Source: a virus (taxonomy: Duplodnaviria > Caudoviricetes). From it: a DNA stretch of 64,000 nucleotides. Positions 1 through 64,000 of this stretch are shown here, one piece after another (position 1 is the first letter of the stretch; the number at the start of each line of letters is the position of its first letter). The stretch lies in the IMG/VR virus record IMGVR_UViG_3300032285_001531. The stretch is one strand, 5' to 3'. A model generated the notes under the pieces. It was given only the letters and a program-made list of their open reading frames with translations. It was not told the DNA's origin and did not search any database. A program made the translations under genes and the position numbers.

Positions 1-641
1 TTGTCTGGTTTTCTTCTATCTGTTTGATCCACATCTCCTGTAATTATAATCTTTGATCCTATGCCTATTCTGGTCATAATCATTTTCAGTTGGCTAGGTG
101 TGCAGTTTTGAGCCTCATCTAGTATCACGTAGCTATGTTTGAAATTTCTTCCTCGACAGAATGCTAGAGGTGCGATCTCCACTATTTGTTCTTCTAGCAT
201 GTGGGTAATTTCCTTGCCTGTATAATACTCACGCATAACATCAAAAAGAGGACGAGTCCATGGTTCCATTTTAGCGTTAATATCGCCTGGTAAAAATCCA
301 TGTTTTTCGTCATCCACTCCTACTGCAGGTCTGGTTAAAATGATCCTCTCTACGTCACCGTTTTTAAGTGCTTTAATTGCTGCTTGCATAGCTAAGAAGG
401 TTTTACCTGTTCCCGCTGGACCAGCTGCTATTACTATATCAGTATTAGGATTTAGTAGTTCGAGGATGTATTTTTCTTGGTTTATTGATTTTGGAACTAA
501 CTGTATGTGTCTGATTAGTTTAGGTTTTGTTCCGTCAAATTGAATCGTTTTGGATTCGTTCATATAATATGTTTGTGTATCTTTTTTTGAATTAATTAAT
601 TTTGAATCTTTTCTCAATGCTCCGGTCTTTCTTTTGCTCAA
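1..641 (-). CDS. phoH: PhoH-like ATPase (partial, runs off left edge; TTG start)
   Basis: Manual minus-strand translation: Walker A GPAGTGKT, TRPAV, GFLPGD, RGRNF, ILDEAQN, ITGDVDQTD. TTG at 641 has AGGAG 7 nt upstream. Missed by the ORF track. Confidence 0.95.
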   Translation of the reverse strand, partial: MSKRKTGALRKDSKLINSKKDTQTYYMNESKTIQFDGTKPKLIRHIQLVPKSINQEKYILELLNPNTDIVIAAGPAGTGKTFLAMQAAIKALKNGDVERIILTRPAVGVDDEKHGFLPGDINAKMEPWTRPLFDVMREYYTGKEITHMLEEQIVEIAPLAFCRGRNFKHSYVILDEAQNCTPSQLKMIMTRIGIGSKIIITGDVDQTDRRKPD

Positions 642-683
642 GTTGCTTCTCCTAGATGTGGGTGAGTTCAATTCACTCTATGA

Positions 684-690
684 TATTTAC
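684..690 (-). promoter_or_regulatory. Late-promoter-like motif GTAAATA upstream of phoH
   Basis: Variant of the (G)ATAAATA motif, on the minus strand about 40 nt before the phoH start. Confidence 0.45.
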
Positions 691-794
691 CAAATGCAGG
701 ACCCCCTATTCTAGTAGACTTATTAAGTAATAAAAACTGATAAATATTAGGCTCCGCATGAGTTTTTAGAACTTCCACAATGTAGTTCAATAAT

Positions 795-802
795 GATAAA
801 TA
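795..802 (+). promoter_or_regulatory. Late-promoter-like GATAAATA (second copy at 739-746)
   Basis: Resembles the T4 late promoter TATAAATA; lies 7 nt before the ATG at 810. Confidence 0.65.
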
Positions 803-809
803 CTAAACT

Positions 810-1415
810 ATGAGTAAAAAGCCAGCCGACGATTTTTTTAACAGTGTAGATTATCCGGGAATCATTGACACCATTAAAGGGGTGTTTACAAGTGACGGAT
901 CCATCTCCACATTGATAGACTTTGAACGTGTACTTGACGAAGCAGATTTATATGCTTACAAAAACTGGGACCTAGGGGAACTAGTTGATGGTCCTGAGAT
1001 TGGAAAGTACAGCGTTACATGTACATTTATGTACCCGAATAAATTAATGCCTAATCCAAAGGGCGGTACTAGACTTACAAATGTAGGTTGCACGGTACAC
1101 TTCAAAAAGACTAAAATTAAAGTACCTATTGAAATTAAGGATCCTTCTGATTTTAAATCAGGAACACATTATCCTAAAATGGCTGAGCGTGAAGTTTGGT
1201 TGGTTCGCATTGCAATGCCTAAGCAGTTAATGAATGAGATTCGTGAAGGTTCAATTGATCTAGCTGACCAAACTATTGATCTACAAGATTTAGATGATGC
1301 ATACGAGCAGGATTTAGATAAAGAAGCAGAACAAGAGGATATGAGCGAAACAACAATGGGCGCAGCACCTGCTCCGGGTCCAATGCCAGGAGCAATGCCA
1401 GGAGCACCAGCATGA
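810..1415 (+). CDS. Conserved hypothetical phage protein with acidic, Pro/Gly-rich tail
   Basis: 201-aa ORF directly behind a late motif; overlaps the next gene (ATGA). Confidence 0.8.
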   Translation: MSKKPADDFFNSVDYPGIIDTIKGVFTSDGSISTLIDFERVLDEADLYAYKNWDLGELVDGPEIGKYSVTCTFMYPNKLMPNPKGGTRLTNVGCTVHFKKTKIKVPIEIKDPSDFKSGTHYPKMAEREVWLVRIAMPKQLMNEIREGSIDLADQTIDLQDLDDAYEQDLDKEAEQEDMSETTMGAAPAPGPMPGAMPGAPA

Positions 1416-1951
1416 ACACAATAGTCAATGAAAGCTTAGATTATCATGATTTTAAAAATCAGATTGAACCTGTTATAACAATTGACGAATACGAAGCAAA
1501 GACAGGATCTGATGATGAAATAGTAACTATTGCGTTTACTGTTAAAGGTAAATTAGCAAGCCAAGATTTAGCCAACTGGTTTGAGCGTGGGTATGATTAC
1601 GTATTAGACGCACAAATCAGTAAGGGAGAAGTTATACGAGGTAAGCATTTAGTTTTCGTTGAAATGGAAAGACGTTTTAAAGTTCCAGAAAGAATTATTG
1701 AGTTAATAGAAGATTTAGAAACATTATCTGATCTTCCATTAGATAAATGGACAATCATTATCAACGATCAGGAAATAGACGCAAATATAGATGTTCTTTC
1801 ATCACTCATTATTAAATCACCACATGAATACAGAAAGCAAAAAGATTCTGAATTAAATGAAATGCGTGAATTATCCGGTAGTGAACCAAATAAATTATTC
1901 AACGAACAAGACGCAGCAATCAAATCATTCAAAGCATTAGCAGGATTGTAA
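1412..1951 (+). CDS. Hypothetical protein
   Basis: 179-aa ORF translationally coupled to the upstream gene. Confidence 0.8.
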   Translation: MNTIVNESLDYHDFKNQIEPVITIDEYEAKTGSDDEIVTIAFTVKGKLASQDLANWFERGYDYVLDAQISKGEVIRGKHLVFVEMERRFKVPERIIELIEDLETLSDLPLDKWTIIINDQEIDANIDVLSSLIIKSPHEYRKQKDSELNEMRELSGSEPNKLFNEQDAAIKSFKALAGL

Positions 1952-1961
1952 AGGAGATTAA

Positions 1962-2495
1962 ATGGCAACATTATTAGCACGTAAGGCAAATGGAGAAACA
2001 CCGATAGCAACAAGTGATGATCATCATGACGCATTGGCTGCAGATCCATCAGTATCAGCATTCCCAACAGGTAGTGGATTCGGTAGCGGATTTGGGAATG
2101 CACCATTAGGTGGAAACACAATGAGTACAGCAACACCAAGTTTCGGAGGAGCAGCAATGCCAGCACAACAACCACAACAACAAATGAATTTAACACAAGC
2201 AGGCGATAATGCAGCACAAGGAGCTGATGTATTAGTAGCAAATGACAACACAGATTGGATCAATAAGAAATGGCGTCCAGTTATGGGTTGGGTATATATG
2301 ATGACATGTACATGTGACTTTGTTGTATTCCCGATCTTATGGTCAGTATTACAAGCATTAAGTCATGGACAAGTAACTAGTCAATGGCAACCATTAACAC
2401 TACAAGGTGCAGGTTTGTATCATGTAGCAATGGGTGCAGTTCTTGGTATCGCAGCATACGGCCGTACAAAAGAAAAAGTAGCCGGAGCAGCATAA
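1962..2495 (+). CDS. Putative holin (3TM/GTA-type holin-like C-terminal domain)
   Basis: C-terminal WINKKWRPVMGW...hydrophobic helices...LGIAAYGRTKEK pattern; AAGGAG SD. Confidence 0.7.
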   Translation: MATLLARKANGETPIATSDDHHDALAADPSVSAFPTGSGFGSGFGNAPLGGNTMSTATPSFGGAAMPAQQPQQQMNLTQAGDNAAQGADVLVANDNTDWINKKWRPVMGWVYMMTCTCDFVVFPILWSVLQALSHGQVTSQWQPLTLQGAGLYHVAMGAVLGIAAYGRTKEKVAGAA

Positions 2496-2505
2496 CCATA
2501 AATAA

Positions 2506-2534
2506 TTGATTATTGCAAGGAGGTATGTTATAAT
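2506..2534 (+). promoter_or_regulatory. Sigma70-type promoter (TTGATT-17 nt-TATAAT)
   Basis: -35 at 2506-2511, -10 at 2529-2534, exact 17-nt spacer; ATG follows at 2540. Confidence 0.75.
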
Positions 2535-2539
2535 CAACT

Positions 2540-3337
2540 ATGGACCATTATACTACATTAGGGGTTAGCAGAAATGCAAGCCCCGACGAAATCAAACAAG
2601 CGTATAGAAAATTAGCAAGTGTACATCACCCAGACAAAGGTGGTGACACTGCTAAGTTTCAAGAAATACAACAAGCCTATGAAACATTAGGTGATCCAAG
2701 TAAAAAAGCAGAATATGATAACCCTCATCAAAACTTTGGTGGATTTGGTGGCGGCTTTGGTGGTGGATTCCCACAAGGCTTTGGATTCAGTGGCGGCATC
2801 AATATTGATGACATTTTTGGTCAGATGTTTGGTCGTCAACAACACACTCATTTCCCAACATATAAGACTATATTGAATGTTACACTAGAACAAGTGTACA
2901 ACGGTGATGAACAAGTATTACAATTTCAAACTCATGTAGGGAATCAAGTAGCTAGAATCAATATCCCTAAAGGTGTTGAGAACGGGCAACAAATGCGCTA
3001 CGATAATCTTATTCCAAATGCAACATTAATCGTTGAGTTTAGAGTTTACCCACATGATAAATTTCAAAGACAAGGGCTAAATTTGCAATCTGAGGTTGGT
3101 ATATCAGTATTAGATTTAATCATAGGTACTACTATTGATTTTGAAACTATTTCAGGTAAGAAGTTTCAAGTAACAGTTAAACCTAAAACACAACCTAATA
3201 CTACACTAAGAATACCTCAACAAGGTATGATTCATGGGCATGTAACAGGAGACCAATTAATATTGTTAAAACCATTTATTCCTGCTACAATCAGTGATGA
3301 AATAATCAGTGCAATTATTCGCAATCAAAACAACTAA
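2540..3337 (+). CDS. dnaJ: DnaJ/CbpA-like co-chaperone (J domain, G/F-rich region, C-terminal domain, no zinc finger)
   Basis: DHYTTLGV...AYRKLASVHHPDKGG (HPD motif), G/F-rich linker, DnaJ_C-like IPKGV and LRIPQQGM. Confidence 0.92.
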   Translation: MDHYTTLGVSRNASPDEIKQAYRKLASVHHPDKGGDTAKFQEIQQAYETLGDPSKKAEYDNPHQNFGGFGGGFGGGFPQGFGFSGGINIDDIFGQMFGRQQHTHFPTYKTILNVTLEQVYNGDEQVLQFQTHVGNQVARINIPKGVENGQQMRYDNLIPNATLIVEFRVYPHDKFQRQGLNLQSEVGISVLDLIIGTTIDFETISGKKFQVTVKPKTQPNTTLRIPQQGMIHGHVTGDQLILLKPFIPATISDEIISAIIRNQNN

Positions 3338-3347
3338 GGATCAATAC

Positions 3348-5621
3348 ATGAATACATCAGTAGAAATAGAATCAATTATTGAACAGGCCATTGCATATGC
3401 AAAGGAACGTAGTCATCAATATTGCACGGTAGAACATTTATTGTTAGCATTAATAAATCATGTTCCATTTAAGAAATGTGTAGAACAATTCGGTGCGGAT
3501 TCTGAAAGTCTATCAAAAGAAGTGTCAAACTACTTAGATGGATTACGAGCTATCATGATGTCAGTGGATCAGGGAGAAGAAATTAACCCACGTAAAACAA
3601 ATAGTTTGGAACGTGTAATTAATCGTAGCGTGACACAAGTATTGTTTACTGGTCGCAAACAAGTTACCACTATTGACTTGTATCTCAGCATCCTAAGTGA
3701 GAATAATAGTCATGCACATTATTTTATGTTAAAATATGGCTTGAATAAGAATGAATTTGTTCCTTTCTGGCAGAAACATTATAAGGGTGCTGAGTTCAGT
3801 GGTAATCTAACAGATAGTCAAGCAGATGAAATTCTAGGTGAATACACTGTTAATCTAACATATATGGCTAAACAAGGTAAACTTGAGCCATTGATTGGTC
3901 GTAGTACTGAATTAAATGATATTATCAATGTACTTGCTAAGCGTTTCAAATCAAACGTATTAATGGTAGGTGACCCAGGTGTAGGTAAAACTGCAATTGC
4001 AGAAGGTCTTGCTACTATGATTGTAGACGGTAACATCCCTGAGTTTCTAGCAGGTCATGAACTGTATTCACTTGAAGTGGGTATGCTACTTGCAGGATCA
4101 AAGTATCGAGGTGACTTTGAAGAAAAGATTAAAAACATACTTGATGCATTGAATACTAAGAAGAAAGCCATCTTATTCATTGATGAGGCACATACAATGA
4201 AGGGTAGTGGTAATACTAACAGTGGTTCAATTGACTTTGCGAGCATGATTAAGCCTGCAATCACTAAAGGTACATTGAAAATTATTGCAAGTACAACTTG
4301 GGAAGATTATTACGAGAGTTTTGAGAAGGATCGTGCATTGATGCGTAGATTCTATCGTGTAGGTGTAGATGAACCAAATCACGATTCAACTATTCGTATC
4401 CTTAAGGGTCTAAGCACACGGTTAAATGACTTCCATAATGTAGTTATTACAGACGATGCTATCACTGCAGCAGTTGATAGTTCAGCACGTTACATTCACG
4501 ACCGTAAGAATCCAGATAAATCAATTGACTTATTGGATGCAGCATGTGCTAAACAACGTGTACTTGAAAACAAAGAAGCACAGATTACTAAAGAGTTAAT
4601 CTATGAACAAGTTGAACGTATGACGGGCGTTCCTGCAGATAAACTCAATGATGACTTTGGAGACCGTGTACAAAATCTTGAACAAAACATTAAAGACAAA
4701 TTATACGGTCAAGACGAAGCAGTTAATAATGTACTTGAACGTGTGTACGTAAGTTTTGCGGGTATAAGTAACGAGAATCGTCCAATGGGTTCATTCTTAT
4801 TCTTAGGACCAACAGGTACAGGTAAAACTGAACTTGCTAAACTACTCAGCAAAAACTTAGATATGCCGTTACTCAAATATGATATGAGTGAATATGGTGA
4901 GAAGCATAGTGTTGCTAAGTTAATTGGTGCTCCTCCTGGTTATGTAGGCTATGGTGAGGGTCAATTGGGCGGTGGTAAACTTATCAATGACTTATCTAAG
5001 AATCCATACTCTATACTATTGTTTGATGAAGTTGAGAAAGCACACCCTGAAGTATTTGACATTTTCTTGCAGTTATTAGATGAGGGTCGTATCACTGGTT
5101 CTAACAGCAAAGAAGTAAACGCTAAGAACTGTTTGATTATCATGACCAGTAACTTAGGTGCAAGCGATAGTGAGAAGAATAATATTGGCTTTGGCACACA
5201 AGAACGTACAGGTGATGACGAACGTGCGCTAAAAGAATTCTTCAAACCAGAGTTTAGAAATCGTATTGACATGATTTGTAAGTTTAACAAACTAGATAAC
5301 CTTGCTATTAAGAAGATTGTTATTAAGTTTACAGATGAACTTAAGAAAAGCATCAAAGCAGCACATGACATTACATTCAATCTAAGTGAACCAGTTGTTG
5401 ACTTCTTAGCTGAGCAAGGATATGACAAGAAGATGGGCGCACGTCCACTATCACGTAAGATTGATGAGTTGATTCGTGTACCGTTATCTAAGAAAATTGT
5501 GTTCGAAGGTGTGAAAAGTGCAAATGTTACCGCACATCTAGTAGATGATAAGATTGAATTTGTAGTATCACAGAAGATTGTTGCTAGAGTAGGGTATAAT
5601 GGAGTAATTACAGTTGAATAA
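3348..5621 (+). CDS. clpA: ClpA/ClpB-family AAA+ ATPase (Clp protease ATP-binding subunit)
   Basis: Clp-N domain (EHLLLAL), two Walker A motifs (GDPGVGKT, GPTGTGKT), Walker B motifs LFIDEAH and LLFDEVEKAH, GAPPGYVG, GARPL. Start moved to ATG 3348, which has an SD. Confidence 0.95.
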   Translation: MNTSVEIESIIEQAIAYAKERSHQYCTVEHLLLALINHVPFKKCVEQFGADSESLSKEVSNYLDGLRAIMMSVDQGEEINPRKTNSLERVINRSVTQVLFTGRKQVTTIDLYLSILSENNSHAHYFMLKYGLNKNEFVPFWQKHYKGAEFSGNLTDSQADEILGEYTVNLTYMAKQGKLEPLIGRSTELNDIINVLAKRFKSNVLMVGDPGVGKTAIAEGLATMIVDGNIPEFLAGHELYSLEVGMLLAGSKYRGDFEEKIKNILDALNTKKKAILFIDEAHTMKGSGNTNSGSIDFASMIKPAITKGTLKIIASTTWEDYYESFEKDRALMRRFYRVGVDEPNHDSTIRILKGLSTRLNDFHNVVITDDAITAAVDSSARYIHDRKNPDKSIDLLDAACAKQRVLENKEAQITKELIYEQVERMTGVPADKLNDDFGDRVQNLEQNIKDKLYGQDEAVNNVLERVYVSFAGISNENRPMGSFLFLGPTGTGKTELAKLLSKNLDMPLLKYDMSEYGEKHSVAKLIGAPPGYVGYGEGQLGGGKLINDLSKNPYSILLFDEVEKAHPEVFDIFLQLLDEGRITGSNSKEVNAKNCLIIMTSNLGASDSEKNNIGFGTQERTGDDERALKEFFKPEFRNRIDMICKFNKLDNLAIKKIVIKFTDELKKSIKAAHDITFNLSEPVVDFLAEQGYDKKMGARPLSRKIDELIRVPLSKKIVFEGVKSANVTAHLVDDKIEFVVSQKIVARVGYNGVITVE

Positions 5622-6270
5622 TTACAAACTAGAAATAGAGAATCGAAAGATTCTCTATTATAAAAAGTATCATTACAGAGCAAAGTTTAATCTACCAGGA
5701 GTACATCATGTTGGGATTGCAAGGAATTCACGTGAGTTGGAAAAGATTATAGCTAATCATCTTAAATGGTCTGAATATAAGTTACCTGATAATAGATTAG
5801 CATTAGAAAATCTTTTAGATTGGAAAATTAAAAATCAGGATAATATTTCTATTAGAACAGAATATAGAATGTGTTCTATTTTTAGTAATGATTTAACTTT
5901 ATTGCAAACACTAAGTGATGTAGTGGATGATGTATCGTATACTAAAGCAGAATTATACGGAGATCCAGGAATTATTGAACTACTAAAGCCCAAACATAAT
6001 TACAGAGTTTACTTTAAAAGCAAGCGTATTCAAGGAACCAAGTTTGTTAGTGAGTTAAATGAGTTTTTAGAATTACACAAAAACTCAGTATTTCCCTGTA
6101 GGGCACTAAACACTTGGGTAAAAGACTCTAATCAACCCGCTTGGAGATATAATTGGTTATCAGATAGTCATTACATAGAATATGATGATGAATCTACCAA
6201 AATATTACTGAACCTATTTTTAGATGGATATTTAGCCAAAACTTACAAAGTTAAAATGCGTGATTATTGA
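5614..6270 (+). CDS. Hypothetical protein
   Basis: 218-aa ORF overlapping the clpA stop. Confidence 0.75.
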   Translation: MNNYKLEIENRKILYYKKYHYRAKFNLPGVHHVGIARNSRELEKIIANHLKWSEYKLPDNRLALENLLDWKIKNQDNISIRTEYRMCSIFSNDLTLLQTLSDVVDDVSYTKAELYGDPGIIELLKPKHNYRVYFKSKRIQGTKFVSELNEFLELHKNSVFPCRALNTWVKDSNQPAWRYNWLSDSHYIEYDDESTKILLNLFLDGYLAKTYKVKMRDY

Positions 6271-6278
6271 GATAAATA
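6271..6278 (+). promoter_or_regulatory. Late-promoter-like GATAAATA
   Basis: Intergenic; heads the 6300-11576 gene run. Confidence 0.65.
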
Positions 6279-6299
6279 CTCTAATTAATGGAGTATATT

Positions 6300-6464
6300 A
6301 TGGCAAAAATACACGAGGAAGTCGTTGTAATCAAATTAAGCAAGTTGGTCAAAGAATCTAGTGATAATCCTAGTTTGGCCAGTGCTGAAACAGTAGCCGC
6401 ACTAGAACAAGTTGCCCAAGAATTAGTGGGTGATGGAGTCATTGTTGAGATAGAAAGAGCATAA
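6300..6464 (+). CDS. Small hypothetical protein (54 aa), below the ORF-track cutoff
   Basis: MAKIHEEVVVIKLSKLVKE...IVEIERA; GGAG SD; fills the intergenic gap. Confidence 0.75.
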   Translation: MAKIHEEVVVIKLSKLVKESSDNPSLASAETVAALEQVAQELVGDGVIVEIERA

Positions 6465-6469
6465 TATAA

Positions 6470-6808
6470 ATGTCTCAGGCTACCACTATTATTCTATTGC
6501 CACAAACCACATTCAGTGCAGGTCCTACTGTCCTCGGGGATAAACAACCTGCTGCTGCATACTATTTAGGTAACAGAAATCTACAAACACTTAGTTGGAG
6601 TTTGTCAAACTTTACGGGTGTAATAAGAATCCAAGCTACTTTAGCAGAAACCCCCTTGACAAATGATTGGTTTGAAGTGTATAATATAACTTTATCAACC
6701 ACAACACAGACTAGTTATTACAATCTGCCCGGAAACTTTGTTTGGATTCGTGCAGTTGTATATGACTTTACAGCCGGTGTTATTCAGAATATCAAAGTAA
6801 GTTACTAA
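6470..6808 (+). CDS. Hypothetical beta-rich protein, possibly virion-associated
   Basis: 112-aa ORF with a jelly-roll-like pattern (IQATL...WFEV...FVWIRAVV). Confidence 0.7.
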   Translation: MSQATTIILLPQTTFSAGPTVLGDKQPAAAYYLGNRNLQTLSWSLSNFTGVIRIQATLAETPLTNDWFEVYNITLSTTTQTSYYNLPGNFVWIRAVVYDFTAGVIQNIKVSY

Positions 6809-6809
6809 T

Positions 6810-9800
6810 ATGGGTGGTAATGCTACTATTAGGGGTCGTGAAGCACAAAGCTTGGACTTAAAAGTCACACAGCGCAGCTTTATGGTGCCTAAACTAAATG
6901 CATTACTTCATTCAATCAACACAGCATATCAAAAAGCAACTAAACAAACGCTTTGGGATCCTAAAGTATTAGAGAGTGGTCAATTCTTAAGTGGTAGTTC
7001 ATTACATTTTTTCAATGTTACTGGGATAGATGATAAAACATTTATAACTAAGAAACCTAAAATTGGTGACATTGACACAATGGTCGATAAGACTAAAGAA
7101 GTTCCTCTACAGCAATTCTTAACAACATATATTGACAGACCTTTGGGTCCTGCTGTATTCAGAGGATTTGATAAGGGCAATGAGCAGTATATTTCTTTAT
7201 GGGAATTACAGGATCCTCCTGTAACAATTCAAATTGACTTTGAATTAGTAGATTATCAAAATGGTTCACCTACGGACTGGGCTAAGTTTAGTCATAGTAG
7301 TTCATGGGAAGATTTACAGCATGGAGTTAAGGGCGTATTTCATAAGTTGTTAGTACAATCACTCGCAGCACTAAGCAAGCAAACCTTCTATCAACGTAAA
7401 ATGGTAGGACGTGGTAAAATGCGTAGTGAACAAGATATACCTGTGACTGACAATATGTATTCATTCGCAGTATCTTCTAAAGAAGGTGGAGGATTAAGAG
7501 CAAAGTATGAACCGGTTTTAGGTCCTAACGGTAGACCACTAGCTAAAGATGGAATGCCTGTTATGAGTGCTACTCCTACTACAGGTTATATCAAAGACAT
7601 AGGTCAAATATTCTCAACACTATTAGGTAAACGTTTATCAGCACAAACAGCAAAACAAGTATCAGCTAATTTCTGGTCATTTTCTGGCATTGTTGATGTA
7701 CTAGCAAAGATATTAAACCCAGAAGAAAAAGCGGCAGTAGTAGATTCATTTATAGTAAGAACAATAGGACCTGGCGCACAGGGATTATATAAGAATGATC
7801 CTAATCAGGATGTACAAGAAAAATTAGTTGCGTTGAACTACATTATGAAAAAACTTAATGTATCAAAGCCAAAAGAATTTGATGATATGTTAAAAACTTA
7901 TCGTAGTGCGTACAAGATGACTACTGAAAGTATAGAGTTAACTGAAGCTCCTGACTATAAGCGTAAAAGTATTCCTCATATATACAATCCAGGTACCACA
8001 GTTGAAATCAAAGATAAAGATTTTATTGAAATGTGCAAGGAAATTGCACAGAATGGTGGTACACTAAACAATTCAGTTGTTAACTTAAAAGTTGACGGAG
8101 CTGGTATTCGTTTCGGTAAAGATCAAAGTGGTAAGCCATTCTTTATGACTAGCAAAGTAAATGAACCTAAGTATATTGAGAACTACGGTGATTTTGCAAA
8201 TTACAATATAAGCCAAGGACAACCAGAAGAACGTGTAGCATTTGCTAAGAATTATGATAATGCGTTAAAGATTATATTATCTAGTAATCTTATGAATGCA
8301 ATTCCAGCAGATACAATTATTCAAGCTGAAATGCTATTCAATGACATGGCTCAAAAGTCAAAAGATGGCTATAAGTTTGTAAACATTAACTATGACCCTA
8401 AAAAGTTAGGGAAAGTAATGACACTTGCTCCGTTCACATTCAAACAATATAGCACAGGGGAAGTTTTACCTAATGCTGAAGAAATTCAACAGAATTTATT
8501 GAAGTTAAGCGATAATACAATTAAAGTTATTAGTAATACATTACAACAAAAAGGTATTAATGTCAGTAAAATTATCAACCCTGTCGTAGCTAATGCAGAT
8601 GAATTAAGAAGTGCATTATCAATACGTGGTGATAGTCCGCAAAAACAAAAAGCAAAAGAAGTTATTGCTCATGCTAAACAAACATTAAGCGAAGCTATTA
8701 GCAACAGTCCTATAAAAGGTAAAGACCAGTTAGGTCCTTATAACGAAGGGCTTGTTATTACATTACCTAGTGGCAGAACAGTTAAAGTAACTAGTCAAGC
8801 TATGAAAGATGTAATGGCAACTAGAAAAGCTCCAGCTGGTCCACGTAGTGGTAAAACAGCAATAGTAACTGCTGGTAGCTTTGTTGGTCACAAAGGGCAT
8901 GAACAATTAGTTGAACTAGTATTTGATAAAGCAGCAGCAATAGGAGCTGATCCATATGTATATATCAGCCCAACAGTAGGAGCAGACGATCCTATTCCAC
9001 CACAGATGAAGTTAATGACATGGCAAAAACTTTATCCTAATCATGTTAATAGCTTTCAAGTTTGGCAAGAAGGTGGAACACCAGTCAAAAAGATTGAAAA
9101 AGAATTAGTAACAAGAACTAATCCTCCACCATACGATAGAATTATTGTTATGGTTGGTGATGATAGATACGAAGGTTTTAAACAGTGGGTAGAACACTTG
9201 AGCAAGCGCATGAAGAATCCTCAGTACCCTGGATTTGAGCATGTAGAATTTCATGTTGAGAATACACCACGTGATACTGAATCAGGCGGTACTGGAGTAA
9301 GTTTCACAGACTGTCGTAAAGTATTAGAAAGTCCTAACTTATCCGAAGAACAGAAACTAGCATTTTGGTGCAGAGCATTTGATGTTGATAAGTTAGGTAT
9401 AAGTTGGATTAAACAATTAATGGATACAGCCAAAAAAGGTATGGGGATAAAACAAATGACTAAAAAAGAAAAACTAAAAGAGTTTATACAACGTGCGAGA
9501 CCAATGCTTAAAGAAGCAAGCGTTGAAAAGAAACTAGAGGTTCTTGGTTTCATTAAAGAATCACTGCAAGATGTTTCTGAAGCAGGTAGCCCAGCACAAC
9601 AAGCTGCTATTGCTATCAATATGAAAAAGCATCACAAGAAGCCTAAGCACATAGATGAAAGTCAAGTAACAAAAATTACTGATTATGATACCTGGAGTGA
9701 TACAGTTAAAGAACTAGGTTGTGAGATATATCCTCAAGTAGATAGAAATCTTTTAGTAGCACAGAGGTGGGATGGTGACATAATTGGTAAATTCCACTTA

Positions 9801-10574
9801 GATAAAGATTACGGCTTCATTAATCAGTCTGGTGAACTAGATGAAACTATTAGAAAAGTAGGTAGCCAATATCGTTTACTAAGTAAAAAAGGTAAGAACT
9901 TAGGTACATATCCAAGCAAAGCAGGTGCTGAAAAGCGTGAACGTCAAGTACAATACTTTAAACATGCTAACGAAGGTATGTCGGAAGGCCGTAATAACGA
10001 AGAACTTGCTAACGAAGTATATGCAGAGTTTGAAAGAATCTATCCTAATTTAGCACGTAAGGCACACGAACATACAGTACATGCTGCAATTATAGATGTG
10101 TTAAATTACGGTGATGGTGATATTAGTGCATTAGCACAAGATGTTGCTCGTGCAGTTAAACATGATATTCAACAAGATGTATCCGAAGGATTTAATAGTA
10201 AGCAAGAAGTTATTGCACATTTTGTTAAGCAAGGTAAGAGTGCAGCAAGTGGCGCAGCAGCATGGGAGCGTGGATGGAGAGGCCCTAAATCTAAACAAAA
10301 GGAATTAAAACCACCAGTCAAAAGTTATCATGACGATTTAGATGACAAGCGTTATGGTGAACAAGAAGTATCTGAAACTGAAGAACCATTTAATTTAGAA
10401 AATCGTCATACGATGGATTATGGTATGAGAAAATACATGGTTCATAAACTAGCTAAGACTACAGGCTATGGAGTTAGTGATCTAGAACTAGCTAGTGACG
10501 AAGAACTACGTGACTTGTTTCAGCAGACTTTTCCTGACAAACAACTAGACGAAGATTATTTGGACGAAAAATAA
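6810..10574 (+). CDS. Large multidomain protein: Pol-beta-type nucleotidyltransferase + ligase-like KxDG domain + HxGH cytidyltransferase-like domain + short C-terminal modules
   Basis: GSS...GDIDTMVD near 6993-7090; NLKVDGAGIRFG at 8082-8117; GSFVGHKGHE and IIVMVGDDR; C-terminal modules separated by QDVSE/EGMSE linkers. Confidence 0.75.
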   Translation: MGGNATIRGREAQSLDLKVTQRSFMVPKLNALLHSINTAYQKATKQTLWDPKVLESGQFLSGSSLHFFNVTGIDDKTFITKKPKIGDIDTMVDKTKEVPLQQFLTTYIDRPLGPAVFRGFDKGNEQYISLWELQDPPVTIQIDFELVDYQNGSPTDWAKFSHSSSWEDLQHGVKGVFHKLLVQSLAALSKQTFYQRKMVGRGKMRSEQDIPVTDNMYSFAVSSKEGGGLRAKYEPVLGPNGRPLAKDGMPVMSATPTTGYIKDIGQIFSTLLGKRLSAQTAKQVSANFWSFSGIVDVLAKILNPEEKAAVVDSFIVRTIGPGAQGLYKNDPNQDVQEKLVALNYIMKKLNVSKPKEFDDMLKTYRSAYKMTTESIELTEAPDYKRKSIPHIYNPGTTVEIKDKDFIEMCKEIAQNGGTLNNSVVNLKVDGAGIRFGKDQSGKPFFMTSKVNEPKYIENYGDFANYNISQGQPEERVAFAKNYDNALKIILSSNLMNAIPADTIIQAEMLFNDMAQKSKDGYKFVNINYDPKKLGKVMTLAPFTFKQYSTGEVLPNAEEIQQNLLKLSDNTIKVISNTLQQKGINVSKIINPVVANADELRSALSIRGDSPQKQKAKEVIAHAKQTLSEAISNSPIKGKDQLGPYNEGLVITLPSGRTVKVTSQAMKDVMATRKAPAGPRSGKTAIVTAGSFVGHKGHEQLVELVFDKAAAIGADPYVYISPTVGADDPIPPQMKLMTWQKLYPNHVNSFQVWQEGGTPVKKIEKELVTRTNPPPYDRIIVMVGDDRYEGFKQWVEHLSKRMKNPQYPGFEHVEFHVENTPRDTESGGTGVSFTDCRKVLESPNLSEEQKLAFWCRAFDVDKLGISWIKQLMDTAKKGMGIKQMTKKEKLKEFIQRARPMLKEASVEKKLEVLGFIKESLQDVSEAGSPAQQAAIAINMKKHHKKPKHIDESQVTKITDYDTWSDTVKELGCEIYPQVDRNLLVAQRWDGDIIGKFHLDKDYGFINQSGELDETIRKVGSQYRLLSKKGKNLGTYPSKAGAEKRERQVQYFKHANEGMSEGRNNEELANEVYAEFERIYPNLARKAHEHTVHAAIIDVLNYGDGDISALAQDVARAVKHDIQQDVSEGFNSKQEVIAHFVKQGKSAASGAAAWERGWRGPKSKQKELKPPVKSYHDDLDDKRYGEQEVSETEEPFNLENRHTMDYGMRKYMVHKLAKTTGYGVSDLELASDEELRDLFQQTFPDKQLDEDYLDEK

Positions 10575-10628
10575 TTTTTTGATGCCATCCTCATGATGTA
10601 AATAATAGTACATTTTCATGAGGATAAA

Positions 10629-11576
10629 ATGGCAAAGAAAAAACCAACAGAAGAAGCAACTATTCCTGTAGAGCAGGCAGTAGAAGCTATTGAAGCAATT
10701 CAAGAAATATCAGAAGAACAAGCCCAAGCGCAACAGGCTCAGCAACCTGGACAAAATCAGGTTCAAGTAAATGTTGACTTTCTAAAGACCACCCGTGTAC
10801 ACATAGCAATGCCATGCTATGGTGGTATGTTGACAGAAAGCACATTTATGAGTTTCATCAAGTGGGCTAATACTGCAAGACAATTAGGGATTGACTGGAC
10901 ATTGGAAACAATGGTAAATGAGTCACTAATCAGCCGCGCACGTAACACACTTACAGCAAAATTCTTAGACCAAAAAGAATCAACACATTTATTCTTTGTT
11001 GATGCAGACATTGGTTGGGAGCCATGGCACTTACTAGTATTGTTAAACCGTGACGTTGATGTTATCGGTGGATTATATCCAATGAAGACAATGCCAATCA
11101 AGTGGGTAGTTAATGGATTTGAGGGTGCCGAAGAAGGCCCAGACGGACTACAAGAAGTAAGCAAAGCAGGTACAGGATTCTTGTTAATGAAGAAGCATGT
11201 ATTTGAGAAGTTAAATGTTCACCCAGCAGTTAAGCAGTACAAGAATGATATCGGATTAGATCCAAAGTATGACCAATACTTAAAGACTTATTTTGATACT
11301 GCAGTGCGTCAAAATCGCTACTACAGCGAAGATTGGACTTTCTGCGAAAACTGGCGTGACCTAGGTGGTAAAGTATATGTTGACAAACGTGTTCTATTAC
11401 GTCACAGCGGTGCTTATGTATTCTGTATGGAAAATCAACAACATCTATTGAATACAATTGGACCTATGTACGTGCAAGAATTACAAGCACAACAAGCACA
11501 ACAGTCAGCAGTAAACGCAGCTCCTGTAGACGCAGGTGATGCTAAAACTGCTAAAAAATCTAAGAAAACAGCTTAA
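10629..11576 (+). CDS. GT-A fold glycosyltransferase-like protein
   Basis: IAMPCYGG, FFVDADIGW (DxD), AGTGFLLMKKHVFEKL and SEDWTFC are typical GT-A motifs. Confidence 0.8.
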   Translation: MAKKKPTEEATIPVEQAVEAIEAIQEISEEQAQAQQAQQPGQNQVQVNVDFLKTTRVHIAMPCYGGMLTESTFMSFIKWANTARQLGIDWTLETMVNESLISRARNTLTAKFLDQKESTHLFFVDADIGWEPWHLLVLLNRDVDVIGGLYPMKTMPIKWVVNGFEGAEEGPDGLQEVSKAGTGFLLMKKHVFEKLNVHPAVKQYKNDIGLDPKYDQYLKTYFDTAVRQNRYYSEDWTFCENWRDLGGKVYVDKRVLLRHSGAYVFCMENQQHLLNTIGPMYVQELQAQQAQQSAVNAAPVDAGDAKTAKKSKKTA

Positions 11577-11601
11577 ACTTCTTTGATTTTTCACGAAGCC
11601 G

Positions 11602-11636
11602 AGGGCTATTACAGGAGACTGTAGTAGCCCTTTTTT
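11602..11636 (+). terminator. Rho-independent terminator
   Basis: AGGGCTATTACAG-GAGA-CTGTAGTAGCCCT hairpin (13 bp, GNRA loop) followed by a T-run. Confidence 0.9.
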
Positions 11637-11644
11637 GATAAATA
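11637..11644 (+). promoter_or_regulatory. Late-promoter-like GATAAATA
   Basis: Immediately after the terminator and 5 nt before the ATG at 11650. Confidence 0.7.
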
Positions 11645-11649
11645 CACTT

Positions 11650-12516
11650 ATGAACCTTAAGGAATTAGCTAATTTTAAACTGCATGACGCAATATTTTTT
11701 CACGACCAATTGAATCCAGCGATTTTTGAGAGTGAGAAAATGCGTCCCTATGTACGTGACCAACTCATTTTAATAGCAGAAGATTTTATTGACCATTTAG
11801 GAATCAGTGATATTGACGTAACAGATGTTACATTATCAGGGTCAAATGCAGCATACACTTATACAATGCATAGCGATATAGATTTGCACATTTTAGTTGA
11901 TATGAGCAAACTCAATAACGATATGATATACCGTGAATTCTTTGATGCTAAAAAGACAATTTACAATGACTCACATGACATTACCATTAGTGGATATGAA
12001 GTAGAACTATATGTACAGGATACTAATGATCCTGTTGTTTCATTAGGTGAATATAGCGTACTACATGACAAGTGGATCCGTTTGCCAAAGAAAAGTCGTG
12101 CCAATCTAGATCAAAATGCCAGTCGCTTAAAGTTTGATAAATTATATCATTTAGCACATTTAGCATTGAAACATAATGACATGGATAAGATTGAGAATGT
12201 CATAAAAACAATTAAGAAATATCGTCAGAATGGCTTAGATATGCATGGCGAGTTTGGTCCTGAAAATTTAGCATTTAAAGCATTACGTAGTAAAGGTATA
12301 ATTGAACAATTATACAATAGATTAAATTCCTTGCATAGCGAGAAACTAAGTTTACCAGAAGCTAGTGGATACATTCCAAGCAAAAAAGAAAAGAATGATC
12401 CACGATTTAAAACTGCTCTTACTGTAGATATAACCCCAAACAGTATAAGAGACAATGCAAGAAAATTGGGAAGTAAAATAAGCAGAGCAGGTGTACCGCC
12501 TACTCTAAGACCATAA
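11650..12516 (+). CDS. Pol-beta superfamily nucleotidyltransferase
   Basis: LSGSNAAYTY..SDIDLHILVD and a third acidic residue in VELYVQD. Start moved to ATG 11650. Confidence 0.8.
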   Translation: MNLKELANFKLHDAIFFHDQLNPAIFESEKMRPYVRDQLILIAEDFIDHLGISDIDVTDVTLSGSNAAYTYTMHSDIDLHILVDMSKLNNDMIYREFFDAKKTIYNDSHDITISGYEVELYVQDTNDPVVSLGEYSVLHDKWIRLPKKSRANLDQNASRLKFDKLYHLAHLALKHNDMDKIENVIKTIKKYRQNGLDMHGEFGPENLAFKALRSKGIIEQLYNRLNSLHSEKLSLPEASGYIPSKKEKNDPRFKTALTVDITPNSIRDNARKLGSKISRAGVPPTLRP

Positions 12517-12535
12517 GTATAGGGAGAAATTTAAA

Positions 12536-13930
12536 ATGGCAAACGTAGTATCTAACGCATATGTATGGACTAGTACACCTACTATTGTAACCACTGCAGT
12601 AAATGCAGCAACAAGTACATCACCAAATGCAAACGTAACAATTGTTGCAGTAACTAATCAAGCTAACGGTCAACCGGGGCAGATTCAATTTTCTGGAATC
12701 GCACCGTCAGGATCATTTGGCTCAACAGGTGATTTAACCTATGATCAAATAGGAAAAGTACTTGCAGTCAATGGTAACGTATTAGCAGCCGGTAATGTTA
12801 ATTCACGAGGAAATATTTTTTCTTCAGGTGGTATTTCTGCTGCTGGAAATATTGTTTCTTTAGGAAATGCAACAGTTAATTCACTTACAGCAAATGCTAA
12901 TATTAATGCCGGTAATCTTAGTGTTACAGGTATATTCACTGCTAATGTGTTAAATGGTAATATCGTTTCACCAAATCAATCTAATATTACAAATGTAGGT
13001 ACATTAACTAAATTAAATGTAACTGGTAATATAGCTGCTAGTTCAAGATTAGATGTTACTGGACCTATTCAAACTTTAGCTAACGTTGCTGCAGTAGGGC
13101 AAAATTCTTGGATCACAGGAGCTTACGCTGGATTTACTGGAAATGTATTTGCTGGTAATGTTTATGCAAATGGCGGAATTACTGCAGTGGGTAATGTAGT
13201 AGCTGCTGGATTTATACAATCTGTTTCATTTAGTAGTACAGGTAATGTACAAGCAGGTAATCTAAGAGCGACAGGTGGATTAAGTGTTGCAGGTACTATT
13301 ACTGGTGTTAATGGTGTAGTATCCGGTGGAATTACTCAATCTTCAGGTAATATCATTACAAGTGCAAGTATTTCTGCTACAGGTGCTATTAACGCAGGTG
13401 GAAATATTTTTGCAGTGGGAACTATGTATGCACAAGGAAATATTACAAGTTTAGCAAATATTTCTGCTAGTGGTAATATTATATCAGGTGCAAATATATG
13501 TGCAGCAGGTAATGTATCTGCTTATGCTATGTTCTCTAGCAATCTACAAACAGGAAATGTTGTAGCTACCGGATTCATCACTAGTATAGGTAACCTAACA
13601 TCAGCTAATGTTAATACTACAGGTAATGTACAAGGCGGTAATTTAAGAACAACTGGGTTAATCAGTGCTACTGGCAATATCAATACTGCAGGTAATGTTA
13701 GTGCTACTAGCAACGTAATTGGTGCAAATGTATTGACTGGAGGAATAGTAAGCGCATCAGGAAATGTAATAGGTAATGTTGTTTATGGCAATCTACTTTC
13801 AATGACTTCACTAACAACTAAAACAGGAACAAGCCCAGGTACTGCAGGACAAATGGCTTGGGACGGAAGTTATATCTATGTATGTACAGCAACTAATGTT
13901 TGGAAACGTGCAACACTAAGTTCATTCTAA
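12536..13930 (+). CDS. Fibre/virion structural protein with GN-x-x-A repeats
   Basis: Highly repetitive G/N/A/V/T sequence; C-terminal GQMAWDGSYIYVCTATNVWKR cap. Confidence 0.8.
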   Translation: MANVVSNAYVWTSTPTIVTTAVNAATSTSPNANVTIVAVTNQANGQPGQIQFSGIAPSGSFGSTGDLTYDQIGKVLAVNGNVLAAGNVNSRGNIFSSGGISAAGNIVSLGNATVNSLTANANINAGNLSVTGIFTANVLNGNIVSPNQSNITNVGTLTKLNVTGNIAASSRLDVTGPIQTLANVAAVGQNSWITGAYAGFTGNVFAGNVYANGGITAVGNVVAAGFIQSVSFSSTGNVQAGNLRATGGLSVAGTITGVNGVVSGGITQSSGNIITSASISATGAINAGGNIFAVGTMYAQGNITSLANISASGNIISGANICAAGNVSAYAMFSSNLQTGNVVATGFITSIGNLTSANVNTTGNVQGGNLRTTGLISATGNINTAGNVSATSNVIGANVLTGGIVSASGNVIGNVVYGNLLSMTSLTTKTGTSPGTAGQMAWDGSYIYVCTATNVWKRATLSSF

Positions 13931-13954
13931 GAGAAAAAATATAGGAAATATTAA

Positions 13955-16900
13955 ATGGCAACACCAACTAATCCAAATTTGTTTGTAGATGAATCATCAG
14001 CAGCTCCATCGCCTAACGTAATATCGGTACAAACTAATACAAACGATACAAAAACGTTAATTGCTAACTACAATGATCCTGCCTTGTATGCTACTCCACT
14101 ACTACAAATTAGAAATGACGTAGGCGGTAGTAAAGGACAGATTCAATTCCATAACGGAACCACATTTGGTGGTAGTAGCAATTTAACATTTGACGCAAAT
14201 GTAGCGAATGTTTCTAAACTAAGTCTCCGCGGAGACATGTATATCTATGGCAATCTTGTAGCAAACATTAACACAAATTTAAATAATCTTAGAATCACAG
14301 GTGGATTAGGTAATCAAATATTAGCTACTGATGGTACTGGTAATTTACATTGGGTATCATATGATCCTAATATTGCAAGTGGTATATTTAATGGTAACAG
14401 TAATGTTATTGTGTATCCGAATGCAGATATAAGATTTAGTAGTAACAATGTTCCTAATGTAGTTATAGTTAATAGTTCGGGGATTAGATCAGCTAATCTT
14501 ACTGTTACTGGTAATAGTAACTTAGGTGCTAACAGTAACGTAAAACTTGCTGGTGGATTACCAGGACAATTTTTAAAGACAGATGGTTATGGTAATTTAA
14601 GTTGGGATCAACCTGCTGGCATCTATATGTCAGAAACAGCTCCTTTTGTAGGAGAAGGCAATGTATGGTTCAATACAGACGAAGGACGTGCTTATGTAAG
14701 TTATGATGGTACATGGGTAGACATGAGTCCTGCAATCATGCCTAATCCTGATCTATATGCTAACACAATTACATTCCCAGATGGCAGTGTACAAACTACT
14801 GCAAGTGGCGGAGGAGGCGGTGGTGGCAATAGTATTAGTAACGGCGGTTCTAATATAACTATACCTTCAGCTAACGGAAATATTCTAATAAATCCATACG
14901 GTACTGCAACATACGAACGTTGGAAATTTGATACTGATGGTAATATTACCACAACCAACGGTGTTGCAAAGATTATACACACTAATGACGGTGGTATTGG
15001 AATCAGATCGGCTGCAACTGCTAAACCAAGTTTAAGTTATGCAGGATCATTAATTGATGATCCAGATACAAGTAATATAGTAGTAGGGTCTAATATAGTA
15101 ATTACAACTGACACTGGTAATAAGATTTGGAATTTTGATTCATCTGGTGGTTTAACATTACCAGAAAACACATATATTATTGGAACAACTGATTATGGCA
15201 TAGAATCAGCAGTTAATGGTTATACCTCAGGAATATATTTTAATGGTAATCACGTTGGTGGTACTACTATCGTATATTCTACTAACGATGCTATGATTCG
15301 TTCTGACAATAACGGAACATTTAAAGATTGGACATTTGGTAAAAACGGCAACATAATATTCCCTGGTGGCACAACAACATTAGGTGAAGCCGTAGGAAGT
15401 GGATTCGCACTTAATACTACTAGTGACATCACTATATTAAAAGATGGTCTTAGTGGCTTTGAAGTCAGAGGTGCTAGTTCAAAAATATATAGTAATAACA
15501 CATCATGGAATTTTAATGACCAAACAGGTCTTACATTCCCAGATTCAACTGTTCAAACAACTGCATTCACTGGTGCTATTGCAGGTGCAAGTGTAACAGG
15601 ACAAGTAGGCAATTCAGTAAAAGCAGGAACAGTATATACAAATGCTCAACCAAACATTACTAGTTTAGGTACATTAACAAGTGTAAGTGTAAGCGGTAAT
15701 GTTAATACTAGCGCAAACGTTAATGCAGCATATTTTATAGGTAACGGCAGTTCATTAACTGGTATTGTTGCTACAGTAGCACAAACAGTTTCAGCAAGTT
15801 CTCAATCAAACATAACTTCAGTTGGCACATTAACTAACCTAGTAGTAGCAGGCAATGTCAATGTAGAAGGTACAACAGATACAGGTGGACCAACATCAGG
15901 TGCACTAAAAACAGCAGGTGGGTTGGGTGTTGCTAAGTCTGCGTCAATAGGTAATGACTTATTCGTAGGTCCAGGTGCAGCATTAACAGCGTTTACAAAT
16001 CCAACTATTATTGCAAAAGATACAGGTTCTGATTATATTCAAGCAGCACTAGTTAACGCAAGTGATACTGGCTCAAGTGACTGGGTAGCATATGGCGATA
16101 ATGGTACTGATAACGGTGGTTGGGTAGACATGGGCTTTACTAGTTCAGCATACAATGACGCTAATTTTACAGTAACAGGACCAAACGATGGCTATGTATT
16201 TGCACAAGCACAAAGTGCAAGTGGATTAGGTGGTAACTTAGTTCTTGCAACTGGTAGCCAAGGTACTACAAATGATATCATATTTGCAACTGGTGGATTC
16301 TTAACAGAAAATATATTTGGTAAAATAGTAGATGCAACACAAACACTAGATATTCCTGCAGGTAGTGCCAACATAGGCGGCAATCTACACATAGGCGGAA
16401 CTGCTAATATTGATGGTAATGCAAAATTTAGTAGTAATGTATTAATAACACATGATTTACAAGTTAATGGTAATATTAATTTCAACGGTGATGTAACACA
16501 GATTTCAGGTGTGTCTGGACAATTCTTTGGTGATGCAAACGGTATCGGTGCGTTATATGCTGGTGTTAGTACAGGATATTCTGTTGTAGCAAATCCAGTA
16601 ATACAAGCTGCTACTAATGTAAATGATTATACTCAAATTAACTTCCAAAACTTAAACGGTGGCAATACATCAAGTACAGAATACGCAGCGACAGCAGACA
16701 ATGGTAATGACAATATAAACTACATTGACTTTGGTATTGCAGGCGGAAGCTGGGACGGCACACAGACAAATAGCGTAGGCGATGCTGCTCATGCAGATGA
16801 TGGTTGGGTATATGTACAAGGTGGAACAGGTGGTGGTAACTTAATTTTAGGTGCAACATCTACTAACAAATCAGTTAAGATTTTAACAGGTGGTGCAGGT

Positions 16901-18415
16901 AATGCTAATATCAGAGCTAAATTTTATGACTCTGGTCTAAGTGTAGTTGGTAATGTTATTGCTGCTTATCTACGTGGTGATGGTAGCAACATTAGCAATG
17001 TTCCTGCTGCTAATGTTAGCGGTTTAGGTAATATATCTACTATTAACTTAAACGGTAGTTCTTCACAAGTATTATACGGTAATGGTGTATTTGCTGCAGC
17101 AGGTGGTAGTAGTTCATATGGTAATAGTAATGTAGCCACATATCTAGCAAGCTATGGTAGCAACACAATTACTACAACAGGTAATGTTAGTGTTGGTAAC
17201 ATCATTGCTACAAATATCGGTAATGCGGCTGCGATTAATTTAACAGGTAGCACAAGTAATGTGTTATATGGTAATGGAGTATTTGCACCGATTACATCAA
17301 GCTATGGTGATAGTAATGTTGCAACATTATTAGGTGCATTTGGTTCAAACAATGTTTCTACTACTGGTAATATTACTGCAAATAATATGACAGCAAGTGG
17401 TAATATTTCTCTTGCAGGTAATATCTATTCAGGACTTGGTGGAAGCAAAGGGTTTGTATTAGGAAATGTAAATTCAAGATTTATGGCAGTTGGAAGTAAC
17501 GCATACATTACTCTTGCTCAAAATATTATGTTGCAGCCGGATAACGCTGCATATGCAGGAGCAGGTGTTCAAGTTGGTGGAAGTGGATATTTATTAGCAC
17601 CTAACGGCAGTCGTGTTATTACATTAGGAAATGACGGGTCACTTTCTACAAATGGTGACATTAAGGGTTTTGGCAATGCCAATATATCCGGAAGTTTAAC
17701 CCGTAGTGGTAGCATCACAACATTAGCATGGGGTAGTAGTGGTATTGGTTTGAAACTGGCAAGTGCAACATACACTGATACTTCTACAGCAGCTGGAACA
17801 TTAGCGGCACAATATATTCACAGTATAGGTGCACCAACATATGCATTTAGTAATGCAGTTACACTTACAAATGCCGCAACACTATATGTTAACTCCCCAA
17901 CAGCAGGTGCAAATGCAACATTTACAAATTCATGGGCTATCTATACTAACGGTAATGTAGGAGTCTTAGGTAATTTAACAGTATCTGGTTCAGGTGCTAT
18001 TACTATGCCGAATCGTCCGGCATTCCGTGTTGTTGGTACTGGCGGGCAGATTGCTTCTGTTACAACGATAACCAGTGCAAACTGGACACAAGACTTTCAA
18101 CAAGGTACAGCACTTGATGGAACAACTGGTATCTTCACTGCTCCATTAGCTGGGTTATATCAAGTTAATTTAGTTGTTAGATGCTATACAAACTCGGGAC
18201 CTTCAGCACAAGTTATTTGTCGCAAAACTACTGCTATTGGTAGTGTTGTAACTACTGCAATCATGGTAGAGTGGGCTTCTAATACTACAATGAATCACAC
18301 CGGTGGTTCAACAATTATAAAATTAGCAGTTGGTGATACTCTTAAGGTTGACGTTGCTTTAGGTAGCATCAGTTTTGATCAAAATGATAACTGGTCAGTG
18401 GCATTTATAGGATAA
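13955..18415 (+). CDS. Long fibre protein with C-terminal C1q/TNF-like domain
   Basis: 1486 aa with fibre repeats; ends RPAFRV...FTAPLAGLYQVNL...GDTLKV...WSVAFIG (C1q-like). Confidence 0.8.
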   Translation: MATPTNPNLFVDESSAAPSPNVISVQTNTNDTKTLIANYNDPALYATPLLQIRNDVGGSKGQIQFHNGTTFGGSSNLTFDANVANVSKLSLRGDMYIYGNLVANINTNLNNLRITGGLGNQILATDGTGNLHWVSYDPNIASGIFNGNSNVIVYPNADIRFSSNNVPNVVIVNSSGIRSANLTVTGNSNLGANSNVKLAGGLPGQFLKTDGYGNLSWDQPAGIYMSETAPFVGEGNVWFNTDEGRAYVSYDGTWVDMSPAIMPNPDLYANTITFPDGSVQTTASGGGGGGGNSISNGGSNITIPSANGNILINPYGTATYERWKFDTDGNITTTNGVAKIIHTNDGGIGIRSAATAKPSLSYAGSLIDDPDTSNIVVGSNIVITTDTGNKIWNFDSSGGLTLPENTYIIGTTDYGIESAVNGYTSGIYFNGNHVGGTTIVYSTNDAMIRSDNNGTFKDWTFGKNGNIIFPGGTTTLGEAVGSGFALNTTSDITILKDGLSGFEVRGASSKIYSNNTSWNFNDQTGLTFPDSTVQTTAFTGAIAGASVTGQVGNSVKAGTVYTNAQPNITSLGTLTSVSVSGNVNTSANVNAAYFIGNGSSLTGIVATVAQTVSASSQSNITSVGTLTNLVVAGNVNVEGTTDTGGPTSGALKTAGGLGVAKSASIGNDLFVGPGAALTAFTNPTIIAKDTGSDYIQAALVNASDTGSSDWVAYGDNGTDNGGWVDMGFTSSAYNDANFTVTGPNDGYVFAQAQSASGLGGNLVLATGSQGTTNDIIFATGGFLTENIFGKIVDATQTLDIPAGSANIGGNLHIGGTANIDGNAKFSSNVLITHDLQVNGNINFNGDVTQISGVSGQFFGDANGIGALYAGVSTGYSVVANPVIQAATNVNDYTQINFQNLNGGNTSSTEYAATADNGNDNINYIDFGIAGGSWDGTQTNSVGDAAHADDGWVYVQGGTGGGNLILGATSTNKSVKILTGGAGNANIRAKFYDSGLSVVGNVIAAYLRGDGSNISNVPAANVSGLGNISTINLNGSSSQVLYGNGVFAAAGGSSSYGNSNVATYLASYGSNTITTTGNVSVGNIIATNIGNAAAINLTGSTSNVLYGNGVFAPITSSYGDSNVATLLGAFGSNNVSTTGNITANNMTASGNISLAGNIYSGLGGSKGFVLGNVNSRFMAVGSNAYITLAQNIMLQPDNAAYAGAGVQVGGSGYLLAPNGSRVITLGNDGSLSTNGDIKGFGNANISGSLTRSGSITTLAWGSSGIGLKLASATYTDTSTAAGTLAAQYIHSIGAPTYAFSNAVTLTNAATLYVNSPTAGANATFTNSWAIYTNGNVGVLGNLTVSGSGAITMPNRPAFRVVGTGGQIASVTTITSANWTQDFQQGTALDGTTGIFTAPLAGLYQVNLVVRCYTNSGPSAQVICRKTTAIGSVVTTAIMVEWASNTTMNHTGGSTIIKLAVGDTLKVDVALGSISFDQNDNWSVAFIG

Positions 18416-18420
18416 AAAAA

Positions 18421-18918
18421 ATGGCAATTAAGAAACATGATTTAGATAACTGGACTCCTGTAGATTCTTCAAATCCATTAAAGAGTTTAGCACATGAGAT
18501 TAACTTGAATTTAACTGATATTGATAATCGTATTAATGCACTGGGCGGTGTAGGTAAGGGTTATGCTGCAGCCTATGTAAATGCTGGTACTTTTGTCACA
18601 TTGGACAATCTTAAGTTTAGCGTGACAACTAGTGGTAATAGAGGTTTGTCATGTGCTACAGTAAGTGGTACAGTAACTCTTAGTATAGCTGCTACTTGGA
18701 TCTTAACTGGCAGTACTGGAGGTAATTCAACTACTTGGCCAGGCGCTACATATACCACAACTCCTCAAGGTCCGTGGTTTGAATATCATTTCCCAAATGC
18801 AGGAGATGGGTCAGTTTATTTGGCAAACGATTATACCAATGGTAAAGTTTATAGAATCACACTATTAATTGGCGCAAATTATAACAATAACTTTATCAGT
18901 ATTGAACGGCTGCTATAA
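18421..18918 (+). CDS. Putative virion/fibre-associated protein
   Basis: Short N-terminal coiled coil plus beta-rich domain; lies in the fibre cluster. Confidence 0.65.
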   Translation: MAIKKHDLDNWTPVDSSNPLKSLAHEINLNLTDIDNRINALGGVGKGYAAAYVNAGTFVTLDNLKFSVTTSGNRGLSCATVSGTVTLSIAATWILTGSTGGNSTTWPGATYTTTPQGPWFEYHFPNAGDGSVYLANDYTNGKVYRITLLIGANYNNNFISIERLL

Positions 18919-18926
18919 CAAAGTAA

Positions 18927-18934
18927 GATAAATA
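18927..18934 (+). promoter_or_regulatory. Late-promoter-like GATAAATA
   Basis: Intergenic, upstream of the AAGGA SD and ATG 18952. Confidence 0.65.
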
Positions 18935-18951
18935 TAGAATAAGGAACAAAA

Positions 18952-20169
18952 ATGGCATTAAACTTTCCGGATAGTCCGACAACAGGACAGATATTTGTAG
19001 GTGACAACACAGTTACCTATCTCTACACCGGTGATCGTTGGAGTTCTGCATTAGCGATGCATTTAGGTCTGACTACTTATGTCTACGAGGGCGGTTTTGC
19101 TAATCAAAGTTTCAATCCATTGTTAGATAATATAATTGACGGTGGAGATGCTACTGGTGCAGAATATCCGTTAGTAACTATAACTAATTTTAGTTTTAAT
19201 CAATATGCTACAGGAACAGTTAGTTATAACTGGACTGCTAGTGAACCGATCATAGAAGCAGGTATATTGATTGGTACACAGGGTCAAGTAAATTATGATG
19301 ATGCAGTGGATTATTGTGATGACCCATCTGCTAATGTTCAGAAATTTATATTAAGAACTCCGAACTCACAGTTTTCAGTAGAATGCGGAGATCCAGTAGA
19401 TACATCACCCACTTCCCCAGTAGCACAAGTTGTATATGGTTATCATTGGGCAGGACAAACAGTTGATATTTACAGTTATGTAAAAACTGAAAATGGTCCT
19501 TATTTAAGTAACAAAGAAACTACATATATTCAATATACTCCTTGCTTAGCTGAAGGCACATTAATAACATTAGCAGACGGTACAAGTAAAGTTATAGAAG
19601 ATATTAACTACAGTGATTTATTACGTGTATGGAACTTTGACTTAGGCGAGATGTCAGAAGCATTACCCCTATGGATTAAACAACCACAATATGCTGATGG
19701 TTACTACAAGATAAGTTTCAGCAATAACACAGAATTAAAAGTGGTAGGAGAGTATCCTAAGTCACATAGAATTTTTAACAAAGAAACAGGAATGTTTACA
19801 TATGCTTCAACAGAAGATACACCAGTTGGAACAACAACATTCACAGATTTAGAAAATAATGTTTATGTAGTAAGCAAAGAATTTGTAAAAGAACCTGTAA
19901 GATATTATAACATATTTTCACAGTATCACATGAATGTATTTGCTAATGGTATATTAACATCAACTGGTTTTAATAACTTATATCAGATAACAGATATGAG
20001 ATTTATAAAAGACGATAGAACATTACGTTCTATGGAAGAACTTGAAGGTATAGACACACGTTGGATCTATGGCTTGCGTCTAAGAGAAAATAATACTCCA
20101 GTAGAGGGTATTAAAAATCAAATTAAATTGCTTGAAACATTAGCACAAACTGAATTAGAAATGGTATAA
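18952..20169 (+). CDS. Virion protein with a Hint (hedgehog/intein-like) domain
   Basis: Fibre-type N-terminus ALNFPDSPTTGQ; Hint block A CLAEGTLITLADGTSKVIEDI and block F/G VRYYNI...FANGILTS. Confidence 0.8.
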   Translation: MALNFPDSPTTGQIFVGDNTVTYLYTGDRWSSALAMHLGLTTYVYEGGFANQSFNPLLDNIIDGGDATGAEYPLVTITNFSFNQYATGTVSYNWTASEPIIEAGILIGTQGQVNYDDAVDYCDDPSANVQKFILRTPNSQFSVECGDPVDTSPTSPVAQVVYGYHWAGQTVDIYSYVKTENGPYLSNKETTYIQYTPCLAEGTLITLADGTSKVIEDINYSDLLRVWNFDLGEMSEALPLWIKQPQYADGYYKISFSNNTELKVVGEYPKSHRIFNKETGMFTYASTEDTPVGTTTFTDLENNVYVVSKEFVKEPVRYYNIFSQYHMNVFANGILTSTGFNNLYQITDMRFIKDDRTLRSMEELEGIDTRWIYGLRLRENNTPVEGIKNQIKLLETLAQTELEMV

Positions 20170-20181
20170 CGGGAATAAACT

Positions 20182-23100
20182 ATGACAACAACAATCAAAA
20201 TTAGACGAGACACTGCAGCTAATTGGACAGCAACTAATCCAATATTAGCATCAGGAGAGCCTGGACTAGAAACAGATACTCTTGCCGTTAAGTACGGTGA
20301 CGGTGTTACAGCATGGAACGATTTATTATATGGTACAGTTGAAACTGCTATTACAGTAAGCGGCAATGCTCAAGCAAATATTACCAGTGTAGGTACATTA
20401 ACTAACTTAAGTGTTGCTGGTAATGTTAACACAGCAAATTTAACTGCTACAGGAAATGTTGCACTTACTGGAGCAAATGTAAGTTTAGGCTCAGTTGCTA
20501 ATTTACATATTGCTGGTGGAACTGCTAACTATGTTCTTAGCACAGATGGTGCAGGAAATTTAGCTTGGAAAGTTGATGCAACTAATAACATGGGCAACAT
20601 CGTAATTGACGGTGACAACATTGGTTCAAGCAATGACATAGTTAACATCACTGCAAGCAACTATGTAGAGATGAACAGTTGGGGAACCAACATGTGGGTT
20701 GAGCAGGGTGCAGCATATGTGAATACTCTTGATGGAGAATATCAATGGAGTTTTAATTCTGATGGCACAACATCTTTCCCTAATTACACTGTATTGTCTG
20801 ATCCATTTGGTCCTGGACAATTCTTCACAACACAACGTATACCTAATCTACAAAGCAATATAACTAACATTAATCCAGATGAAGATAATATTGTTATTGT
20901 AAGTAAAACAGATTTCCCTGATATCAATTTAGTAAATTCAGGATGGACTTTATATTATAATGGTTATGCATATCCAGTCAGTAGTGTAGTTGATGGAGAT
21001 CCTGTAGCAGATAATTTTTATATTATTCTAGGAGATAATCCAGCTTTTGGCCCAGCAGGAATTCCACAAGGTGCTTATGTACAAGTTGGATTAAAAGAAA
21101 ATCATACTTGGTGGTTTGACTTTGAAGGTACAACTGCTGTTCCTGGCAATATTAATATCAATACTATTAATACATTCAGTATTAATGGTGCTCCTGATCA
21201 TGGTGCAAGTTTAAATTCTGATAGTTTTGCACAACTATACTGGGTACCTAATATTCAAGATCAGGCGAATGTTGATCCTGATAATGGTGGGAATATTTAC
21301 AATTGGGGATATGTAGATCATAATGGTTTCTGGGTAGCAGGTGCAAACATTCAGAATGATACCTCTTATGTTTGGAACTTTACTAATACTGGCAATTTAC
21401 AAATGCCTGATACTACTAGACTAAATTCTGGTGGAATAGGTAGACCAAATAGTGCAGAGTTTGGCACTGAAATAGTAACAGGACCAGCAAATTATGTTTG
21501 GTGGGATAGATACAAAAAAGGTTCTGGCATTTATATTGCTGGCGAAGACCTTGCATTGTCAGTGTACTCAAATGCTAATGTTATAAATGCACACTCTATA
21601 TTATCAATTAACAATATTAGTTATCCTGATAAATCTATGTTCAGTTTCACTATTAATCAAGTTGATAGTGATGATTATAGTGTTAGTGTTGGTGCTGGAA
21701 ATGAAGATACAATCGTTAATGGACTATTAGGAACTGATACATTTAGCATAGGAATGACTAACGCAGGTTTTGTGTATATTAATGGCAATCCGATTCTTAA
21801 TAATGATCCATTCAGTAATGGTGACACAGTTGATATTGCAATAGACCGTACTAACAATAATTTAATATGGTTTAGAGTAAACAACGGTTCATGGAATTCT
21901 GACGGAGCTGCTAATCCATCAACAGGTGTAGGCGGTGCAGATATTTCTGGCATTATTGACACTCTATATCCTGCAGTTTCATTAGGTGGAATAGCTGTAG
22001 TAACAGCTAATAGAACAGCACCGCATGGTGTGCCAGCAGGTTATACATTTATACATCCTGTTCCTGCACAACAAGGAAATGTAGTAAAAAATTCACAAAT
22101 TTACATGGGTTCTGGTACAGGCGAAGGTCGTATCATAACAGATACTTTTGGAAATAGCCTTGCTTATTTTGGCACAGAAAATGTAGGATTACCAGGATTC
22201 GCTGGTATGGTATCAAGTGACCCAGATGTAACAAGTCAATATCAAATTGGCACAGATGATGGCGATAACATTATCATAGGTGCTACTACACAAGGTGGTG
22301 AATTAACTTCAAGTGATTATCGTGCAGCACTAGGTGTACTAAATGCTAACTTAACTATCAATGGTTTCTATAGCGATACATTTGGTGCAATAATGAGTGG
22401 TGGTGGGGCTAATAATAGTTCAACAATTTGGGCAGTAGAAGAAGGTATTGGCATTACTAACGTACTATATCCACGTGAAGATGCAGCAATTGATATTGGT
22501 ACATATGATAAGAGTTTTGATAGCATATATGTTAACAGCATCAAAACAAAAAATAATTTAAACATTAATACAGCCGATGATTATAGTTTTTGGTATTCAT
22601 TATATGGTGATTTAGGATTAAATGACATAGCAGTTGGATTTAATTCAGGTGCAGCATACGATCAGGACGGCAATTTATATGTAATGGGTATATATTTAAC
22701 TCAAAATGAATTTGATACATTAGCATTAAAATATAATCCAAATGGTGATTTAGTATGGCGCAAAGCTTGGATAGATACTAATAGCGATAACCCATGTGGC
22801 TCATGGAATAGAGAATTTTCTATTAATAATACTGGCATATATTGGATGGCAGTAACAGATAGAAATGATGTTTCATCATTATATGTTGGTTCGATGAATA
22901 CGGATGGTGTTATCACTACTGCAGCAACAAAGGTACAAAATGTTGTCGGTAACGACATGATTGCTATTGATACTAATGTATATGTTGTTGGTAGAGATGG
23001 CACAGGTACATATCCTATGATAATGAAGGTAGATACTACTACTAATGCAGTGATATGGTCAAAAGTATTAACAGATTACGAAGGTTCATTTGATTGTATA

Positions 23101-24822
23101 ATAATGGGCAATGATGGTAATTTATATACTAGTGGATTTATGATCATCGGTGGTGATGATTATCCAATAGTCAGTAAATTTCAAACAAATGGAACTTATG
23201 TAGTAACTAAAAATATAAATGACGGTGCTGCATCTGGACATGCACTGGCCCTAGCTGCTGATGGAAATGATATCTATGTAACATACACTTTACAATCTAT
23301 TGGTGGATACGTAGTAACCAAAATATCAACTAGTTCAAATTTAACAGCAAGTCCTATATGGGGAACTACAGTAGGTTTAGGATCAAATCTAACTGCATAT
23401 GACATATCAGTTGATGACAATGGTTATGTATACGTTACTGGTGCAATAAATAATGGACCTGGTGATTTTTATGCTGCAAAATTAGATGATATGGGTAAAG
23501 TAGTATGGCAAAGAAGAATAGGTGGAAACTCTAGTGATGGTCCTACTACAAATCCAAATAATGCGAGAATGGCAGGTATCTACAATGATAGACTTGCAAT
23601 AACTGGATATACACAAACAGATCCATATACAGGAGCTTATTCCCCTCCGCATAGTATTACATTCCAAATTCCAACAAATGGATCAACTACAGGAAACTTT
23701 GGTAATTTCTATATATACCCTGAGTATTATAGTATTGGATATAACTATAGTCAGACTTATCTTACTGTAGCAATTACAGGGTTGGTAACAACTTTACCAA
23801 CATACTCAAACAACAATGGATTCATACCAAGTACTATATTAAAGAATCCTAACTATGTTCCATATCGTAATGAAATTGCTCCTGGAGCATATAATGGATG
23901 GAAGTTTGACACAAGTAATAATTTAGTATTACCGCATGGTGGTAAAATTACTGGCAATAGTGATGGATCAATTGAAATATATCCTCCTGAACCAGTTGAC
24001 GGTAATTTAAATGGTGTATATCTATATGACGGCACTGGCAATAGTGCAATAGATATAAATCAGTATAATGTTCGTATCGGTGTTAATACAAATGAATGGA
24101 ATCATTACTGGGATTTCAGTGGTGATAACTACGGTATTTCTAAAATTAGATATCCTTATTTAGAAAATTATGATGTACAGAAATTTTCAAAAAGAATTAA
24201 TGCACTAACAACAGATACAATCTGGATAGCGCAAGATACTACTGTTACAGGTGCAAAACTCACAATAAATATGACTCATTCAACTGATGGAACAGACTAT
24301 GAAAGTTTTGACACAATGGTATGTGAAATAGCAGTTGCAGTGAAAAAAGTTGGTTATGGAAGTACTCGTGCAGTTGCATCAGTATATGGCATAACACATA
24401 CTTCTGATGAACCTCTTGGAACATTTGAAGCAGGTATAATACCTGGTGGTACATATAATAATGTTGCACCAAGCTCTACTTCTGGAAGTGGAATAAATGC
24501 ACAATTCAATATATCTACAAATGCTAATTATGGATACTATACTATCAATAATATTCCAAACGGTGGCACTGGATATGATCCAGGAGATATCATAATTATA
24601 TCAGGTGCAGATGTGGGCGGATTTGATGGGGAAAATAATATAACTATTATAGTAAACAGTACTACCGGAAGTGGAGTAATTAGTACTGCATATGTTAGTG
24701 ATGGATTTTCGTATGCTGGCAGAGTGTATGTAACATGCACAACATTAAGCACTGAATACTACTCTTACGTTAAAGTACAAGCGAGAGAATCAGGTTCTTC
24801 TAGTAATGAATACTATTGTTAA
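20182..24822 (+). CDS. Very long fibre/adhesin (Mtd-N-like N-terminus, SPRY/ConA-like domain, beta-propeller)
   Basis: IKIRRDTAANW..NPILASGEPGLETDT..KYGDG..AWNDL N-terminus; GDTVDIAIDR..IWFRVNNGSW; repeated D..GN.YV.G blades. Confidence 0.8.
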   Translation: MTTTIKIRRDTAANWTATNPILASGEPGLETDTLAVKYGDGVTAWNDLLYGTVETAITVSGNAQANITSVGTLTNLSVAGNVNTANLTATGNVALTGANVSLGSVANLHIAGGTANYVLSTDGAGNLAWKVDATNNMGNIVIDGDNIGSSNDIVNITASNYVEMNSWGTNMWVEQGAAYVNTLDGEYQWSFNSDGTTSFPNYTVLSDPFGPGQFFTTQRIPNLQSNITNINPDEDNIVIVSKTDFPDINLVNSGWTLYYNGYAYPVSSVVDGDPVADNFYIILGDNPAFGPAGIPQGAYVQVGLKENHTWWFDFEGTTAVPGNININTINTFSINGAPDHGASLNSDSFAQLYWVPNIQDQANVDPDNGGNIYNWGYVDHNGFWVAGANIQNDTSYVWNFTNTGNLQMPDTTRLNSGGIGRPNSAEFGTEIVTGPANYVWWDRYKKGSGIYIAGEDLALSVYSNANVINAHSILSINNISYPDKSMFSFTINQVDSDDYSVSVGAGNEDTIVNGLLGTDTFSIGMTNAGFVYINGNPILNNDPFSNGDTVDIAIDRTNNNLIWFRVNNGSWNSDGAANPSTGVGGADISGIIDTLYPAVSLGGIAVVTANRTAPHGVPAGYTFIHPVPAQQGNVVKNSQIYMGSGTGEGRIITDTFGNSLAYFGTENVGLPGFAGMVSSDPDVTSQYQIGTDDGDNIIIGATTQGGELTSSDYRAALGVLNANLTINGFYSDTFGAIMSGGGANNSSTIWAVEEGIGITNVLYPREDAAIDIGTYDKSFDSIYVNSIKTKNNLNINTADDYSFWYSLYGDLGLNDIAVGFNSGAAYDQDGNLYVMGIYLTQNEFDTLALKYNPNGDLVWRKAWIDTNSDNPCGSWNREFSINNTGIYWMAVTDRNDVSSLYVGSMNTDGVITTAATKVQNVVGNDMIAIDTNVYVVGRDGTGTYPMIMKVDTTTNAVIWSKVLTDYEGSFDCIIMGNDGNLYTSGFMIIGGDDYPIVSKFQTNGTYVVTKNINDGAASGHALALAADGNDIYVTYTLQSIGGYVVTKISTSSNLTASPIWGTTVGLGSNLTAYDISVDDNGYVYVTGAINNGPGDFYAAKLDDMGKVVWQRRIGGNSSDGPTTNPNNARMAGIYNDRLAITGYTQTDPYTGAYSPPHSITFQIPTNGSTTGNFGNFYIYPEYYSIGYNYSQTYLTVAITGLVTTLPTYSNNNGFIPSTILKNPNYVPYRNEIAPGAYNGWKFDTSNNLVLPHGGKITGNSDGSIEIYPPEPVDGNLNGVYLYDGTGNSAIDINQYNVRIGVNTNEWNHYWDFSGDNYGISKIRYPYLENYDVQKFSKRINALTTDTIWIAQDTTVTGAKLTINMTHSTDGTDYESFDTMVCEIAVAVKKVGYGSTRAVASVYGITHTSDEPLGTFEAGIIPGGTYNNVAPSSTSGSGINAQFNISTNANYGYYTINNIPNGGTGYDPGDIIIISGADVGGFDGENNITIIVNSTTGSGVISTAYVSDGFSYAGRVYVTCTTLSTEYYSYVKVQARESGSSSNEYYC

Positions 24823-24837
24823 TAACAAGGAATAAAA

Positions 24838-26370
24838 ATGGCAACTCAACAATTTAAAACACAAACAGGCATAACACTCCAAAATAATAATAATTATTTA
24901 GAAGATCAATGGGCAGGTCCAGAAGTACATTTTGTACATGATCCTATCCTATTAACAATTACTACGATTTCAGGTGGTACTTTATTTACAACATCAACTA
25001 ATCATGGATTAAGTGTAAACGATGTTGTTATTTCAAGTAACACAACTAATGGATTAGTAGTAGACAATACATATTTTGTAAAAACAACTCCTGATTTAAA
25101 CACATTTACATTAACTGACATTTATGGCGGCAGTGTATTAACAACGTTTGACAATGGAACTGAATTAACAATTGATATCACATGTGGCACACCAGATTAT
25201 ATTGATAATTTAGTATCAATATATCGTGGTTCTCACCGTGGTATATATAATCCAATACTTGATACTCAATGGGATGATAACTTTACTCCATCTAATACAG
25301 CATGGAATGCTGATGGATGGGGTGATTTACATGATGTGACATCTAGAACTTATGTTACATATTATCAAGTAAACGGTGAAGGTGGCTTAGGTCATAATGC
25401 TGTTGGTACTGAGTTTATCATGCATGATACAGAAAATGACAAATACTATACCGTAAAATTCTTGGCATGGCAAGTAGGTGCATATGGCGGTGCATTCTCA
25501 TATGTTCGCAGAGAAATTAACACTGATGTTTTCTTTGTTCACACAGATAACGGAAGTGAAGTGGATTATATATACACAGATGGTGGTAATTCATCAAACA
25601 ATGTAGCAATTACTCGTGATAGTAGTAATGGTATATATAACCCTGATGTTGAAGGGTCATATAATGGTGACGTTAGTCCAGGCAATACACTTTGGAATAC
25701 TGAAGGTTGGGATGATTTAACTAATATTGAATCAAGACAATATTTAACTTGGTTCAGTGCAGTAAAAGGTGAAGCAGGTAGAGTAATAACAGGACTTCAA
25801 TTTGTTATGAAAGCTATTATACATCACGATGGAGGTGATGACACATATGAATATTATACTGTAGATTTTCATAACTGGACTAATAATGGCAATGGCGGTG
25901 GATTCAGTTATACACGTAAAAAGATTAATACAAAAAATCCACCAGCTGTATTTAAATTTAGCGATGGTAGTATACAAACAACTGCAGTAACCCCGCAACG
26001 TTTAGGTGTTATACCACTATCATATTCAAATGATGATAATGATTATTGGATTAACGAGCGTGACATTGGTCAACACGTGTTGTTGAATAGTAATTGTAGT
26101 GTTTATATTCCAGATGCTGAAGCTGTAAATATTCCAGTAGGTTCAGTTATTACACTTATAAACATGAGTGGTACTGAAATCAGCGTATACAAAGACAATA
26201 ACAACGAAGATGGAAGAATTTATTGGGGCGGTGGCAACGACAGCAGTGGTGGTGGTTGGGGATTAAATTCACAAGGCATTTTCACCCTATTAAAATTACG
26301 AACATACTATGATAGTGGTCCATATACAGATTGGATGATATCAGGACCTAATTTAGATAATTATTGTTAA
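24838..26370 (+). CDS. Virion-associated protein with an internal tandem duplication
   Basis: Two copies of GIYNP...W..GW.DL....R.Y...YYTV.F..W...GG.FSY.R. Confidence 0.75.
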   Translation: MATQQFKTQTGITLQNNNNYLEDQWAGPEVHFVHDPILLTITTISGGTLFTTSTNHGLSVNDVVISSNTTNGLVVDNTYFVKTTPDLNTFTLTDIYGGSVLTTFDNGTELTIDITCGTPDYIDNLVSIYRGSHRGIYNPILDTQWDDNFTPSNTAWNADGWGDLHDVTSRTYVTYYQVNGEGGLGHNAVGTEFIMHDTENDKYYTVKFLAWQVGAYGGAFSYVRREINTDVFFVHTDNGSEVDYIYTDGGNSSNNVAITRDSSNGIYNPDVEGSYNGDVSPGNTLWNTEGWDDLTNIESRQYLTWFSAVKGEAGRVITGLQFVMKAIIHHDGGDDTYEYYTVDFHNWTNNGNGGGFSYTRKKINTKNPPAVFKFSDGSIQTTAVTPQRLGVIPLSYSNDDNDYWINERDIGQHVLLNSNCSVYIPDAEAVNIPVGSVITLINMSGTEISVYKDNNNEDGRIYWGGGNDSSGGGWGLNSQGIFTLLKLRTYYDSGPYTDWMISGPNLDNYC

Positions 26371-26371
26371 T

Positions 26372-28486
26372 ATGACTATAGCACAAATAATAGTAGCATC
26401 TGCTTCAGCATCTACTGGCCCACAACACAGTGAAAATGGTGTGTATATATGGGACGGCAGAGACTATAATGGCTCAAATTTTATTTCTAGTAGCAGTACT
26501 GGATATCCATTAACAGTTGTAGGTGGATACACCGGCAATCCAACTGTAGGTAATGGAAGTTGGGGAGGCTCAGTAAACAGCTATTGGATGAATTATGATA
26601 ATAATGGCTCTACTAATAATTACGGATTTCAAACTGCTAACTTAAATCAATATGGTAATTGGAAAATTAATCATTTAAATGATCCAAGTTTTACATTTCA
26701 GATATGGTTTTATCCAACTACATTGGGTACTTCACTAGTAGGTATGAATGAGAATGGTGCAGGTCCATTCCTCAATAACATGCTAGAAATAAACACTGAT
26801 GGGCATTTATATGCTCAGTTATGGGAAAATGGACAATCAGGAAGTCCATTAATAAGTACAACGGCCGCAATACAGAATACCTGGAATCATGCTTTCCTAC
26901 AATATAATGCATCAGGTCAAACTCTTACATTAAGCGTAAACAATGATACTCCGGCGGTATTGACAAGTTTCACACCTGTAGTATTACCTACTAATAATAA
27001 CATGGCATTTTTACTTGGACAAAATACTGGTAATAAAATGACTACTAATGGTGATTTGTCATTTAGAGGACGCATAGCATATGTAAAGGTATCAAATACT
27101 TTTGTTAGTTCCGATTTCATTGATCAACGTAGTTGGTTCTACAACGCATTCACTCCACCTGTATATGGTAATGGATCAGTAGGTGGTAGTATGTACTTTA
27201 ACGGTACTAGTTCTTATCTTCAAGTTCCTATTACAAGTACCGGATTACGATTTGCTCCAGGAACATCAGATTACACTATTGAGTGGTGGCAATTTATGAA
27301 TGCTGCAGGTAGCTATCCATATGTGTTCAGCATATCTAATCCAGATACAGGCGCAATGCAGTTGTCTGCATTTATACAAAGTGGTAATTTATATATTAGC
27401 GACACAGATCATACAAATGTTTCTTTTGGTACTATTCCTGTTACAACTCAATGGACACATGTTGCAATTGTTAGAAAAAATAATTACATGAGTGTTTATG
27501 TAAACGGTATATCAATCAATGATCCTGCAATATATAACTGGCCAACTAATATCGCTAATCTTGGTCCAAGCGGAGCTAAATTTACAATTGGTGCACAAGC
27601 AGATCAGGGTGGAGTAATGAGAAGTGGTACTTATTTTTCAGGACTTATAACTAACTTTAATTTTATTAATGGACTAGCAAAATACACATCCGGTTTTGTT
27701 CCTAGTACACTACCATTCACAGTTGAAGCTGGTGTTGTAACTAAGATGTTGTTGTTAGCTACTACTGAAGCAAATGTAATTTATGACACAGCAGCATCAC
27801 ATAACGTATTAAGTAATAATAGTGTATTATGGAGTAATGCAAGTCCTTATGTTGTGCCATATCTATGGTTGGATGCAGGAAATAATACTAGTTGGACAGG
27901 CGACGGTACATGGCATGATTTAGGATACGGTGGGCATGATGCTACATTCCCTAACAGCGTGACGTATAGTGCAAGCAACGGTGGTATTTTACAATTTGCA
28001 AGTGCAAGCAACCAATATGCAGAATTGCCAGATTTAGGTACAATGACTAGGTTTACTATTAATATTTGGACTAAGTTAACTTCTGCTCCACCAGGTACAT
28101 TTCCGTGTTTCTTCACTGAAAAATTTTCTAATGGTGTCATAAATTACGTGCTAGGATTCCCTACAAATCCTGCAGAAATAGCAGGTGGTTTCTTTAATGG
28201 AGGATGGCAGACTGCAGGAGCAACACCGCCAATAACTGGTCAGTGGTTTAACTTTACTGTTACATATGACGGTAGTGTTATTAGATTCTATGCGAGTGGT
28301 GGTTTAAATTCATATACAAACTTCAGTGGGACACCAGCAGGTAATGGAACTGGTTCTTATATTGGTCATAGATGGGACCAGCTGGAAACAATTGACGGAG
28401 CAATACCGGTAGTACAACTTTATAACTATGCACTAAGTGCAGCAGAAGTTTCAGCATTATACAACAAGTTTAGTCCAAGATATTAA
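26372..28486 (+). CDS. LamG/concanavalin-A-like lectin repeat protein (virion surface)
   Basis: Three LamG-like units (FTFQIWFYP, YTIEWW, FTINIW; WTHVAIVR; YNYALSAAEVSALYN). Confidence 0.85.
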   Translation: MTIAQIIVASASASTGPQHSENGVYIWDGRDYNGSNFISSSSTGYPLTVVGGYTGNPTVGNGSWGGSVNSYWMNYDNNGSTNNYGFQTANLNQYGNWKINHLNDPSFTFQIWFYPTTLGTSLVGMNENGAGPFLNNMLEINTDGHLYAQLWENGQSGSPLISTTAAIQNTWNHAFLQYNASGQTLTLSVNNDTPAVLTSFTPVVLPTNNNMAFLLGQNTGNKMTTNGDLSFRGRIAYVKVSNTFVSSDFIDQRSWFYNAFTPPVYGNGSVGGSMYFNGTSSYLQVPITSTGLRFAPGTSDYTIEWWQFMNAAGSYPYVFSISNPDTGAMQLSAFIQSGNLYISDTDHTNVSFGTIPVTTQWTHVAIVRKNNYMSVYVNGISINDPAIYNWPTNIANLGPSGAKFTIGAQADQGGVMRSGTYFSGLITNFNFINGLAKYTSGFVPSTLPFTVEAGVVTKMLLLATTEANVIYDTAASHNVLSNNSVLWSNASPYVVPYLWLDAGNNTSWTGDGTWHDLGYGGHDATFPNSVTYSASNGGILQFASASNQYAELPDLGTMTRFTINIWTKLTSAPPGTFPCFFTEKFSNGVINYVLGFPTNPAEIAGGFFNGGWQTAGATPPITGQWFNFTVTYDGSVIRFYASGGLNSYTNFSGTPAGNGTGSYIGHRWDQLETIDGAIPVVQLYNYALSAAEVSALYNKFSPRY

Positions 28487-28487
28487 T

Positions 28488-29255
28488 ATGCCAAAAACAC
28501 TAGTTACAGATCAATCAAAATATAATTGGAAGCGTGACGCAGTAGATAATAGAGATCATCTATTTGCATTATCTGCTGCATCTTTGCCAGCAAGTATTGA
28601 TTTACGTGCAGGCTGCAGTCCTATTGAAGATCAAGGTCAACTAGGTAGTTGTACTGGTAATGCAATAGCAGGCCTTATTGAATACATAGACAGAAAAAAT
28701 CATAAGAATTTAGATGTGAGTCGTTTGTTCATCTATTATCAAGAACGATTAATGGAAGGTACTGTTTGGTATGATAGCGGTGCTTATATACGTGACGGCA
28801 TCAAAGCAGTATATCAATACGGTGCTCCATTAGAAAGTCTATGGCCATATGATGCAAGAAAACTAACAGTTCGCCCTAGTTATAATGCATATACTGATGC
28901 AGCAAAACGTAAAGTTAAAGCATACCAACGTTGTGCAAACTTTGCAGCAGTTAAAACAGCACTGGCAGCAGGTAATCCAGTTGTAGTCGGCTTTGATGTA
29001 TATGAAAGTTTTGAATCAGATGCAGTAGCAGCAACTGGAGTTATGCCTTATCCAAACGTAAACACTGAACAACTATTAGGTGGACACGCAGTAACAATCG
29101 TGGGTTATAATGATCAGCATAGTTGGTTTATTGTACGTAATAGTTGGGGTACAAGTTGGGGAGATCATGGATATTTCTATATGCCATATCAAGTCATACA
29201 AGACACTAACATGAGTTCAGATTTTTGGACAATAACTTCTGTAACGAACCCTTAA
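28488..29255 (+). CDS. Papain-family (C1A) cysteine peptidase
   Basis: DQGQLGSCTGNA (catalytic Cys), GGHAVTIVGY (His), RNSWGTSWG (Asn). Start moved to ATG 28488. Confidence 0.93.
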   Translation: MPKTLVTDQSKYNWKRDAVDNRDHLFALSAASLPASIDLRAGCSPIEDQGQLGSCTGNAIAGLIEYIDRKNHKNLDVSRLFIYYQERLMEGTVWYDSGAYIRDGIKAVYQYGAPLESLWPYDARKLTVRPSYNAYTDAAKRKVKAYQRCANFAAVKTALAAGNPVVVGFDVYESFESDAVAATGVMPYPNVNTEQLLGGHAVTIVGYNDQHSWFIVRNSWGTSWGDHGYFYMPYQVIQDTNMSSDFWTITSVTNP

Positions 29256-29265
29256 ATTCACATTA

Positions 29266-29295
29266 AATACTCTCTTATAAAGGGAGTATTTTTTT
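29266..29295 (+). terminator. Hairpin with T-tract (terminator or SD-sequestering stem)
   Basis: AATACTCTC-TTATAAA-GGGAGTATT stem followed by Ts; the stem contains the GGGAG SD of the next (TTG-start) gene. Confidence 0.6.
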
Positions 29296-30070
29296 GGACA
29301 AATGGCCTGAACACAGTAAGAATTGGGGTAAGATAGGACCTCCCCTAAAACCCACGCCTGAAGTTATAAACAAATATGTAGAACTTGTGCCTAACGGTCG
29401 TGTTATGATGTTAGGTGTTACTCCTGAAATATACAATGCATTTGATAATATATTAGCAGTGGATCACAATCCAACTATGATAACTAATGTGTGGCTGGGT
29501 GATACCGATACTAAAAAAGTCATAGTTGATGATTGGATTACATACGAAACAACAGAGAAGTTTGATGGGATAGTAGGTGATGTAGCAGTGACATTAATGG
29601 GTGACAAACAAACTATAACTGACTTCAATAACAAAACATTCAACTGGTTAAACAGTAATGGTGTTATGGCTCAGCGTATATTTCACAGTACGATTACTGA
29701 ACTACCCTATGAATATCTAGTATTATTAACTACTAGTAAAGCCCCAATCAATTGGCATGCATACAAATGGTTGTTACATATCTATCTAGCAGTGTCTACT
29801 AAATCACAAAGAATACGTCAAAGTGATGTACGAGATTTATTCAATAAGATATGTCCTGATAGAAACATGCTAAGTCAAATCACAGAATGGGATATAGATG
29901 CAATCAATACCATTGACTTTTATGAAAATGCAACACAAGAAGTAACTGTATTATCTAAAGATGATTGGTTAGATACTATTCCTAAAAATGCTATCGATGT
30001 AGAATTCGTATATACTGAAGGATATGATATCTGCAATTTATTTCCTATATTAAAATATCGTCATGTTTGA
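29294..30070 (+). CDS. Class I SAM-methyltransferase-like protein
   Basis: RVMMLGVTPE, VDHNPTMI and DDW...FDGIVGD follow the Rossmann MTase pattern; TTG start. Confidence 0.5.
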   Translation: MDKWPEHSKNWGKIGPPLKPTPEVINKYVELVPNGRVMMLGVTPEIYNAFDNILAVDHNPTMITNVWLGDTDTKKVIVDDWITYETTEKFDGIVGDVAVTLMGDKQTITDFNNKTFNWLNSNGVMAQRIFHSTITELPYEYLVLLTTSKAPINWHAYKWLLHIYLAVSTKSQRIRQSDVRDLFNKICPDRNMLSQITEWDIDAINTIDFYENATQEVTVLSKDDWLDTIPKNAIDVEFVYTEGYDICNLFPILKYRHV

Positions 30071-31307
30071 GCAACTTTTAACAAGATTAGAAAAAACTCA
30101 ATGGTTGAGTGAACAAGAATTGCAGCAGATGCAATATAATGCACTGAATTCAATAGTAAAACATCATAGAGAACAAAGTCCGTGGTACAAAAAACTTACT
30201 GAGAATGCTGAATCAGTTCCTATTATCAATAAGCATGATATACAACAAGCAGGTCATGAGTTTTTTGCACAAAAAGTATCACAGGATAACTTACCAGCTA
30301 ACACAGTTAAAACTTCAGGTAGCACAGGTGAGCCACTAGAAGTAAGAGTAGGTATTGTCACTGGTAATTTTCACAGTGCATTTTCAGTAAGAAACTTAAT
30401 ATGGAACTTTAAAGAAGAAAACTTAAAATCATCTATCATTAAAGCAAACATAGACAAGTATCAAGAAATGCCTGATTGGGGAAGTCCTTATAATCTTATA
30501 TTAAAGACTGGACCAGTTCAAGGTATCTCTATTAGAACAGACATACCAGAACAGAATAGAATACTCACAGAATTTCAACCTAATATACTATTAACATTCC
30601 CTAATAATCTACGTGCATTATGTGAACTATGGCGTGAAACTGGAGTGCCACTGAAAGACTTGAAGTACATACGAACAATGGGCGAGACTTGTACTGCTAG
30701 TATTAAGAAACTAGTTAAAGAAGTAACTGGATTAAAAGTAATAGATGTTTATAGCAGTCAGGAGTTAGGTGCAATAGCATTAACCTGTCCTGATTCAGAC
30801 TTATATCATACTATGGATGAGAATCTTATCGTAGAAATACTAGACGAGAATGATAAACCATGTGCTGTAGGACAAGAAGGTAGAGTTGTAGTCACTGACT
30901 TACACAATCAACTAAGTCCTATGATACGTTATGATGTAGGTGACTTTGCAGTGCGTGGACCTAAGTGCAGTTGTGGTAGAGGTCTACAAACTATTCATTC
31001 AGTATTAGGTAGACGTAGAAATCTGTTAGTACATCCAGACGGTCGTAGACATTGGCCGTTAATTGGATTTCATGACTTTGGCACTATCGCTAAAGTACGT
31101 AGATTTCAAATGGTTCAGCATAATTTAGAAAATATAGAACTACTGTTGGCTACAGAAATTAAGTTGACAGACGAACAGAAAGATAAATTTATAGAACTAT
31201 TACAAAAGTATACAGGACACGAATTTAAGATTACAGTTACCAATGTGATCGGAGATTTATCTGTACCGGCAAACGGAAAATTTGAGGACTTTATAAGCAA
31301 ATTATGA
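30063..31307 (+). CDS. Phenylacetate-CoA ligase (PaaK)/F390 synthetase-like adenylate-forming enzyme
   Basis: KTSGSTGEP loop, DVYSSQELG, IRYDVGD, CSCGRGL, VLGRR. Confidence 0.88.
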   Translation: MFEQLLTRLEKTQWLSEQELQQMQYNALNSIVKHHREQSPWYKKLTENAESVPIINKHDIQQAGHEFFAQKVSQDNLPANTVKTSGSTGEPLEVRVGIVTGNFHSAFSVRNLIWNFKEENLKSSIIKANIDKYQEMPDWGSPYNLILKTGPVQGISIRTDIPEQNRILTEFQPNILLTFPNNLRALCELWRETGVPLKDLKYIRTMGETCTASIKKLVKEVTGLKVIDVYSSQELGAIALTCPDSDLYHTMDENLIVEILDENDKPCAVGQEGRVVVTDLHNQLSPMIRYDVGDFAVRGPKCSCGRGLQTIHSVLGRRRNLLVHPDGRRHWPLIGFHDFGTIAKVRRFQMVQHNLENIELLLATEIKLTDEQKDKFIELLQKYTGHEFKITVTNVIGDLSVPANGKFEDFISKL

Positions 31308-31984
31308 TAACACATAGACCAGCAAACACTAGAAAACATATGAATCCTGGATGGATTGAAACATATCGTACATTCAGCAACAATTCATACTGGGATCCAA
31401 ATTATGTTAACTATTCATTACTTGAAGTTATAAACGATGATAGAGTACAGCCTAGAAACTGTGTACCTATTCATCAGCATATGGATATGGAAATCTTAGG
31501 ATATGTTATAGAGGGCGAATGCTATCACAATGACAGTCTATATAATATATTAAACGTAAAAGCAGGTGGCATACAGCGTATGAGTGCTGGACGTGGTATT
31601 TGGCACGTTGAGGGCAACATGGGAGATGTGCCTAATCATTACTTACAGATTTGGTTGCGCCCGAATAAGATGGGAGTACCCCCGAACTATGGCATGATCC
31701 AGTTCAGCAGGGAGCAAAAACTAAACAACTTCTTATGCGTAGCTAGTCAAACGGGTCCTATGATCATCCATAGTGATGCTATTGTACGGGCAGGGATCTT
31801 CACAGAGGATTACACTCAACCACTAAATTCAGAGAAAAAGTATTATCTATATATTATCAATGGATCTGCGACTATAAATGGGAAAGAATCCATTATGGGA
31901 GACGGTTATAGCTTTGAAAATGAAGTTATATTAACCATATCTGATGCTAACGACAGCGAAATGTTGCTTTTTGAATTACCTTAA
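31304..31984 (+). CDS. Pirin-family (YhhW-like) cupin protein
   Basis: INDDRV, H.H.DMEI..YV..G...H.DS, QRMSAGRGI.H.E, LQIW. Confidence 0.92.
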   Translation: MITHRPANTRKHMNPGWIETYRTFSNNSYWDPNYVNYSLLEVINDDRVQPRNCVPIHQHMDMEILGYVIEGECYHNDSLYNILNVKAGGIQRMSAGRGIWHVEGNMGDVPNHYLQIWLRPNKMGVPPNYGMIQFSREQKLNNFLCVASQTGPMIIHSDAIVRAGIFTEDYTQPLNSEKKYYLYIINGSATINGKESIMGDGYSFENEVILTISDANDSEMLLFELP

Positions 31985-31998
31985 GACATTCCAAAAAC

Positions 31999-32006
31999 GA
32001 TAAATA
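31999..32006 (+). promoter_or_regulatory. Late-promoter-like GATAAATA
   Basis: Intergenic; heads the 32030-35308 run. Confidence 0.65.
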
Positions 32007-32029
32007 CTTAATATATTTGGAATTATATC

Positions 32030-33109
32030 ATGAAAATAAACTCATTACTAGAATCTACAACATCAGGATCAGTAGCATCAGTCTCTACTCCTGTTGGAAA
32101 AATGCAAAAACGTGGAGGGTCTATGTTTAAGGGAAAAACTACTAACAAACCCTTTTACGAAGAAAAGAAGGACTGCGGCTGCCCTGCTGAATGCACATGC
32201 AGAAAAGTAGATGAAGCATTTGATACTACTAATCCAAAAGAATATCTCATTACTGTTCATCATCAAACACAAGATGGAGAGAGTGGTAAAGCTGAATATA
32301 AAATTACTAAGGCAAATGATGCCCGTCATGCTAAAAATATAGCAATGCTTAGGCATAGAAATGCGTTAGAAGTTAAAGGTATTAAATCCAAATCAATGCA
32401 TTGTAGTAGTCAAGATGTTAAAAATGTAGACGAAGGTGCAATGCCCCAATCAGTAATCAGAGCCAAAGAGAATATTCGTATGGCCAGCGATGAAGAAAAC
32501 AAGAAACGTTTTGCTGGTAAAACTAAAGAAGAATTAGCAAGCATGGCACGTAGACATGGTTATAAAGATAAAAATCCTTATGCTAAATTTCATGACGGTA
32601 AAACAGGAATCAATGAAGGTTCAATTAGTAACGCATTAGTTGCAGTAGAGGAAGCTAGACTAAGCGAAGAAGATTTAATTTTAATGCCAGGACAAGGTGT
32701 TAGATTCAAAAAAGAATTAATGCCAAAGAAAACAGACCATGAAATTGAAATGGCACGTGGTCAATTATATCAATCAGCAAAAAATGCAAAAGACATCTGT
32801 GGCATGCTAAAAGGTATCAGCGAAATACAAGGCATTGACGCATGGGTACAATCAAAAATTACCACAGCAGCAGACTACCTAGAAACAGTACGTGCATATT
32901 TAGAATCTAAGTATGAAATGCAACATGAAATTGATGAGGCTACCCCACGTGAAAAATTTAACAAGGGTTTGAAAAAAGCAGGATACGATCCACATAAAGG
33001 TGCAGATCGTTTGTTGGCATTACTTGCTAAACAAGCAGAAGAACGCAAGAAGTTTGAAAAAGAACTGCCTTTTGTTTATGGTGATAAAGACAAGGATGAA
33101 CAGAAATGA
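32030..33109 (+). CDS. Modular hypothetical protein, probable head-internal protein
   Basis: N-terminal MKINSLLE; short modules delimited by xxE motifs; helical DHEIEMARGQL...WVQSKIT.AADYL module. Confidence 0.7.
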   Translation: MKINSLLESTTSGSVASVSTPVGKMQKRGGSMFKGKTTNKPFYEEKKDCGCPAECTCRKVDEAFDTTNPKEYLITVHHQTQDGESGKAEYKITKANDARHAKNIAMLRHRNALEVKGIKSKSMHCSSQDVKNVDEGAMPQSVIRAKENIRMASDEENKKRFAGKTKEELASMARRHGYKDKNPYAKFHDGKTGINEGSISNALVAVEEARLSEEDLILMPGQGVRFKKELMPKKTDHEIEMARGQLYQSAKNAKDICGMLKGISEIQGIDAWVQSKITTAADYLETVRAYLESKYEMQHEIDEATPREKFNKGLKKAGYDPHKGADRLLALLAKQAEERKKFEKELPFVYGDKDKDEQK

Positions 33110-34371
33110 GAGCATTTGAATTTTTAATTGAGAACGAAGAAGCTGCATCAAATTTACCAGGTGCAGTTAATGGAGTTAAGATTATGACACCGCAACAATT
33201 TGTTGGTGACGAAGAAGAAGTGGATGAAGCTACTAAACTACCTGCACCACAAAAACAATTTGGTGGGCAAGAGTTTCAGGACTACATGCAACGTATTGTA
33301 GGTACGCCTGATATTGATAAAAAAACTGGTCAACCTAAAGTAGATAAAAAGGGCAAAGAAAAGTATGTGTCTGGTAAATTAAAAACAGACAAGTTTAAAA
33401 TGCCATATATCCATCGTAGCAGTGTTGTTGAATACTATGATGAAAAAGGTAAGAAATTCAATGAAGATGCAGTTATTAATGCATTGAAAGTGCGCAAAGA
33501 TTCATTGTTGAAACAAAATGAAAAAATGAAGCACAGTAATGGTGCATTAGAGCAGTTCTTCAATGTAGGCTTTGCAGCACTAACAGGTATCGCAGTAGAT
33601 GAAAGCACTGATAAGTTAATCATTGTTAATACTTGTCCAGGTGCCGGTGCATGTAAAGTAGATTGCTTTGCTATGAAGGGCGGTAAGATTCAATTTAAAG
33701 GTGGTTGGTTAAGTGATGGTCGTATTCTAACAGAATTACTAAATGACCCGCAGGGTTTCAGTAGTAGACTATCAAATGAGATTGCTAAAGAAGAAGCATT
33801 AGGTAAAAAAGGTGGCTATAGTGTTACAGTGCGTTGGCATGACGCAGGTGATTTCTTTAGTCCTGAATATTTGGACCTAGCATTAGATATTGCAAAGCGT
33901 TTCCCTAATGTTAAATTCTATGCTTATACTAAAATGGCTGGTGCAGCACTAGCAAATAAGCCAAGTAACTTTATCATCAACTGGTCAGAAGGCGCACATA
34001 CTTCACAAGAGAAACAAATCAAATCACAAGATCCACAGTTGACGCAGACTAAGAACAGTCGTATTGTTCCTGAGAAACTATTTTGGGACTTACTAAAGAA
34101 AGACGAGAAAGGCAACCTAGACAAAGAGGGTGCTAATGCTAAAGGTGAAGGTGGTCGTTGGGTAACAAGCGGACCAGAAGCAACACAAGAACTAAAACAA
34201 CGTTTAGCACAAGCATATGGTCTAAGTGCAAACAGTATTCTGTCATATGATGAGTACATCTCTAAAGGCAAAAACTCTCCTATGAAGTGGAACGTTATAG
34301 TTGCACCTGGTGAGGGTGATCTTAGCGCAAATGATCCAAACGTATTAAGTACATTATTATTGAGGCACTAA
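33106..34371 (+). CDS. GP88-like (radical-SAM-like) phage protein
   Basis: TCPGAGACKVDCFA (CX5CX3C), VRWHDAGDFFS, FYAYTK; N-terminal MRAFEFLIE. Confidence 0.75.
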   Translation: MRAFEFLIENEEAASNLPGAVNGVKIMTPQQFVGDEEEVDEATKLPAPQKQFGGQEFQDYMQRIVGTPDIDKKTGQPKVDKKGKEKYVSGKLKTDKFKMPYIHRSSVVEYYDEKGKKFNEDAVINALKVRKDSLLKQNEKMKHSNGALEQFFNVGFAALTGIAVDESTDKLIIVNTCPGAGACKVDCFAMKGGKIQFKGGWLSDGRILTELLNDPQGFSSRLSNEIAKEEALGKKGGYSVTVRWHDAGDFFSPEYLDLALDIAKRFPNVKFYAYTKMAGAALANKPSNFIINWSEGAHTSQEKQIKSQDPQLTQTKNSRIVPEKLFWDLLKKDEKGNLDKEGANAKGEGGRWVTSGPEATQELKQRLAQAYGLSANSILSYDEYISKGKNSPMKWNVIVAPGEGDLSANDPNVLSTLLLRH

Positions 34372-34372
34372 A

Positions 34373-34816
34373 ATGTTAGCAGATAGTTTAAAAGTAGTAT
34401 TAGCAAGTAGTTTCACTTTTTATTTAAAAGCACACAACTTTCATTGGAACGTTGAAGGTTCCAATTTCTCAGAATATCATAAATTTTTGGATGAGTTGCA
34501 AGCTGAAGTGTTTGAGAATGCGATTGACCGTAGCGCAGAATTTATTCGTGTACTTGACCATTATGCTCCAGGTAGCTTGACACGTTTTCATGAATTAAGT
34601 ATAATTGAAGATCAGGTAAAAGTACCACGTGCTGAGTTAATGATTGCTGAATTATACGAAGATAATGCCAAAATCATTGAGATGTTAAAGCAAGTGTTTA
34701 CAATAGCAGAAGAAGCTAACGAAGAAGGCATTGCCAATTTCATAGCAGAACGTATTGATGCACATGGTAAACATTCATGGATGCTACGTAGTTTTCTCAA
34801 AACAAATAGAGAATAA
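34373..34816 (+). CDS. dps: Dps/ferritin-like DNA protection protein
   Basis: FYLKAHNFHWNVEG..F...H, DRSAEFIR, K..WML.S. Confidence 0.93.
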   Translation: MLADSLKVVLASSFTFYLKAHNFHWNVEGSNFSEYHKFLDELQAEVFENAIDRSAEFIRVLDHYAPGSLTRFHELSIIEDQVKVPRAELMIAELYEDNAKIIEMLKQVFTIAEEANEEGIANFIAERIDAHGKHSWMLRSFLKTNRE

Positions 34817-34875
34817 TGGATCCAAACAACACACCAGACAATGATTTACCTGTAATACCTTATGGGGAACATTAA
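34816..34875 (+). CDS. Putative 19-aa microprotein MDPNNTPDNDLPVIPYGEH
   Basis: TAATG overlaps with both neighbouring genes. Confidence 0.55.
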   Translation: MDPNNTPDNDLPVIPYGEH

Positions 34876-35093
34876 TGGAAGAAATCACATCAGATAACAT
34901 CGATCAAATGAGGGAGAAGTTTAAGCCTAAGAAAAAGGCTAACATTATTCCAGAAGAATTGATGAGCAAATCTGCAAGTTATGATGACAAACTACTCTTA
35001 GCTAAACTTCTTTCCGAAAAAGAAAGTAAACGAGTAATCTTAGTTATAAAACAAATGCTTAAAGCAGATAGTAGTAAATCAGGGATCAAATAA
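34875..35093 (+). CDS. Hypothetical protein
   Basis: 72-aa ORF, coupled on both sides. Confidence 0.7.
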   Translation: MEEITSDNIDQMREKFKPKKKANIIPEELMSKSASYDDKLLLAKLLSEKESKRVILVIKQMLKADSSKSGIK

Positions 35094-35308
35094 TGGTTGC
35101 CGAAATGTTGATGTATGGCTTTGTTAGTGCCTTTGGATGGTGGGGAGCAAATCATTATATTATTGAACCACACCTTGAATCTAAACCTGTATTAATGGAA
35201 AAAGAAAAGCAAGAACAGAAATGCACTGACTGGGAAGAAAAAAAGAATCCAGACGGAACGATTAATAGATTTAGAACCTGCGAATCGTTATCAAAGACTT
35301 CACCTTAG
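35093..35308 (+). CDS. Small hypothetical membrane-anchored protein
   Basis: Hydrophobic N-terminus; C-terminal Cys pair. Confidence 0.7.
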   Translation: MVAEMLMYGFVSAFGWWGANHYIIEPHLESKPVLMEKEKQEQKCTDWEEKKNPDGTINRFRTCESLSKTSP

Positions 35309-35370
35309 GACCGTGAGGGCGCGGCTGCTGCGTTATCCAGAGGAGTCGTGCCCCGAGGGTAAAAGTGAGC
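35299..35370 (+). ncRNA. Candidate structured RNA in the desaturase leader
   Basis: GC-rich multi-stem element in an AT-rich genome; no family assigned. Confidence 0.45.
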
Positions 35371-35380
35371 CTAACTAATT

Positions 35381-36085
35381 ATGACAATACTACTTTATAC
35401 ACTAATCACTACACACATTACAATTCTATGTGTCACACTATTTTTACATCGTGGACAAGCACATAAAGGATTTGTATTTCATCCTACATTAAGTCACTTC
35501 ATGCGTTTTTGGCTATGGCTTACAACTGGGATGATTACAAAAGAATGGGTAGCAGTACATAGAAAACATCATCAACTTACTGACATACAAGGTGATCCAC
35601 ATAGCCCACATGTATATGGTATACAGAAAGTAATGATTGAAGGTGCATTATTATATCATGAAGCAGCAAAAGACGAGAACATGGTAAAGCATTATGGAGT
35701 AGGAACTCCTGATGACTGGGTAGAACAAAACGTATATACTAAACATAGTAAGTTAGGAATCAGTTTACTATTAGTATTAGACATGCTATTCTTTGGGTAT
35801 TGGGGAGTAGTAGTTTGGGGAATACAAATGATATGGATACCCTTCTGGGCTGCAGGAGTTATTAATGGCTTAGGACATTGGTATGGATATCGCAATACTG
35901 ACACTAAAGACTTCTCTACAAACATCACAAAAATAGGTATTGTTGTGGGTGGAGAAGAACTACACAACAATCATCACGCTGAACCCGCAAATCCAAAATT
36001 CAGCAGAAAATCCAATGAATTTGATATCGGTTGGCTATATTTTCGCATATTTTCTCTTTTAGGTCTTGCTACGCTACGAGACTAA
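35381..36085 (+). CDS. Delta-9-type membrane fatty-acid desaturase
   Basis: His boxes HRGQAH, HRKHH and HNNHH; DPHSP; FDIGW. Confidence 0.93.
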   Translation: MTILLYTLITTHITILCVTLFLHRGQAHKGFVFHPTLSHFMRFWLWLTTGMITKEWVAVHRKHHQLTDIQGDPHSPHVYGIQKVMIEGALLYHEAAKDENMVKHYGVGTPDDWVEQNVYTKHSKLGISLLLVLDMLFFGYWGVVVWGIQMIWIPFWAAGVINGLGHWYGYRNTDTKDFSTNITKIGIVVGGEELHNNHHAEPANPKFSRKSNEFDIGWLYFRIFSLLGLATLRD

Positions 36086-36088
36086 AAC

Positions 36089-36096
36089 GATAAATA
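36089..36096 (+). promoter_or_regulatory. Late-promoter-like GATAAATA
   Basis: 5 nt before ATG 36102; heads the 36102-42689 run. Confidence 0.7.
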
Positions 36097-36101
36097 TATG
36101 A

Positions 36102-36986
36102 ATGAGAATTACCGATTTTAAAATACACGATACCGAAAAACTAGACCATATACTAGTAAAACTCTGCCAAATGGTTATTAATGGCCAAAAGCAGGATAGT
36201 GACTATTTTGGTATGGTTGCTGCTTGTGTCCTAGACACCCATAATGAAGAAGTCTGTGCCCTAAACTATGTAGTAAAAGACGGCAAACATGTACATGCAG
36301 AACGAGCAGCAATAGACAAATATCACAAACAATATGGTGATATTCCAGCTGGTAGCATTATCATTACAACTTGCAGTCCATGCAGTGAAATGATGACTGA
36401 GCGTTACGGAGATTCTTGTACTAACTTAATAGAAGAAGTTGGTGTACATAAAGTATATTGCGGATACGAAGATCCTACACAAGATAGCAGTGAAAATTAT
36501 GTTCATAAAACATTCCATGTAAAACAAACCCGCAATGAAAAGATTATAGAACTATGCAAATCGTTTGCGGACACTTTCTTAGAAAAAGAAAAGATTGCTG
36601 AAACTAAACATATTATGGAAGAAATTAGAAAAGTCAATGCAGATGAGTTAACTCCAAAGTTTGTTGCATGGGCTAGTAAAATACTAAAATTAGAAACTAC
36701 ACCAGAAATAGAATTAAGCTACGATACAGAAGAAGCGCAAGACGGACATCATACTGGTCGTCATACTGAAGGTGATAACAAAGTTTGGGTATATGCTAAG
36801 AACAGAAACTTAGTTGACATATATCGTACAATATTCCATGAATTAGTTCACGTAAGACAAGGTGAATTAAACATGATTAAGCCCGGTGATAGTTATCCCG
36901 GCAGTCCAATAGAACAACAAGCTGATGTACTTGCAGGTAAGTATATCAAAGTATTTGGAGCAGAACATCCGGAGATTTTTCAATGA
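36102..36986 (+). CDS. Zn-dependent deaminase domain fused to a zincin (HExxH) domain
   Basis: HAERAAI, TCSPC...C and VYCGYEDP; C-terminal IFHELVHVRQ...E.QAD. Confidence 0.8.
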   Translation: MRITDFKIHDTEKLDHILVKLCQMVINGQKQDSDYFGMVAACVLDTHNEEVCALNYVVKDGKHVHAERAAIDKYHKQYGDIPAGSIIITTCSPCSEMMTERYGDSCTNLIEEVGVHKVYCGYEDPTQDSSENYVHKTFHVKQTRNEKIIELCKSFADTFLEKEKIAETKHIMEEIRKVNADELTPKFVAWASKILKLETTPEIELSYDTEEAQDGHHTGRHTEGDNKVWVYAKNRNLVDIYRTIFHELVHVRQGELNMIKPGDSYPGSPIEQQADVLAGKYIKVFGAEHPEIFQ

Positions 36987-39061
36987 AGATTAAAAACGTT
37001 ATAAGCGAAGATTTACCCCCACCAGAAAATGCACGTAAGACACAGATTGCTGGCACATTACCTACATACAAGAAGGCAGCTGCCATGCTTGATAAGACAG
37101 GTGTAAAGGGCAAGGCATTAGACTTTGGTGCAGGATTAGGTTTAGGCACAGGTGAGTTAGGAAAAGATGCAGAAAGCTATGAGCCTTATCCAGGCGAAAA
37201 GTTCAAGCCACACTTTGTCGATGTAACACAGATACCAGATAATGCATATCATAAGATTGTAAACTTAAATGTATTGAATGTTGTTCCAAATGCAGGTGAT
37301 CAAAGAATACGTGATGCCATTGTTAAGAACATTGGTCGTGTACTAGCACCAGGTGGTGTAGCAATTATTACTACACGTGGTAAAGATGTATTAACTATCA
37401 AAGGTACTCCTGGCGAAGAGCCAATGAGCATGATTAGTAAGATAGGTACATATCAAAAAGGCTTCTCGCAAACTGAACTAAAACAATATGTTCAAAGTGT
37501 ATTAGGTGACGGCTTTGATGTATCTAGTGTTAAGTTAGGCCCAGCTGGTGTAATGATTAAGAAACATGACCAGTATAACGAAGAATGGAGTGCCAAATAC
37601 AAGCGTAGTATTAATTGTAGTCATCCAAAAGGATTTAGTCAAAAAGCACATTGTGCTGGTAAGAAGAAGCACAATGAAAGTGTTGAGATGGAAATGGTAT
37701 GTGAAGATTGCGGCATGTGCCAAACACACGGAGATAATACAAAAGATAAATTAGATGAGTTGAAATGCTGGTCTGGATATCATAGAGTTGCCGGTACCAA
37801 AGCAGGCTTTCCGGGTAGTTGTGCAAAAAATAAAACTAACGAGGAACAAGATATGTCAGAAGGTCGTGAACAATGTCCTGAATGCGGTGGTGCAATGTAT
37901 TCAGAAGAAATGATTAATGAAAAGAAAGATGCTTGCTACTATAAAGTAAAAAGCCGTTACAAAGTATGGCCAAGTGCCTATGCTAGTGGTGCATTAGTTA
38001 AGTGCCGTAAAAAGGGTGCAAGTAATTGGGGTAATAGTACTAATGAAGATATCGTTTCAGAATATGTAGACCAATTAGATGAGAATTTACATCAGTGGTT
38101 TAAAGAAAAATGGGTACGATTTGGTCCAGATGGTAAGATACGTGGTGATTGTGCTAGAGGTGATGACAGTGAGGGTAAGCCAAAATGTTTACCACAGAGT
38201 AAAGCACACAATTTAGGTAAAAAAGGTCGTGCAAGTGCAGCATCAAGAAAGCGCAGAGAAGATCCTAATCCAGAGCGTACTGGTCCAGCAATCAATGTTA
38301 ACACTAAGAAAAAATCAAATGAAGGTATGGCAGAAGCAACCGGAGACAAGCCATTTGATAATATGATGAAGGGCATTGTTAAAGGTACTACAAAACAAGC
38401 TACTGCTGATCGTAAAGAAAAAGAAAAACAAAGTCAAGAAAGAGCAAGAGCCGCATTTGGAAATATGTTTGGCGGTGGTAATCCTGCAGACAAACTAAGT
38501 ATCAGAAAAAAAACTGACGAAGGCAACGATTTTAACAGAATGATGAATAAGATTAGTTCTTCAGAATCATTGCACACTAGAGAAGCATTAGAACTAATGT
38601 CTGAACTTATGCATCAAGCAGGTGCATCATACAAAGAAGCACTACAGCAAGCAAGTTTAAGTTTTGAAATTGAACCTTCTAAATTACATAAGTTATATCA
38701 GCAAGAAATCACTAGTCTAGAAGAAGGTGAGACATGGGCAAAGCATAACAACCCACGTGCTGGTGGCATGAGTAAGAAATCAGTAAACAGTTATCGCCGT
38801 AGCCATCCTGGCAGTAAAATACAAACAGCAGTTACTACTAAGCCAAGTAAGTTAAAGAAAGGTAGTAAAGCAGCTAAACGCCGTAAGAGTTTCTGCGCTA
38901 GAATGCGTGGCATGAAGAAACATCGTACTGGTGCAAAGACAGCGAGAGATCCAAATAGCAACATCAATAAGTCATTACGTAGATGGCATTGCGAAAGCAT
39001 TGAACAAATGCAAGAGTTGGTAATGTTAGCCGAACAGTTTATTGCAAAACATAAAAAATGA
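36983..39061 (+). CDS. Class I SAM methyltransferase fused to a chain of short basic Cys/His modules
   Basis: ALDFGAGLG, VNLNVLNVVP and TYQKGF; then the modules INCSHPKGFSQKAHC, KKDACYYKVKSRYKVWPSAYAS, WFKEKWV...KPKCLP and RRKSFCARM. Confidence 0.8.
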   Translation: MKIKNVISEDLPPPENARKTQIAGTLPTYKKAAAMLDKTGVKGKALDFGAGLGLGTGELGKDAESYEPYPGEKFKPHFVDVTQIPDNAYHKIVNLNVLNVVPNAGDQRIRDAIVKNIGRVLAPGGVAIITTRGKDVLTIKGTPGEEPMSMISKIGTYQKGFSQTELKQYVQSVLGDGFDVSSVKLGPAGVMIKKHDQYNEEWSAKYKRSINCSHPKGFSQKAHCAGKKKHNESVEMEMVCEDCGMCQTHGDNTKDKLDELKCWSGYHRVAGTKAGFPGSCAKNKTNEEQDMSEGREQCPECGGAMYSEEMINEKKDACYYKVKSRYKVWPSAYASGALVKCRKKGASNWGNSTNEDIVSEYVDQLDENLHQWFKEKWVRFGPDGKIRGDCARGDDSEGKPKCLPQSKAHNLGKKGRASAASRKRREDPNPERTGPAINVNTKKKSNEGMAEATGDKPFDNMMKGIVKGTTKQATADRKEKEKQSQERARAAFGNMFGGGNPADKLSIRKKTDEGNDFNRMMNKISSSESLHTREALELMSELMHQAGASYKEALQQASLSFEIEPSKLHKLYQQEITSLEEGETWAKHNNPRAGGMSKKSVNSYRRSHPGSKIQTAVTTKPSKLKKGSKAAKRRKSFCARMRGMKKHRTGAKTARDPNSNINKSLRRWHCESIEQMQELVMLAEQFIAKHKK

Positions 39062-39969
39062 GAGCAATAGAGTTTTTAGTAGAGTATGATCGTGCTAAGA
39101 CGATGATGAACTTAGGTAATATCCTACATCAAAAAATGTTGAAGGATCGTACTGTACAACGTATATTCGGTGATGACCCTGTAGAGATAATCGATCCGGC
39201 TGTGATAATTGAATTTGCATTAGATAGATTTCAAGAGGCAGATCCTAGTCCTAACAAACAATATGTTCAATGGATAGCAAGAACCTATGCTAAAGATCCT
39301 AACTTCAAATTTGAAGATGTATTAAGTACTGTTCATCCATACTTAGAAAAGTTTTATAAACTAATCAAACGTAAAAAGATTCCTAGTCCACAAAACGATA
39401 TAAACAAGTATTCTGATTTTAAAGTTTTTATGGGAGTACTGGATCAATTTCCTGATCCAGACGGTGAAGCAATACAAAAAGATAAAGGTCATGCTTTCAC
39501 ACTATACGAAGATGATAAGTGGAGAGTTATAGTACCACAAGATGAACCAGCAGCATGTTATTATGGTCAAGGCTCACGTTGGTGTACTAGTGCAACCAAA
39601 GCTAGAAACATGTTTAGCTATTATAATAATATATCTCCATTGCTTATTGCGATTCCAAAAGATCCATTTCATCCAGGTGAGAAGTATCAATTACACTTTG
39701 GTATATCAATTGATGATTACCCAATGAAAAGTGATAGTGATATAGAAGATTATATTAATCAAAATGATGACATGTCTGATTCAGGACTTGATGAAGTACT
39801 TGAGTATGGTCAAATAATGGATGAGCATGATGATCCAATGTCATTCTATGATATGACACGTAGATTGGGTGGTAGTTGGGATGGAATTATTGACGCATAC
39901 ATTGCTAAATTCCCAGATCGTAAATGGCAATTACTTATGAATTTAGAACAAGTTGAAGGTCGTGATTAA
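39058..39969 (+). CDS. PcfJ-like (WCT-motif) protein
   Basis: AACYYGQGSRWCTSA motif with a downstream KYQLHF; N-terminal MRAIEFLVE. Confidence 0.65.
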   Translation: MRAIEFLVEYDRAKTMMNLGNILHQKMLKDRTVQRIFGDDPVEIIDPAVIIEFALDRFQEADPSPNKQYVQWIARTYAKDPNFKFEDVLSTVHPYLEKFYKLIKRKKIPSPQNDINKYSDFKVFMGVLDQFPDPDGEAIQKDKGHAFTLYEDDKWRVIVPQDEPAACYYGQGSRWCTSATKARNMFSYYNNISPLLIAIPKDPFHPGEKYQLHFGISIDDYPMKSDSDIEDYINQNDDMSDSGLDEVLEYGQIMDEHDDPMSFYDMTRRLGGSWDGIIDAYIAKFPDRKWQLLMNLEQVEGRD

Positions 39970-42689
39970 TGAGAGCAACTGAGTTCATCACAGAAGCATT
40001 TGATAAGCCCTATGCATATAACTGGCAGCGTGGTGATCATGGTGATTACGATATACTAGTTAAATTACCAGACGGTTCACCACTAAACATTTCATTCAAT
40101 CACGAAGGTGATGACGTATGGCATGTTGCATTTGATCGTGGGCATAGTCAAGAAATCACTGGTGAAGGTGATGCACAAAGAATATTTGCCACAGTATTAC
40201 ACAGCATTAAACAATTCATTGGTAAACAACATCCAGAGAAGTTATATTTCTCTGCAAGCAAACAAGTTGAACCAGGGCAACGCAGCGAGAGCAGAGCGAA
40301 TTTATATAGTAGAATGATCAAGCGTTATGCTAGTTCTATGGGATATGACTCTGTTACTGATGACTTTGGTAGAGATAGTGTAACGTATATACTAAACAAA
40401 AAGCAAGGTGTGACAGAAGATACCGAAAACAGCATGTCTACTGAAGATATGATTGCTTATCTAAGACAACACCATGATAGTAATCTTCATCAGGACTACA
40501 TAAATCACTTAAACACATTCAGTAAGTTTGTACTACGAGATATTCCAGTGAACACAATTAAAACAGAGTTACCTGGCCTAGATAAAGCAAAAGTAGAACA
40601 ATATAAAAAAATGGATTTCAGCAAGGCACCTCCTATTGTAATGGGAAATGGTCATATCTTAGATGGTTATCACAGAACAACAGTAGCAAAAGCATTAGGT
40701 ATTCCTACTATCAAAGGTTATGTTGGTATTAAACATCAAGGTGTGGCGGAAGGCTCGGAAAACAATGGAATTAGTTTCAAGGTACAAAAAGGTAAAAACA
40801 AATTTGCAACTACTTTAAGTGTTGGTGTCAACCCAGTAGGAGTATACCAATATGATGCTGATACAGGTCGTAGTGTGGCCGAGGTTTATCCAGAATTCAA
40901 AGGCAAAGGATTAGGTAAATTATTAGTTTTACATGCTATCTATACCGCGGCCAAATTGGGATTAGATTTCCAAGAAGATGAATCAAGAACTTCAGAGTAT
41001 GATAATGTATTAGATAGTTTGAGTAGCAACGGTTATATTGTAGATGACGATGGTTATTGGTATGTTACCGGCGAAGGTGAACAATATCTACAACAAGCAT
41101 TAAAGCAAGATGTGGCGGAAGGCTCATTAAACGAAATTTACAAAATGCCGCCTACTAAAGATAGTAGTCAAGGAATGGCAATTTGGGCTTACAATGATGC
41201 AGTAGAAAAAAAGTCGCCTGTGTTTTATAGAGATAACAATGTAATAATTTTCAAATTCAATGAATATTTACTGCGATATATCATATTGCAAGATGGAAAC
41301 CCTGTGTTATATATCGGGTTAAGTAGATTCCTTGATGGATATAAATCCGGTACTGTTGCTACTGAAATAGAAGGGCGCGGCAAGGGTCTGGCACAAAAAG
41401 CATATTTGAATGCCAGTGATATTTTAGGTGTACCAATATATAGTGATACCACACAAACTGATGCAAGTAGGTTGGGTATATGGGATAAACTGATTCAACA
41501 ATATCCAGATAGAATTGTTGGGTACGATCAAAAAACTAACAAGGATTTACCTTTGTCAATGTCTGATAAAGGACCAATAGTGAATCAAAACCAACCAATA
41601 TATGTTAACAATAAAGATACTAATAAACCAATAGCACCAAATCAACGATATAGAACAAGAATTTTAAAACTACTACCTATCAAGCAAGGTGTGGCAGAAG
41701 GCAGAGAAAATTATAATGGTATAAATTTGTTACTTCAGCGAGATGATGATGAAGTTTTTGTTAAAGCCTCAGCAGGTGGTAGAGAATTAGGTCATGTATT
41801 GTTTGTAGATGAAGGTGACTACTTAATGCCACAAGACCTAGAAGTTGATGAACGTTTTCAAGGTCAAGGTATTGCTCAAACAATGTATGACTATGTTAAA
41901 AGCAAAGGATATAAGATACGCCGTAGTGGTCAGCAAACTGCTGCAGGTGCAGGCTTCTGGGACAAACATCGCCCTGAACAGAATGTTTGGGAAGGTACAG
42001 CAGACGATATTAACAAAATGTTTAACAACATGTATGATCCGTTGACAACAAATTTACAACGTGTAGCATTGATGGCTATGCAGGGTAGACAAGATGAAGC
42101 GGGAATGCAGTTGAATCGTGTAATCAAAGATGCAAGTCCAGAAGCACAAAAGAAAATTATTGATGCTGTAAACAATATCAAACCAGTAACAATCAATGGC
42201 AAAGTAGCAGACAGTTCAACATTAGATAAAAGTCATACACATCAAGACTGGATCTTAAACACATTTATTCCTTGGGTAAAGAAAACTATTGGTCATCAAG
42301 ATGTTACTGAAGATGCAACACCTACAATGGGTATCAATGTAAGAAGTGACGGTGATATTGACTATGCTAGTTTAATCATTGATGGCAAGAAAAAATATGA
42401 ATCTCGTCAGACTGATAGTCTTAGACCATATGTTGGTAAAACAGTTGCAATTGTTAGAACTGGTAAAGGTCCTGCAGTTGCAATTGGTCAAGTAACAGTA
42501 GGTGACCCAATTGTAGTAGATGCAGAAAAGTTTGACAAAATGCGCAAACAACATTTAGTACCACAAGGCAGCAAGTTTGATATAGGTATCGATGCTACCA
42601 AATATCTATATCCAATGATTAATCCAGTTCGTTGGGATAATGAAAAACTAGTAAAACAAAAAGGTATTGTTGCTAGAAAGATTGATTAA
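39969..42689 (+). CDS. Modular polyprotein: GNAT-like domains, ParB/Srx-like domain, ASCH domain
   Basis: PPIVM....LDGYHR; V.PEFKGKGLG, E.RGKGLAQ and VDERFQGQGIAQ.MY (GNAT motif A); YASLIIDGKKKYESR (ASCH). Confidence 0.8.
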   Translation: MRATEFITEAFDKPYAYNWQRGDHGDYDILVKLPDGSPLNISFNHEGDDVWHVAFDRGHSQEITGEGDAQRIFATVLHSIKQFIGKQHPEKLYFSASKQVEPGQRSESRANLYSRMIKRYASSMGYDSVTDDFGRDSVTYILNKKQGVTEDTENSMSTEDMIAYLRQHHDSNLHQDYINHLNTFSKFVLRDIPVNTIKTELPGLDKAKVEQYKKMDFSKAPPIVMGNGHILDGYHRTTVAKALGIPTIKGYVGIKHQGVAEGSENNGISFKVQKGKNKFATTLSVGVNPVGVYQYDADTGRSVAEVYPEFKGKGLGKLLVLHAIYTAAKLGLDFQEDESRTSEYDNVLDSLSSNGYIVDDDGYWYVTGEGEQYLQQALKQDVAEGSLNEIYKMPPTKDSSQGMAIWAYNDAVEKKSPVFYRDNNVIIFKFNEYLLRYIILQDGNPVLYIGLSRFLDGYKSGTVATEIEGRGKGLAQKAYLNASDILGVPIYSDTTQTDASRLGIWDKLIQQYPDRIVGYDQKTNKDLPLSMSDKGPIVNQNQPIYVNNKDTNKPIAPNQRYRTRILKLLPIKQGVAEGRENYNGINLLLQRDDDEVFVKASAGGRELGHVLFVDEGDYLMPQDLEVDERFQGQGIAQTMYDYVKSKGYKIRRSGQQTAAGAGFWDKHRPEQNVWEGTADDINKMFNNMYDPLTTNLQRVALMAMQGRQDEAGMQLNRVIKDASPEAQKKIIDAVNNIKPVTINGKVADSSTLDKSHTHQDWILNTFIPWVKKTIGHQDVTEDATPTMGINVRSDGDIDYASLIIDGKKKYESRQTDSLRPYVGKTVAIVRTGKGPAVAIGQVTVGDPIVVDAEKFDKMRKQHLVPQGSKFDIGIDATKYLYPMINPVRWDNEKLVKQKGIVARKID
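40404..42314 (+). repeat. Dispersed 15-18 nt linker repeat encoding Q-[GD]-V-[AT]-E-[GD]
   Basis: Copies at 40404, 40737, 41106, 41685 and 42297, plus degenerate QNVWEG at 41979. Three copies match CAAGRTGTGGCRGAAGGC. Confidence 0.9.
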
Positions 42690-42701
42690 TCTCCAATTTA
42701 G

Positions 42702-42730
42702 TTGTATTCTTAACACATTTCTGCTATAAT
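42702..42730 (+). promoter_or_regulatory. Sigma70-type promoter TTGTAT-17 nt-TATAAT (TG-extended -10)
   Basis: Exact 17-nt spacer; TGC before the -10; ATG at 42737. Confidence 0.8.
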
Positions 42731-42736
42731 AATCTT

Positions 42737-43348
42737 ATGAACAAGATTGGCAATTTTGAATCCATTGGTTGTGATTGTGAGTTTGGATTGGTTCAACGAA
42801 CCTTGAATTACGAACCTATGACTTTATTAAGATGGTCTAGTATAAATTTACACAGTTTAGTTAGAATGATTGACGATGATTTTAAAGATTTAAAAAATAT
42901 TGATACATATGATATTGATAGAAATGACGATTTAGAATACATGGTTACTAATACAAGTTATCATCTTTGGTCACATACTGACACACGACATGACACTTCC
43001 AAATCTGAATTAATAGAATCATCCTTCAAACGAATAAATTATTTGCAACGTCAATTTGTAAAGGAAGCAAAAAATAATAAAAAAATATATGTTCACAAAT
43101 CTAAAAGTATTACTACTGAAGAAATGCAATTATTATATAATGCAATGAAATCATTAGGTGCTGATAGAATTTTATTTGTACTAAAAGACATTGACCTAAA
43201 AAATACGTTTGTTGAATCAGAATTTGGTTTGATTGCTTACATATCTGATTTTTATCCAAACACAAAGTTTGATGAATGGGAATCTATTCTTGATTATGCA
43301 CTTGAGTACTTTAATGAAAATAACATATCCCATAATAAATCAGTCTAA
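42737..43348 (+). CDS. DUF1796-like putative papain-like peptidase/hypothetical protein
   Basis: N-terminal FESIGCDCEFG and RRI..L-like SFKRINYL pattern. Confidence 0.5.
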   Translation: MNKIGNFESIGCDCEFGLVQRTLNYEPMTLLRWSSINLHSLVRMIDDDFKDLKNIDTYDIDRNDDLEYMVTNTSYHLWSHTDTRHDTSKSELIESSFKRINYLQRQFVKEAKNNKKIYVHKSKSITTEEMQLLYNAMKSLGADRILFVLKDIDLKNTFVESEFGLIAYISDFYPNTKFDEWESILDYALEYFNENNISHNKSV

Positions 43349-44462
43349 CGAATTTAGAAAAACAGTTATAGAACAACTTTACTATTTGTCCGAACATATT
43401 AATTCTTTACAAATTGAAAATGATATGTTAATAATTAGTATAGATGATCCTTTATGTGTTGATGAAGCTGAAATTATAACATCGGTAAAAAGAATAATAG
43501 AAACTACGGAAAAAAGTTTTAGAGCCTTTAAAGAAACAATTTCATATGAATCGGAAAACAAATCTACTTACAACTTAGATCCTAATATATGGTTAATTGA
43601 AAACGGTGATTTATTAACACATAGTAATGGAACATATGTTTATACTGGTACTTTAGCAAAAGTTATTACTGGATTAGATAATTTCTTACAAAAATTATGT
43701 ATTAAGTTTGGAGCAGTTGAATATATATTTCCAACTACTATGCCGTTTGACTCATTAAACAACTCAGGATACATAAAATCTTTCCCACAACATGTAGGAT
43801 TTATTTCATATGGTCAAAAAGGATACGATGGTTTTACAAAATTAGTAACTGCTTTAGATGATAATCAAGTTGAAAAATACTTAGGAGACGTTAAATTAAT
43901 ACTAGCACCTACTGTTTGCCATCATTTATTTCAAACTATTAAACTTTCTAAATCTACTAAGAAATTGATTGTTACCGGAAGTTCAAAATGTCATAGAAAT
44001 GAAGATAAAACTGCATATGGAATTGAAAGATTAAACAGTTTCAACATGCGTGAAATAATTTTTATTGATGAACCCGATATAGTATCAAATAAACTAACAG
44101 AGTTTTCAAATATATTAAATGATATTTTTACTAAATGGAATATTTATTTTATAAAAATGAATGCTACTGACCCGTTCTTTGCAGGGGAAATGTCAAATAA
44201 AAAAATATATCAATCTATGCTAGATTTAAAAAACGAGTACAAATTTCATTTACCTTATAGTAATAAATGGCTTGCTACAACTTCTATAAATTATCATAGA
44301 GATAATATACTATATGGATTTGATATTAATACTGATAAGTTGCATTCAGGTTGTATAGCATTTGGATTAGAAAGAATTGCATTAAGTTTATTCTCTCAGT
44401 TTGGTACTAATACTAAAGAATGGCCTACAAATTTAACAGAAGATTTGGGGATTAACCTATGA
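43314..44462 (+). CDS. Amino acid:[carrier protein] ligase (class II SerRS-like)
   Basis: GYIKSFPQH, LAPTVCHH (Zn ligand Cys), CHRNE (motif 2), FNMREIIF, ATDPFF, HSGCIAFGLER (motif 3). Start moved to ATG 43314. Confidence 0.85.
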   Translation: MKITYPIINQSNEFRKTVIEQLYYLSEHINSLQIENDMLIISIDDPLCVDEAEIITSVKRIIETTEKSFRAFKETISYESENKSTYNLDPNIWLIENGDLLTHSNGTYVYTGTLAKVITGLDNFLQKLCIKFGAVEYIFPTTMPFDSLNNSGYIKSFPQHVGFISYGQKGYDGFTKLVTALDDNQVEKYLGDVKLILAPTVCHHLFQTIKLSKSTKKLIVTGSSKCHRNEDKTAYGIERLNSFNMREIIFIDEPDIVSNKLTEFSNILNDIFTKWNIYFIKMNATDPFFAGEMSNKKIYQSMLDLKNEYKFHLPYSNKWLATTSINYHRDNILYGFDINTDKLHSGCIAFGLERIALSLFSQFGTNTKEWPTNLTEDLGINL

Positions 44463-44710
44463 TAGAAGATATTGTAAAATCAGTAATAGAAAAATATGCA
44501 AAAAAACCTATTACCAAAACAGAAAATTTTATTGAAGAAACTGATATTGATTCTTTATCATTAATAAACGTGTTAATGGATTTAGAAGAAGAACTTAACA
44601 TTGAATTTGATTTATCTGTTATGGTCATAGAAGATGTCAGTACCCTAGAAGATATGGTAAATTACGTTACAAAATTAAAGAATCAAGCGTTGCAAATCAG
44701 CAAAAATTAA
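44459..44710 (+). CDS. Acyl/aminoacyl carrier protein
   Basis: DIDSLSLINVLMDLEEELNIEF (phosphopantetheine Ser in DSL); small and acidic. Confidence 0.88.
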   Translation: MIEDIVKSVIEKYAKKPITKTENFIEETDIDSLSLINVLMDLEEELNIEFDLSVMVIEDVSTLEDMVNYVTKLKNQALQISKN

Positions 44711-44718
44711 TATATAAT
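44690..44718 (+). promoter_or_regulatory. Sigma70-type promoter TTGCAA-17 nt-TATAAT
   Basis: Exact 17-nt spacer, upstream of the dsDNA-binding protein/DNA polymerase operon. Confidence 0.7.
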
Positions 44719-44741
44719 TAACTCTTTTATAAGGAAATAAC

Positions 44742-45011
44742 ATGGATACTATTGAATCAAGAACCTTTACCCTCGATCAAAAGACAAAGCTTACCCAAAT
44801 TATCAATGAAGGTATGGCAGTAATGCAAGAGATTGATGACTTGAATGGTGGCTTATCAGACACTATTAAAGCAGTAGCAGAAGAAATGGAAATCAAACCT
44901 AGCGTATTAAAGAAAGCTATTCGTGTAGCACACAAAATGGAATTAGGTAAAACTCAACAAGAGCAAGAATTACTAGAAAACATTCTCACAACTGTAGGAA
45001 AAACTCTTTAA
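44742..45011 (+). CDS. T4 DsbA/GapR-like double-stranded DNA-binding protein
   Basis: Helical pattern I.EG..V..EI.DL...L.DTIKAVAEE.EIKP..L.KAI..AHK. Confidence 0.65.
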   Translation: MDTIESRTFTLDQKTKLTQIINEGMAVMQEIDDLNGGLSDTIKAVAEEMEIKPSVLKKAIRVAHKMELGKTQQEQELLENILTTVGKTL

Positions 45012-47710
45012 TGTATGTAGACGCAATTCACGACAGGGATAATGATAAAATCCATGTCGTAGAACGTACACCTGACGGCAAACGCAGATATCAAGAATAT
45101 CCTGCGAACTATGTGTTATATTACAGTGATCCTAAAGGCAAGTATCGTAGCCTCTATGGTGATTCAGTAAGCAGATTCAGTACACGTAAGCGTGGTGAAT
45201 TTGAAAAGGAACGTAGAATACAATCAAACAAACAATTGTTTGAGAGTGATATTAATGTGGTGTTTAGATGTCTAAGTGACAACTATCTTAATGTTGATGC
45301 TCCTAAACTACATACTTGTTTCTTTGACATTGAGGTTGACTTTGATCCTGACAAAGGATTCAGTCCAACTACAGATCCATTCAATCCAGTAACAGCAATC
45401 TCATTATACTTAGATTGGCAAGACTTACTGGTCACACTATGTATTGCACCAAAGCATATGAGTGATGAAACTGCATGGGAAATAACAAAGAAGTTTGAAA
45501 ACTGTTTGTTATTTAAAACCGAAACAGAAATGTTCGAAACCTTTTTTCAACTTATTGAAGATGCAGATGTAATGACTGGTTGGAACTCAGAGGGATATGA
45601 TATACCTTACATGGTTAATCGTGTCACTAGAGTAATGAGTAAAGATGATACACGTAGATTTTGTCTATTAGGTCAACTACCTAAGCCTAGAACATATGAA
45701 CGTTTTGGTAAAGAAGAACAAACATACGACTTGATTGGTCGTATTCATATGGACTATTTGCAATTGTATAAGAAGTATAACTACGAATCACGACATAGCT
45801 ATAAACTAGATGCAATTGGTGAGATGGAAGTTGGTGAGAACAAAACTCAATACGAAGGTACCCTTGATCAATTATACAATAAAGACTGGGAAAAGTTCTT
45901 GGAGTATAACAGACAAGATACGATGTTGTTAGTTAAGATTCACAATAAATTAAAATTCTTAGACCTAGCAAATGCACTAGCACATGAAAATACTGTGCTG
46001 TTGCCAACTGTTATGGGTTCAGTTGCAATGATTGAACAGGCTATTTTTAATGAAGCACATGAACGTGGATTAGTTGTACCTGACAAAAATAGAAAGGAAC
46101 ACAATGATGAACAACAAGCAGCAGGTGCCTATGTTGCTACGCCGAAAAGAGGCATGCACGAATATGTTGGTGCCGTCGATATCAACTCGCTCTATCCCTC
46201 GGTTATTAGGGCCCTCAACATGGCGCCAGAAACAATTGTCGGTCAAGTTAGACAAACCCTAACTAATCAATACATGCGAGATAAAGGTCTACGTCTTGCA
46301 ATGGAAAAGAAAAGATATAAAGAAGGTGATGATGAAGTTACCGGTAGTGTACTATGGGAGGGATTATTTAGTGCGTTAGAGTATACCGCAGTAATGAATC
46401 AAGAACGTGGCACTATATTAACTATTGATTTTGAAGATGGTCGTAGTGAAGAACATAGTGCTGCTGAAATATGGAAGATGATATTTGATAGCAATAGACC
46501 ATGGATGCTTAGTGCTAACGGTACAATCTTTACATACGAACAAGAAGGAGTTATTCCTGGTCTATTATCACGTTGGTACAGTGATCGTAAAGACATGCAA
46601 AAGAAACTCAGAGAATCAACTACTGATGAAGATAAAGAGTACTGGGATAAACGACAATTGGTTCGTAAGATTTTACTTAACTCTGCATACGGTGCATTGT
46701 TGAATGAACATTGTCGTTTCTATGATAAGCGTATTGGTCAAAGTGTTACATTAAGTGGTCGTCAAATTGTTAAACACATGATGAGCCAAATCAATGAATG
46801 TATCGCAGGTGACTATAACCATGAAGGTGAAGCAATTGTTTATGGTGATACTGACTCATGTTATTTCTCAGCATACAGTGTATTGAAACCTGAAATAGAT
46901 AAAGGTGAAGTACAATGGGATAAAGATATGTGTATTCAATTGTATGACAATATCGCAGACCAAGCTAATGAAAGTTTTCCTGCATTTATGGAGAAAGCAT
47001 TTCATGCTCCTCGTAAGAATGGTGCAATCATTAAAGCAGGTCGTGAACTGATTGGTGATCGTAGTATCTTTATTACAAAGAAGCGTTATGCTATTAATAT
47101 CTATGACAAAGAGGGTAAGCGTAAAGATACAAACGGTAGTACTGGGCAAATTAAAGCTATGGGTTTAGATTTGAAACGTGCTGACACGCCTAAATATGTA
47201 CAAGAGTTTTTGATGAGTGTATTGCAATGTGTACTAGATGGTGGCACACGTGATACCGTAATTGATATGATTAAAACATTTAAATTGCAATTGGCTCAAC
47301 AAGAACCTTGGACTAAAGGTAGCCCTAAATCAGTGAATAAGTTAACTATGTATGGTGACAAAGAAAAGGCAGCAGGTAAAACTAACATGCCTGGTCACGT
47401 AAGAGCAGCGTTAAACTATAACTATTTGCGTAATGCTAATAGTGACAACTATAGTCAAAAGATTGTAGATGGTATGAAAATTGTAGTATGTAAACTTAAA
47501 CCTAATCCATTAGGATATACAAGTATTGCATACCCAACTGACGAACTTAGATTACCTAAATGGTTCTGTGAGTTACCATTTGACGATTATGAAATGGAAA
47601 AAACACTAGTTGATGAAAAGATTGATAACTTGTTAGGAGTTATGAATTGGGACTTAAGAATAAGCACTGACGTTAATTCTACGTTTGATGACTTCTTTTC
47701 GTTCGGGTAA
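45011..47710 (+). CDS. polB: Family B DNA polymerase with 3'-5' exonuclease
   Basis: FFDIEVD, GWNSEGYD, YNRQD, DINSLYPS, KILLNSAYG, YGDTDS, KKRYA. Confidence 0.97.
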   Translation: MYVDAIHDRDNDKIHVVERTPDGKRRYQEYPANYVLYYSDPKGKYRSLYGDSVSRFSTRKRGEFEKERRIQSNKQLFESDINVVFRCLSDNYLNVDAPKLHTCFFDIEVDFDPDKGFSPTTDPFNPVTAISLYLDWQDLLVTLCIAPKHMSDETAWEITKKFENCLLFKTETEMFETFFQLIEDADVMTGWNSEGYDIPYMVNRVTRVMSKDDTRRFCLLGQLPKPRTYERFGKEEQTYDLIGRIHMDYLQLYKKYNYESRHSYKLDAIGEMEVGENKTQYEGTLDQLYNKDWEKFLEYNRQDTMLLVKIHNKLKFLDLANALAHENTVLLPTVMGSVAMIEQAIFNEAHERGLVVPDKNRKEHNDEQQAAGAYVATPKRGMHEYVGAVDINSLYPSVIRALNMAPETIVGQVRQTLTNQYMRDKGLRLAMEKKRYKEGDDEVTGSVLWEGLFSALEYTAVMNQERGTILTIDFEDGRSEEHSAAEIWKMIFDSNRPWMLSANGTIFTYEQEGVIPGLLSRWYSDRKDMQKKLRESTTDEDKEYWDKRQLVRKILLNSAYGALLNEHCRFYDKRIGQSVTLSGRQIVKHMMSQINECIAGDYNHEGEAIVYGDTDSCYFSAYSVLKPEIDKGEVQWDKDMCIQLYDNIADQANESFPAFMEKAFHAPRKNGAIIKAGRELIGDRSIFITKKRYAINIYDKEGKRKDTNGSTGQIKAMGLDLKRADTPKYVQEFLMSVLQCVLDGGTRDTVIDMIKTFKLQLAQQEPWTKGSPKSVNKLTMYGDKEKAAGKTNMPGHVRAALNYNYLRNANSDNYSQKIVDGMKIVVCKLKPNPLGYTSIAYPTDELRLPKWFCELPFDDYEMEKTLVDEKIDNLLGVMNWDLRISTDVNSTFDDFFSFG

Positions 47711-47717
47711 ACTAGTT

Positions 47718-47746
47718 TTGTTTTTCGCAATAAAATCCGTTATAAT
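47718..47746 (+). promoter_or_regulatory. Sigma70-type promoter TTGTTT-17 nt-TATAAT
   Basis: 17-nt spacer, intergenic, upstream of the clamp gene. Confidence 0.6.
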
Positions 47747-47787
47747 AGATGCAATACATTCCTAAATAAATCATAAGGAGAAATTTA

Positions 47788-48513
47788 ATGAAGGACAATT
47801 TACAAGATTTGATATCACATATACATGGTCTAAGTGATATTGACATTATTAAAATTATGGGTACTGATACTGAAACAAACTTTGCAGCAGTATCACAAGA
47901 TCAAAATGGTAGAATCGTTATTGAAGGTGGCTTTAAGAATACTGATGCAGAATTCATTGGCACATTCGGTCTACCAAATCTAAACAAACTCAAAACTATT
48001 TTAGGTTTTGATGACTATGACGATGGTTCAAAGATTCACACTAAGCGTGACAATGATGTTGCTAAAGCAATTCATTTTGAAAACAAGACAGGTGATTTCA
48101 TTAACGAATATCGTTTAATGTCAGAAGCTATTGTTAAAGAAAAAGTAAGTAATGTTATTTTCAAAGGTGCAACTTGGAACGTAGAATTCAATCCTACAGT
48201 AGATAACATTGGTAGATTGAAGCGTCAAGCACAAGCTAATAGCGAAGAAACTATTTTCAAACTTAAGATTGAAAACGGTGATGTAAAGATTTACTTTGGT
48301 GATCCAGCAACACATAATGGTAACTTTGTATTTCATTCTAAAGTATCTGGTACTATTAGCAATGTATTACAATTCCCAGTAAGTCTTGTTATTCAAGTAT
48401 TGAACATGGCAGGTGACAAAACAATGCGTGTTAGTGAAAAAGGTATCTTAGAAATCACTATTGACAGTGGCATTGCAACTTATCGTTACTTGATTCCTGC
48501 TCAATCAAAATGA
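47788..48513 (+). CDS. Sliding clamp (gp45/PCNA-like)
   Basis: Size, position after the polymerase, FGLPNL.KL..IL motif and terminal Y.Y.IPA motif. Confidence 0.75.
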   Translation: MKDNLQDLISHIHGLSDIDIIKIMGTDTETNFAAVSQDQNGRIVIEGGFKNTDAEFIGTFGLPNLNKLKTILGFDDYDDGSKIHTKRDNDVAKAIHFENKTGDFINEYRLMSEAIVKEKVSNVIFKGATWNVEFNPTVDNIGRLKRQAQANSEETIFKLKIENGDVKIYFGDPATHNGNFVFHSKVSGTISNVLQFPVSLVIQVLNMAGDKTMRVSEKGILEITIDSGIATYRYLIPAQSK

Positions 48514-48899
48514 TAAAAGGCATTATGCAATCAGGTAAGTATTTGCATGTATCAGGGGGATATCCTTCTGCACCAAATATTAATTCTACGCAAAATAGAC
48601 AAACATCTAATTCACCATCTTCAGGTGACGTTCGTTATAACGCAACTGTAGCGGGATTAGAGATATATGATGGTTATAATTGGGTGTCATGGAATCCTTC
48701 ATATGCCAGTGTTGGGTTATCGCCTGAAGCAGAAGAACTACTTGACTGGGCCAAAGAAAAGCGCAACAAAGAACTTGAAGTAGAAAAACTAGCAAAAGTT
48801 AATCCAGCAGTTCATGATTTACTTGAGCAGATTAAAGAAAAGCAAGATCAACTTGAAATGGTAACAACATTACTAAAATCACCAGAGACAACATCTTAA
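48510..48899 (+). CDS. Hypothetical protein
   Basis: 129-aa ORF; GDVRYN...LEIYDG..W motif plus a helical C-terminus. Confidence 0.7.
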   Translation: MIKGIMQSGKYLHVSGGYPSAPNINSTQNRQTSNSPSSGDVRYNATVAGLEIYDGYNWVSWNPSYASVGLSPEAEELLDWAKEKRNKELEVEKLAKVNPAVHDLLEQIKEKQDQLEMVTTLLKSPETTS

Positions 48900-50473
48900 T
48901 GGAAAAAGACGATTTAACAAGTAAACAAAATCCTGATTGGGCATTGTTTTTACCTGCACTTAGTACATTCTATATTACTGGGTTAGGTAAACAGCGTAAA
49001 GGTGAAGAGTACTTTCCACCTGAACGTATACCAAAAGGTATTCCTGACTTAGAAGGATTGAATTTTCTTAATAGTCAAAAGGCATTATTCCCATACAAGT
49101 GGGCATTGTATTCTGCAGGTCATTCTGAATTAGATCCTAAGAAACAGGGCAATAGTGAAAGCATTGTACACGAACGTGAAAAAGGTACATTCATGTTAGG
49201 TGATTCAGGTGGATTTCAAATCTTAAAAGGTCAATGGCCTGCTGATTGGAAAGATCCTAATTGTCCTAAAGCAAAAAAGAAACGTGAACAGGTACTTGCA
49301 TGGATGGAAACATACATGGACTATGGCATGGTACTTGATATACCTTCACAATCATTGACTACATATCATTTACAAGATCCGAAAACACTTAAGAAAGATG
49401 AAAAGGGTAATATTATACCTGGCTCAGGTGTTTCACTGCATGGTATTAAAACTATTGAAGATGCTATTAAAGCTACACATATCAATAACAAATATTTTAT
49501 TGAGAATCGTATTGGTAAATGTAAGTTCTTAAATGTATTACAAGGTCGTAATCATACTCAAGCTGCTGAATGGTATAATGAGATGAAAGACTATTGTGAT
49601 CCTAAAAAGTATCCTGATAATCATTTTAATGGTTGGGCTATGGGAGGTCAAACTAAGATTGACATTAGCCTTTTTCTTAAATCATTAGTTAATATCATAC
49701 ATGATGACTTGTTACAAGAAGGTGTACATGATTGGATACACTGTTTAGGCACTAGTATATTAGAATGGGCATTGATATTCAGTGATGTACAACGAGCATT
49801 ACGCAAACATGCTAATCCAAAAGTAACTATTAGTTTTGACTGTGCAAGCCCATTCTTTAGTGCTGCTAAAGGCTTAGCATACTTTAACAATAATTTTGAA
49901 CACAATAAGAAGTGGTCTTATCAAATGGAAAAGACTGCTGAGAAAAAAGCATATGCTACTGATACCCGCAAATATAGAGATGGTGTATTAGCTGATGGCA
50001 TACATGAGATATTTGCCGACAGTCCTGTGACTGCAAATATGACAATGCAAGACTTATGTTATCGTGGTCAAGGCTTTCTTGGTCAACATGGTAAAGAAAC
50101 TAAAACAAGCTGGGATACATTAAGCTATACGTTATTGCAAGGTCATAATGTATATCAACATATGGTTGCTGTGCAAGAAGCTAATCGCAAATATGATACT
50201 AATATTATCCCAAGCATGTTGATACATGAAAAACATGAGCGTATACTGTTCAGTAACGTAGTAGAAGAAATCTTTAGTTTAAAAGATAGGCAAAAAAGTT
50301 TAGATAAAATTGAAGAATATAATTGGTTTTGGAATCAGTTTAAGAGTGGTAGTCAAGGTATGAGTGGTAGAAAAACTACTAATTCAGATACTATATATGG
50401 TGAATTTTTTACAGTAGCAGACGCACCACAAGTTATTGAAGTTCCTGAAGAAGAACCGGAAGATTTTAGATAA
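48899..50473 (+). CDS. dpdA: DpdA, TGT-family 7-deazaguanine DNA transglycosylase
   Basis: MLGDSGGFQ, VLDIP, NVLQG, GWAMGG, IHCLG and SFDCASP (TGT barrel motifs); next to folE/queD/queE. Confidence 0.85.
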   Translation: MEKDDLTSKQNPDWALFLPALSTFYITGLGKQRKGEEYFPPERIPKGIPDLEGLNFLNSQKALFPYKWALYSAGHSELDPKKQGNSESIVHEREKGTFMLGDSGGFQILKGQWPADWKDPNCPKAKKKREQVLAWMETYMDYGMVLDIPSQSLTTYHLQDPKTLKKDEKGNIIPGSGVSLHGIKTIEDAIKATHINNKYFIENRIGKCKFLNVLQGRNHTQAAEWYNEMKDYCDPKKYPDNHFNGWAMGGQTKIDISLFLKSLVNIIHDDLLQEGVHDWIHCLGTSILEWALIFSDVQRALRKHANPKVTISFDCASPFFSAAKGLAYFNNNFEHNKKWSYQMEKTAEKKAYATDTRKYRDGVLADGIHEIFADSPVTANMTMQDLCYRGQGFLGQHGKETKTSWDTLSYTLLQGHNVYQHMVAVQEANRKYDTNIIPSMLIHEKHERILFSNVVEEIFSLKDRQKSLDKIEEYNWFWNQFKSGSQGMSGRKTTNSDTIYGEFFTVADAPQVIEVPEEEPEDFR

Positions 50474-50484
50474 CAGAGGATATT

Positions 50485-50691
50485 ATGTACGAAGGTAAAA
50501 TCAAACAGTTAGAAGAAGCACATAAAGTGTTGAACAAACAAATAGATGATATGGAACGTAATCACCCACATGTTGAGGTAGATAAACTATCTGAAATGAA
50601 GAAGCGTAAATTAATGTTACGTGATGAGATAAGTCGCCTAAATAAATTACAATGGGAACATGACCACGACAGTGTGGACTTAGGAGAATAA
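50485..50691 (+). CDS. DUF465/YdcH-like small coiled-coil protein
   Basis: L.E.H..L.KQI........LKK.KL.LRDEI pattern. Confidence 0.7.
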   Translation: MYEGKIKQLEEAHKVLNKQIDDMERNHPHVEVDKLSEMKKRKLMLRDEISRLNKLQWEHDHDSVDLGE

Positions 50692-50692
50692 T

Positions 50693-51145
50693 ATGGATCA
50701 AAGAGAAATGGCATTAGCTGAAACTAGAATTAGAATCAAACAAACTGCTAAACGTATGATATTTGTTACCTTTCAAAAAGAAGGTATTCATAGATATCCT
50801 GCAGCAGCAACAGATCCTAACTTATGTACAGCAGGTGAATATGACGTATCGTTTCTTGCTAATCCACATCGTCATATATTTCATTTCAATGTTAATATTG
50901 AAGTGTTTCACAATGACCGTGATATAGAATTTATTCAATTCAAGCGTTGGCTAGAAGGTCTTTATAGCAAAGACATACTTGAATTGGATTTTAAAAGCTG
51001 CGAAATGATTAGCGATGACTTATATGAACAAATCGCTAGTCGTTACCCAGATCGTGACATTGAAATCACTGTAAGCGAAGATGGTGAGAACGGTGCAACG
51101 ATACATTATAGTACTACTAAACCACATTTATCAATAACACTTTAA
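50693..51145 (+). CDS. dpdL: QueD-paralog T-fold protein, DpdL-like (CDG decarboxylase)
   Basis: LANPHRHIF matches LxxxHRHxF (50855-50881); DRDIEFI and SCEMISDDL are T-fold motifs. Confidence 0.7.
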   Translation: MDQREMALAETRIRIKQTAKRMIFVTFQKEGIHRYPAAATDPNLCTAGEYDVSFLANPHRHIFHFNVNIEVFHNDRDIEFIQFKRWLEGLYSKDILELDFKSCEMISDDLYEQIASRYPDRDIEITVSEDGENGATIHYSTTKPHLSITL

Positions 51146-51154
51146 GGAAACAAA

Positions 51155-51358
51155 ATGGCAAAACTAGAAATCAAACCTAATCATAAAGTTCGTGCAATCT
51201 TTGACGATTTAGAAAAGTATCGCAACTTCTGCGTTGACTTTGGTTACAAGTTTGATGAGGCGCATTTGTATGATATGCGTGTATTCTCATACCGTCAACA
51301 TGCTAAACAATTAGCAGGTAAGAATCCAAAGGATCAATGGGCAGAGGATATGAGATAA
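51155..51358 (+). CDS. Hypothetical protein
   Basis: 67-aa ORF with an AAGGA SD. Confidence 0.75.
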   Translation: MAKLEIKPNHKVRAIFDDLEKYRNFCVDFGYKFDEAHLYDMRVFSYRQHAKQLAGKNPKDQWAEDMR

Positions 51359-51750
51359 TGGCTGTCTATACTATATCAACTAAAGAAAAGAAAAGCGTTG
51401 AAGAACGTGAGATTTGGGTTAAAGATGATTTAACTATCATTCGTATTAATGGCTTTCGTTGGGGTTCATATACAATTGAATTAGATGACGATGAAGAACT
51501 AGATATAGACCCAAACAATCCAGATGGCATAGACATGAACTGTTGCGGTTACGATGCAGAACTAGTTAGTATGGATGATGGTTGGTACGGTGATGTAGAG
51601 TATCCAGAAAGCATGAGTGATGAAGAACGTGAACGTATGGATGAAATATGGGACGAAGATTATTATGAAGGTTGGGAAGGTGAAGGTTGGATGCAAACTG
51701 ACACTGAAGCAATGTTCTATGGTCCATTAGAAATAACTAAGGAAGATTAA
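51358..51750 (+). CDS. Acidic hypothetical protein
   Basis: TAATG coupling at both ends; start moved to 51358. Confidence 0.75.
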   Translation: MAVYTISTKEKKSVEEREIWVKDDLTIIRINGFRWGSYTIELDDDEELDIDPNNPDGIDMNCCGYDAELVSMDDGWYGDVEYPESMSDEERERMDEIWDEDYYEGWEGEGWMQTDTEAMFYGPLEITKED

Positions 51751-52943
51751 TGCAAACATTATATTACATGGGTTTAGAACCCTATAAGGCAAGATATACT
51801 CTACAGTTACAAGAGTGGAATCGTGCTGTATTTGAACGTAGGGGAATAAACTATGTAATAGTTCCTGGTGAAACACTAAGTAATGACAAAGCCATTGTAA
51901 CGGGTCAAGTGTTAGATGCACATGGTCGCAGTTACTTTGGCATGAGTCAAATGATGAATCTAGTTAAATTAATGAAAGCAGGAGAAATTAATCATGCAGA
52001 TGTTATATACTTTGAGGACATGTTTCAACCCGGCATTGAGAGCCTACCTTATATTATTGATCAAATCCCTCATACTATGCGTCCTCGTATTGCTGTTCGT
52101 TGCCTTGCACAAACTATTGACCCCGATGATTTCGTTCATGTATGGGGTATGCAAGACTGGATGGGTCACTATGAAAAGATGGTTGATTCGTTCGTAGATA
52201 TTACACTTGCTACTAATGAAGAAATGGTAGCACATATGAAAATAGCAGGATGGAAGTCAAAGATTTATAATATCAGTGGCTTAGCATTCGGTAAAGATGA
52301 AGTACGTAATAGAATAGAAGGTGAACTAAAGCCATTCAATGAACGAACATATCGTGTTGGTTTTGCCGCACGTTGGGATCAGGAGAAACAACCTGACTTC
52401 TATATGGACTTGATTGAAGAATACAATCGTATACAAAGTATGGCATATAATGATTTTCCTAAAGTAGAGTTTTGCGTATTCAGTGGTAGTAAATTAAAAA
52501 GTAATAATAGTAGTTACATGGAACGCACAAAGAAATTGCAACAAGAAGGTAAGCTTGTTATATATGAGGATTTAGAAAAGAATGATTACTATAATTTGCT
52601 TAATGATACTCGTGTCTTGTTTAATTGTGCCCTACAAGATTGGGTTTCCAACACAGTCAGTGAAGCAGATACTCTTGGCTGTAACGTTTTATACCCTGCT
52701 TATAGGTCTTTCCCTGAAACTTTTGCTAATGACAGTGACAGGCTTTACATTCCTTGGTCAATGAATGATGCACTTGACAAGTTATTAAAACTATTAAAGC
52801 ATCCACATAAAGATATCGGTAAAATCAGTGACTATAATGATAAGACAATTGACAGAATTTGTGATATAATAACTGGTCAGGGCGAAAGATACTTGCGTAT
52901 GGATACTGACTATCGTAAGCATGTTAGCGAGACAAAATATTAA
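51750..52943 (+). CDS. GT-B fold glycosyltransferase (possibly DNA-modifying)
   Basis: YFEDMFQPG, FAARWDQEKQPDF, FNCALQD and EA..LGC..L.P..RSFPE (GT-B donor-binding region). Confidence 0.8.
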   Translation: MQTLYYMGLEPYKARYTLQLQEWNRAVFERRGINYVIVPGETLSNDKAIVTGQVLDAHGRSYFGMSQMMNLVKLMKAGEINHADVIYFEDMFQPGIESLPYIIDQIPHTMRPRIAVRCLAQTIDPDDFVHVWGMQDWMGHYEKMVDSFVDITLATNEEMVAHMKIAGWKSKIYNISGLAFGKDEVRNRIEGELKPFNERTYRVGFAARWDQEKQPDFYMDLIEEYNRIQSMAYNDFPKVEFCVFSGSKLKSNNSSYMERTKKLQQEGKLVIYEDLEKNDYYNLLNDTRVLFNCALQDWVSNTVSEADTLGCNVLYPAYRSFPETFANDSDRLYIPWSMNDALDKLLKLLKHPHKDIGKISDYNDKTIDRICDIITGQGERYLRMDTDYRKHVSETKY

Positions 52944-53161
52944 TGACTGCTATATTTACATATCTTTTTATAGGTGGAGTGTTAGGATTTCTAATAGGAT
53001 TGAACAAGCACCAAACACCTACTGGTCTTATTAACTATAATATTTTAAAAAACGAACGAGATGAATCTGAGAGAAAACTTTTGTATTACAAAAAGGTAAT
53101 CAAAGACCTAGTAGAAGATAATCGTAAGCTAGTAAAAGAATTAGAAGAACATAATAAATGA
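52943..53161 (+). CDS. Small membrane-anchored coiled-coil protein
   Basis: N-terminal TM helix; coupled to both neighbours. Confidence 0.7.
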   Translation: MTAIFTYLFIGGVLGFLIGLNKHQTPTGLINYNILKNERDESERKLLYYKKVIKDLVEDNRKLVKELEEHNK

Positions 53162-54141
53162 AAACAGTTGTAATTACCGGTTCAAATGGTTTTATAGGAA
53201 GTCATACTGCAAAAGTGTTTCGCAAAGCAGGTTACTATGTTGTGGGTATAGATAACAAATATACTATACCTGCAAATAAAGATTACTGTAATGAAGTTAG
53301 AATAGGTGATTATGACACTGTAGGCGCCTTTGCTATTCAGTATCATCAAGCTAATGCCATTGTGCATTGTGCTGCCAATTCACTTGTGGGACCAAGTATA
53401 AGTAATCCCTACAGTTATTATAACAATAATGTAGCAAAATTAAATCAATTTTTAAACACTTTACATGACATATATAATTGGCACGGTAGTATTATTTTTT
53501 CAAGTAGTGCTGCAGTGTATGGAACTAACTCTGATGAATCAATAAAAGAGAATGCCAACAAAGATCCAATAAGCCCATATGGTCGTAGTAAGTTAATGGG
53601 CGAACACATAATTAACGATTATTGTATTGCACATGGATATAAAGCAATTGCATTGCGTTATTTCAATGCAACTGGATGTGACATTGATGGTGAATTAGGT
53701 TGTATTAAGGATGATACTCATTTAGTTCCACGTGTTTCTACTGCAGCCTTGAATGAAAAATCATTAATCATTAATGGTAACGATTTCAACACTCCTGACG
53801 GTACATGCATACGTGATTACTTGCATGTAACTGACATTGCTAATGCACATTTAGCTGCTGTAGAGTTAAGTATGGGTTACAGTGAAGGTGAATTTGAAGT
53901 ATTCAATTTGGGTACTGGCACAGGATATAGTAACTTAGAAATTGCCAATGCATTCGTAGAGCATAATAAGATACCTTTAACTTGGGCATTTGGTCCTAGA
54001 CAAATAGGTGATCCTGATAAGCTAGTTGCAGATCCAATTAATTTTATACATGAAACTGGCTGGATGCCAGAACATAGTGATTTAGAAACAATAGTAACCA
54101 CAACTTTTGACTTCATGAAAAAAATGTATTACAATAATTGA
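53158..54141 (+). CDS. galE: UDP-glucose 4-epimerase
   Basis: TGSNGFIGSH, FSSSAAVYG, YGRSK, LRYFNA.G, DGTCIRDYLHV.D, R..GDP..LVAD. Confidence 0.93.
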   Translation: MKTVVITGSNGFIGSHTAKVFRKAGYYVVGIDNKYTIPANKDYCNEVRIGDYDTVGAFAIQYHQANAIVHCAANSLVGPSISNPYSYYNNNVAKLNQFLNTLHDIYNWHGSIIFSSSAAVYGTNSDESIKENANKDPISPYGRSKLMGEHIINDYCIAHGYKAIALRYFNATGCDIDGELGCIKDDTHLVPRVSTAALNEKSLIINGNDFNTPDGTCIRDYLHVTDIANAHLAAVELSMGYSEGEFEVFNLGTGTGYSNLEIANAFVEHNKIPLTWAFGPRQIGDPDKLVADPINFIHETGWMPEHSDLETIVTTTFDFMKKMYYNN

Positions 54142-54142
54142 A

Positions 54143-54149
54143 ATAAATA
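54143..54149 (+). promoter_or_regulatory. Late-promoter-like ATAAATA upstream of folE
   Basis: Intergenic motif followed by a ~55-nt leader. Confidence 0.45.
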
Positions 54150-54210
54150 GTTATGTAACACAAAGGTTACAAATAGTCAACAAAAAACCATCACAACGGA
54201 GGGTTATCAA

Positions 54211-54894
54211 ATGAGTTTTAATAAGACAAAAACAGATCCTATTTTAGGACAACAAGTACACGAACATTTAGTAAAAATGGGAGTTGAAACTCCAATGAAT
54301 GCTAATAATCGGGACCGTAAAGAAAAGATTGAATTAATTGAGAGCTATTTCGAAGGCATAATGATGGCTTTGGGTTTAGACTTACAAGATGATAGTCTTA
54401 ACGAAACACCTAAGCGTGTTGCTAAGATGTATGTTAACGAAATCTTTTGGGGATTAGATTATGATGCATTCCCTAAATGTACTACAGTAGACAACAAGAT
54501 GAATTACAACGAAATGGTAGTAGAACGCAATGTATCAGTGCAAAGTAACTGTGAACATCACTTTGTTATCATTGACGGTCTTGCTACAGTTGCGTATGTG
54601 CCTAATCAAAAAGTATTAGGACTAAGCAAAATCAATCGTATTGTAGAATACTTTAGTAAGCGTCCACAGATACAAGAACGACTAACAGAGCAAATCTTTC
54701 ACACACTATGCTATATCCTTGAAACAGACGATGTTGCAGTTCTTATAAATGCTAGACATTATTGTGTGCGTAGCAGGGGAGTCGAAGATGCCGGAAGTTC
54801 TACCGTTACTAGTAGATTAGGCGGTGGTTTCAAAACTGATCCTGCTGCAAGAGCAGAATTTATGAGGATGGTTTCTTTAAGCGACCTAAATTAA
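54211..54894 (+). CDS. folE: GTP cyclohydrolase I
   Basis: ETPKRVAKMY, CEHHF, GLSKINRIV, RPQIQERLT, H.CV..RG. Confidence 0.97.
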   Translation: MSFNKTKTDPILGQQVHEHLVKMGVETPMNANNRDRKEKIELIESYFEGIMMALGLDLQDDSLNETPKRVAKMYVNEIFWGLDYDAFPKCTTVDNKMNYNEMVVERNVSVQSNCEHHFVIIDGLATVAYVPNQKVLGLSKINRIVEYFSKRPQIQERLTEQIFHTLCYILETDDVAVLINARHYCVRSRGVEDAGSSTVTSRLGGGFKTDPAARAEFMRMVSLSDLN

Positions 54895-54952
54895 GAGAAT
54901 TTGTTGCAGGATCATCAGGAAATAGATGTTGTAAAAACTAGAGGATTAGAAG

Positions 54953-55426
54953 ATGATATTCAATCACATTAAGAAACTTAAAGCAGAAGGTAAGAAGATA
55001 GGTATAACATTTTCTACCTTCGACTTGTTACATGCAGGTCATATTGCTATGCTAAGTGAAGCAAAGAATCATTGTGATTATCTTATTGCTGGCTTACAAA
55101 CTGATCCAACAATAGATAGACCTGATACTAAGAATAAACCTGTGCAAAGTATTGTAGAACGACAAATTCAATTGTCAGCATGTCGTTATGTTGATGAAGT
55201 GGTTGTGTATCAAACTGAACAAGACTTAATTGACTTATTATTGATTCTACCAATAGATGTTAGAATACTAGGTGTAGAGTATGAGAACAAAGACTTTACC
55301 GGTAAGAAAGAATGCTGGGATCGTGACATTGAATTAGTATTCAATGGGCGTGATCATAGTTTCAGTTCTAGTAGTCTGCGTAAACGTGTTGCTAATGCAC
55401 AAATAGTTAATAAATTAAACAAATAA
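54953..55426 (+). CDS. Cytidylyltransferase (TagD-like, HxGH)
   Basis: TFDLLHAGH, GLQTDP, KPVQS..ER, SSSSLR. Confidence 0.88.
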   Translation: MIFNHIKKLKAEGKKIGITFSTFDLLHAGHIAMLSEAKNHCDYLIAGLQTDPTIDRPDTKNKPVQSIVERQIQLSACRYVDEVVVYQTEQDLIDLLLILPIDVRILGVEYENKDFTGKKECWDRDIELVFNGRDHSFSSSSLRKRVANAQIVNKLNK

Positions 55427-55430
55427 AAAT

Positions 55431-55476
55431 AGCGGTCTAGGCAATCACCCCGCTCTACAAATTCTGCTGCCTATGA
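55431..55476 (+). ncRNA. preQ1-I-like pseudoknot/riboswitch candidate in the queD leader
   Basis: P1 AGCGG/CCGCT, loop TCTAGGCAATCACC, A-rich linker, P2 TAGGCA/TGCCTA. Confidence 0.55.
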
Positions 55477-55494
55477 TAATGTAGGAAAATAGTT

Positions 55495-56025
55495 ATGACA
55501 ATCGTTAGTAAAGACAATGTTTGGGGAATGCCGACTAAACAATACAAATACACTAGTACCAAAGAATACCACGATGCATTTCCATGTGCATATCGTCAAT
55601 GGAGAGCAGACAGCCATTGTAACTTGATTCATGGTTATAGTTTTAGTATGAAGTTTTACTTTGGTACTGACAGTTTAGATGTACGTAATTGGGCTGCTGA
55701 CTATGGTGGATTAAAAGAACTAAAAGGTATACTGGAAGATCAGTTTGACCATACGTTACTTGTAGCACAAGATGATCCAGAGTTAGAAACATTCAAATTA
55801 TTACAAGAAAAGAAACTTGCTAAATTGACAATTCTTCCAAAATTAGGATGTGAAGGTTTAGCCGATATGCTTTACAAGTACGTGAATGGAGTGTATATTT
55901 CTGATATGTGGGGAGAGGGTGAAGCTGAACGTCTTTGGTGTTATCGTGTAGAAGTACGTGAAACTCAAAGTAACATGGCTTTTAGAGAAGGTCATAGACA
56001 TTGGAATGAGGACTTGTTTAAATGA
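55495..56025 (+). CDS. queD: 6-carboxy-5,6,7,8-tetrahydropterin synthase
   Basis: CNLIHGY, DYGGLK.LK..LEDQFDH.LL, GCEGLA, VEVRET..N.A. Confidence 0.9.
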   Translation: MTIVSKDNVWGMPTKQYKYTSTKEYHDAFPCAYRQWRADSHCNLIHGYSFSMKFYFGTDSLDVRNWAADYGGLKELKGILEDQFDHTLLVAQDDPELETFKLLQEKKLAKLTILPKLGCEGLADMLYKYVNGVYISDMWGEGEAERLWCYRVEVRETQSNMAFREGHRHWNEDLFK

Positions 56026-56579
56026 AAACATTAGTTAGTTATGCCGAGGTTGAACTACATTGTTTAACTATAGCAAAACAAATGAGCAAAGACAAATGGA
56101 TACCTGATTATATTGTAGGTATAACACGTGGTGGACTTTTACCTGCTGTCTTGCTAAGTAACTGGTTTGACTGTAAAATGTACACATTAGATGTAAGACT
56201 GCGTGATGGTAAAGGTGATGGATGCGAAAGCAATCTATGGATGCCCGAAGATGCAATCGGGTATGTACCAGAAGATCAACGTGGTGAAAGTGGCACACGA
56301 GTAGATCCGGCACATCGTAAGAATATATTAATCGTTGATGATATTAATGATACTGGTGCTACTATCAATTGGATTATGCAAGATTGGAAGAAAAGTTGTT
56401 TACCTAACAATAGTGCATGGGATACAGTATGGGGAAACAATGTAAAAGTTGCTACACTATTTGATCGTGGACTATCAAGCAATAGTGAAATGCCGCATCA
56501 GTATACAGGTGTATTAGTTACACAAGACAATGATCCGGGTTGGGTTGTATTTCCCTGGGAAAGCTGGTGTGGAGAATAA
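56022..56579 (+). CDS. Type I phosphoribosyltransferase (xanthine/guanine PRT-like)
   Basis: IVGITRGGL.PA, PRPP-binding ILIVDDINDTGAT, WVVFPWE. Confidence 0.92.
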   Translation: MKTLVSYAEVELHCLTIAKQMSKDKWIPDYIVGITRGGLLPAVLLSNWFDCKMYTLDVRLRDGKGDGCESNLWMPEDAIGYVPEDQRGESGTRVDPAHRKNILIVDDINDTGATINWIMQDWKKSCLPNNSAWDTVWGNNVKVATLFDRGLSSNSEMPHQYTGVLVTQDNDPGWVVFPWESWCGE

Positions 56580-56590
56580 TAGGAGAATAT

Positions 56591-56794
56591 ATGAAAGAAC
56601 TTACAATTATAGAAAAAACTAATTTTAAATTAAAACTAAAACAATGGAAATGTGAAACACCTAACGAATTAAATTCTATTGAATTTGTACAAGAACAAAT
56701 CAATGATGAGGGTGATGTAACTACAACGTCAACATATAACTTTTTTATGACTGATGCTGAACTTAAAAAATTGGCTGAGAGTTTATCACAATGA
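56591..56794 (+). CDS. Hypothetical protein
   Basis: AGGAG SD; start moved to ATG 56591. Confidence 0.75.
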   Translation: MKELTIIEKTNFKLKLKQWKCETPNELNSIEFVQEQINDEGDVTTTSTYNFFMTDAELKKLAESLSQ

Positions 56795-57660
56795 GTAAAT
56801 TAAAGATTGCTGAGTTGTTCTACAGCATTCAAGGGGAAGGAAGGTACATGGGTGTACCTTCTGTCTTTTTAAGAACATTCGGATGTAACTTCAAATGTCA
56901 AGGATTTGGTATGCCTAAGGGTGAACTAAGTCATGAGGCAGATGAAGTCGCACGTACACACAATGAAATAGAAACTTTCTTCAACTACAAAGACTTACCT
57001 TTAGTTAAGACAGGATGTGATAGTTATGCTAGCTGGCATCCAAGTTTCAAAGACTTAAGTCCTATGCTTACAACTGATGCTATTGTAGAACGTATTATGG
57101 AAATGCTTCCATATAATGAATGGCGTGAAGAACATCTAGTTATTACTGGTGGTGAACCACTACTAGGATGGCAGAAGTCATATATTGATTTACTTCAACA
57201 TCCTAAGATGCAGTCATTAAAAGAAATTACATTTGAAACAAATGGCACTCAACCGTTATCGCAAGAGTTACAAGACTATTTGCGTTGGAAGCCTGATAGT
57301 TGGACACATCATAAAGGTTATTTTGCATTAACATTTAGTGTAAGTCCTAAACTAACTAGCAGTGGTGAAAAACACGAAGATGCAATCAAGCCTGAAATCG
57401 TAGTTGACTATGAACGTTTCGGTTATACATATCTTAAGTTTGTTGTTGCTACAGAAGAAGATGCACAAGAGGCATTAGAAGTGACTAAGATGTATAGAGA
57501 AGCAGGATTCGTTGGACCTGTATACTTAATGCCAGTGGGTGGTGTTGAGAGTGTATATTCATTAAACAATCGTAGAGTAGCAGACCTTGCTATGAAACAT
57601 GGTTTACGTTATAGTGATAGACTACAAGTGCCTCTCTTTAAGAATGAGTGGGGAACATGA
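56791..57660 (+). CDS. queE: 7-carboxy-7-deazaguanine synthase (radical SAM)
   Basis: ELFYSIQGEG, FLRTFGCNFKC...CDS, VITGGEPL, ETNGT, SVSPK, R.SDRLQ. Confidence 0.93.
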   Translation: MSKLKIAELFYSIQGEGRYMGVPSVFLRTFGCNFKCQGFGMPKGELSHEADEVARTHNEIETFFNYKDLPLVKTGCDSYASWHPSFKDLSPMLTTDAIVERIMEMLPYNEWREEHLVITGGEPLLGWQKSYIDLLQHPKMQSLKEITFETNGTQPLSQELQDYLRWKPDSWTHHKGYFALTFSVSPKLTSSGEKHEDAIKPEIVVDYERFGYTYLKFVVATEEDAQEALEVTKMYREAGFVGPVYLMPVGGVESVYSLNNRRVADLAMKHGLRYSDRLQVPLFKNEWGT

Positions 57661-57887
57661 TGGGATATTCTTATGAAGGACAAAAGTATGTAGTCTATGA
57701 TTACATACTAATTTGGAATTTACAATTTTGTTGGTTCCCAAAAAAATGTCATAGGTCAAATAAATTAATTTGGCTTAAACATGCATATAAAGGTATTCAT
57801 AAATTAACTGGTCCTGGTTATAACATTGACGTAGAAGTATGGCATCATCCATACGAACATATGAGATTTATTTTAGAGGCAGTATGA
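57657..57887 (+). CDS. Hypothetical protein
   Basis: Coupled by ATGA overlaps at both ends. Confidence 0.65.
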   Translation: MMGYSYEGQKYVVYDYILIWNLQFCWFPKKCHRSNKLIWLKHAYKGIHKLTGPGYNIDVEVWHHPYEHMRFILEAV

Positions 57888-59233
57888 GAACGTATGATAA
57901 ACGTATAGCATTTTTAGTTAGTTATCAAACATTGATTCCTCATGGGGGCATAGGACAATTCACTAAAAGTTTTATTGAGTTGATGGATAGCCACAATATC
58001 AAAGTAGATATCATAACTGACAAGAAACCACAAGACAGTGAATTCATTAAATCAATCAATACTAATATAATCTATCCAGATGAGTCATTACCATATACCG
58101 ATCATAGTGCTATCTTTATGTACGGTGATAGTTATTGCTTTGAACGTATGGCAAACTTTCGTAATTCAATTATCAAAGCATTGACAAATAATCTATATGA
58201 TGCAATGATATGTAATACTTATGAAACTGTACAAGTTGCAAGTACTATGGGTCTAGAAGATGTTATTCAAATCATTGCCTATACACACTTAGAAAGTCAA
58301 ATATTCAAAGATACTAAGAATCCTTTCTTACACAGTGTTAATGACATGATGCGTAAGCAATTAGAACTTAATGGATTATATGTGGGTACTCAAAGTAAAT
58401 TTAATCAATTGAATATTAGTGACACTGCATATCATCTTCCTATTCCAATCACAGAACAAGAGTTGTTAAAAGAATATCATAAACCTAGAGAAGGTGTATT
58501 GTTTATCGGTCGGTGGGAAGAAGGAAAGAATCCTGAACTATACTTAGATTTAATTGAGCAAACTAAATTACCTGCAAAAGTAATGACTAGTGCAAATGGT
58601 GCTAAAAAGTTTGAAGAACGACTGAAGAAGATCGGTGTCAAGTATGATATTCGTGTAGGTATCTTAGGCCCAGAGAAAGTTGATTTTATCACTGGTAGTC
58701 GTGTTGCATTTAATCCTAGCACAGTTGAAAGCTATGGTATGGCTTTTCATGAACAGCATATTCAATTGCCTACGTTTGTATTAGAGAATCAGCGTTGGAC
58801 AAAAAACTTTAATAGTAGTTACTTTTTGACAACTAATAAGAAAAACATGGCTAAGGATGTATTAGACATGTATAATCATAGTACTGATGCAAGTTTATGG
58901 TATGAGACTGGATCTTTGAAACATGCACAACAAATTGAAGCAGATATATTTCATAAATGGAATGAGTGTTTTAACAGTTTCACCCCAAAGCAAAGTAATA
59001 GCAATACAGCAAAAATATTGACTTATGATACCGTTGTTTATGCTGATTATATTAAAGATTTGGATAGAAATATGGTGTGTATTGATGACATACGAAGTGT
59101 GTTGACAAACAAGAAGAAGTATGCTACTATCTTGTATACTGATAACCACACAATATTATCAAAAGATAAAGATTATGTGCCAGTTATTAAAGATGAAACA
59201 GATTCATTCACTGATTTATTTGAATTTATATAA
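57884..59233 (+). CDS. GT-B (GT4-like) glycosyltransferase
   Basis: HGGIGQF, LFIGRWEEGKNP, FNPSTVESYGMAF.E. Start moved to 57884. Confidence 0.85.
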   Translation: MRTYDKRIAFLVSYQTLIPHGGIGQFTKSFIELMDSHNIKVDIITDKKPQDSEFIKSINTNIIYPDESLPYTDHSAIFMYGDSYCFERMANFRNSIIKALTNNLYDAMICNTYETVQVASTMGLEDVIQIIAYTHLESQIFKDTKNPFLHSVNDMMRKQLELNGLYVGTQSKFNQLNISDTAYHLPIPITEQELLKEYHKPREGVLFIGRWEEGKNPELYLDLIEQTKLPAKVMTSANGAKKFEERLKKIGVKYDIRVGILGPEKVDFITGSRVAFNPSTVESYGMAFHEQHIQLPTFVLENQRWTKNFNSSYFLTTNKKNMAKDVLDMYNHSTDASLWYETGSLKHAQQIEADIFHKWNECFNSFTPKQSNSNTAKILTYDTVVYADYIKDLDRNMVCIDDIRSVLTNKKKYATILYTDNHTILSKDKDYVPVIKDETDSFTDLFEFI

Positions 59234-59421
59234 TGATAACTATACCACATGACAAAATAAATGTAGTACATCATTATTTGAATACAGAAGTATCAAAGCG
59301 CCAATATTATTTTCACTCTGAGTTTGGAAATCATGATTGGAAAATTGAACGAAGTAATACTGATTGGGTATTACATGCCGATGTTAAACATGAAACATAT
59401 ATTGCATTAAGGTTTTTATGA
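59233..59421 (+). CDS. Hypothetical protein
   Basis: 62-aa coupled ORF. Confidence 0.65.
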   Translation: MITIPHDKINVVHHYLNTEVSKRQYYFHSEFGNHDWKIERSNTDWVLHADVKHETYIALRFL

Positions 59422-60476
59422 CATTTAATCAAAACGTAAAACGTATCGGCTTTGCTTGTAAATGGGCAGAGATCAACAAGAAGGGCGAAATTGCTAGTAC
59501 TGAAGGCTTAAACACCGGCGGTACTACTATGGCATGGGCAAATCGTCAAAGCCGTCGTGTTGCTGAAGAAAAAGTAATTGAGGTTGCTAAACGCAACATT
59601 ATGAACACTCATGCACTAATCAAAAAGGTAGCTACATTACCTAACGAATTGCGTATGTTACGTCTTACTAGTGACATGCTAAGTTTCTACACACATCCTG
59701 ATTGGCACGACTTCTGGCAATCTACTGATGTACAAAATAGTCTAGCACATTGGTTTGCACCATTAGGTGAGACTGCACGTGCTAATGATGTTCGTATTAG
59801 TTTTCACCCTGATCAATTTGTAGTTTTAGCAAGTGATCGTCCTGAGGTAGTAAATAAATCTATAGAGGAGTTTGAATATCATGTCTCAATGGCCAATTGG
59901 ATGGGCTTCGGCAAACAATTTCAAGACTGTAAAATCAACGTACACATATCGGGTAGAGCCGGTACCGAAGGTCTACGGAGTGCCTACAAACGACTCAGCC
60001 CCGAAGCAAGAAATTGCATCACAATCGAAAATGAAGAAATAAGTTATGGACTCAACGACTGTCTTACTATCTCTGACATCTGTCCTATTGTTATGGATAT
60101 TCATCACCATTGGATTAAAAGTAATGGTGAATACATCGACCCTAAAGATCCTCGGATCAAAATGGTGGTGGAAAGTTGGCGAGGTGTTAGGCCTGTCATG
60201 CATTTCAGCACTAGCCGTGAAGATATTCTTGTTGGTCACTCTCCCGATATTAGGCCTGATCTTGAAACTCTTCTCCTAGCAGGACATAAAAAACAATTTT
60301 TACGTGCGCACAGCGACTACTATTGGAACAACGAGGTTAACCAATGGGCATTGTCATTCAATGACCAATTCGATATAATGTGCGAGAGTAAAGCTAAGAA
60401 TCTAGCTAGTTTTAAATTATACGAAGGAAGTAAAAATGTTAAAGAAACTAAAGAACTTATTCTCGAAGAAGCCTAA
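59418..60476 (+). CDS. uvsE: UV-damage endonuclease
   Basis: RIGFACK, LRLTSD, SFHPDQF, IENEE, DIHHHW, HSDY, MCESKAK. Confidence 0.93.
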   Translation: MTFNQNVKRIGFACKWAEINKKGEIASTEGLNTGGTTMAWANRQSRRVAEEKVIEVAKRNIMNTHALIKKVATLPNELRMLRLTSDMLSFYTHPDWHDFWQSTDVQNSLAHWFAPLGETARANDVRISFHPDQFVVLASDRPEVVNKSIEEFEYHVSMANWMGFGKQFQDCKINVHISGRAGTEGLRSAYKRLSPEARNCITIENEEISYGLNDCLTISDICPIVMDIHHHWIKSNGEYIDPKDPRIKMVVESWRGVRPVMHFSTSREDILVGHSPDIRPDLETLLLAGHKKQFLRAHSDYYWNNEVNQWALSFNDQFDIMCESKAKNLASFKLYEGSKNVKETKELILEEA

Positions 60477-60843
60477 GAAAGAAGTAAAAGAAGTAGTAAT
60501 TAAGGCTCCTAAGAAAAAAGAACTAACACCTAAAGAAGAAGCTACATCTAAAGGTGAACCATATATTGCTATCTTAAAAGTAGAAATTGATGATAACAAT
60601 ATGAATAACGGTGCGTTTGATTTAGATTGGAATGATAAGTTTGTCATCAATCTAATACGTGCCGGATATAAACAACGTGATGATGATACTGATACTATTA
60701 TTGTTGAGCGTTGGTTTCAAAATGTATGTCGTAACATAGCGTTAGAGTTGTATGAGCAGGGACAAGCGGACCCAGATAAACGTGAACCACGTTATGGGCT
60801 TAATAAACGAGATTTAGGTAACAATAGAACAGAAGTTTCCTAA
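60436..60843 (+). CDS. Conserved hypothetical phage protein
   Basis: 135-aa ORF; FDLDWNDKF...L..AGY and IVERWF motifs. Confidence 0.75.
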   Translation: MLKKLKNLFSKKPKKEVKEVVIKAPKKKELTPKEEATSKGEPYIAILKVEIDDNNMNNGAFDLDWNDKFVINLIRAGYKQRDDDTDTIIVERWFQNVCRNIALELYEQGQADPDKREPRYGLNKRDLGNNRTEVS

Positions 60844-60869
60844 ATAAAAAATAATAGTAGGAGTATGTA

Positions 60870-62087
60870 ATGGCAAAGTTTTCTTTCAACTATTCAACTG
60901 CAGAAGTTAAAGAACGACCTGTAAACGAGTTGGATAAAAAGCCAGGCGACTATGATATTATCTCATTGGAAGATGAGATACTTTCAGTTATGTCAAAAGT
61001 TAAATTTGATTCTAATAATCTTAACTTGAATAAACCACAGCATGTTAGTGAAATGCCTGATTTTATGAAGTTAAAAGTTAGATTATTAAAAGTTGCTAGA
61101 GCAATACAACGTCCATACATGATGAACCACGCACTTAATATTTCATATGGATGGGATTCACGTAGACCATTATTTCCTGTTGTAGTTTATAATCCTTTAA
61201 CAGACGAATATTGGATTATTGAGGGTAATCATACTAGTATTGCTCAAGGTTATCGTGCGGCTACAGGTTCTTTCCCTGACTTCAATTCTGAAGAATGGCT
61301 CAATTTTGAAATTAAATGTCAAGTTGTTACATTAAACCCTGATAAAAACGGCAACGTAGATATGAGTTTTTGCCGCGATCATTTTACAGGCACCAACGGT
61401 GATGATAGAGAACCGTTAGATGAGTTTGATTTTTACAAAAACTATGTATTAAAGGTGCGTCAAGATTATGCAGGTGATCTGCAAAAATGTGACGATGATA
61501 ATGCAAAAAAATATTACAACTTACAAGTAACTGCAGAATCATGGGACTTAACTCCGGTTCATCCCAGAAGCGGTAGAAACACAATGCTTCCCGGTGCAAT
61601 TACTCATATCAAAGCTTTTACGAAATTAAAGATTGATGATATAAATTTTATAGGTAAAAATCACAAAGAGTTTTGGGACAATGAAGTTGTTGATGCAATT
61701 GAATTAGATCCACTTGCTACTTTGCGAAAACTTATTGACAAAAATAAATCTGATCCAGATGAATTTCATAGTAAACAACATAAAAAATTCATGTACGAGA
61801 TGGCTGCAGTAATGCAAAAATTTGGTACTACACCTTCAGGCTTCAAAGATTTTGCGGTTGACGTATGGAAAGAGTATTATCAGAGAACAGCACTACTTGT
61901 AGAAAAGAAAATTCCAGCACCCCCTAAGGATTTTTCATTGATCTTATGGTTAAGATTACACAAAAAAGTGGGCGGTAAATACAATTGTATTCCTAACAGC
62001 GTGTACACACGTTTTATAGAAAATGATGTAGATGTTATTGAATGCTTACCAAAAGCTAAAAAGAAATTTTTTAAAGATTTTGCATAA
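60870..62087 (+). CDS. Hypothetical protein with a ParB/Srx-like N-terminal motif
   Basis: PVVVYNP....YWIIEGNHT resembles the ParB-like [IL]xDG.HR motif. Confidence 0.55.
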   Translation: MAKFSFNYSTAEVKERPVNELDKKPGDYDIISLEDEILSVMSKVKFDSNNLNLNKPQHVSEMPDFMKLKVRLLKVARAIQRPYMMNHALNISYGWDSRRPLFPVVVYNPLTDEYWIIEGNHTSIAQGYRAATGSFPDFNSEEWLNFEIKCQVVTLNPDKNGNVDMSFCRDHFTGTNGDDREPLDEFDFYKNYVLKVRQDYAGDLQKCDDDNAKKYYNLQVTAESWDLTPVHPRSGRNTMLPGAITHIKAFTKLKIDDINFIGKNHKEFWDNEVVDAIELDPLATLRKLIDKNKSDPDEFHSKQHKKFMYEMAAVMQKFGTTPSGFKDFAVDVWKEYYQRTALLVEKKIPAPPKDFSLILWLRLHKKVGGKYNCIPNSVYTRFIENDVDVIECLPKAKKKFFKDFA

Positions 62088-62089
62088 TC

Positions 62090-62509
62090 ATGTACAATTA
62101 TTCATATCTTGCATTGATACACGGTAAATGGAAACAAGGTGTTTGTGAAGTTGTAAAAGACAGATTTAAAGGTTATAACAAAGGCAACTTTAGTTTTTAT
62201 CCTTGTTTACTACATGTCATAGAAGAGGGACATGAGGAGCAGGTTAGTATATTAGAAACTAAAACGTTAGCCATTCTGTATGATTACCTTGAAAATCCTG
62301 AATTTTACACTAAACCAACAGAATATGTTGATCCTAAGTTTGAACATATAGATGAAAACTATATTAAAAATGTTATAGAGAAAATAATAAAGGAAAATAA
62401 TCTTAATTTTAGAAAAGTCAAAGAGGAGTTTCTCAAAGAATCAATTAAAGATCCTGACTTCTTAGAAAAAATAAGAATGTTTCCTGAAAAATATCTTGAA
62501 GGCTGTTGA
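62090..62509 (+). CDS. Hypothetical protein (possible degenerate GIY-YIG/T5orf172-like)
   Basis: Y.YLA...KWKQGV......RF..YN pattern; weak. Confidence 0.55.
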   Translation: MYNYSYLALIHGKWKQGVCEVVKDRFKGYNKGNFSFYPCLLHVIEEGHEEQVSILETKTLAILYDYLENPEFYTKPTEYVDPKFEHIDENYIKNVIEKIIKENNLNFRKVKEEFLKESIKDPDFLEKIRMFPEKYLEGC

Positions 62510-62511
62510 AC

Positions 62512-62540
62512 TTGACAGTGAATAGTAATTCTGTTATATT
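62512..62540 (+). promoter_or_regulatory. Sigma70-type promoter TTGACA-17 nt-TATATT (TG-extended)
   Basis: Perfect -35, 17-nt spacer; ATG at 62547. Confidence 0.85.
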
Positions 62541-62546
62541 ATACTT

Positions 62547-63551
62547 ATGAAAAAATACGCACTCATAGACACAGCTAACACATTCTTCCGTGCCCGTCAT
62601 GTGGCTAGTCGCAATACTGACACATGGGGTAAAATCGGCATGGCTCTACATTTATCACTTGCAAGTGTTAATCAAATTGCAAGAAAGTTTGGAGTAGACC
62701 ATGTAGTATTCTGCTTAGAGGGCCGTTCATGGCGTAAGGATTATTACGAGCCATACAAAAAAAATCGTATTGTTGATGCACAAGCACAAACAGATTCCGA
62801 ACGTGAAGAAAATGAAATGTTCTGGGATACATACGAAAAGTTCACAACTTATCTTATTGAAAAGACAAATGTAAGTGTAATCAGACATCCAGAAGCTGAG
62901 GCTGATGATGTTATCGCACGATTCATTCATTTACATCCTGATGATGAACACTTTATCATATCTAGTGACACTGACTATATTCAATTAATTGCACCTAATG
63001 TTAAGCAATACAATGGTGTTACTAATCAATTAATCACATTAGAAGGTTACTTTGACGATAGAGATAGACCTATCGTAGATAAGAAAACAAAAGAAACAAA
63101 GTTATTAGGTGACCCTGAGTTTGTTTTATTTGAAAAATGTATGCGTGGTGATGCAACTGATAATGTATTCAGTGCATATCCAGGTGTACGTACTAAAGGT
63201 TCTAAGAATAAAGTTGGTCTTACAGAAGCGTTTGAGGATCGTACTAAACAAGGCTTCAACTGGAATAACTTAATGTTGCAGAAGTGGGCCGATCATAACG
63301 GTGTAGAACATCGTGTTAGAGATGATTATGAACGTAATCGCACATTGATTGATCTTAAGGCACAACCACAAGAAATCAAAGATAAAGTTGATGAAGCTAT
63401 TATTACAGGAGTGCGTACTAATTCAACTCCTCAAGTAGGTATTCACTTTATGAAATTTTGTGGTAAGTATGAACTTACTAAAATTAGTGAACAAGCAGAA
63501 GCATACGCAAAATGGTTAAACAGTCCTTATACTGGATCATTAGTTAAATAA
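62547..63551 (+). CDS. rnh: T4 RNase H-like 5'-3' exonuclease (FEN family)
   Basis: LIDTAN.FFRA, SWRKD.Y..YK.NR, EADDVI, ISSDTDY.QL, GD.TDNV. Confidence 0.92.
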   Translation: MKKYALIDTANTFFRARHVASRNTDTWGKIGMALHLSLASVNQIARKFGVDHVVFCLEGRSWRKDYYEPYKKNRIVDAQAQTDSEREENEMFWDTYEKFTTYLIEKTNVSVIRHPEAEADDVIARFIHLHPDDEHFIISSDTDYIQLIAPNVKQYNGVTNQLITLEGYFDDRDRPIVDKKTKETKLLGDPEFVLFEKCMRGDATDNVFSAYPGVRTKGSKNKVGLTEAFEDRTKQGFNWNNLMLQKWADHNGVEHRVRDDYERNRTLIDLKAQPQEIKDKVDEAIITGVRTNSTPQVGIHFMKFCGKYELTKISEQAEAYAKWLNSPYTGSLVK

Positions 63552-63589
63552 GACATCATTTGGGAACGGAAAAATGACTAAATATTTTA

Positions 63590-63805
63590 ATGCTATATAT
63601 CTCAAATTCGGGGCTTACTACAATGTACATAGTAACTAATGACGAAGGTCAAATACTATTATACACCTCAGACTCAAGAATGGCAAATTACGTAAATGCT
63701 AGAAGTAAGGGAATTGATTCTGAATTTCGTTTACGTGTTGGCGGTGATCCGGGAACTAAAACATCTAAATCTATTTGGCATCACGTTAGACAATTCTATA
63801 AATGA
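63590..63805 (+). CDS. Hypothetical protein
   Basis: 71-aa ORF starting 5 nt after a CTAAATA motif (63578-63584). Confidence 0.6.
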   Translation: MLYISNSGLTTMYIVTNDEGQILLYTSDSRMANYVNARSKGIDSEFRLRVGGDPGTKTSKSIWHHVRQFYK

Positions 63806-63999
63806 CAGTTGCAGTAAATATACATAATCTAGAAAGCACCGAGGAAGTAGAAAAGTTAATAACCTATGCGGTAAAAAACTGTAAGGGCTTTAGGGGTGCT
63901 GCGTATAAAGATGAATTTGGTTTAGACTGTCCACTAGGAGTACAATTTTTTTTTGACACCGAAGAGGATGCAATCATTTTTAACTTGAAGGATATATGA
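63802..63999 (+). CDS. Hypothetical protein
   Basis: 65-aa ORF coupled by an ATGA overlap. Confidence 0.65.
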   Translation: MTVAVNIHNLESTEEVEKLITYAVKNCKGFRGAAYKDEFGLDCPLGVQFFFDTEEDAIIFNLKDI

Positions 64000-64000
64000 T

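What the first reader, a model, noticed from the sequence alone, without database searches (positions are those of the whole stretch)
6810..9450. Three different nucleotidyl-transfer chemistries fused in one late protein
Seen: a Pol-beta-type GSS...DID domain, a KxDG (KVDG) ligase-like adenylation domain and an HxGH (HKGH) cytidyltransferase-like domain in one 1254-aa chain, followed by cleavable-looking modules. Known: Pol-beta NTases, KxDG ligases and HxGH transferases are unrelated folds. Inference: an RNA end-repair/ligation machine or cofactor-making enzyme, possibly countering host tRNA-cleaving or NAD-depleting defences.
Basis: partly seen in the sequence, partly recalled or inferred. 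Interest (0 to 1): 0.7.

Follow-up and report, generated by a model that had tools for sequence, protein, structure and literature searches.

The report
Capsid-loaded triple nucleotidyltransferase polyprotein of jumbo phage
A giant phage encodes one long protein that joins a polymerase-like enzyme, a ligase and a cofactor-type adenylyltransferase. It carries cut marks typical of proteins loaded into the phage head, so it is probably a ready-made nucleic-acid repair kit injected with the DNA.

Summary
ORF 6810-10574 (+) encodes 1254 aa with three nucleotidyl-transfer folds, each with its catalytic motifs conserved across homologs.
- Residues 1-379: Pol-beta superfamily domain (G62-S63, D87/D89, D143), closest in topology to family X polymerases and terminal transferases.
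- Residues 380-676: covalent ligase domain (K427-x-D-G, E507, E646-G, K659), closest to RNA ligases, with no OB domain.
- Residues 679-880: HxGH adenylyltransferase (H694/H697, R836), closest to NMNAT by structure and to FAD synthetase by sequence.

The first two domains match no Pfam family.

New here:
- The 920-aa core recurs in at least 455 metagenomic phage proteins.
- (L/I)-x-E precedes the invariant GGN start in 148 of 159 leaders, and the site recurs at the domain 1/2 boundary and after the core. This is the T4 prohead-protease motif.
- Leaders resemble T4 capsid-targeting sequences.
- The C-terminus is a shuffled cassette array. In relatives it carries HD_4, kinase, deaminase or GNAT domains, and it ends in DYLxEK.

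Best reading (0.45): a late, capsid-packaged, protease-processed, injected polyprotein for nucleic-acid (probably tRNA/RNA) end repair. Packaging, cleavage and substrates are inferred. The scan's own first-stage notes had flagged this same stretch once before. New variant of a known kind; interest 0.65.

The parts
6271..6278 (+). GATAAATA, a late-promoter-like motif upstream of the 6470/6810 gene pair
   Evidence: ATAAATA is strongly depleted in the window (13 found, 40.9 +/- 5.7 expected). Nine of its 11 + strand copies lie just upstream of genes, 7 of them as GATAAATA. The likeness to the T4 late promoter TATAAATA is from my own knowledge.
6470..6808 (+). Upstream 112-aa ORF (phrog_13657, unknown function), 1 nt from the start of the main ORF and probably co-transcribed
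6810..10574 (+). Whole ORF, 1254 aa (P0001), including the stop codon
   Evidence: found on a 349,679-bp metagenomic contig
6810..7946 (+). Domain 1, residues 1-379: Pol-beta superfamily nucleotidyltransferase, PolX-like. Invariant start G2-G3-N4; G62-S63, D87-x-D89, D143/E145
   Evidence: Model pLDDT 96.6; fold hits; invariant columns; no Pfam family in any of 94 members; phrog_19290
7938..7949 (+). L377-T-E379|A380: predicted prohead-protease site in the disordered linker between domains 1 and 2
   Evidence: P3 is L/I/V in 114 and P1 is E in 116 of 121 homologs, while the neighbouring linker columns vary. It is one of only 4 [LIVM]xE sites held in at least 60% of the 920-aa core. pLDDT is low at the start of model 2.
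7947..8837 (+). Domain 2, residues 380-676: covalent (lysine-adenylating) ligase nucleotidyltransferase domain. Motif I K427-V-D-G, motif III E507, motif IV E646-G-L-V, motif V K659. No OB domain.
   Evidence: No Pfam ligase family hit in any of 55 members. Split homolog in Xanthomonas phage X1, WEM34319, E 6e-16.
8844..9449 (+). Domain 3, residues 679-880: HxGH (HIGH superfamily) adenylyltransferase. G689-S-F-V-G-H694-K-G-H697, V782-G-D-D-R, S831-F-T-D-C-R836
   Evidence: phrog_3041; profile hit to RibF at E 8e-5; 47 of 55 relatives hit Pfam FAD_syn; NMNAT/NadD/PPAT Z 11.7-12.4
9450..9581 (+). Conserved helical linker, residues 881-924, ending in V922-S-E924|A (predicted cleavage site)
   Evidence: In most homologs the linker ends in hydrophobic-x-E, and variable sequence follows
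9582..10376 (+). Four small C-terminal cassettes: 925-1011, 1012-1058, 1059-1126, 1127-1189. Each ends in hydrophobic-x-E (L-D-E, M-S-E, V-S-E, V-S-E).
   Evidence: In homologs the cassettes are present, absent or reordered, with breakpoints at these sites. No Pfam hit; phrog_3684 covers 1005-1055.
10377..10571 (+). Last cassette, residues 1190-1254, with the family-wide C-terminal tail D-Y-L-D-E-K (nt 10554-10571)
   Evidence: A [YF][LVIM]xE[KR] tail at the extreme C-terminus in 81 of 155 long family members. It occurs only once in the six-frame translation of the window.

Best explanation
The ORF encodes a polyprotein of a T4-superfamily jumbo phage of about 350 kb.

Proposed course of events:
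1. It is transcribed with late genes.
2. It is loaded into the prohead.
3. The T4-type prohead protease cuts it after (L/I/V)-x-E.
4. The pieces are injected with the DNA.

Predicted products:
- a PolX-like nucleotidyltransferase whose mature N-terminus is the invariant G-G-N (residues 2-379);
- an Rnl-like ATP-dependent ligase fused to an NMNAT/FMNAT-like adenylyltransferase (380-924);
- five small C-terminal peptides.

In the cell the enzymes would act before any phage gene is expressed, as a ready-made end-repair kit, most likely for RNA/tRNA damaged by host defences. The nucleotidyltransferase would restore missing 3' nucleotides and the ligase would seal 5'-P/3'-OH ends through a K427-AMP intermediate. 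The HxGH domain would adenylylate a phosphorylated small molecule or end (NAD- or FAD-type chemistry).

Shown: the folds, the conserved catalytic motifs, the family, the conserved cut-site pattern, the cassette shuffling and the late-type promoter motif. Inferred: cleavage, packaging, injection, and every substrate.
For: - Three folds with invariant catalytic residues.
- Family: at least 455 proteins share the 920-aa core, and the N-domain alone spans 589 clusters at 50% identity, many of them standalone proteins of about 350 aa.
- Cut-site pattern: in 159 distinct N-terminal leaders the residue before GGN is E in 157, and P3 is L or I in 148. Where there is no leader, the protein starts M-GGN at the same position (58 cases). 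This is the T4 gp21 motif L/I-X-E. The 10-residue capsid-targeting sequence, and Alt being processed at both ends, are described in PMC9026906.
- The leaders resemble the T4 capsid-targeting sequence (my own recollection of its sequence). One standalone member lies in a T4-like contig next to UvsW, UvsY and RNR genes.
- The same motif is conserved in the disordered linker between domains 1 and 2 and at the end of the post-core linker helix.
- The C-terminal cassettes are reshuffled among homologs. In relatives they carry HD_4 (11 of 71), Zeta/AAA_33 kinase, deaminase, GNAT, amidoligase and ParB_N domains. That is the pattern of injected polyvalent proteins (PMC5512222).
- Other ORFs in this window carry leaders of the same type, for example the first nine residues of ORFs 33106, 39058 and 39969, so this phage appears to use the same targeting system.
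- GATAAATA lies upstream of the operon and of virion genes.
- For RNA rather than DNA: RNA ligases outrank DNA ligases, and there is no OB domain. Pairing of a Pol-beta nucleotidyltransferase with an RNA ligase is known for RlaP (PMC7824862; bioRxiv 10.64898/2025.12.29.696909). HD_4-type hydrolases can repair pyrophosphorylated tRNA CCA ends (bioRxiv 10.1101/2021.04.30.441581).
- Gene order N - x - L - H in Xanthomonas phage X1 mirrors the domain order here.
Against: - There is no proteomic or biochemical evidence. Cleavage and packaging rest on sequence patterns alone.
- P0001 and its closest relatives lack the N-terminal leader, so their route into the capsid (possibly the DYLxEK tail) is unknown.
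- No prohead protease gene lies in the window, and the rest of the genome is not held.
- The core has no end-healing enzyme (kinase or phosphoesterase), which most RNA repair pathways need.
- The N-domain covers more of the family X DNA polymerases than of the RNA-specific terminal transferases. PolX-ligase fusions in giant viruses serve DNA repair. A DNA substrate therefore stays open.
- The N-domain fold matches are only middling: Z 7-8, Foldseek E about 2e-3.
- The HxGH domain has no obvious role in end repair.
Confidence: 0.45

Rival explanations
1. DNA repair of the incoming genome. The PolX-like domain fills gaps and the ligase seals nicks or breaks in the injected phage DNA (virion DNA interruptions, or restriction/CRISPR damage). 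This would parallel ASFV PolX plus ligase, the giant-virus PolX-ligase fusions, or bacterial LigD.
For: - Foldseek ranks Pol beta and lambda first for the N-domain.
- VIA aligns 165-181 residues with Pol beta, TdT, Pol mu/lambda and ASFV PolX, against about 100 for the RNA terminal transferases.
- The Atlas search finds giant-virus clusters that fuse PolX with ATP- or NAD-dependent ligase domains.
- DNA ligase IV and archaeal DNA ligases also match the ligase domain with probability 1.0.
Against: - There is no OB domain, which every known DNA ligase has (my own knowledge; the model shows none).
- RNA ligases score higher, Z 9.0-10.6 against 7.7-8.3.
- The model shows no 8-kDa or helix-hairpin-helix fingers.
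- No member matches the Pfam DNA_pol_B_palm or thumb models.
Confidence: 0.2
2. A true polyvalent effector with unlinked activities. Each domain would counter a different defence or hijack the host on its own. For example, the HxGH domain would rebuild NAD or FAD against NADase defences. The Pol-beta domain would nucleotidylylate or tail host RNA or proteins, and the ligase-like domain would serve a third role.
For: - The family's C-terminal arrays mix unrelated enzymes, as described for polyvalent proteins (PMC5512222).
- The N-domain occurs alone in many T4-like phages, so it can work without the other two.
- The HxGH domain is closest to NMNAT and FAD synthetase, which are cofactor enzymes.
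- Other phage clusters pair a PolX-like fold with a CTP_transf_like domain and no ligase.
Against: The order N-L-H is fixed across at least 455 proteins, and the same order survives as separate neighbouring genes in phage X1. That argues for a functional link. The predicted cuts leave L and H fused.
Confidence: 0.15
3. Not packaged at all. This would be a cytoplasmic multi-enzyme made late, and the conserved hydrophobic-x-E positions would reflect folding or linker constraints rather than protease sites.
For: - P0001 has no N-terminal leader.
- No protease gene or virion proteomics is available.
- Short motifs such as L-x-E are common by chance.
Against: - E at P1 in 157 of 159 leaders and L/I at P3 in 148, against background frequencies of 6% E and 28% LIVMF.
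- Leaders vary in length (5-195 aa) yet always end at the same GGN.
- The leaderless forms start exactly there.
- The conserved site lies inside an otherwise variable, low-confidence linker.
- The cassettes are bounded by the same motif.
Confidence: 0.12

Closest known systems
T4 internal head proteins and Alt (capsid-targeting sequence plus gp21 processing)
   Same: A short N-terminal leader ends in L/I-x-E and is removed by the prohead protease. Alt is an injected enzyme trimmed at both ends (PMC9026906). The family's leaders and its C-terminal L-x-E-K tail fit this logic.
   Different: The cargo here is a 140-kDa three-enzyme chain plus cassettes, with predicted internal cuts. P0001 itself has no leader. 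There is no sequence similarity to Alt or IPI-III.
Polyvalent proteins of phages and conjugative elements (Iyer et al. 2017, PMC5512222)
   Same: Many disparate enzymatic domains in one injected polypeptide, with rapid reshuffling of modules. Domain types such as ParB_N, Zeta-like kinase, GNAT, HD and Pol-beta nucleotidyltransferase are shared.
   Different: That survey reports no RNA/DNA ligase or HIGH nucleotidyltransferase core. Here a fixed 920-aa tri-enzyme core carries the variable array. Separation seems to rely on the prohead protease rather than a built-in metallopeptidase.
RlaP (PF10127) with RNA ligases in RNA repair, including T4 NrdC.11, Rnl1/Rnl2 and Pnkp
   Same: A Pol-beta nucleotidyltransferase cooperates with an RNA ligase. 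RlaP adds 1-2 nucleotides to damaged RNA 3' ends before ligation (PMC7824862; bioRxiv 10.64898/2025.12.29.696909). Both have a nucleotidyltransferase domain followed by a helical domain.
   Different: No family member matches PF10127. The domains are fused, not just neighbours. They are probably virion-delivered, and an HxGH domain is added.
Family X polymerase plus ligase repair pairs (ASFV PolX, giant-virus PolX-ligase fusions)
   Same: PolX-like palm and thumb topology (165-181 residues aligned, Z about 7) joined to a lysine-adenylating ligase.
   Different: No OB domain, no 8-kDa or HhH domains, and no sequence-level match to the PolX Pfam models. The ligase is nearer to RNA ligases.
NMN/NaMN adenylyltransferases and the FMN adenylyltransferase module of RibF
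   Same: HxGH and ISST-like motifs and a Rossmann-like fold; Z 12.4 to archaeal NMNAT; Pfam FAD_syn hits in 47 of 55 relatives.
   Different: The first motif is one residue shorter (G-S-F-V-G-H-K-G-H). P0001 itself falls below the Pfam threshold. The domain is fused behind a ligase, and its substrate is unknown.

Membership tests
Pol-beta superfamily nucleotidyltransferases | hG[GS] motif, [DE]x[DE] on the next strand, a third carboxylate on a later strand, and the alpha/beta nucleotidyltransferase fold | tested here: met
   G62-S63, D87-x-D89 and D143 are invariant in 94 homologs and lie on the predicted helix start and strands. All top fold hits belong to this superfamily. The GS-to-DxD spacing is long (about 24 residues, with two short helices).
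Family X DNA polymerases | Palm plus thumb, with fingers/8-kDa HhH domains, and a match to the DNA_pol_B_palm/thumb sequence models | tested here: inconclusive
   Palm plus thumb align over 165-181 residues at Z 6.5-7.2, rmsd 3.6-4.7, which ties with the terminal uridylyltransferases. No Pfam PolX model is hit in 94 members. No HhH or 8-kDa region appears in the model.
RlaP (PF10127) | Match to the PF10127 profile | tested here: not met
   0 of 94 N-domain members match at E up to 0.1.
Covalent nucleotidyltransferases (ATP-dependent ligases and capping enzymes) | Motif I KxDG with the catalytic lysine, motifs III, IV and V, and the adenylyltransferase fold | tested here: met
   K427, D429, G430, E507, E646, G647 and K659 are invariant in 55 homologs. 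Foldseek gives probability 1.0 to Rnl1, Rnl2, Rnl3, REL1 and LigIV. VIA gives Z 8-10.6.
DNA ligases | OB-fold domain following the nucleotidyltransferase domain (motif VI) | tested here: not met
   In the model, motif V (strand 285-289) is followed by one helix and then directly by the HxGH domain. No OB-containing alignment extends beyond residue 300 or so.
Named RNA ligase families (Rnl1, Rnl2, Rnl3, Rnl5) | The family-specific flanking domain and a match to the sequence profile | tested here: inconclusive
   The best structural matches are RNA ligases, but the matches cover only their nucleotidyltransferase domains. No Pfam RNA_ligase model is hit in 55 members, and no PDB sequence hit was found.
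HIGH (HxGH) nucleotidyltransferase superfamily | GxFxxxHxGH-type motif, a C-terminal ISSTxxR-type motif, and a Rossmann-like fold | tested here: met
   H694, H697, R821 and R836 are invariant. The profile alignment to RibF covers both motifs. Z is 10-12.4 to NMNAT, NadD, PPAT and FAD synthetase. phrog_3041 'cytidyltransferase' matches.
FAD synthetase (Pfam FAD_syn, PF06574) | Score above the Pfam gathering threshold | tested here: inconclusive
   47 of 55 relatives match at E up to 0.05, best 4e-6. P0001 itself gives no hit.
T4-type capsid-targeted, gp21-processed head proteins | N-terminal leader of about 10-20 aa ending in L/I-x-E; cleavage by the prohead protease; presence in virions | tested here: inconclusive
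   The family-wide leader pattern is met. P0001 has no leader but keeps the internal and C-terminal sites. Cleavage and virion presence cannot be tested with these tools.
Polyvalent proteins | Several unrelated catalytic domains in one phage polypeptide, a variable architecture among close relatives, and a virion or late context | tested here: met
   domain census and shuffling; virion genes and late-type motif nearby

The most novel reading that the evidence does not exclude
A phage would deliver pre-made RNA/tRNA repair enzymes inside its capsid. The prohead protease would double as the activating step, because it creates the invariant free G-G-N amino terminus of the PolX-like enzyme. Repair would then start before any phage gene is translated. 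That would defeat defences that shut down translation at the outset (anticodon nucleases, tRNA CCA pyrophosphorylation) and that an early-expressed repair system such as T4 Rnl1/Pnkp cannot outrun.
Probability: 0.25. Interest if true: 0.85.

Novelty: new variant of a known kind. Interest (0 to 1): 0.65.

Why it matters
Injected phage proteins decide the first minutes of infection, yet few enzymatic ones are known (T4 Alt, N4 virion RNA polymerase, P1 Dar). This would be a large and so far unannotated family, seen so far in fused form only in metagenomic, uncultured phages. It would add polymerase-like, ligase and adenylyltransferase chemistry to that cargo.

Two of the three domains are absent from Pfam. 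They are candidates for new enzyme families, and possibly for new RNA or DNA end-joining tools.

The cut-site pattern gives a testable rule for finding capsid-loaded polyproteins in T4-superfamily jumbo phages. The variable C-terminal cassettes are a likely source of small anti-defence proteins.

Tried and rejected
- Pfam on P0001 gave nothing significant.
- Sequence search of the PDB with the whole protein gave nothing usable. Profiles of domains 1 and 2 also gave nothing.
- megablast of 6 kb against 50,697 phage genomes found no match. No isolated phage in that collection has the fused form. tblastn found only split or single-domain relatives.
- RlaP membership was tested and not met.
- The search for short standalone ligase-domain proteins returned only 9 short proteins, most on contigs under 4 kb. 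The one whose contig I read, P0294, is cut by a contig end.
- The ESM Atlas feature search of the C-terminal 374 residues gave no usable hit.
- The whole genome is not held, so I could not look for the prohead protease, Pnkp or NAD salvage genes.
- The T4 late promoter TATAAATA has 0 copies. The related GATAAATA was found instead.
- A LicD-like phosphotransferase paired with a cytidylyltransferase was considered for domains 1 and 3. Only one weak BFVD row (rank 43) points that way, and no PDB hit does.
- Literature searches for a packaged RNA ligase or for this architecture found no description. The search for DUF6267 found no paper, and the virion-proteomics search was uninformative.
- No complex-prediction job was sent, because the report does not claim that the pieces bind each other.
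Full report
**What is there**

The window is phage DNA: almost all long ORFs lie on the + strand and GC is 30-38%. Its family B DNA polymerase is closest to those of the jumbo myoviruses Phosso and Atu_ph07, at 47-49% identity. The exact protein occurs on a 349,679-bp metagenomic contig. ORF 6810-10574 encodes 1254 aa (P0001). It starts M-G-G-N, with an in-frame stop 4 codons upstream and the preceding 112-aa ORF ending 1 nt before it.

**Domain 1 (residues 1-379)**

- It matches no Pfam family, neither for P0001 nor for any of 94 diverse homologs, and this includes RlaP PF10127. It matches only phrog_19290, of unknown function.
- Invariant columns across 94 sequences at 28-83% identity include G2, G3, G62, S63, D87, D89, Q141, D143, D168 and K179. 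This is the Pol-beta GS / DxD / D signature.
- The AlphaFold2 model has pLDDT 96.6.
- Foldseek puts Pol beta and lambda first, though weakly (E 2e-3, probability 1.0).
- The Foldseek-independent search gives Z 7-8, with terminal uridylyltransferases, Trf4 and OAS2 (about 100 residues aligned) tied with Pol beta, TdT, Pol mu, Pol lambda and ASFV PolX (165-181 residues over model positions 6-295).
- The fold and the catalytic triad are therefore secure. A closer assignment within the superfamily is not.

**Domain 2 (residues 380-676)**

- It has no Pfam or PDB sequence match.
- K427, D429, G430, E507, E646, G647 and K659 are invariant.
- The model (pLDDT 93.1 for residues 373-880) matches RNA ligases best: Naegleria Rnl Z 10.6, T4 Rnl2 9.5, REL1 9.3 and T4 Rnl1 9.0. 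DNA ligases score 7.7-8.3.
- No OB domain follows motif V. The HxGH domain follows directly.

**Domain 3 (residues 679-880)**

- It matches phrog_3041 'cytidyltransferase'.
- Its profile hits RibF at E 8e-5 across both signature motifs.
- 47 of 55 relatives hit Pfam FAD_syn.
- The model matches NMNAT, NadM, NadD and PPAT at Z 11.7-12.4.

**A conserved family**

- At least 455 proteins of 690-2195 aa share the first 920 residues or so at 48-94% identity. Conservation collapses after residue 920 and returns in the last six residues.
- The N-domain alone defines 589 clusters at 50% identity, and many are standalone proteins of about 350 aa.
- Among isolated phages only split or partial forms were found. 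Campylobacter CP220-group and Vibrio phiKT1024-group phages have the N-domain alone. Xanthomonas phages X1 and BUDD have neighbouring genes in the order N, unknown, L, H. In X1 the L gene is a clear homolog (E 6e-16). The H gene is annotated as an adenylyl/cytidylyltransferase but is not detectably similar by BLAST.

**Signs of capsid targeting and proteolytic processing**

- In 159 distinct N-terminal leaders (5 to about 195 residues) the residue before the invariant GGN is E in 157. The residue three before it is L in 107, I in 41, V in 7 and M in 3. A further 58 proteins start M-GGN at the same position.
- This is the T4 gp21 specificity L/I-X-E. [quoted passage not shown] Many leaders resemble the T4 targeting sequence as I recall it. 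One standalone member sits in a T4-like contig beside UvsW, UvsY and ribonucleotide reductase genes.
- The same motif is conserved at the boundary of domains 1 and 2: L/I/V at position 377 in 114 homologs and E at 379 in 116, out of 121, inside an otherwise variable and low-confidence linker. Only four [LIVM]xE positions are conserved in at least 60% of the whole 920-residue core. The other three lie inside predicted strands or helices.
- The helical linker after the core ends in hydrophobic-x-E in most homologs, just before the variable sequence starts.
- In P0001 five further sites bound small cassettes: V-S-E 924, L-D-E 1011, M-S-E 1058, V-S-E 1126 and V-S-E 1189. Relatives keep, lose or reorder these cassettes, with breakpoints at those sites.
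- The tail D-Y-L-x-E-K ends 81 of 155 long members.
- Other window ORFs (33106, 39058, 39969, and perhaps 32030 and 36983) begin with leaders of the same kind.
- P0001 and its nearest relatives have no leader, so how they would enter the head is open.

**Late expression**

TATAAATA is absent from the window (0 copies against 11.8 expected). ATAAATA is depleted (13 against 40.9 +/- 5.7). Nine of its 11 + strand copies lie just upstream of genes, seven of them as GATAAATA. One of these is at 6271-6278, ahead of the 6470/6810 pair, and others precede virion genes. Reading this as a late promoter rests on analogy with T4.

**Variable C-terminus**

In 71 relatives the region after the core carries HD_4 (11), DUF6934 (4), GNAT (3) and TAT-signal-like stretches (3). 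Single cases carry Zeta/AAA_33 kinase, dCMP deaminase, amidoligase, a Pol-beta nucleotidyltransferase, ParB_N, GP88 and DUF6321. This is the behaviour described for injected polyvalent proteins (PMC5512222). That survey does not report a ligase or HIGH-nucleotidyltransferase core. P0001's own cassettes have no Pfam match.

**Function**

The best-supported reading is a packaged, protease-processed, injected enzyme set for nucleic-acid end repair. I favour RNA for four reasons.
- The ligase domain is nearer to RNA ligases and has no OB domain.
- Cooperation between a Pol-beta nucleotidyltransferase and an RNA ligase is established for RlaP (PMC7824862; bioRxiv 10.64898/2025.12.29.696909).
- The commonest add-on in relatives, HD_4, belongs to a hydrolase class that can restore pyrophosphorylated tRNA ends (bioRxiv 10.1101/2021.04.30.441581).
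- Delivery of ready-made enzyme makes sense against defences that block translation.

Against this, the core has no end-healing enzyme, and the N-domain covers family X DNA polymerases more fully than RNA transferases. Giant-virus PolX-ligase fusions point to DNA repair. The HxGH domain fits no repair scheme, and its chemistry looks like NAD or FAD synthesis. Other phage clusters pair a PolX-like fold with a CTP_transf_like domain without a ligase, so domains 1 and 3 may have a link of their own.

**Unexplained**

G-G-N is invariant at the predicted mature N-terminus, whether it is produced by cleavage or by removal of the start methionine. This suggests that the free amino end matters for the enzyme.

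**Novelty**

No paper in the held library describes this architecture. An earlier first-stage note of this scan on the same stretch read it the same way. I file the finding as a new variant of known kinds: capsid-targeted internal proteins, polyvalent proteins and nucleotidyltransferase-ligase repair modules. Two of its domain families have no Pfam model.

Noticed in passing
window 33106-34371, 39058-39969, 39969-42689 (also 32030-33109, 36983-39061): These ORFs begin with 8-10-residue leaders ending in hydrophobic-x-E, much like the leaders of the family studied here and like the T4 capsid-targeting sequence. They may be further capsid-loaded, injected proteins. Their only family matches are PHROG families of unknown function (32030-33109 matched none).
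   Followed up: partly
window, whole; copies at 740, 796, 2498, 6272, 11638, 18928, 32000, 36090, 54143: ATAAATA is about 3-fold depleted (13 against 41 expected) and TATAAATA is absent (0 against 12). The surviving + strand copies sit just upstream of genes, mostly as GATAAATA. This looks like a late-promoter variant that has been purged elsewhere.
   Followed up: partly
window 2540-3337 and 3309-5621: The phage encodes a J-domain protein (HPD motif) directly followed by a 770-aa ClpB/ClpA-like double AAA+ protein (phrog_4871). The same pair, in the same order, occurs in a related 137-kb contig (L003).
   Followed up: partly
window 28437-29255: A papain-family cysteine peptidase (Pfam Peptidase_C1, E 1.6e-21) lies among tail-fibre-like genes. 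This is unusual for a phage.
   Followed up: no
window 53158-57660: A cluster with a nucleotide-sugar epimerase, a second small HxGH cytidylyltransferase-like ORF (54953-55426, motif F-D-L-L-H-A-G-H) and a QueE-like radical SAM gene. It may serve DNA or glycan modification. Xanthomonas phage X1, which has the split N/L/H genes, also carries QueE-like and queuine tRNA-ribosyltransferase genes.
   Followed up: no
Atlas clusters, rows 4, 6, 8: Other phage protein clusters (500-536 aa) combine a PolX-like fold resembling domain 1 with Pfam CTP_transf_like or DUF6267. The pairing of a Pol-beta-type fold with an HxGH domain therefore recurs outside this family.
   Followed up: no
window 6305-6460: A start codon at about 6305, some 25 nt downstream of the GATAAATA motif, suggests a small uncalled ORF (about 50 aa) between the 5614-6270 gene and the 6470 gene.
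   Followed up: no
L003 6821-9898: In the related contig a 1025-aa DUF5661 protein lies directly upstream of the family member. It may be another large virion or injected protein.
   Followed up: no

Follow-up and report, generated by a model that had tools for sequence, protein, structure and literature searches.

Tagged Genes in the Window

The window that we analyzed is a stretch of 64,000 nt from a virus of the Caudoviricetes (IMG/VR record IMGVR_UViG_3300032285_001531), an uncultured giant phage of the T4 type. It contains five genes whose products begin with a similar peptide of 8–9 aa, hereafter the tag (Table 1): MKINSLLE (gene starting at 32030), MRAFEFLIE (33106), MKIKNVISE (36983), MRAIEFLVE (39058), and MRATEFITE (39969). 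A preliminary description of this DNA had listed the same five N-termini, all of which we found in place, and had located the cluster at 32030–40000; the genes do lie there, but the last of them reaches 42689. The tag takes either the form M-R-A-x-E-F-[ILV]-x-E or the form M-K-I-x-x-[LV]-x-E. The five sequences end in LLE, LIE, ISE, LVE, and ITE, i.e., with Glu at the predicted P1 position and a hydrophobic residue at P3. Comparison of the protein bodies revealed no significant similarity among the five (best pair E = 0.008 over 21 aa), in agreement with the earlier claim that unrelated proteins share a short N-terminal tag.

Table 1. Features of the tagged cluster (a slash follows the terminal Glu of a tag or linker).
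Feature	Coordinates	Strand	Length	Remarks
GATAAATA late-promoter-like motif	31999..32006	+		24 nt 5' of the first tagged gene
Candidate cargo gene 1	32030..33109	+	359 aa	Tag MKINSLLE/STTSGS at 32030-32053; no Pfam family
Candidate cargo gene 2, GP88-family Cys-cluster	33106..34371	+	421 aa	Tag MRAFEFLIE/N at 33106-33132
Dps/ferritin-like gene, untagged	34373..34816	+		Pfam Ferritin E = 4e-21
Fatty-acid-desaturase-like membrane protein, untagged	35381..36085	+		Between the two tagged operons; Pfam FA_desaturase 34 bits
Second GATAAATA motif	36089..36096	+		Heads operon 36102-42689
Deaminase domain and C-terminal HExxH domain	36102..36986	+	294 aa	Pfam dCMP_cyt_deam_1
Candidate cargo gene 3, polyprotein	36983..39061	+	692 aa	Tag MKIKNVISE/D at 36983-37009
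Candidate cargo gene 4	39058..39969	+	303 aa	Tag MRAIEFLVE/Y at 39058-39084; no Pfam family
Candidate cargo gene 5, six-module polyprotein	39969..42689	+	906 aa	Tag MRATEFITE/A at 39969-39995
Gene 5 linkers, [KH]Q[GD]V[AT]E/[GD]	40404-40421, 40737-40754, 41106-41123, 41685-41702, 42297-42314			

We scanned gene starts with a permissive motif, M-[KRN]-x(2-3)-[EHQNSD]-[LFIVM]-x(1-2)-E, a motif scan having been proposed in the preliminary description. The motif matched 5 of the 64 gene starts of the window, all inside 32030–42689, when about 0.15 were expected from its rate at internal Met residues (1/433); at open ATG contexts, 6 of 1568 matched. As these same five genes served to define the motif, independent tests weigh more. 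The motif was found at 13 of 524 gene starts in G002, a complete relative (2.4 expected, P = 1e-6), and at 19 of 829 in the Agrobacterium jumbo phage Atu_ph07 (4.6 expected, P = 3e-7). In T4, used as a positive control, it recovered IPII and IPIII. Two further cultured relatives were not enriched, namely Vibrio phage 2.275.O, with 6 matches where 1.8 were expected, and Pectobacterium phage CBB, with 6 where 3.9 were expected; both may either be devoid of a tag system or use a version that lies outside our motif.

The tagged genes are arranged in two operons, each behind a promoter-like GATAAATA motif, as described previously. The heptamer ATAAATA is rare in the window (13 found vs 41.5 expected) and concentrated 5' of ORF starts; seven copies are preceded by G and lie directly 5' of a start. 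The same GATAAATA motif is found 5' of fibre, head, and tail genes in G002. Judging from this motif, the operons appear to be of the late type. Scans of the window for sigma-70 promoters and terminators yielded background levels only, and an Rfam scan identified no RNA families. The Dps/ferritin-like gene occupies the same position of the cargo operon in G002 and in two further relatives (L007 and L082), and desaturase-like homologues are found at the equivalent place in L007 and L082. The presence of these two untagged genes within the tagged operons counts against a targeting role of the tag.

Relatives of gene 1 begin with MKINQIIVE/TSTTSGS or MKIKQLSE/TTAGAV. Gene 2, whose start overlaps the upstream stop codon as ATGA, had been called GP88-like, and this label is well founded: residues 135–301 match Pfam GP88 (PF17338) with 85 bits, above the gathering score of 24.4. 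It has more than 2,300 database homologues; 116 of the 120 closest are tagged at the start called by the source, and approximately 80 IMG/VR orthologues are likewise tagged at the N-terminus. Gilgamesh gp56 is an untagged member of the GP88 family that presents no such leader. All orthologues of gene 4 begin with MRAxEF[LI]xE/Y, and a distant locus (L084) encodes three paralogues beginning with MK[LI][LI]QLLLE/Y. The PcfJ-like label (PF14284) previously given to gene 4 is not confirmed: no Pfam family was detected even at E <= 5, and the sole lead was an atlas feature match to a cluster with 26% PcfJ members, at rank 50 with a score of 0.89.

The deaminase gene at 36102 was considered as a sixth tagged gene. 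Its start, MRITDFKIHD, is tag-like but presents no Glu at the cut position. Orthologues retain MRxSDFxIH, also with no Glu at P1, and one relative (L016) has the stretch inside its deaminase domain, after NLRE/S; we therefore counted the gene as untagged. Its HExxH domain alone stands behind canonical tags in many relatives (e.g., MRANEFLRE/S).

Polyproteins with Glu-Ended Linkers

The products of genes 3 and 5 are polyproteins with internal Glu-ended junctions, a make-up that had been missed by the preliminary description. Gene 3 is composed of methyltransferase-like, DUF5872, and DUF6321 parts, with Glu-ended linkers at residues 289–294 (QDMSE/G) and 447–452 (EGMAE/A). The methyltransferase named earlier is matched, but at 23.8 bits, below the Pfam cut-off of 27 bits. 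In G002, this module lies within a protein of 1140 aa, with the junction MTPELAE/DLPPPEN. The modules of gene 5 comprise a DUF6934-like module, a ParB-like stretch (recognized by eye only), GNAT modules, and ASCH.

The linkers of both proteins (QGVAE/G) fall exactly at the position of the N-terminal tag of relatives. Modules of gene 5 are found right behind the tag in relatives (MRAKEFIVE/AFDQPY, MRATEFITE/EAKNAKYNGL, and MRATEFIVE/NSIPTIGINV), and the same modules are also found behind internal junctions (SIAE/GFDQPY, DVTE/AFNQPY, KLSE/EAKASKYKGL, and KMTE/GSSNNIPTIGINV). The tag is interchangeable with internal hydrophobic-x-Glu junctions. Across related loci, the density of linker motifs in tagged ORFs is only 2.6-fold above that of untagged ORFs, which counts against the capsid-targeting model set out below. 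The N-terminal module of gene 5 also has a match in KVP40-like vibriophages; this match is to the C-terminal half of ORF252 of phage nt-1 and is therefore uninformative on tags. The adjoining ORF253 of nt-1 begins with MIEFLTE/A.

Conservation across Uncultured Relatives

In total, 219 of the 1264 ORFs (17%) in 85 IMG/VR loci related to the window are tagged, mostly with MRAxEF[ILV]xE. The 83 instances of MRAxEF represent 72 distinct nucleotide versions with synonymous variation. The start and stop codons overlap as ATGA at 67 of the 83 MRA tags and Arg is encoded by AGA in 70 of the 72 versions; these overlaps in part dictate the Lys/Arg of position 2, a point against a targeting role of the tag. 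Both forms of the tag look equivalent, since a single orthologous cargo can carry either (MRYHEFITE, MKITELYE, and MRAFEFLIE). A megablast search of the tagged block against phage records returned no match, and an exact 47-mer was absent from IMG/VR.

Tagged proteins of the clade were tallied by Pfam rather than by single-linkage clustering, which was uninformative because shuffled domains chain the proteins into two large clusters. The 78 non-redundant proteins contain 24 Pfam families, such as GNAT, ART-PolyVal (in 2 of the 78), Amidoligase_2, GH19, HicA, RegB-like, and SOD. These families fit the theme of putatively injected effectors (PMC5512222).

The window contains no head genes. Peptidase_S77, the family of the gp21-type prohead protease, was detected in all four complete relatives (359–525 kb; 94–99 bits), where its gene adjoins those of the scaffold and of a Gp23-type capsid protein (Gp23, 330 bits). 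The capsid protein of these relatives begins with MSxVLLE/[SG]..ALLE/G..VILE/N..LL[AS]E/S and the scaffold with MLDAIKPLLE/S.

Tagged Proteins in Virions of a Cultured Relative

Based on DNA polymerase identity, the two closest cultured relatives are Sinorhizobium phage Phosso (48.6%) and Atu_ph07 (46.5%); none of the phage records searched reached 50% identity. The tags of Atu_ph07 are 8 residues long, end in L-x-E, follow a version of their own (MRWxQLxE), and are carried by ATGA-coupled gene chains. Eleven consecutive genes (gp53–63) begin with M[KR]W.[QD]L.E or MRLFQLLE.

The published virion proteome of Atu_ph07 reports presence in PEG-purified virions (Attai et al. 2018, PMC6102473, Table S5), a preparation that also contained a few unlikely proteins with one peptide each; the tag is not mentioned in that paper (PMC6102473). 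We matched genes to Table S5 on gene order and on molecular weight, with a tolerance of 0.02 kDa. Fifteen of the 19 motif matches corresponded to virion proteins (P = 1e-7); these 15 are all of the matches that conform to the tag dialect. The products of gp54, 57, and 58 also match virion proteins. The tagged virion proteins are gp53–63, 381, 408, 482, 487, 548, 561, and 672. The tagged genes of Atu_ph07 belong to at least six unrelated families, most of them to one paralogous family of ~255 aa, with five singletons. We searched for cargo common to the window and Atu_ph07 and found none.

Proposed Function and Alternative Explanations

In our view, the tags probably represent T4-type capsid-targeting propeptides, which the head protease would remove inside the head. 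Recruitment of enzymes into the capsid through the tag had been proposed in the preliminary description; the likeness of the tag, the late-type operons, the gp21-type protease of relatives, and the Atu_ph07 virion proteins all point in this direction. Since equivalently tagged proteins of Atu_ph07 occur in virions, the tagged proteins of the window are probably packaged cargo as well. Under this model, the tagged genes would be transcribed late from the GATAAATA promoters, and the tag would dock each protein onto the scaffolding core during prohead assembly. The gp21-type prohead protease would then cut after the terminal Glu, at hydrophobic-x-Glu. The same protease may cut the Glu-ended linkers of both polyproteins, yielding separate enzyme modules inside the head, which would exit along with the DNA when the next cell is infected and act on the host.

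Alternatively, the tag could dock proteins at a virion site outside the head interior (whiskers, tail, neck, or capsid exterior), in which case these proteins would be structural or surface-displayed rather than injected. The Atu_ph07 proteome gives presence without localisation, this phage bears elaborate whisker-like appendages, and the cargo block of the window comes after large fibre-like genes. We nevertheless judge this scenario unlikely: the N-terminal propeptides of capsid and scaffold proteins in the clade match the tag, as do the T4 capsid-targeting sequence and gp24 propeptide, the cargo consists of soluble enzymes rather than fibre-like proteins, and Glu-ended junctions fit a head protease acting within proheads. 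It is less probable still that the peptide is solely a protease or degradation signal with no packaging role, either as a zymogen-style propeptide or as an N-degron read by a phage AAA+ machine that would time enzyme activity. The window does encode a 770-aa AAA+ "ATP-dependent protease" homologue (3309–5621) adjoining a J-domain protein (2540–3337), both conserved in G002, and hydrophobic-x-Glu sites by themselves could account for the conserved last three residues of the tag. However, a cut site alone leaves the conserved first six residues unexplained, and this scenario accounts neither for the presence of all dialect-conforming tagged Atu_ph07 proteins in virions nor for the likeness to a T4 peptide sufficient for packaging.

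The explanation that we find least credible places the conserved start mainly at the nucleic-acid level, as a translational-coupling or initiation context (ATGA overlap, A-rich second codon) or as a recombination joint for exchanging cassettes, with a peptide that is functionless. The frequent ATGA overlaps and near-constant AGA codon would be expected in this case, and tag and linker lie exactly at module boundaries that are shuffled among relatives. Yet the codons for Ala, Glu, Phe, and the hydrophobic residues vary synonymously while the amino acids are kept, the operon-first gene at 32030 is tagged despite having no overlap, internal junctions retain hydrophobic-x-Glu but not the DNA motif, and the link to the Atu_ph07 virion proteome stands. 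The tag may well have a role in recombination alongside its peptide function.

The capsid-targeting reading can be extended, at less than even confidence, to a clade-wide two-level loading code whose tag is ancestral to all T4-core phages and constitutes a portable marker. With cut-site-like linkers, one tag could load many modules: a single N-terminal address tag would load the polyprotein, linker cuts would free many enzymes ("one tag, many cargoes"), and new modules would be gained by recombination at tag and linker joints. This code would be used by uncultured jumbo phages of freshwater that form a globally abundant clade. We propose an ancestral tag because the core of the T4 internal-protein targeting sequence, EF[IL]xE, and the gp24 propeptide, KINxLLxE/STT, are both recognizable in the window despite DNA polymerase identities below 50%.

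If the tags target the capsid, a 9-residue motif would suffice to derive from sequence alone which proteins hundreds of uncultured giant phages package and probably inject, and the T4 capsid-targeting principle, already in use for packaging foreign proteins, would extend far past T-even phages. If the joint two-level reading is also correct, the tag would be a portable and predictable marker with which to recognize injected proteomes in phage genomes from metagenomes. The tagged set is rich in enzymes that could plausibly hit host defences or physiology at the onset of infection, such as acetyltransferases, ADP-ribosyltransferases, a methyltransferase-like module, deaminase/zincin fusions, and superoxide dismutase. 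Cutting of polyproteins within the capsid would then be a route to many activities per tag. The reading can be put to the test in Atu_ph07, which is in culture.

Comparison with Known Systems

We found no published description of this tag system. A precedent for the cargo is provided by the polyvalent proteins of phages and conjugative elements (Iyer et al. 2017, PMC5512222). These large, late-encoded proteins each combine 2–15 domains of effector type (ART, GNAT, methylase, ParB, peptidase), and their packaging and delivery together with the DNA have been predicted. Likewise, at least two effector-type domains per polypeptide are found among the late genes of the window (39969, 36983, and 36102). 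Pfam detected no hallmark domains such as ART-PolyVal or MPTase-PolyVal in the window proteins; ART-PolyVal and Amidoligase_2 occur among the clade's tagged proteins. Whereas built-in zincin or papain processing was proposed for polyvalent proteins (PMC5512222), the window presents junctions that resemble head-protease sites, together with an N-terminal address tag.

In phiKZ-like giants (SPN3US and 201phi2-1), ejection and inner-body proteins are cut by a T4-related protease at (S/A/G)-x-E (PMC5694885, PMC10052503). As proposed here, a gp21 homologue cleaves many of the head-internal proteins behind a Glu, and a prohead-targeting role has been suggested for the propeptides. In contrast, these propeptides mostly exceed 100 residues, share no common short tag, have Ala, Ser, or Gly rather than a hydrophobic residue at P3, and come from another phage lineage. 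Atu_ph07 shares with the window's clade the T4-type protease, scaffold, and capsid protein and the chains of tagged genes, and its own tagged proteins are detected in virions. Its tag version is MRWxQLxE and its cargo is different.

The site of the T4 prohead protease is L/I-x-E. All internal head proteins of T4 enter the head through the capsid-targeting sequence (CTS), which is proven to be sufficient for packaging. The CTS is carried by IPI–III and Alt, gp24 has a 10-residue propeptide, and gp21, the prohead protease, cleaves off both (Mullaney and Black 1996; PMC3012670; PMC5694885); T4-type proteases cleave after Glu (PMC5694885). The likeness to the T4 CTS noted in the preliminary description is strong: MKTYQEFIAE and MRAFEFLIE share a near-identical core, EF[IL]xE (EFIAE in T4; EFLIE, EFLVE, and EFITE in the window). 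Similarly, the start of T4 gp24, MAKINELLRE/STTTNS, resembles that of gene 1, MKINSLLE/STTSGS. Both systems have an N-terminal peptide of 8–10 aa, unrelated bodies, a hydrophobic-x-Glu end, and late genes, and the relatives of the window possess a gp21/gp22/gp23-type module. They differ in scale, with five tagged genes in 10 kb and approximately 10 in a complete relative, vs 3–4 motif matches in T4. They also differ in cargo, since the window and its clade carry mostly multi-domain enzymes, several of them polyproteins with cut-site-like linkers, under two forms of the tag.

Tagged N-termini of the late gene block

The preliminary description had placed T4-like capsid-targeting peptides at the starts of five late genes, and all five N-termini were confirmed exactly as reported (see table). 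These 8-9-residue tags end in Glu and take two forms, MRAxEF[ILV]xE and MKIxx[LV]xE. We consider it likely that they are T4-like capsid-targeting peptides, the best explanation of three lines of evidence: comparison across relatives, tags and polyprotein linkers occupying equivalent positions, and the published virion proteome of a relative. This part of the earlier proposal is supported, whereas cleavage of the tags, a head-interior location of the tagged proteins and their injection are inferred.

The motif scan that had been proposed was conducted with a loose motif derived from the five genes, M-[KRN]-x(2-3)-[EHQNSD]-[LFIVM]-x(1-2)-E. It matched 5 of the 64 gene starts of the window, every one within the tagged block, and only one of 433 internal Met positions. 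Pairwise comparison revealed no significant similarity among the bodies of the five proteins. The starts of four of the five genes overlap the preceding stop (ATGA or TAATG), which indicates that they are translationally coupled.

Features of the window and of two other phages (a slash marks the predicted cut)
Feature	Position	Strand	N-terminus or motif	Description
J-domain/double-AAA+ pair	2540-5621	+		J-domain protein (2540-3337) overlapping 770-aa double-AAA+ 'ATP-dependent protease' homologue (3309-5621)
Multi-domain late protein	6810-10574	+	linkers QDVSE/A, EGMSE/G, QDVSE/G	1254 aa; no canonical N-terminal tag
Nucleotidyltransferase-like gene	11637-12516	+	MNLKELANFKL (likely start, 11650)	directly 3' of a GATAAATA motif
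Late-promoter-like motif	31999; 36089		GATAAATA
Tagged gene	32030 (start)	+	MKINSLLE/S	no known family matched
Tagged gene	33106 (start)	+	MRAFEFLIE/N	GP88-family Cys-cluster protein
Sigma-70 consensus	34577-34605	+	TTGACA, 17 nt, TATAAT	perfect; inside Dps-like gene and 5' of two small ORFs (34875, 35093)
Hairpin	35310-35375	+		GC-rich, ~10 bp stem, -31 kcal/mol, z = -2.2
Tagged gene	36983 (start)	+	MKIKNVISE/D	methyltransferase-like/DUF5872/DUF6321 polyprotein
Tagged gene	39058 (start)	+	MRAIEFLVE/Y	no known family matched
Tagged gene	39969 (start)	+	MRATEFITE/A	DUF6934-like/GNAT/ASCH polyprotein
ORF-free gap	42690-43232			~540 bp, GC ~0.30, between cargo block and next module
DNA polymerase	45011-47710			42-49% identity to jumbo phages Phosso, Atu_ph07, Vibrio phage 2.275.O, XaC1 and CBB
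nt-1 ORF253 (locus L114)	2919-3509		MIEFLTE/A	Vibrio phage nt-1, a KVP40-like T4 relative
Atu_ph07 gp53 (locus L194)	485-2821	-	MKWNDLNE/A	virion protein with Zeta-toxin-type kinase domain

Conservation of the tag across relatives

All long ORFs of the window lie on the plus strand, and the tagged block is flanked by large fibre-like genes and the DNA polymerase module. No DNA-level match to cultured phages was found among phage records. Relatives of one block gene are encoded by 487 IMG/VR stretches, including complete genomes of 359-525 kb. One of these, the independent complete relative G002 (364,247 bp with terminal repeats), is syntenic with the window over its 105-143 kb region and presents the loose motif at 13 of 524 starts, against 2.4 expected.

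Across 85 related loci, 219 of 1264 unique ORFs were tagged, and one locus, L007, presents a run of seven consecutive MRAxEF[IV]xE genes. The GP88-like orthologues were nearly always tagged in approximately 80 IMG/VR loci, as were 116 of the 120 closest homologues in public collections, with starts as called by the source pipelines. This cargo was found with either tag form (MRYHEFITE/D, MKITELYE/G, MRAFEFLIE/N), so that the two forms appear interchangeable. At the nucleotide level, the 83 MRAxEF instances fall into 72 versions, which differ synonymously at the codons for Ala, Glu, Phe and the hydrophobic residues; this variation, with the amino acids kept, indicates that selection acts on the peptide. 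For Arg, AGA is used almost throughout, which the ATGA overlaps partly explain. In a more distant locus, three paralogues of the cargo of gene 39058 carry MK[LI][LI]QLLLE, a version specific to that lineage, which would be expected were the tag read by a partner that co-evolves with it.

Tagged proteins in the virions of Atu_ph07

In the cultured relative Atu_ph07, the loose motif was found at 19 of 829 starts, against 4.6 expected. This phage has its own version of the tag (M[KR]W.[QD]L.E or MRL..LLE), and gp53 to gp63 are eleven tagged genes in succession according to annotated starts. Attai et al. 2018 (PMC6102473, Table S5) analysed purified virions by ESI-MS/MS and list the proteins detected; we paired ORFs with the entries of that table by molecular weight (within 0.02 kDa) and gene order. 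This list contains 15 of the 19 motif matches, each with 2 to 31 unique peptides, and likewise gp54, 57 and 58; the four absent matches all deviate from the tag version of this phage. Beyond gp53-63, the tagged proteins on the list are gp381, 408, 482, 487, 548, 561 and 672. One paralogous family accounts for thirteen of the tagged proteins, and the remaining five are unrelated singletons. With its Zeta-toxin-type domain, gp53 apparently brings a kinase into the particle. These results identify such tags as a mark of virion proteins in this phage group, in the sense of presence in virions. The shared N-terminus is not mentioned by Attai et al. 2018 (PMC6102473).

Polyproteins and proposed cargo

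We scanned 20,724 residues of window proteins for the linker motif [QKE][GD][VMI][ATS]E[GDAS]. Its ten occurrences were confined to three proteins: five in 39969, two in 36983 and three in the 1254-aa protein, which is probably a further cargo polyprotein. The product of 39969 was split at its linkers and each piece was searched against relatives, where the modules lie directly behind either an N-terminal tag or an internal hydrophobic-x-Glu junction. The DUF6934-like module is preceded by MRAKEFIVE/ (L007), SIAE/ (G002) or DVTE/ (L051), the GNAT module by MRATEFITE/ (L057) or KLSE/ (L070) and the ASCH module by MRATEFIVE/ (L032) or KMTE/ (L076). Similarly, the methyltransferase-like module of 36983 (MKIKNVISE/DLPPPEN) lies inside a 1140-aa protein of G002, at the junction MTPELAE/DLPPPEN. 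Since modules follow tags and junctions alike, the two hold equivalent positions, and the simplest reading of these sequences is that both would be cut after Glu.

The 78 non-redundant tagged proteins of the clade include DUF6321, DUF6934, GNAT, GH19, Amidoligase_2, GP88, ART-PolyVal, Fe/Mn superoxide dismutase, HicA and RegB-like members. These overlap the domain repertoire of the 'polyvalent proteins', predicted to travel with phage DNA into the host (PMC5512222). Untagged members of the cargo families were found outside the clade (Gilgamesh gp56, nt-1 ORF252), which is consistent with existing enzymes having been recruited by tag gain. The first module of 39969 has its homologue in the C-terminal half of nt-1 ORF252, and the adjoining ORF253 has a tag-like start; CTS-like tags (CTS, the capsid targeting sequence of T4 internal proteins) may mark cargo loci in nt-1 too.

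An AT-rich stretch between genes, upstream of a desaturase-like gene, contains the hairpin. Its core 18-mer recurs unchanged in four related loci (L036, L037, L064, L082), and the hairpin had no match in Rfam.

A late-promoter-like motif

The T4 late promoter is TATAAATA. In G002, GATAAATA precedes the tagged operons as well as fibre, head and tail genes, and its placement there and in the window is consistent with a T4-like late promoter. ATAAATA is three-fold depleted across the window (13 found, 41.5 expected), and seven copies are preceded by G, each 6-30 nt ahead of an ORF start. Such a pattern fits GATAAATA being the late promoter, with its stray copies selected against.

The start of the nucleotidyltransferase-like gene (MNL[KR]ELDSFKL in relatives) is tag-like but lacks the terminal Glu, and its G002 version is interrupted by a DUF6934-like module.

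Head machinery and comparison with T4

A Peptidase_S77 protease, the family of the T4 prohead protease gp21, was found in all four complete relatives, adjoining a coiled-coil scaffold and a Gp23-type capsid protein; its gene in G002 is at 285722-286357 on the minus strand. The N-termini of the capsid protein (MSxVLLE/[SG]RWDETKEALLE/G...VILE/N...LL[AS]E/S) and the scaffold (M[LF]DAIKPLL[ED][ST]) are akin to the MKIxxLLE/[SG] tags and to the T4 gp23 N-terminus (KPLLEGEG). T4-related prohead proteases always cleave after Glu (PMC5694885). The J-domain/double-AAA+ pair is kept in G002 and may act as a chaperone or unfoldase of the phage, perhaps for assembly.

The T4 CTS, MKTYQEFIAE, is cut once and lets foreign proteins be packaged; its EF[IL]xE core is common to the MRAxEF[IL]xE form of the clade. 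The T4 gp24 start (MAKINELLRE/STTTNS in the T4 record) likewise resembles that of gene 32030 (MKINSLLE/STTSGS). On T4, the loose motif finds IPII, IPIII, a 54-aa ORF (MKTFKEFIKE), gp21 itself and two likely false matches, which calibrates its specificity and shows that the tagged set of T4 is small. Among the papers searched, none with the term 'capsid targeting sequence' concerns this phage group, and the term is absent from a comparative review of jumbo phages. The proposed mechanism would be a variant of the one known from T4, the novelty in this clade being the far larger scale, the enzyme cargo and its partial construction as polyproteins.

Follow-up and report, generated by a model that had tools for sequence, protein, structure and literature searches.

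The Locus and Its Features

The window, that is, the whole 64,000-nt stretch of viral DNA analyzed here (IMG/VR record IMGVR_UViG_3300032285_001531), comes from a jumbo phage of the T4-like kind; phages Phosso and Atu_ph07 have the DNA polymerases nearest to its own, and its DsbA-like gene (89 aa) has matches in Phosso and in the PA5oct group. Between a short open reading frame (ORF) and a fatty-acid desaturase gene lies an element, which a first-pass annotation described as GC-rich and multi-stem, and the description holds: the element forms an island of 60% GC in surroundings of ∼35% GC, and folding of the 72-nt stretch beats that of its shuffles (z −2.9). All letters given in that annotation are present at their positions. 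The features of the locus are the following (positions in the window).

34577–34605, + strand: perfect sigma70-type promoter consensus (12/12) inside a Dps-like gene, 728 nt upstream of the element
35093–35308, + strand: upstream ORF of 71 aa with no PHROG hit, whose stop codon is the UAG of loop L1
35298–35371, + strand: whole RNA element, comprising the P1 domain, the P2 hairpin, the interrupted P3 hairpin, and a conserved 3′ tail (covariance model R1, 74 bits)
35298–35318, + strand: P1, 35298–35303 with 35313–35318, closing loop L1 (covariation with the near partner)
35302–35314, + strand: 13-nt exact reverse complement of 23S rRNA helix 69–71 (1922–1934 in NZ_CP047662.1; I-CeuI site), from the match to the fetched rRNA
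35319–35333, + strand: P2 hairpin, 35319–35322 with 35330–35333, and its 7-nt loop GGCUGCU (L2; covariation)
35320–35330, + strand: 11-nt exact reverse complement of 16S rRNA helix 18 (519–529; 530 loop and pseudoknot strand), from the match to the fetched rRNA
35334–35361, + strand: P3 (35334–35338 with 35357–35361) and P3b (35342–35343 with 35352–35353; covariation)
35344–35351, + strand: loop L3, of class T1 in this copy (loop classification of the family)
35362–35371, + strand: conserved single-stranded tail (family alignment)
35381–36085, + strand: fatty-acid desaturase gene, a neighbor and no fixed partner

No second copy is detected by covariance model R1 within the window. Loop L1 could form a 2-bp CC-UUA-GG mini-hairpin, the pairs of which are invariant or changed on one side only in the family alignment, and in long forms of the element an extra hairpin (P1b) is inserted in L1. 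The family of the 71-aa ORF is found upstream of the element in 32 members, and a desaturase homolog from another locus matches Pfam PF00487.

Other gene groups of the window were named by inspection. An apparent 7-deazaguanine DNA-modification cluster occupies 48899–57660 (DpdA-like at 48899, FolE-like at 54211, QueD-like at 55495, and QueE-like at 56791), and homologs of genes of this pathway are common to PA5oct and the motif-positive genomes. A seryl-tRNA-synthetase-like gene (396 aa) adjoins an acyl-carrier-like gene (83 aa) at 43272–44710, a pair that resembles amino acid:carrier protein ligase systems, and an acyl-CoA-ligase-like gene lies at 30063–31307. Late genes with similar N-termini (MRAxEF-like) stand behind ATAAATA promoter-like sites at 32030–42689, and in relatives the element is usually located within a shuffling late-gene cluster of such MRAxEF-like genes.

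Distribution of the Element

The element is one copy of a small RNA structure common to hundreds of giant phages and represents a real, uncatalogued, and widespread RNA motif of jumbo phages. Four pattern scans of viral contigs recover at least 265 viral loci, with 218 unique elements among the matches listed, and a metagenome scan adds at least 70 further unique elements. A covariance model built from 39 short members finds one match in each of 80 sources. The element is usually present in single copy in jumbo-phage genomes of 300–355 kb: each of five such genomes contains one copy, one of the five having also a second, 5′-truncated copy, and a covariance-model search of five jumbo genomes (1.76 Mb in total) returns only four matches, one of them in PA5oct. 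The second copy (L512:1501–1575, corresponding to 76942–77016 of G002) is without the L1 block and lies directly after a stop codon, ∼540 nt before a DsbA-like gene.

Among cultured phages, Pseudomonas phage PA5oct carries a homolog (MK797984.1:115466–115561, E = 3.6e-5), a copy outside the first training set of the covariance model, and the PA5oct element is 98–100% identical across 11 records including Paride and MIJ3. It is not one of the four ncRNAs annotated in PA5oct by RNA-seq (PMC7318152). Five PA5oct ORFs are common only to motif-positive genomes (Phosso being compared in part), and none is consistently adjacent to the element. A convincing copy was not found in the cultured jumbo phages Phosso, Atu_ph07, XaC1, Vibrio 2.275.O, CBB, BF, Yen9-04, SCTP-2, and SHEFM2K. 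Among cellular sequences, GTDB gives 0 true motifs in the 120 matches listed; the order to which a Burkholderiaceae MAG belongs gives 0 copies in the 151 genomes searched, and five other genomes likewise give 0. In the window, Rfam 15 yields no match at gathering score, and relaxing the E-value limit to 10 brings up nothing credible, which fits the first-pass statement that the RNA belongs to a family that could not be named. No description of the element was found in the papers searched, a set outside which the 10,006-motif phage catalogue stands (PMC10690425). Three further loci (L451, L477, and L490) contain a different conserved, GC-richer stretch with TTAGGACC and a GTGAGCA end, which falls outside the P2 family and is possibly another motif or a distant variant.

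Fold, Covariation, and Folded Strand

The homologs carry strong covariation. The inner variable pairs of P2, the GCGC/GCGT hairpin of the first-pass annotation, are formed in 167/167, 165/167, and 162/167 unique members against shuffle means of 102, 89, and 122, and the TATCC/GGGTA helix (P3) has a mean length of 4.86 bp against 3.35 bp with swapped partners, with covariation at every pair of P3 and P3b. The annotation had named a lack of homologs with covarying stems as evidence that would speak against a structured RNA, and homologs in which P2 and P3 covary are now available. Its closing stem between TTCAC and the far GTGAG in the tail is not borne out, since the mean helix (3.73 bp) hardly differs from that of the swap control (3.69 bp) and there is no covariation; TTCAC covaries instead with the near GTGAGG at 35313–35318 (5.05 bp vs. 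3.97 bp in the swap control, maximum 4.17). The family fold thus consists of three consecutive domains followed by a tail. Six loci (L236, L249, L277, L291, L305, and L311) form an expanded subtype: its 5′ domain holds an additional hairpin or two, and its GGCGU and ACGCC (L3) blocks are complementary to each other, mirroring two 23S strands that pair.

Pairing between the loops (CGG/YCG and GCU/AGC) is also possible, and internal tertiary structure could for this reason explain part of the loop invariance. The kissing contact proposed between CGGCT and AGTCG is indeed complementary in the window copy, but the region shows no covariation, and a C-to-A change in CGG occurs without compensation. 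Because L3 falls into four classes (class T1, with the AGTCG loop, in 67/218 members) and is absent in 6/218, this contact is at most auxiliary. The AGC of the tail is able to pair with the GCU of the P2 loop, and this L2–tail pseudoknot, like a GG/YC loop contact, is complementary in nearly all members with covariation in neither; the pseudoknot is possible and, its pairing bases being invariant, unproven. Such contacts would suit a self-contained tertiary fold (an orphan ribozyme, an aptamer, or a protein-binding RNA), for which the rRNA complementarity described below would be chance or the relic of a captured inverted piece of rDNA. The size and the invariant loops match the usual profile of such RNAs (PMC5737381), and GGCGU could pair with the ACGCC of L3 in the inserted subtype; none of the internal contacts covaries, however, and such a fold predicts neither exact rRNA matches of 11–17 nt nor variant loops that land on neighboring rRNA strands, which makes this explanation unlikely.

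The + strand, antisense to rRNA, is the folded strand, because G-U pairs outnumber A-C pairs (101 vs. 0 in P2; overall 59 vs. 18) and a one-way terminator follows the element in PA5oct. This bears on the idea that the opposite strand mimics rRNA and so lures away a host nuclease or a ribosome factor, or that the DNA itself is a decoy site for a homing endonuclease. The minus strand does spell helix 69–71 and helix 18 words, long forms would give a helix 69-like hairpin, and the target of L1 overlaps the I-CeuI site (PMC2790883). The pair bias, the orientation of the genes, and the promoter and terminator of PA5oct all indicate the + strand, and the site is split and permuted, so that no usable DNA target remains; a mimic or decoy is very improbable.

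Complementarity to Ribosomal RNA

The conserved loops of the element are antisense to functional segments of both ribosomal subunits. All positions refer to record NZ_CP047662.1, and we take standard 23S numbering in domain IV to be ∼3 lower. When a long member is compared by BLAST with 5,426 E. coli genomes, the best matches are all 23S rRNA (24/25 nt). Exact antisense matches of at least 8 nt occur near 23S position 1920 in 216/218 members and near 16S position 516 in 215/218, counts that concern members retrieved with the same blocks, each block being left free in one scan; in the scan that left L2 free, 144 of ∼150 true members keep the L2 block. The sequence of L1 is antisense to 23S 1923–1933 in these 216 members, with matches of 13 nt in the window copy and up to 17 nt elsewhere, and L2 is antisense to 16S 517–529 in the 215 members, with 11 nt in the window copy. 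Beside the loop, P2 has either G-C or C-G and no other pair, and the 16S match is at least 10 nt with both. Of the long forms, 80/129 retain GTTA, which complements helix 69 on its 5′ side.

Variant loops also find rRNA partners. The commonest L3 class (127 members) complements 23S 1932–1940, contiguous with the L1 target, and another class complements 23S 1969–1981; similarly, a 9-mer inserted in four members complements 23S 1828–1836, the partner strand of the 1969–1981 region. The altered L2 of PA5oct complements 16S 499–506, the other strand of the helix 18 pseudoknot. Two parts of the window copy are weaker in this respect: its T1-class L3 is without a convincing rRNA target, the match being only 7 nt and at chance level, and the tail AGUGAGC (35364–35370) is complementary to 23S 1100–1106 (helix 44) over 7 nt. 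The targets of L1, L2, and the main L3 class are present in E. coli, a betaproteobacterium, and a Bacteroidota genome.

Letter-shuffle probabilities, which are post hoc and derive from related members, are 0.0012 for L1 and 0.019 for L2 at any rRNA site, 0.002 (T2) and 0.0014–0.004 (T3) for an L3 landing within ∼60 nt of the L1 target, 0.001 (local) for the inserted 9-mer of four members at 23S 1828–1836, 0.012 (local) for the PA5oct loop at 16S 499–506, and 0.18 for the 7-nt match of the tail. Because the members are related, the switches of loop class count as few events and not as hundreds. As a control, 9-mers from the variable stems match rRNA in 0 and 1 of 218 members. The 23S complementarity is very probably under selection, and the same is probable, with less assurance, for the 16S complementarity. 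A small ribozyme, which the first-pass annotation had offered as one reading, appears less likely because the conserved loop bases are otherwise explained, by complementarity to rRNA; the 3′ terminators also speak against self-cleavage, and similar candidate motifs failed cleavage tests (PMC5737381; 10/10 in PMC10085705).

Genomic Context

The genes around the 218 members fall into 74 clusters upstream and 59 downstream, the commonest downstream gene being DsbA-like (67 members), and no linked protein domain was found. The first-pass annotation placed the element as a cis-regulator before the desaturase, and in the window two observations suit a riboswitch or leader controlling that gene: the tail ends 10 nt before the desaturase ATG, and the copy has an alternative nested fold that is ∼9 kcal/mol more stable (−31.7 vs. 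−22.4 kcal/mol, ViennaRNA). Across the family, however, only 12/218 members have a desaturase downstream and 9 have one upstream, the next gene is cut off from the element by a promoter or terminator in 112/218, the alternative fold prevails in members of class T1 only, and the PA5oct copy sits before an intrinsic terminator. The members do not occupy a consistent 5′ UTR of a coherent gene set, and the context largely refutes desaturase control, which is scarcely credible as an explanation of the family. The annotation was right that the desaturase has no clear Shine–Dalgarno sequence, which is uninformative, since 19 of the 37 window genes also have none in a simple scan.

Transcription signals are variable around the element. 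Downstream of it, an early promoter is present in 77 members, a late promoter in 32, and a terminator in 3–4 of 218 besides PA5oct. The order in PA5oct is a promoter-like site, a 98-aa gene, the element, and the intrinsic terminator, and the element is therefore in a 3′ UTR. In the window, the promoter consensus at 34577–34605 may drive a transcript through the element; upstream of other members, a conserved internal promoter was not found (4/146 vs. 5 on the other strand). A second perfect 12/12 sigma70 consensus starts at 6656 (+).

A stop codon precedes the element. The upstream stop falls within −16 to +4 of L1 in 171/212 members, and the upstream frame ends at the UAG of L1 in 46/201, with only six frames extending past it, though UAG accounts for only 3–7% of stops in motif-bearing genomes. 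Readthrough of the stop codon was rejected, as the frame beyond it is open for at least 40 codons in only 11/182 members. A cis-acting tether could be read from this position: the element, on the mRNA after the stop, would catch split subunits through rRNA pairing and promote recycling or reinitiation, like a TURBS element placed after the stop. The gene start within 30 nt downstream, with no promoter found, in 79/218 members is consistent with it. The single copy per genome behind 74 unrelated gene clusters argues against it, as does the terminator (PA5oct) or new promoter (about half of the members) that comes next and leaves nothing to reinitiate on, and tight gene packing alone places any element beside a stop; cis tethering is accordingly judged quite unlikely.

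Proposed Role of the Element

The explanation that we prefer, with a probability of roughly 0.55, is that the element is a 3′-UTR-derived, loop-presenting antisense RNA acting in trans, with the host rRNA of free or immature subunits as its pairing partner. The RNA module would arise within an ordinary phage transcript, either at its 3′ end or as an internal stretch, and its short covarying stems would hold up two to four loops, each complementary to a conserved functional rRNA segment: L1 to 23S helix 69–71, L2 to the 530 pseudoknot of 16S helix 18, L3, where present, to the adjacent strands of 23S helix 71 or helix 67, and the tail possibly to helix 44. Helix 69–71 is the subunit bridge at which release and recycling factors work. 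A point against the proposal is that the helix 69–71 and helix 18 targets are paired or buried once the 70S ribosome is mature. The loops may start pairing with free or immature ribosomal subunits, and this pairing could change subunit joining, maturation, or storage in favor of the phage. The RNA might be released from the phage transcript or ride on it, and the single copy per genome with its interchangeable neighbors makes action in trans probable. Simple inhibition of ribosomes makes little sense, as the phage needs them. What the analysis shows is the family, its fold and strand, the site after a stop codon, and the complementarity; that the element is expressed, freed from the transcript, bound to rRNA, and of any consequence for translation is inferred.

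In a bolder form, put forward tentatively, a clade of jumbo phages might encode an anti-ribosome RNA of modular build that engages both subunits simultaneously, through the 16S helix 18 pseudoknot and 23S helix 67–71, so holding or remodeling free, immature, or stored subunits. We are aware of no phage RNA that works by pairing to rRNA, and the phage tools for translation takeover known to us are proteins, tRNAs, or cis signals on mRNA. If the antisense reading is true, phages would possess an 80-nt RNA effector that targets rRNA itself, at helix 69–71 and helix 18; this would be a new way of taking over the host and would offer a natural tool for studying how ribosomes are assembled and recycled. 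Even without rRNA binding, the element remains a widespread, uncatalogued RNA motif. With the PA5oct/Paride copy, this metagenomic motif becomes accessible at the bench; Paride can replicate in deep-dormant cells (PMC10761892), and a link between that ability and the element is speculation.

Comparison With Known Systems

Several known RNAs resemble the element in part, and in its proposed way of working TURBS and the plasmid antisense RNAs come nearest. The words CUUAG after a stem and an AAAG tail after a hairpin are superficially shared with the preQ1-II and preQ1-III riboswitches, and the phages with the element carry preQ0-pathway genes. These riboswitches (RF01054 and RF02680; PMC11625349) are characterized by their place in the queT 5′ UTR and by U-A-U triples in an HLout pseudoknot, which the element does not have, and they were rejected as it contains no U-rich strand for such triples, is not upstream of queT, and has no Rfam match. 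Small self-cleaving ribozymes (pistol, twister, HDV-like, and hammerhead; PMC6765202) are similar in size, in their intergenic site near phage genes, and in their invariant loops; the known classes were rejected, since no catalytic core is recognized and no Rfam match exists. Theta ribozymes adjoin tRNA, whereas no tRNA lies near the element in any of the 218 loci. The resemblances to preQ1-II/III, pistol, twister, and SRP Alu are unsupported. The orphan motifs drum, skipping-rope, DUF3800-I, and FuFi-1, some with 3′ terminators (PMC5737381), are likewise conserved compact RNAs outside 5′ UTRs, sometimes terminator-ended, with no assigned function. The phage element differs from them in having no Rfam match and no protein domain found to be linked with it, and in its rRNA-complementary loops.

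In eukaryotic viruses, the TURBS motif pairs with 18S rRNA. The TURBS elements of caliciviruses and influenza B (PMC6393290, PMC3035654, PMC11921876), like the phage element, are structured viral RNAs beside a stop codon that present a short rRNA-complementary motif, and they lie upstream of a stop-start site with one small-subunit target and a fixed downstream ORF. The phage element shares the display of an rRNA-complementary motif by structure; unlike TURBS, it stands after the stop codon and not upstream of an overlapping stop-start with a dependent ORF, has targets on both subunits, and has no fixed downstream gene.

Loop-presenting antisense RNAs include CopA/CopT of plasmid R1 and RNA I/RNA II of ColE1. 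These plasmid RNAs are encoded in cis, with full complementarity to a single plasmid RNA, whereas the phage element is trans-encoded and directs separate blocks against rRNA. In both, stems expose loops that could initiate pairing with a structured target, and the exposed conserved sequence complementary to a target RNA that marks base-pairing antisense and 3′-UTR-derived small RNAs is present in the phage element.

Follow-up and report, generated by a model that had tools for sequence, protein, structure and literature searches.

A seven-module phage polyprotein gene whose linkers may serve both as protease sites and as in-frame recombination joints

Why should a single phage gene string together seven domains, and why should much the same six residues stand at every boundary between them? 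These questions are raised by P0001, an open reading frame of 906 amino acids found in a window of 64,000 nt, i.e. the whole stretch of viral DNA analysed here. A sequence-only reading had proposed a short leader followed by about seven modules, with a linker at each boundary. The layout was confirmed: P0001 consists of a 9-residue leader and seven modules separated by six linkers, all six being found as in-frame copies. The accompanying interpretation was upheld in part: all of its elements accessible to computation agreed with expectation, and presence in virions, cleavage and injection are predictions. The interpretation considered probable is that P0001 is a head-packaged cargo polyprotein whose linker is at once a protease site and an in-frame recombination joint.

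Architecture of the gene and its locus

The features of P0001 are as follows, with the basis of each assignment in brackets.

39969 to 42689, plus strand: P0001 polyprotein gene, 906 aa
39969 to 39995, plus strand: leader MRATEFITE, CTS-like propeptide (predicted cut after Glu9)
39996 to 40418, plus strand: module 1, DUF6934-type, GNAT-like fold, 16 kDa (Pfam, predicted fold)
40404 to 40421, plus strand: linker 1, QGVTED (DNA pattern)
40419 to 40751, plus strand: module 2, ParB-N/sulfiredoxin fold, 12.5 kDa (alignment, AF2, Foldseek)
40737 to 40754, plus strand: linker 2, QGVAEG, DNA consensus CAAGGTGTGGCGGAAGGC (DNA pattern)
40752 to 41120, plus strand: module 3, small GNAT-like domain with motif FKGKGLG, 13.5 kDa (weak Pfam)
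41106 to 41123, plus strand: linker 3, QDVAEG (DNA pattern)
41121 to 41699, plus strand: module 4, GNAT fold with GRGKGLA, 21.8 kDa (predicted fold)
41685 to 41702, plus strand: linker 4, QGVAEG (DNA pattern)
41700 to 41993, plus strand: module 5, GNAT acetyltransferase, 11.2 kDa (Pfam PF13508)
41979 to 41996, plus strand: linker 5, QNVWEG (DNA pattern)
41994 to 42311, plus strand: module 6, helical, 11.9 kDa
42297 to 42314, plus strand: linker 6, QDVTED (DNA pattern)
42312 to 42689, plus strand: module 7, ASCH domain, 13.8 kDa, stop codon included (Pfam PF04266)

Pfam profiles and predicted folds largely upheld the module assignments made earlier. Module 7 matches PF04266 (ASCH) at 27.0 bits against a gathering cut-off of 21.2, and module 5 matches PF13508 at 35.5 bits (cut-off 27). 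Module 1 reaches DUF6934 with 25.6 bits, slightly below the cut-off, and its predicted fold is GNAT-like; module 3 gives a weak match to a GNAT profile (E 0.007). Acyl-CoA loops of the form x-x-G-x-G-[LI]-[AG] can be read in modules 3 to 5 (FKGKGLG, GRGKGLA and FQGQGIA). PDB sequence-profile searches with modules 2 and 4 returned no match, and these two were therefore submitted to a fold search, the structures being predicted module by module rather than for the whole chain. For module 2, whose copy in P0001 had no Pfam match in the profile search, the AF2 model (pLDDT 83) retrieved sulfiredoxin and ParB-N as best Foldseek matches (probability 1.0, TM about 0.5); LDGYHR is invariant in the alignment of this module, so that the DGxHR motif of the ParB/Srx fold is present. 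Module 4 has a predicted GNAT fold (pLDDT 77), nearly all of its top 50 fold-search matches being GNAT-type acetyltransferases. A full-length alignment assembled from mosaic fragments was discarded because it was visibly misaligned: stretches with about 88% BLAST identity scored about 27% in it. Across the whole family, the repertoire comprises DUF6934, GNAT, deaminase, ASCH, Pol-beta NTase, CTP-transferase, methylase, GIY-YIG, ParB_N and CHAP domains.

P0001 is located upstream of PolB, in a hypervariable array of leader-bearing genes that extends from a ferritin-like gene to PolB and has about 30 syntenic loci. PolB is 77-88% identical among these loci, yet their sets of leader-bearing genes differ. 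The neighbours of P0001 in the array are the following.

33106 to 34371, plus strand: GP88-like gene with leader MRAFEFLIE, close to the array start (leader)
36102 to 36986, plus strand: dCMP/cytidine-deaminase-like gene, its start MRITDFKIH being leader-like (domain profile)
36983 to 39061, plus strand: second multi-module protein, with methyltransferase, DUF5872 and DUF6321 (joints [VM]-x-E)
39058 to 39969, plus strand: leader-bearing gene (MRAIEFLVE), 303 aa, upstream of P0001 (conserved neighbour in the related locus L001)

A further leader-like gene (MKINSLLES), at 32030, precedes the GP88-like gene. In relatives, longer polyproteins carry the deaminase-like domain as their C-terminal module, and the modules of the second multi-module protein reappear in other combinations at related loci. 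The 303-aa neighbour ends in a decayed linker (..EQVEGRD), and its stop codon shares one base with the start codon of P0001 (TAATG).

Module exchange and the DNA of the linkers

The linker DNA pattern occurs in frame in P0001 at 40404, 40737, 41106, 41685, 41979 and 42297, and once more in the window at 10173, inside another multi-module open reading frame; the chance expectation obtained from shuffles is 0.00. A fixed module order among relatives, lacking breakpoints at the linkers, had been set beforehand as the outcome that would speak against shuffling. This is not what the relatives show: module content and order vary, with modules gained, lost and reordered at linkers. Of 434 internal HSP ends, 67% are no more than 10 aa away from a linker, where 14% would be expected. 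With respect to L001, the window carries modules 2 to 4 inserted exactly after linker 1, and the blastn matches to this locus terminate at 40420 (ortholog, linker 1) and 41996 (linker 5). Two other family members, P0014 and P0015, share 97-98.5% DNA identity, the difference between them being a single 288-nt module placed between two linkers; at the DNA level, the end points of this indel fall within the 18-nt linker repeat. Recognisable linkers are present at both ends in 26 of 44 such module indels. Hundreds of mosaic proteins are involved, and a small sample yielded 444 module families. In a clustering at 75% mutual coverage, the family of module 3 adjoins 16 other families on its left and 20 on its right.

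The linkers are also conserved as DNA. The near identity of three of them in P0001, claimed from the first inspection, is borne out by CAAGGTGTGGCGGAAGGC, CAAGATGTGGCGGAAGGC and CAAGGTGTGGCAGAAGGC. Among 192 unique QGVAEG contexts, GTG is used in 87%, GCG in 92% and GGC in 75% (background use 20%, 10% and 27%, respectively), and a codon-degenerate scan found the exact consensus in 75 of 133 copies. Codon use in the leaders and in a conserved domain motif is at background level. The linker DNA is conserved beyond what the protein needs. An autonomous DNA element was considered and rejected, 352 of the 353 copies being in frame 0 of long open reading frames and none intergenic. Leader DNA as a conserved joint, for which the T4 internal proteins (IPs) offer a precedent, was likewise rejected: its wobble positions are at background, except for AGA encoding Arg. 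The proposal that the linker DNA acts as a recombination joint is accepted in part: clean linker-to-linker indels are seen, and the DNA conservation may exist for that purpose.

An unlikely explanation of the silent-site conservation is that it serves translation, either AAGGUG acting as a Shine-Dalgarno-like element or rare codons causing a pause that helps the domains to fold; module exchange at linkers would then reflect merely selection for intact domains. The consensus does contain AAGGTG together with the rare codons GTG, GCG and GGC, and a decayed linker (GAAGG), which precedes the P0001 start by 9 nt, is a possible ribosome-binding site. However, each position fixes one specific codon rather than any rare one, the variant linkers QNVWEG and QDVTED of P0001 use common codons and lack AAGGTG, and the indel ends lie inside the 18-nt repeat in the DNA itself.

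Leader, predicted cleavage and packaging

The linker peptide has the form Q-[GDN]-V-x-E-[GD], and QGVAEG is the most frequent 6-mer across the whole family. In 353 unique-context copies, Glu is retained in 350 and P3 is V, M, L or I in 352; the first two bases of the Glu codon show the lowest variability among the 18 positions of the linker. The resemblance to a T4 prohead-protease site noticed earlier stands, the linker fitting the aliphatic-x-Glu motif with the cut predicted after Glu. The leader points in the same direction. MRATEFITE/A (the slash marks the known or predicted cut) has the EFIxE/A core in common with the capsid targeting sequence (CTS) of T4 IPII and IPIII (MKTYQEFIAE/A; compare ..TITE/A in IPI; T4 leaders taken from NC_000866), and it agrees with the definition of a CTS as a propeptide of about 10-20 residues ending in [L/I]-x-E. 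MRAxEFIxE is found at the N-terminus of most of 120 homologs, and the cultured KVP40-like Vibrio phage nt-1 shows ..VNLTE/AFDKP in ORF252. In T4, the first 10 residues are enough to address a protein to the head, processing is directed by residues 8 and 10, and Asp at CTS position 10 prevents processing while leaving targeting intact (PMC9026906). The DUF6934 module begins at the same residue right after Glu in 71 of 74 contexts, where the preceding element is an N-terminal leader in 18 and an internal linker in 56. At the sequence level, leader and linker are equivalent as junctions in front of this module. Against an IP-like reading, the pI of the modules ranges from 4.5 to 9.4, so that they are not uniformly basic, unlike the T4 IPs.

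The window itself contains no prohead protease or head genes. In a relative that is 95% complete (G001), a gene scoring 98 bits for Peptidase_S77, with 34% identity to T4 gp21, adjoins portal, scaffold and gp23-type capsid genes, and the propeptide of the capsid protein ends in ..LLAE/S; a Peptidase_S77 gene is likewise present in the linker-bearing contigs G007 and G010. A DNA search of GenBank phages gave no match, and the sole match of the protein search was module 1, in KVP40-like Vibrio phages; the whole design is therefore absent from cultured GenBank phages. A literature search found no description of such a polyprotein.

P0001 could also be an uncut multidomain "polyvalent" effector, a single 100-kDa chain, packaged or made early, in which the linker is merely a hinge. 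Other phages deliver large uncut proteins, such as the virion RNAP of N4 (PMC5512222). Hinges, however, seldom fix a Glu and an aliphatic P3 so strictly amid variable neighbours. The prevalence of QGVAEG and the identical module start behind the Glu of either a leader or a linker also speak against this explanation, which is rated improbable. Lower still is the probability of an unpackaged cytoplasmic polyprotein from which a different protease, of the phage or of the host, would release early enzymes in equal amounts. In its favour, the array is preceded by a strong sigma-70-like promoter (a perfect match at 34577-34605), and the neighbours are metabolic and replication genes rather than head genes. 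Promoter and terminator consensus scans showed no excess (78 against 70 by chance), and the whole window has zero copies of the T4 late promoter TATAAATA; this absence and the sigma-70 match also count against the packaged-cargo reading. Against an unpackaged polyprotein, the leader is similar to the T4 CTS, T4 IP genes likewise lie outside the head gene cluster, and P0001 has no peptidase domain in profile searches at E values up to 1. The product of 3309-5621, labelled "ATP-dependent protease" by PHROG, was rejected as the cutting enzyme: it is a ClpB/ClpC-type unfoldase devoid of a protease domain. Finally, every sequence is assembly-derived and the repeat is common to many genes, but mosaic forms created by metagenome assembly across it are very improbable, as the final k-mer sizes of assemblers exceed its 18-23 nt, the same architectures were recovered from separate samples and by separate studies (L001 and L002; P0014 from JGI, P0015 from ENA), and all 352 in-ORF linker copies are in frame.

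In the preferred reading of a packaged cargo polyprotein, we infer from these sequences the packaging, cleavage and injection of the P0001 products. The phage would be uncultured and T4-like, with a large genome of about 335-380 kb. The leader of P0001 would act like a T4 CTS and bring the whole chain into the prohead scaffolding core, where a gp21-type protease would cut behind Glu in the leader and in every linker ([V/I/L/M]-x-E). The seven proteins so produced, at 11-22 kDa, would be similar in size to T4 internal proteins; they would comprise three or four GNAT-fold acyltransferases and the ParB/Srx-fold, helical and ASCH proteins. Since one leader serves seven modules, the seven cargoes would be loaded in equal amounts; they would remain in the head and presumably enter the host together with the DNA. 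As DNA, the linker of 18-19 nt is a direct repeat that keeps the frame. When one copy recombines with another, in the same genome or in a relative infecting the same cell, whole modules are added, removed or swapped while the open frame and intact cut sites are always preserved; this pattern of exchange is the one seen among the relatives. Frequent exchange, or a better spread of consensus-flanked modules, may keep the linker DNA uniform. More tentatively, with somewhat less than even confidence, the linker may be a selected dual-use element (protease site and phase-0 joint) with modules spreading as semi-selfish cassettes. An equally tentative extension likens it to a coding counterpart of exon shuffling or of the integron attC, generating combinatorial head-delivered effector arrays in T4-like jumbo phages.

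If this is true, the T4 internal-protein concept, based on a handful of small inhibitors, widens to include a large combinatorial arsenal, and uncultured jumbo phages deliver sets of enzymes together with their DNA. The arrangement would also amount to a natural design in which several capsid cargoes travel behind one address tag and are freed by the maturation protease, which is relevant to T4-based protein-delivery vectors. DUF6934, DUF6321, DUF5872 and dozens of unannotated families would be placed in a context, as candidates for a part in host takeover or in countering defences. Rarely does one short sequence seem constrained both as peptide and as nucleotide, as the linker does, and this dual constraint makes evolvability through in-frame joints directly testable.

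Comparison with known systems

Like T4 IPI, IPII, IPIII and Alt, P0001 carries a short N-terminal leader, with a matching EFIxE/A core, an aliphatic P3 and a Glu cut site (predicted here). An S77 protease, a scaffold and a gp23-type capsid are common to the T4 system and the relatives of P0001, both kinds of locus are hypervariable and away from the head genes (PMC3012670, PMC2839356), and the predicted products are similar in size to the T4 IPs. In contrast, T4 IPs are single small proteins with a leader each, whereas proteins of the P0001 type have up to seven or more unrelated modules behind one leader, internal cut sites (predicted) and a joint conserved as DNA. Nor are the modules limited to small basic inhibitors, being enzyme-like (GNAT, ParB/Srx, ASCH, deaminase and nucleotidyltransferase).

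The polyvalent proteins of Iyer et al. (2017) combine two to fifteen conflict-type domains per polypeptide (PMC5512222). They share with the seven-module P0001 a mosaic of many effector-type domains and a predicted delivery with DNA, and with its family a repertoire including GNAT, Pol-beta NTase, ParB and methylase. Polyvalent proteins are however described as being released by an embedded peptidase and are often linked to MuF or portal genes, neither of which applies to P0001 (neighbours PolB, deaminase, ferritin-like). Its release would occur in trans by the prohead protease and its targeting by a T4-type leader, and a DNA-conserved joint is not described in PMC5512222.

Ejection and inner-body proteins of phiKZ and SPN3US are cut after Glu (S/A/G-x-E or A-x-E), some of them multiply (PMC5694885), as is predicted for P0001. 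Most of these cuts take long propeptides off single proteins, and they do not separate shuffled modules; unlike the P0001 family, these phages have no linker or leader common to dozens of families. Modular shuffling in T4-type genomes is known from PeSL cassettes and from IP-locus repeats (Arbiol et al. 2010, PMC2839356, and Repoila et al. 1994, cited therein). These elements and the P0001 linkers are all short conserved joints in hyperplastic regions, the former flanking non-essential genes. They are, however, intergenic promoter/stem-loop elements that move whole genes, whereas the P0001 linker is coding, in frame, moves modules and is also a peptide motif.

Anatomy of the polyprotein and its leader

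The gene encoding the candidate polyprotein P0001 is one unbroken ORF, the first base of which is shared with the stop codon of the upstream gene. Six in-frame linkers are found within it by using a degenerate DNA pattern:

39969-42689, plus strand: ORF of P0001, 906 aa
40404, plus strand: linker 1, QGVTED
40737, plus strand: linker 2, QGVAEG
41106, plus strand: linker 3, QDVAEG
41685, plus strand: linker 4, QGVAEG
41979, plus strand: linker 5, QNVWEG
42297, plus strand: linker 6, QDVTED

A seventh match in the window, at 10173, lies inside a different multi-module ORF, and dinucleotide-preserving shuffles contained none. The linker-joined modular protein proposed by the sequence-only reading is real, with its leader, modules and linkers, as is the near-identity in DNA, silent positions included, of three of the six linkers. 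Cleavage after every Glu would release a 9-residue leader and seven pieces of 98-193 aa (11-22 kDa, pI 4.5-9.4).

Module assignments in P0001
M1: DUF6934-type; 25.6 bits, slightly below the cut-off of 27
M2: ParB-N/sulfiredoxin fold; predicted structure, pLDDT 83
M3: weak GNAT; weak profile matches only
M4: GNAT fold; predicted structure, pLDDT 77
M5: GNAT; exceeds the Pfam cut-off
M6: helical; no assignment
M7: ASCH; exceeds the Pfam cut-off

The Atlas model of M1 reaches a TM of 0.8 to viral DUF6934 proteins, with a weaker likeness to GNATs (TM 0.57-0.59). Sulfiredoxins and ParB-N/Noc-type domains are the best-ranked solved structures for M2 (prob 1.0), the LDGYHR motif of which is invariant, and among the 50 top-ranked solved structures matching M4, nearly all are GNAT-type acetyltransferases. 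On the basis of these profile and fold assignments, the domains initially named (GNAT-like, ParB/Srx-like and ASCH) were essentially right.

The N-terminus of P0001 is MRATEFITE/A, where the slash marks a processing point, known or predicted. In T4 (NC_000866), internal proteins IPII and IPIII begin with MKTYQEFIAE/A and IPI reads ..TITE/A at its known processing point. Judged by these residues, the leader of P0001 matches the T4 capsid targeting sequence (CTS), the first ten residues of which are enough to direct foreign proteins to the head, with positions 4 and 7 important for targeting and positions 8 and 10 important for processing (PMC9026906). MRAxEFIxE is the N-terminus of most of the 120 P0001 homologs listed. 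In the window, this type of leader is also present on the genes at 33106 and 39058, and leader-like variants begin the genes at 32030, 36102 and 36983. A second leader class exists among the homologs: the ORF at 11650-12516 probably begins at an internal Met, giving MNLKELANFKLHD, and leaders of this type (MNLKELxSFKLS or MDIKELESF) are carried by about 25 of the 120 listed.

Linker peptides and the prohead protease

The constraint acting on the linkers was evaluated on 353 unique-context matches to the linker consensus (at most 3 mismatches), 352 of which belong to long ORFs and are read in frame 0. The Glu is retained in 350 copies and P3 is V, M, L or I in 352; P5 and P1' are looser, with Q in 290 copies and G in 286, respectively. 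The Glu codon shows 2 changes at its first base and 1 at its second, which places both bases among the linker positions (18 in all) that vary least. Such a profile agrees with a T4-type [L/I/V/M]-x-E/ cleavage site rather than with a passive spacer. The commonest 6-mer across the homolog set is QGVAEG (97 copies, 121 proteins), and the strict motif occurs twice in the 105,459 aa of the related record G001, both times within one variable-locus protein. A 1254-aa protein at 6810-10574, lacking the MRA leader and including a cytidylyltransferase-like part, resembles another string of modules, with joints of the D-V-S-E-[A/G] type (LQDVSEA, QQDVSEG, EGMSEG, EQEVSET).

Leader and linkers are equivalent when the DUF6934 module, which begins at one fixed residue ([A/V/T]F[D/N]xPY), is followed across its contexts. 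A Glu precedes it in 71 of 74 non-redundant contexts, and P3 is V, I, L or M in 71/71; the module is located behind an N-terminal leader in 18 contexts and behind internal joints (QGVAE, QNVWE, NVNE, VRVWE, NITE and others) in 56. The polyprotein P0022 (1005 aa) contains an entire MRAKEFITE leader inside the chain, at residues ~452-470 and directly preceding a DUF6934 module; this looks like the fusion of two neighboring leader-bearing genes with reuse of the leader as a joint. In Vibrio phage nt-1 (HQ317393.2, 2919-4429), ORF253 begins with MIEFLTE/A, and its neighbor ORF252 is a two-module protein in which the DUF6934 module directly follows ..VNLTE/AFDKP. Phage nt-1 is cultured and tractable.

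Besides numerous auxiliary genes, the window has genes for a T4-type PolB and for large tail-fibre-like proteins. An IMG/VR search anchored on PolB retrieved 80 loci, with a PolB 77-91% identical in 72 of them. One is on G001, a 335-kb record judged 95% complete, which has a T4-type head module comprising a portal, small core proteins, a Peptidase_S77 protease, a scaffold and a gp23-type capsid protein. The protease (98 bits) is 34% identical to T4 gp21, the prohead protease, and its GEVDHP and GVSSRG blocks align. The N-terminal propeptide of the capsid protein ends in ..KKQLLAE/STAG, immediately upstream of the conserved RR..P..IA..GVQPM block. The protease gene is also found on two more linker-bearing contigs, G007 and G010. 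By extrapolation from these relatives, the phage of the window would itself possess a gp21-type protease.

Module exchange and conservation of linker DNA

At the DNA level, the P0001 gene has no match among GenBank phages, and protein relatives there are limited to M1, in KVP40-like Vibrio phages. In metagenomes, 752 homologs were found among 8000 candidates scored, 500-1380 aa long and on contigs of up to 382 kb. They are typically 70-90% identical across just 14-40% of P0001, and are therefore mosaics. The locus is hypervariable: between the ferritin-like gene and PolB, about 30 syntenic loci carry differing sets of leader-bearing genes, up to nine in a row, and the same domains occur as separate genes or as polyprotein modules.

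Gain, loss or reordering of modules exactly at the linkers had been predicted, and this is what is observed. In the related locus L001, the order is leader-extension-M1-M5-M5'-M6-M7. Its DNA aligns with the window up to 40420, in the final bases of linker 1, and again from within M5 to 41996, where linker 5 ends; M2-M4 are therefore an insertion between linkers in the window. Overall, 67% of 434 internal BLASTP match ends fall no more than 10 aa from a linker Glu vs 14% expected; because the events are not independent, it is the effect size that is informative here and not the P-value. Splitting 231 proteins at their joints gave 830 segments in 444 families, and members of the M3 family adjoin 16 different families on their left and 20 on their right. 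The genes of polyproteins P0014 and P0015, from different studies, are 97-98.5% identical, and one of them has an extra 288-nt unit that consists of a module with its linker and is flanked by an 18-nt linker on each side; on the shorter gene, the two blastn matches share 23 nt, which are the linker itself. Among 44 unique module-sized indels, taken from protein pairs with 85% identity or more on either flank, a linker can be recognised at each end of 26, and several others end at different [V/I]-x-E sites.

The wobble-position identity noted in P0001 extends well beyond this gene. A codon-degenerate IMG/VR scan for K-Q-G-V-A-E-G, with all synonymous codons allowed, gave 133 in-frame copies in ORFs 150 aa or longer. 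The exact form CAAGGTGTGGCGGAAGGC accounts for 75 of them, and another 19 depart from it in the last base only.

Codon use in 192 unique linker contexts and background in the same ORFs
Val, GTG: 87%; background 20%
Ala, GCG: 92%; background 10%
Final Gly, GGC: 75%; background 27%

The codon preceding the linker favors a third-position G (AAG 84% vs 32%), and GTG and GCG are retained in the variant linkers QD.., QGM.. and E/K-GVAE. The modal DNA form of a control domain motif, KVWPSAYASG, is found in just 7-17% of copies, and the codons of 98 unique leaders match the background, AGA excepted. The silent-site conservation is therefore specific to the linker, and it exceeds the requirement of the peptide. 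It may result from, or be selected for, recombination. A role in translation, through an AAGGUG pause or specific rare codons, is a less probable alternative that fits poorly with the variant linkers of P0001 itself, which use common codons.

Surroundings of the array and known systems

Between the polyprotein gene and the small gene preceding PolB, a cassette at 42737-44710 has a G+C content of ~30%, below that of its flanks. It encodes a 203-aa ORF, a class-II aaRS-core (SerRS-like) protein and an 83-aa carrier protein with a phosphopantetheine site, and is missing from this position in L001. The auxiliary genes flanking the array (30063-36085) are unusual and encode a CapK/AMP-binding-like protein, a pirin, a ferritin/Dps-like protein and a fatty-acid desaturase; in related loci L224 and L225, Fe-superoxide dismutase and Fe-S assembly genes adjoin the polyproteins. 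At 2540-5621, a DnaJ (J domain and C-terminal domain) is directly followed by a two-ring ClpA/ClpB/ClpC-type AAA+ unfoldase, labelled 'ATP-dependent protease' in PHROGs and devoid of a protease domain. A perfect sigma-70 consensus (TTGACA, 17 nt, TATAAT) at 34577-34605, within the 3' portion of the ferritin-like gene and upstream of the leader-gene array, may be an early promoter of this array. The T4 late-promoter octamer TATAAATA is absent from both strands of the 64-kb window, against an expectation of 11.8 +/- 4; the phage either avoids it or relies on a different late signal.

The best-supported reading of P0001 is a capsid-addressed cargo polyprotein with linkers doubling as recombination sites. 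The leader would address the whole chain to the capsid, the prohead protease would cut it into proteins of internal-protein size, and the released pieces would travel with the phage DNA; the joints would serve also as in-frame recombination sites. The packaged, cleaved effector polyprotein with swapping linkers envisaged initially is supported as far as sequence analysis goes: exchange at the linkers is established, and packaging, cutting and injection are predicted.

Full-text literature searches found no description of this design, in which a leader is combined with a cleavable linker conserved both in peptide and in DNA. Polyvalent proteins are described as released by embedded peptidases (PMC5512222), whereas no peptidase domain was found in P0001. 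Multi-site processing is known for head proteins of phiKZ and SPN3US (PMC5694885), and T4 provides known internal proteins, their CTS and hypervariable loci encoding them (PMC3012670, PMC9026906, PMC2839356).
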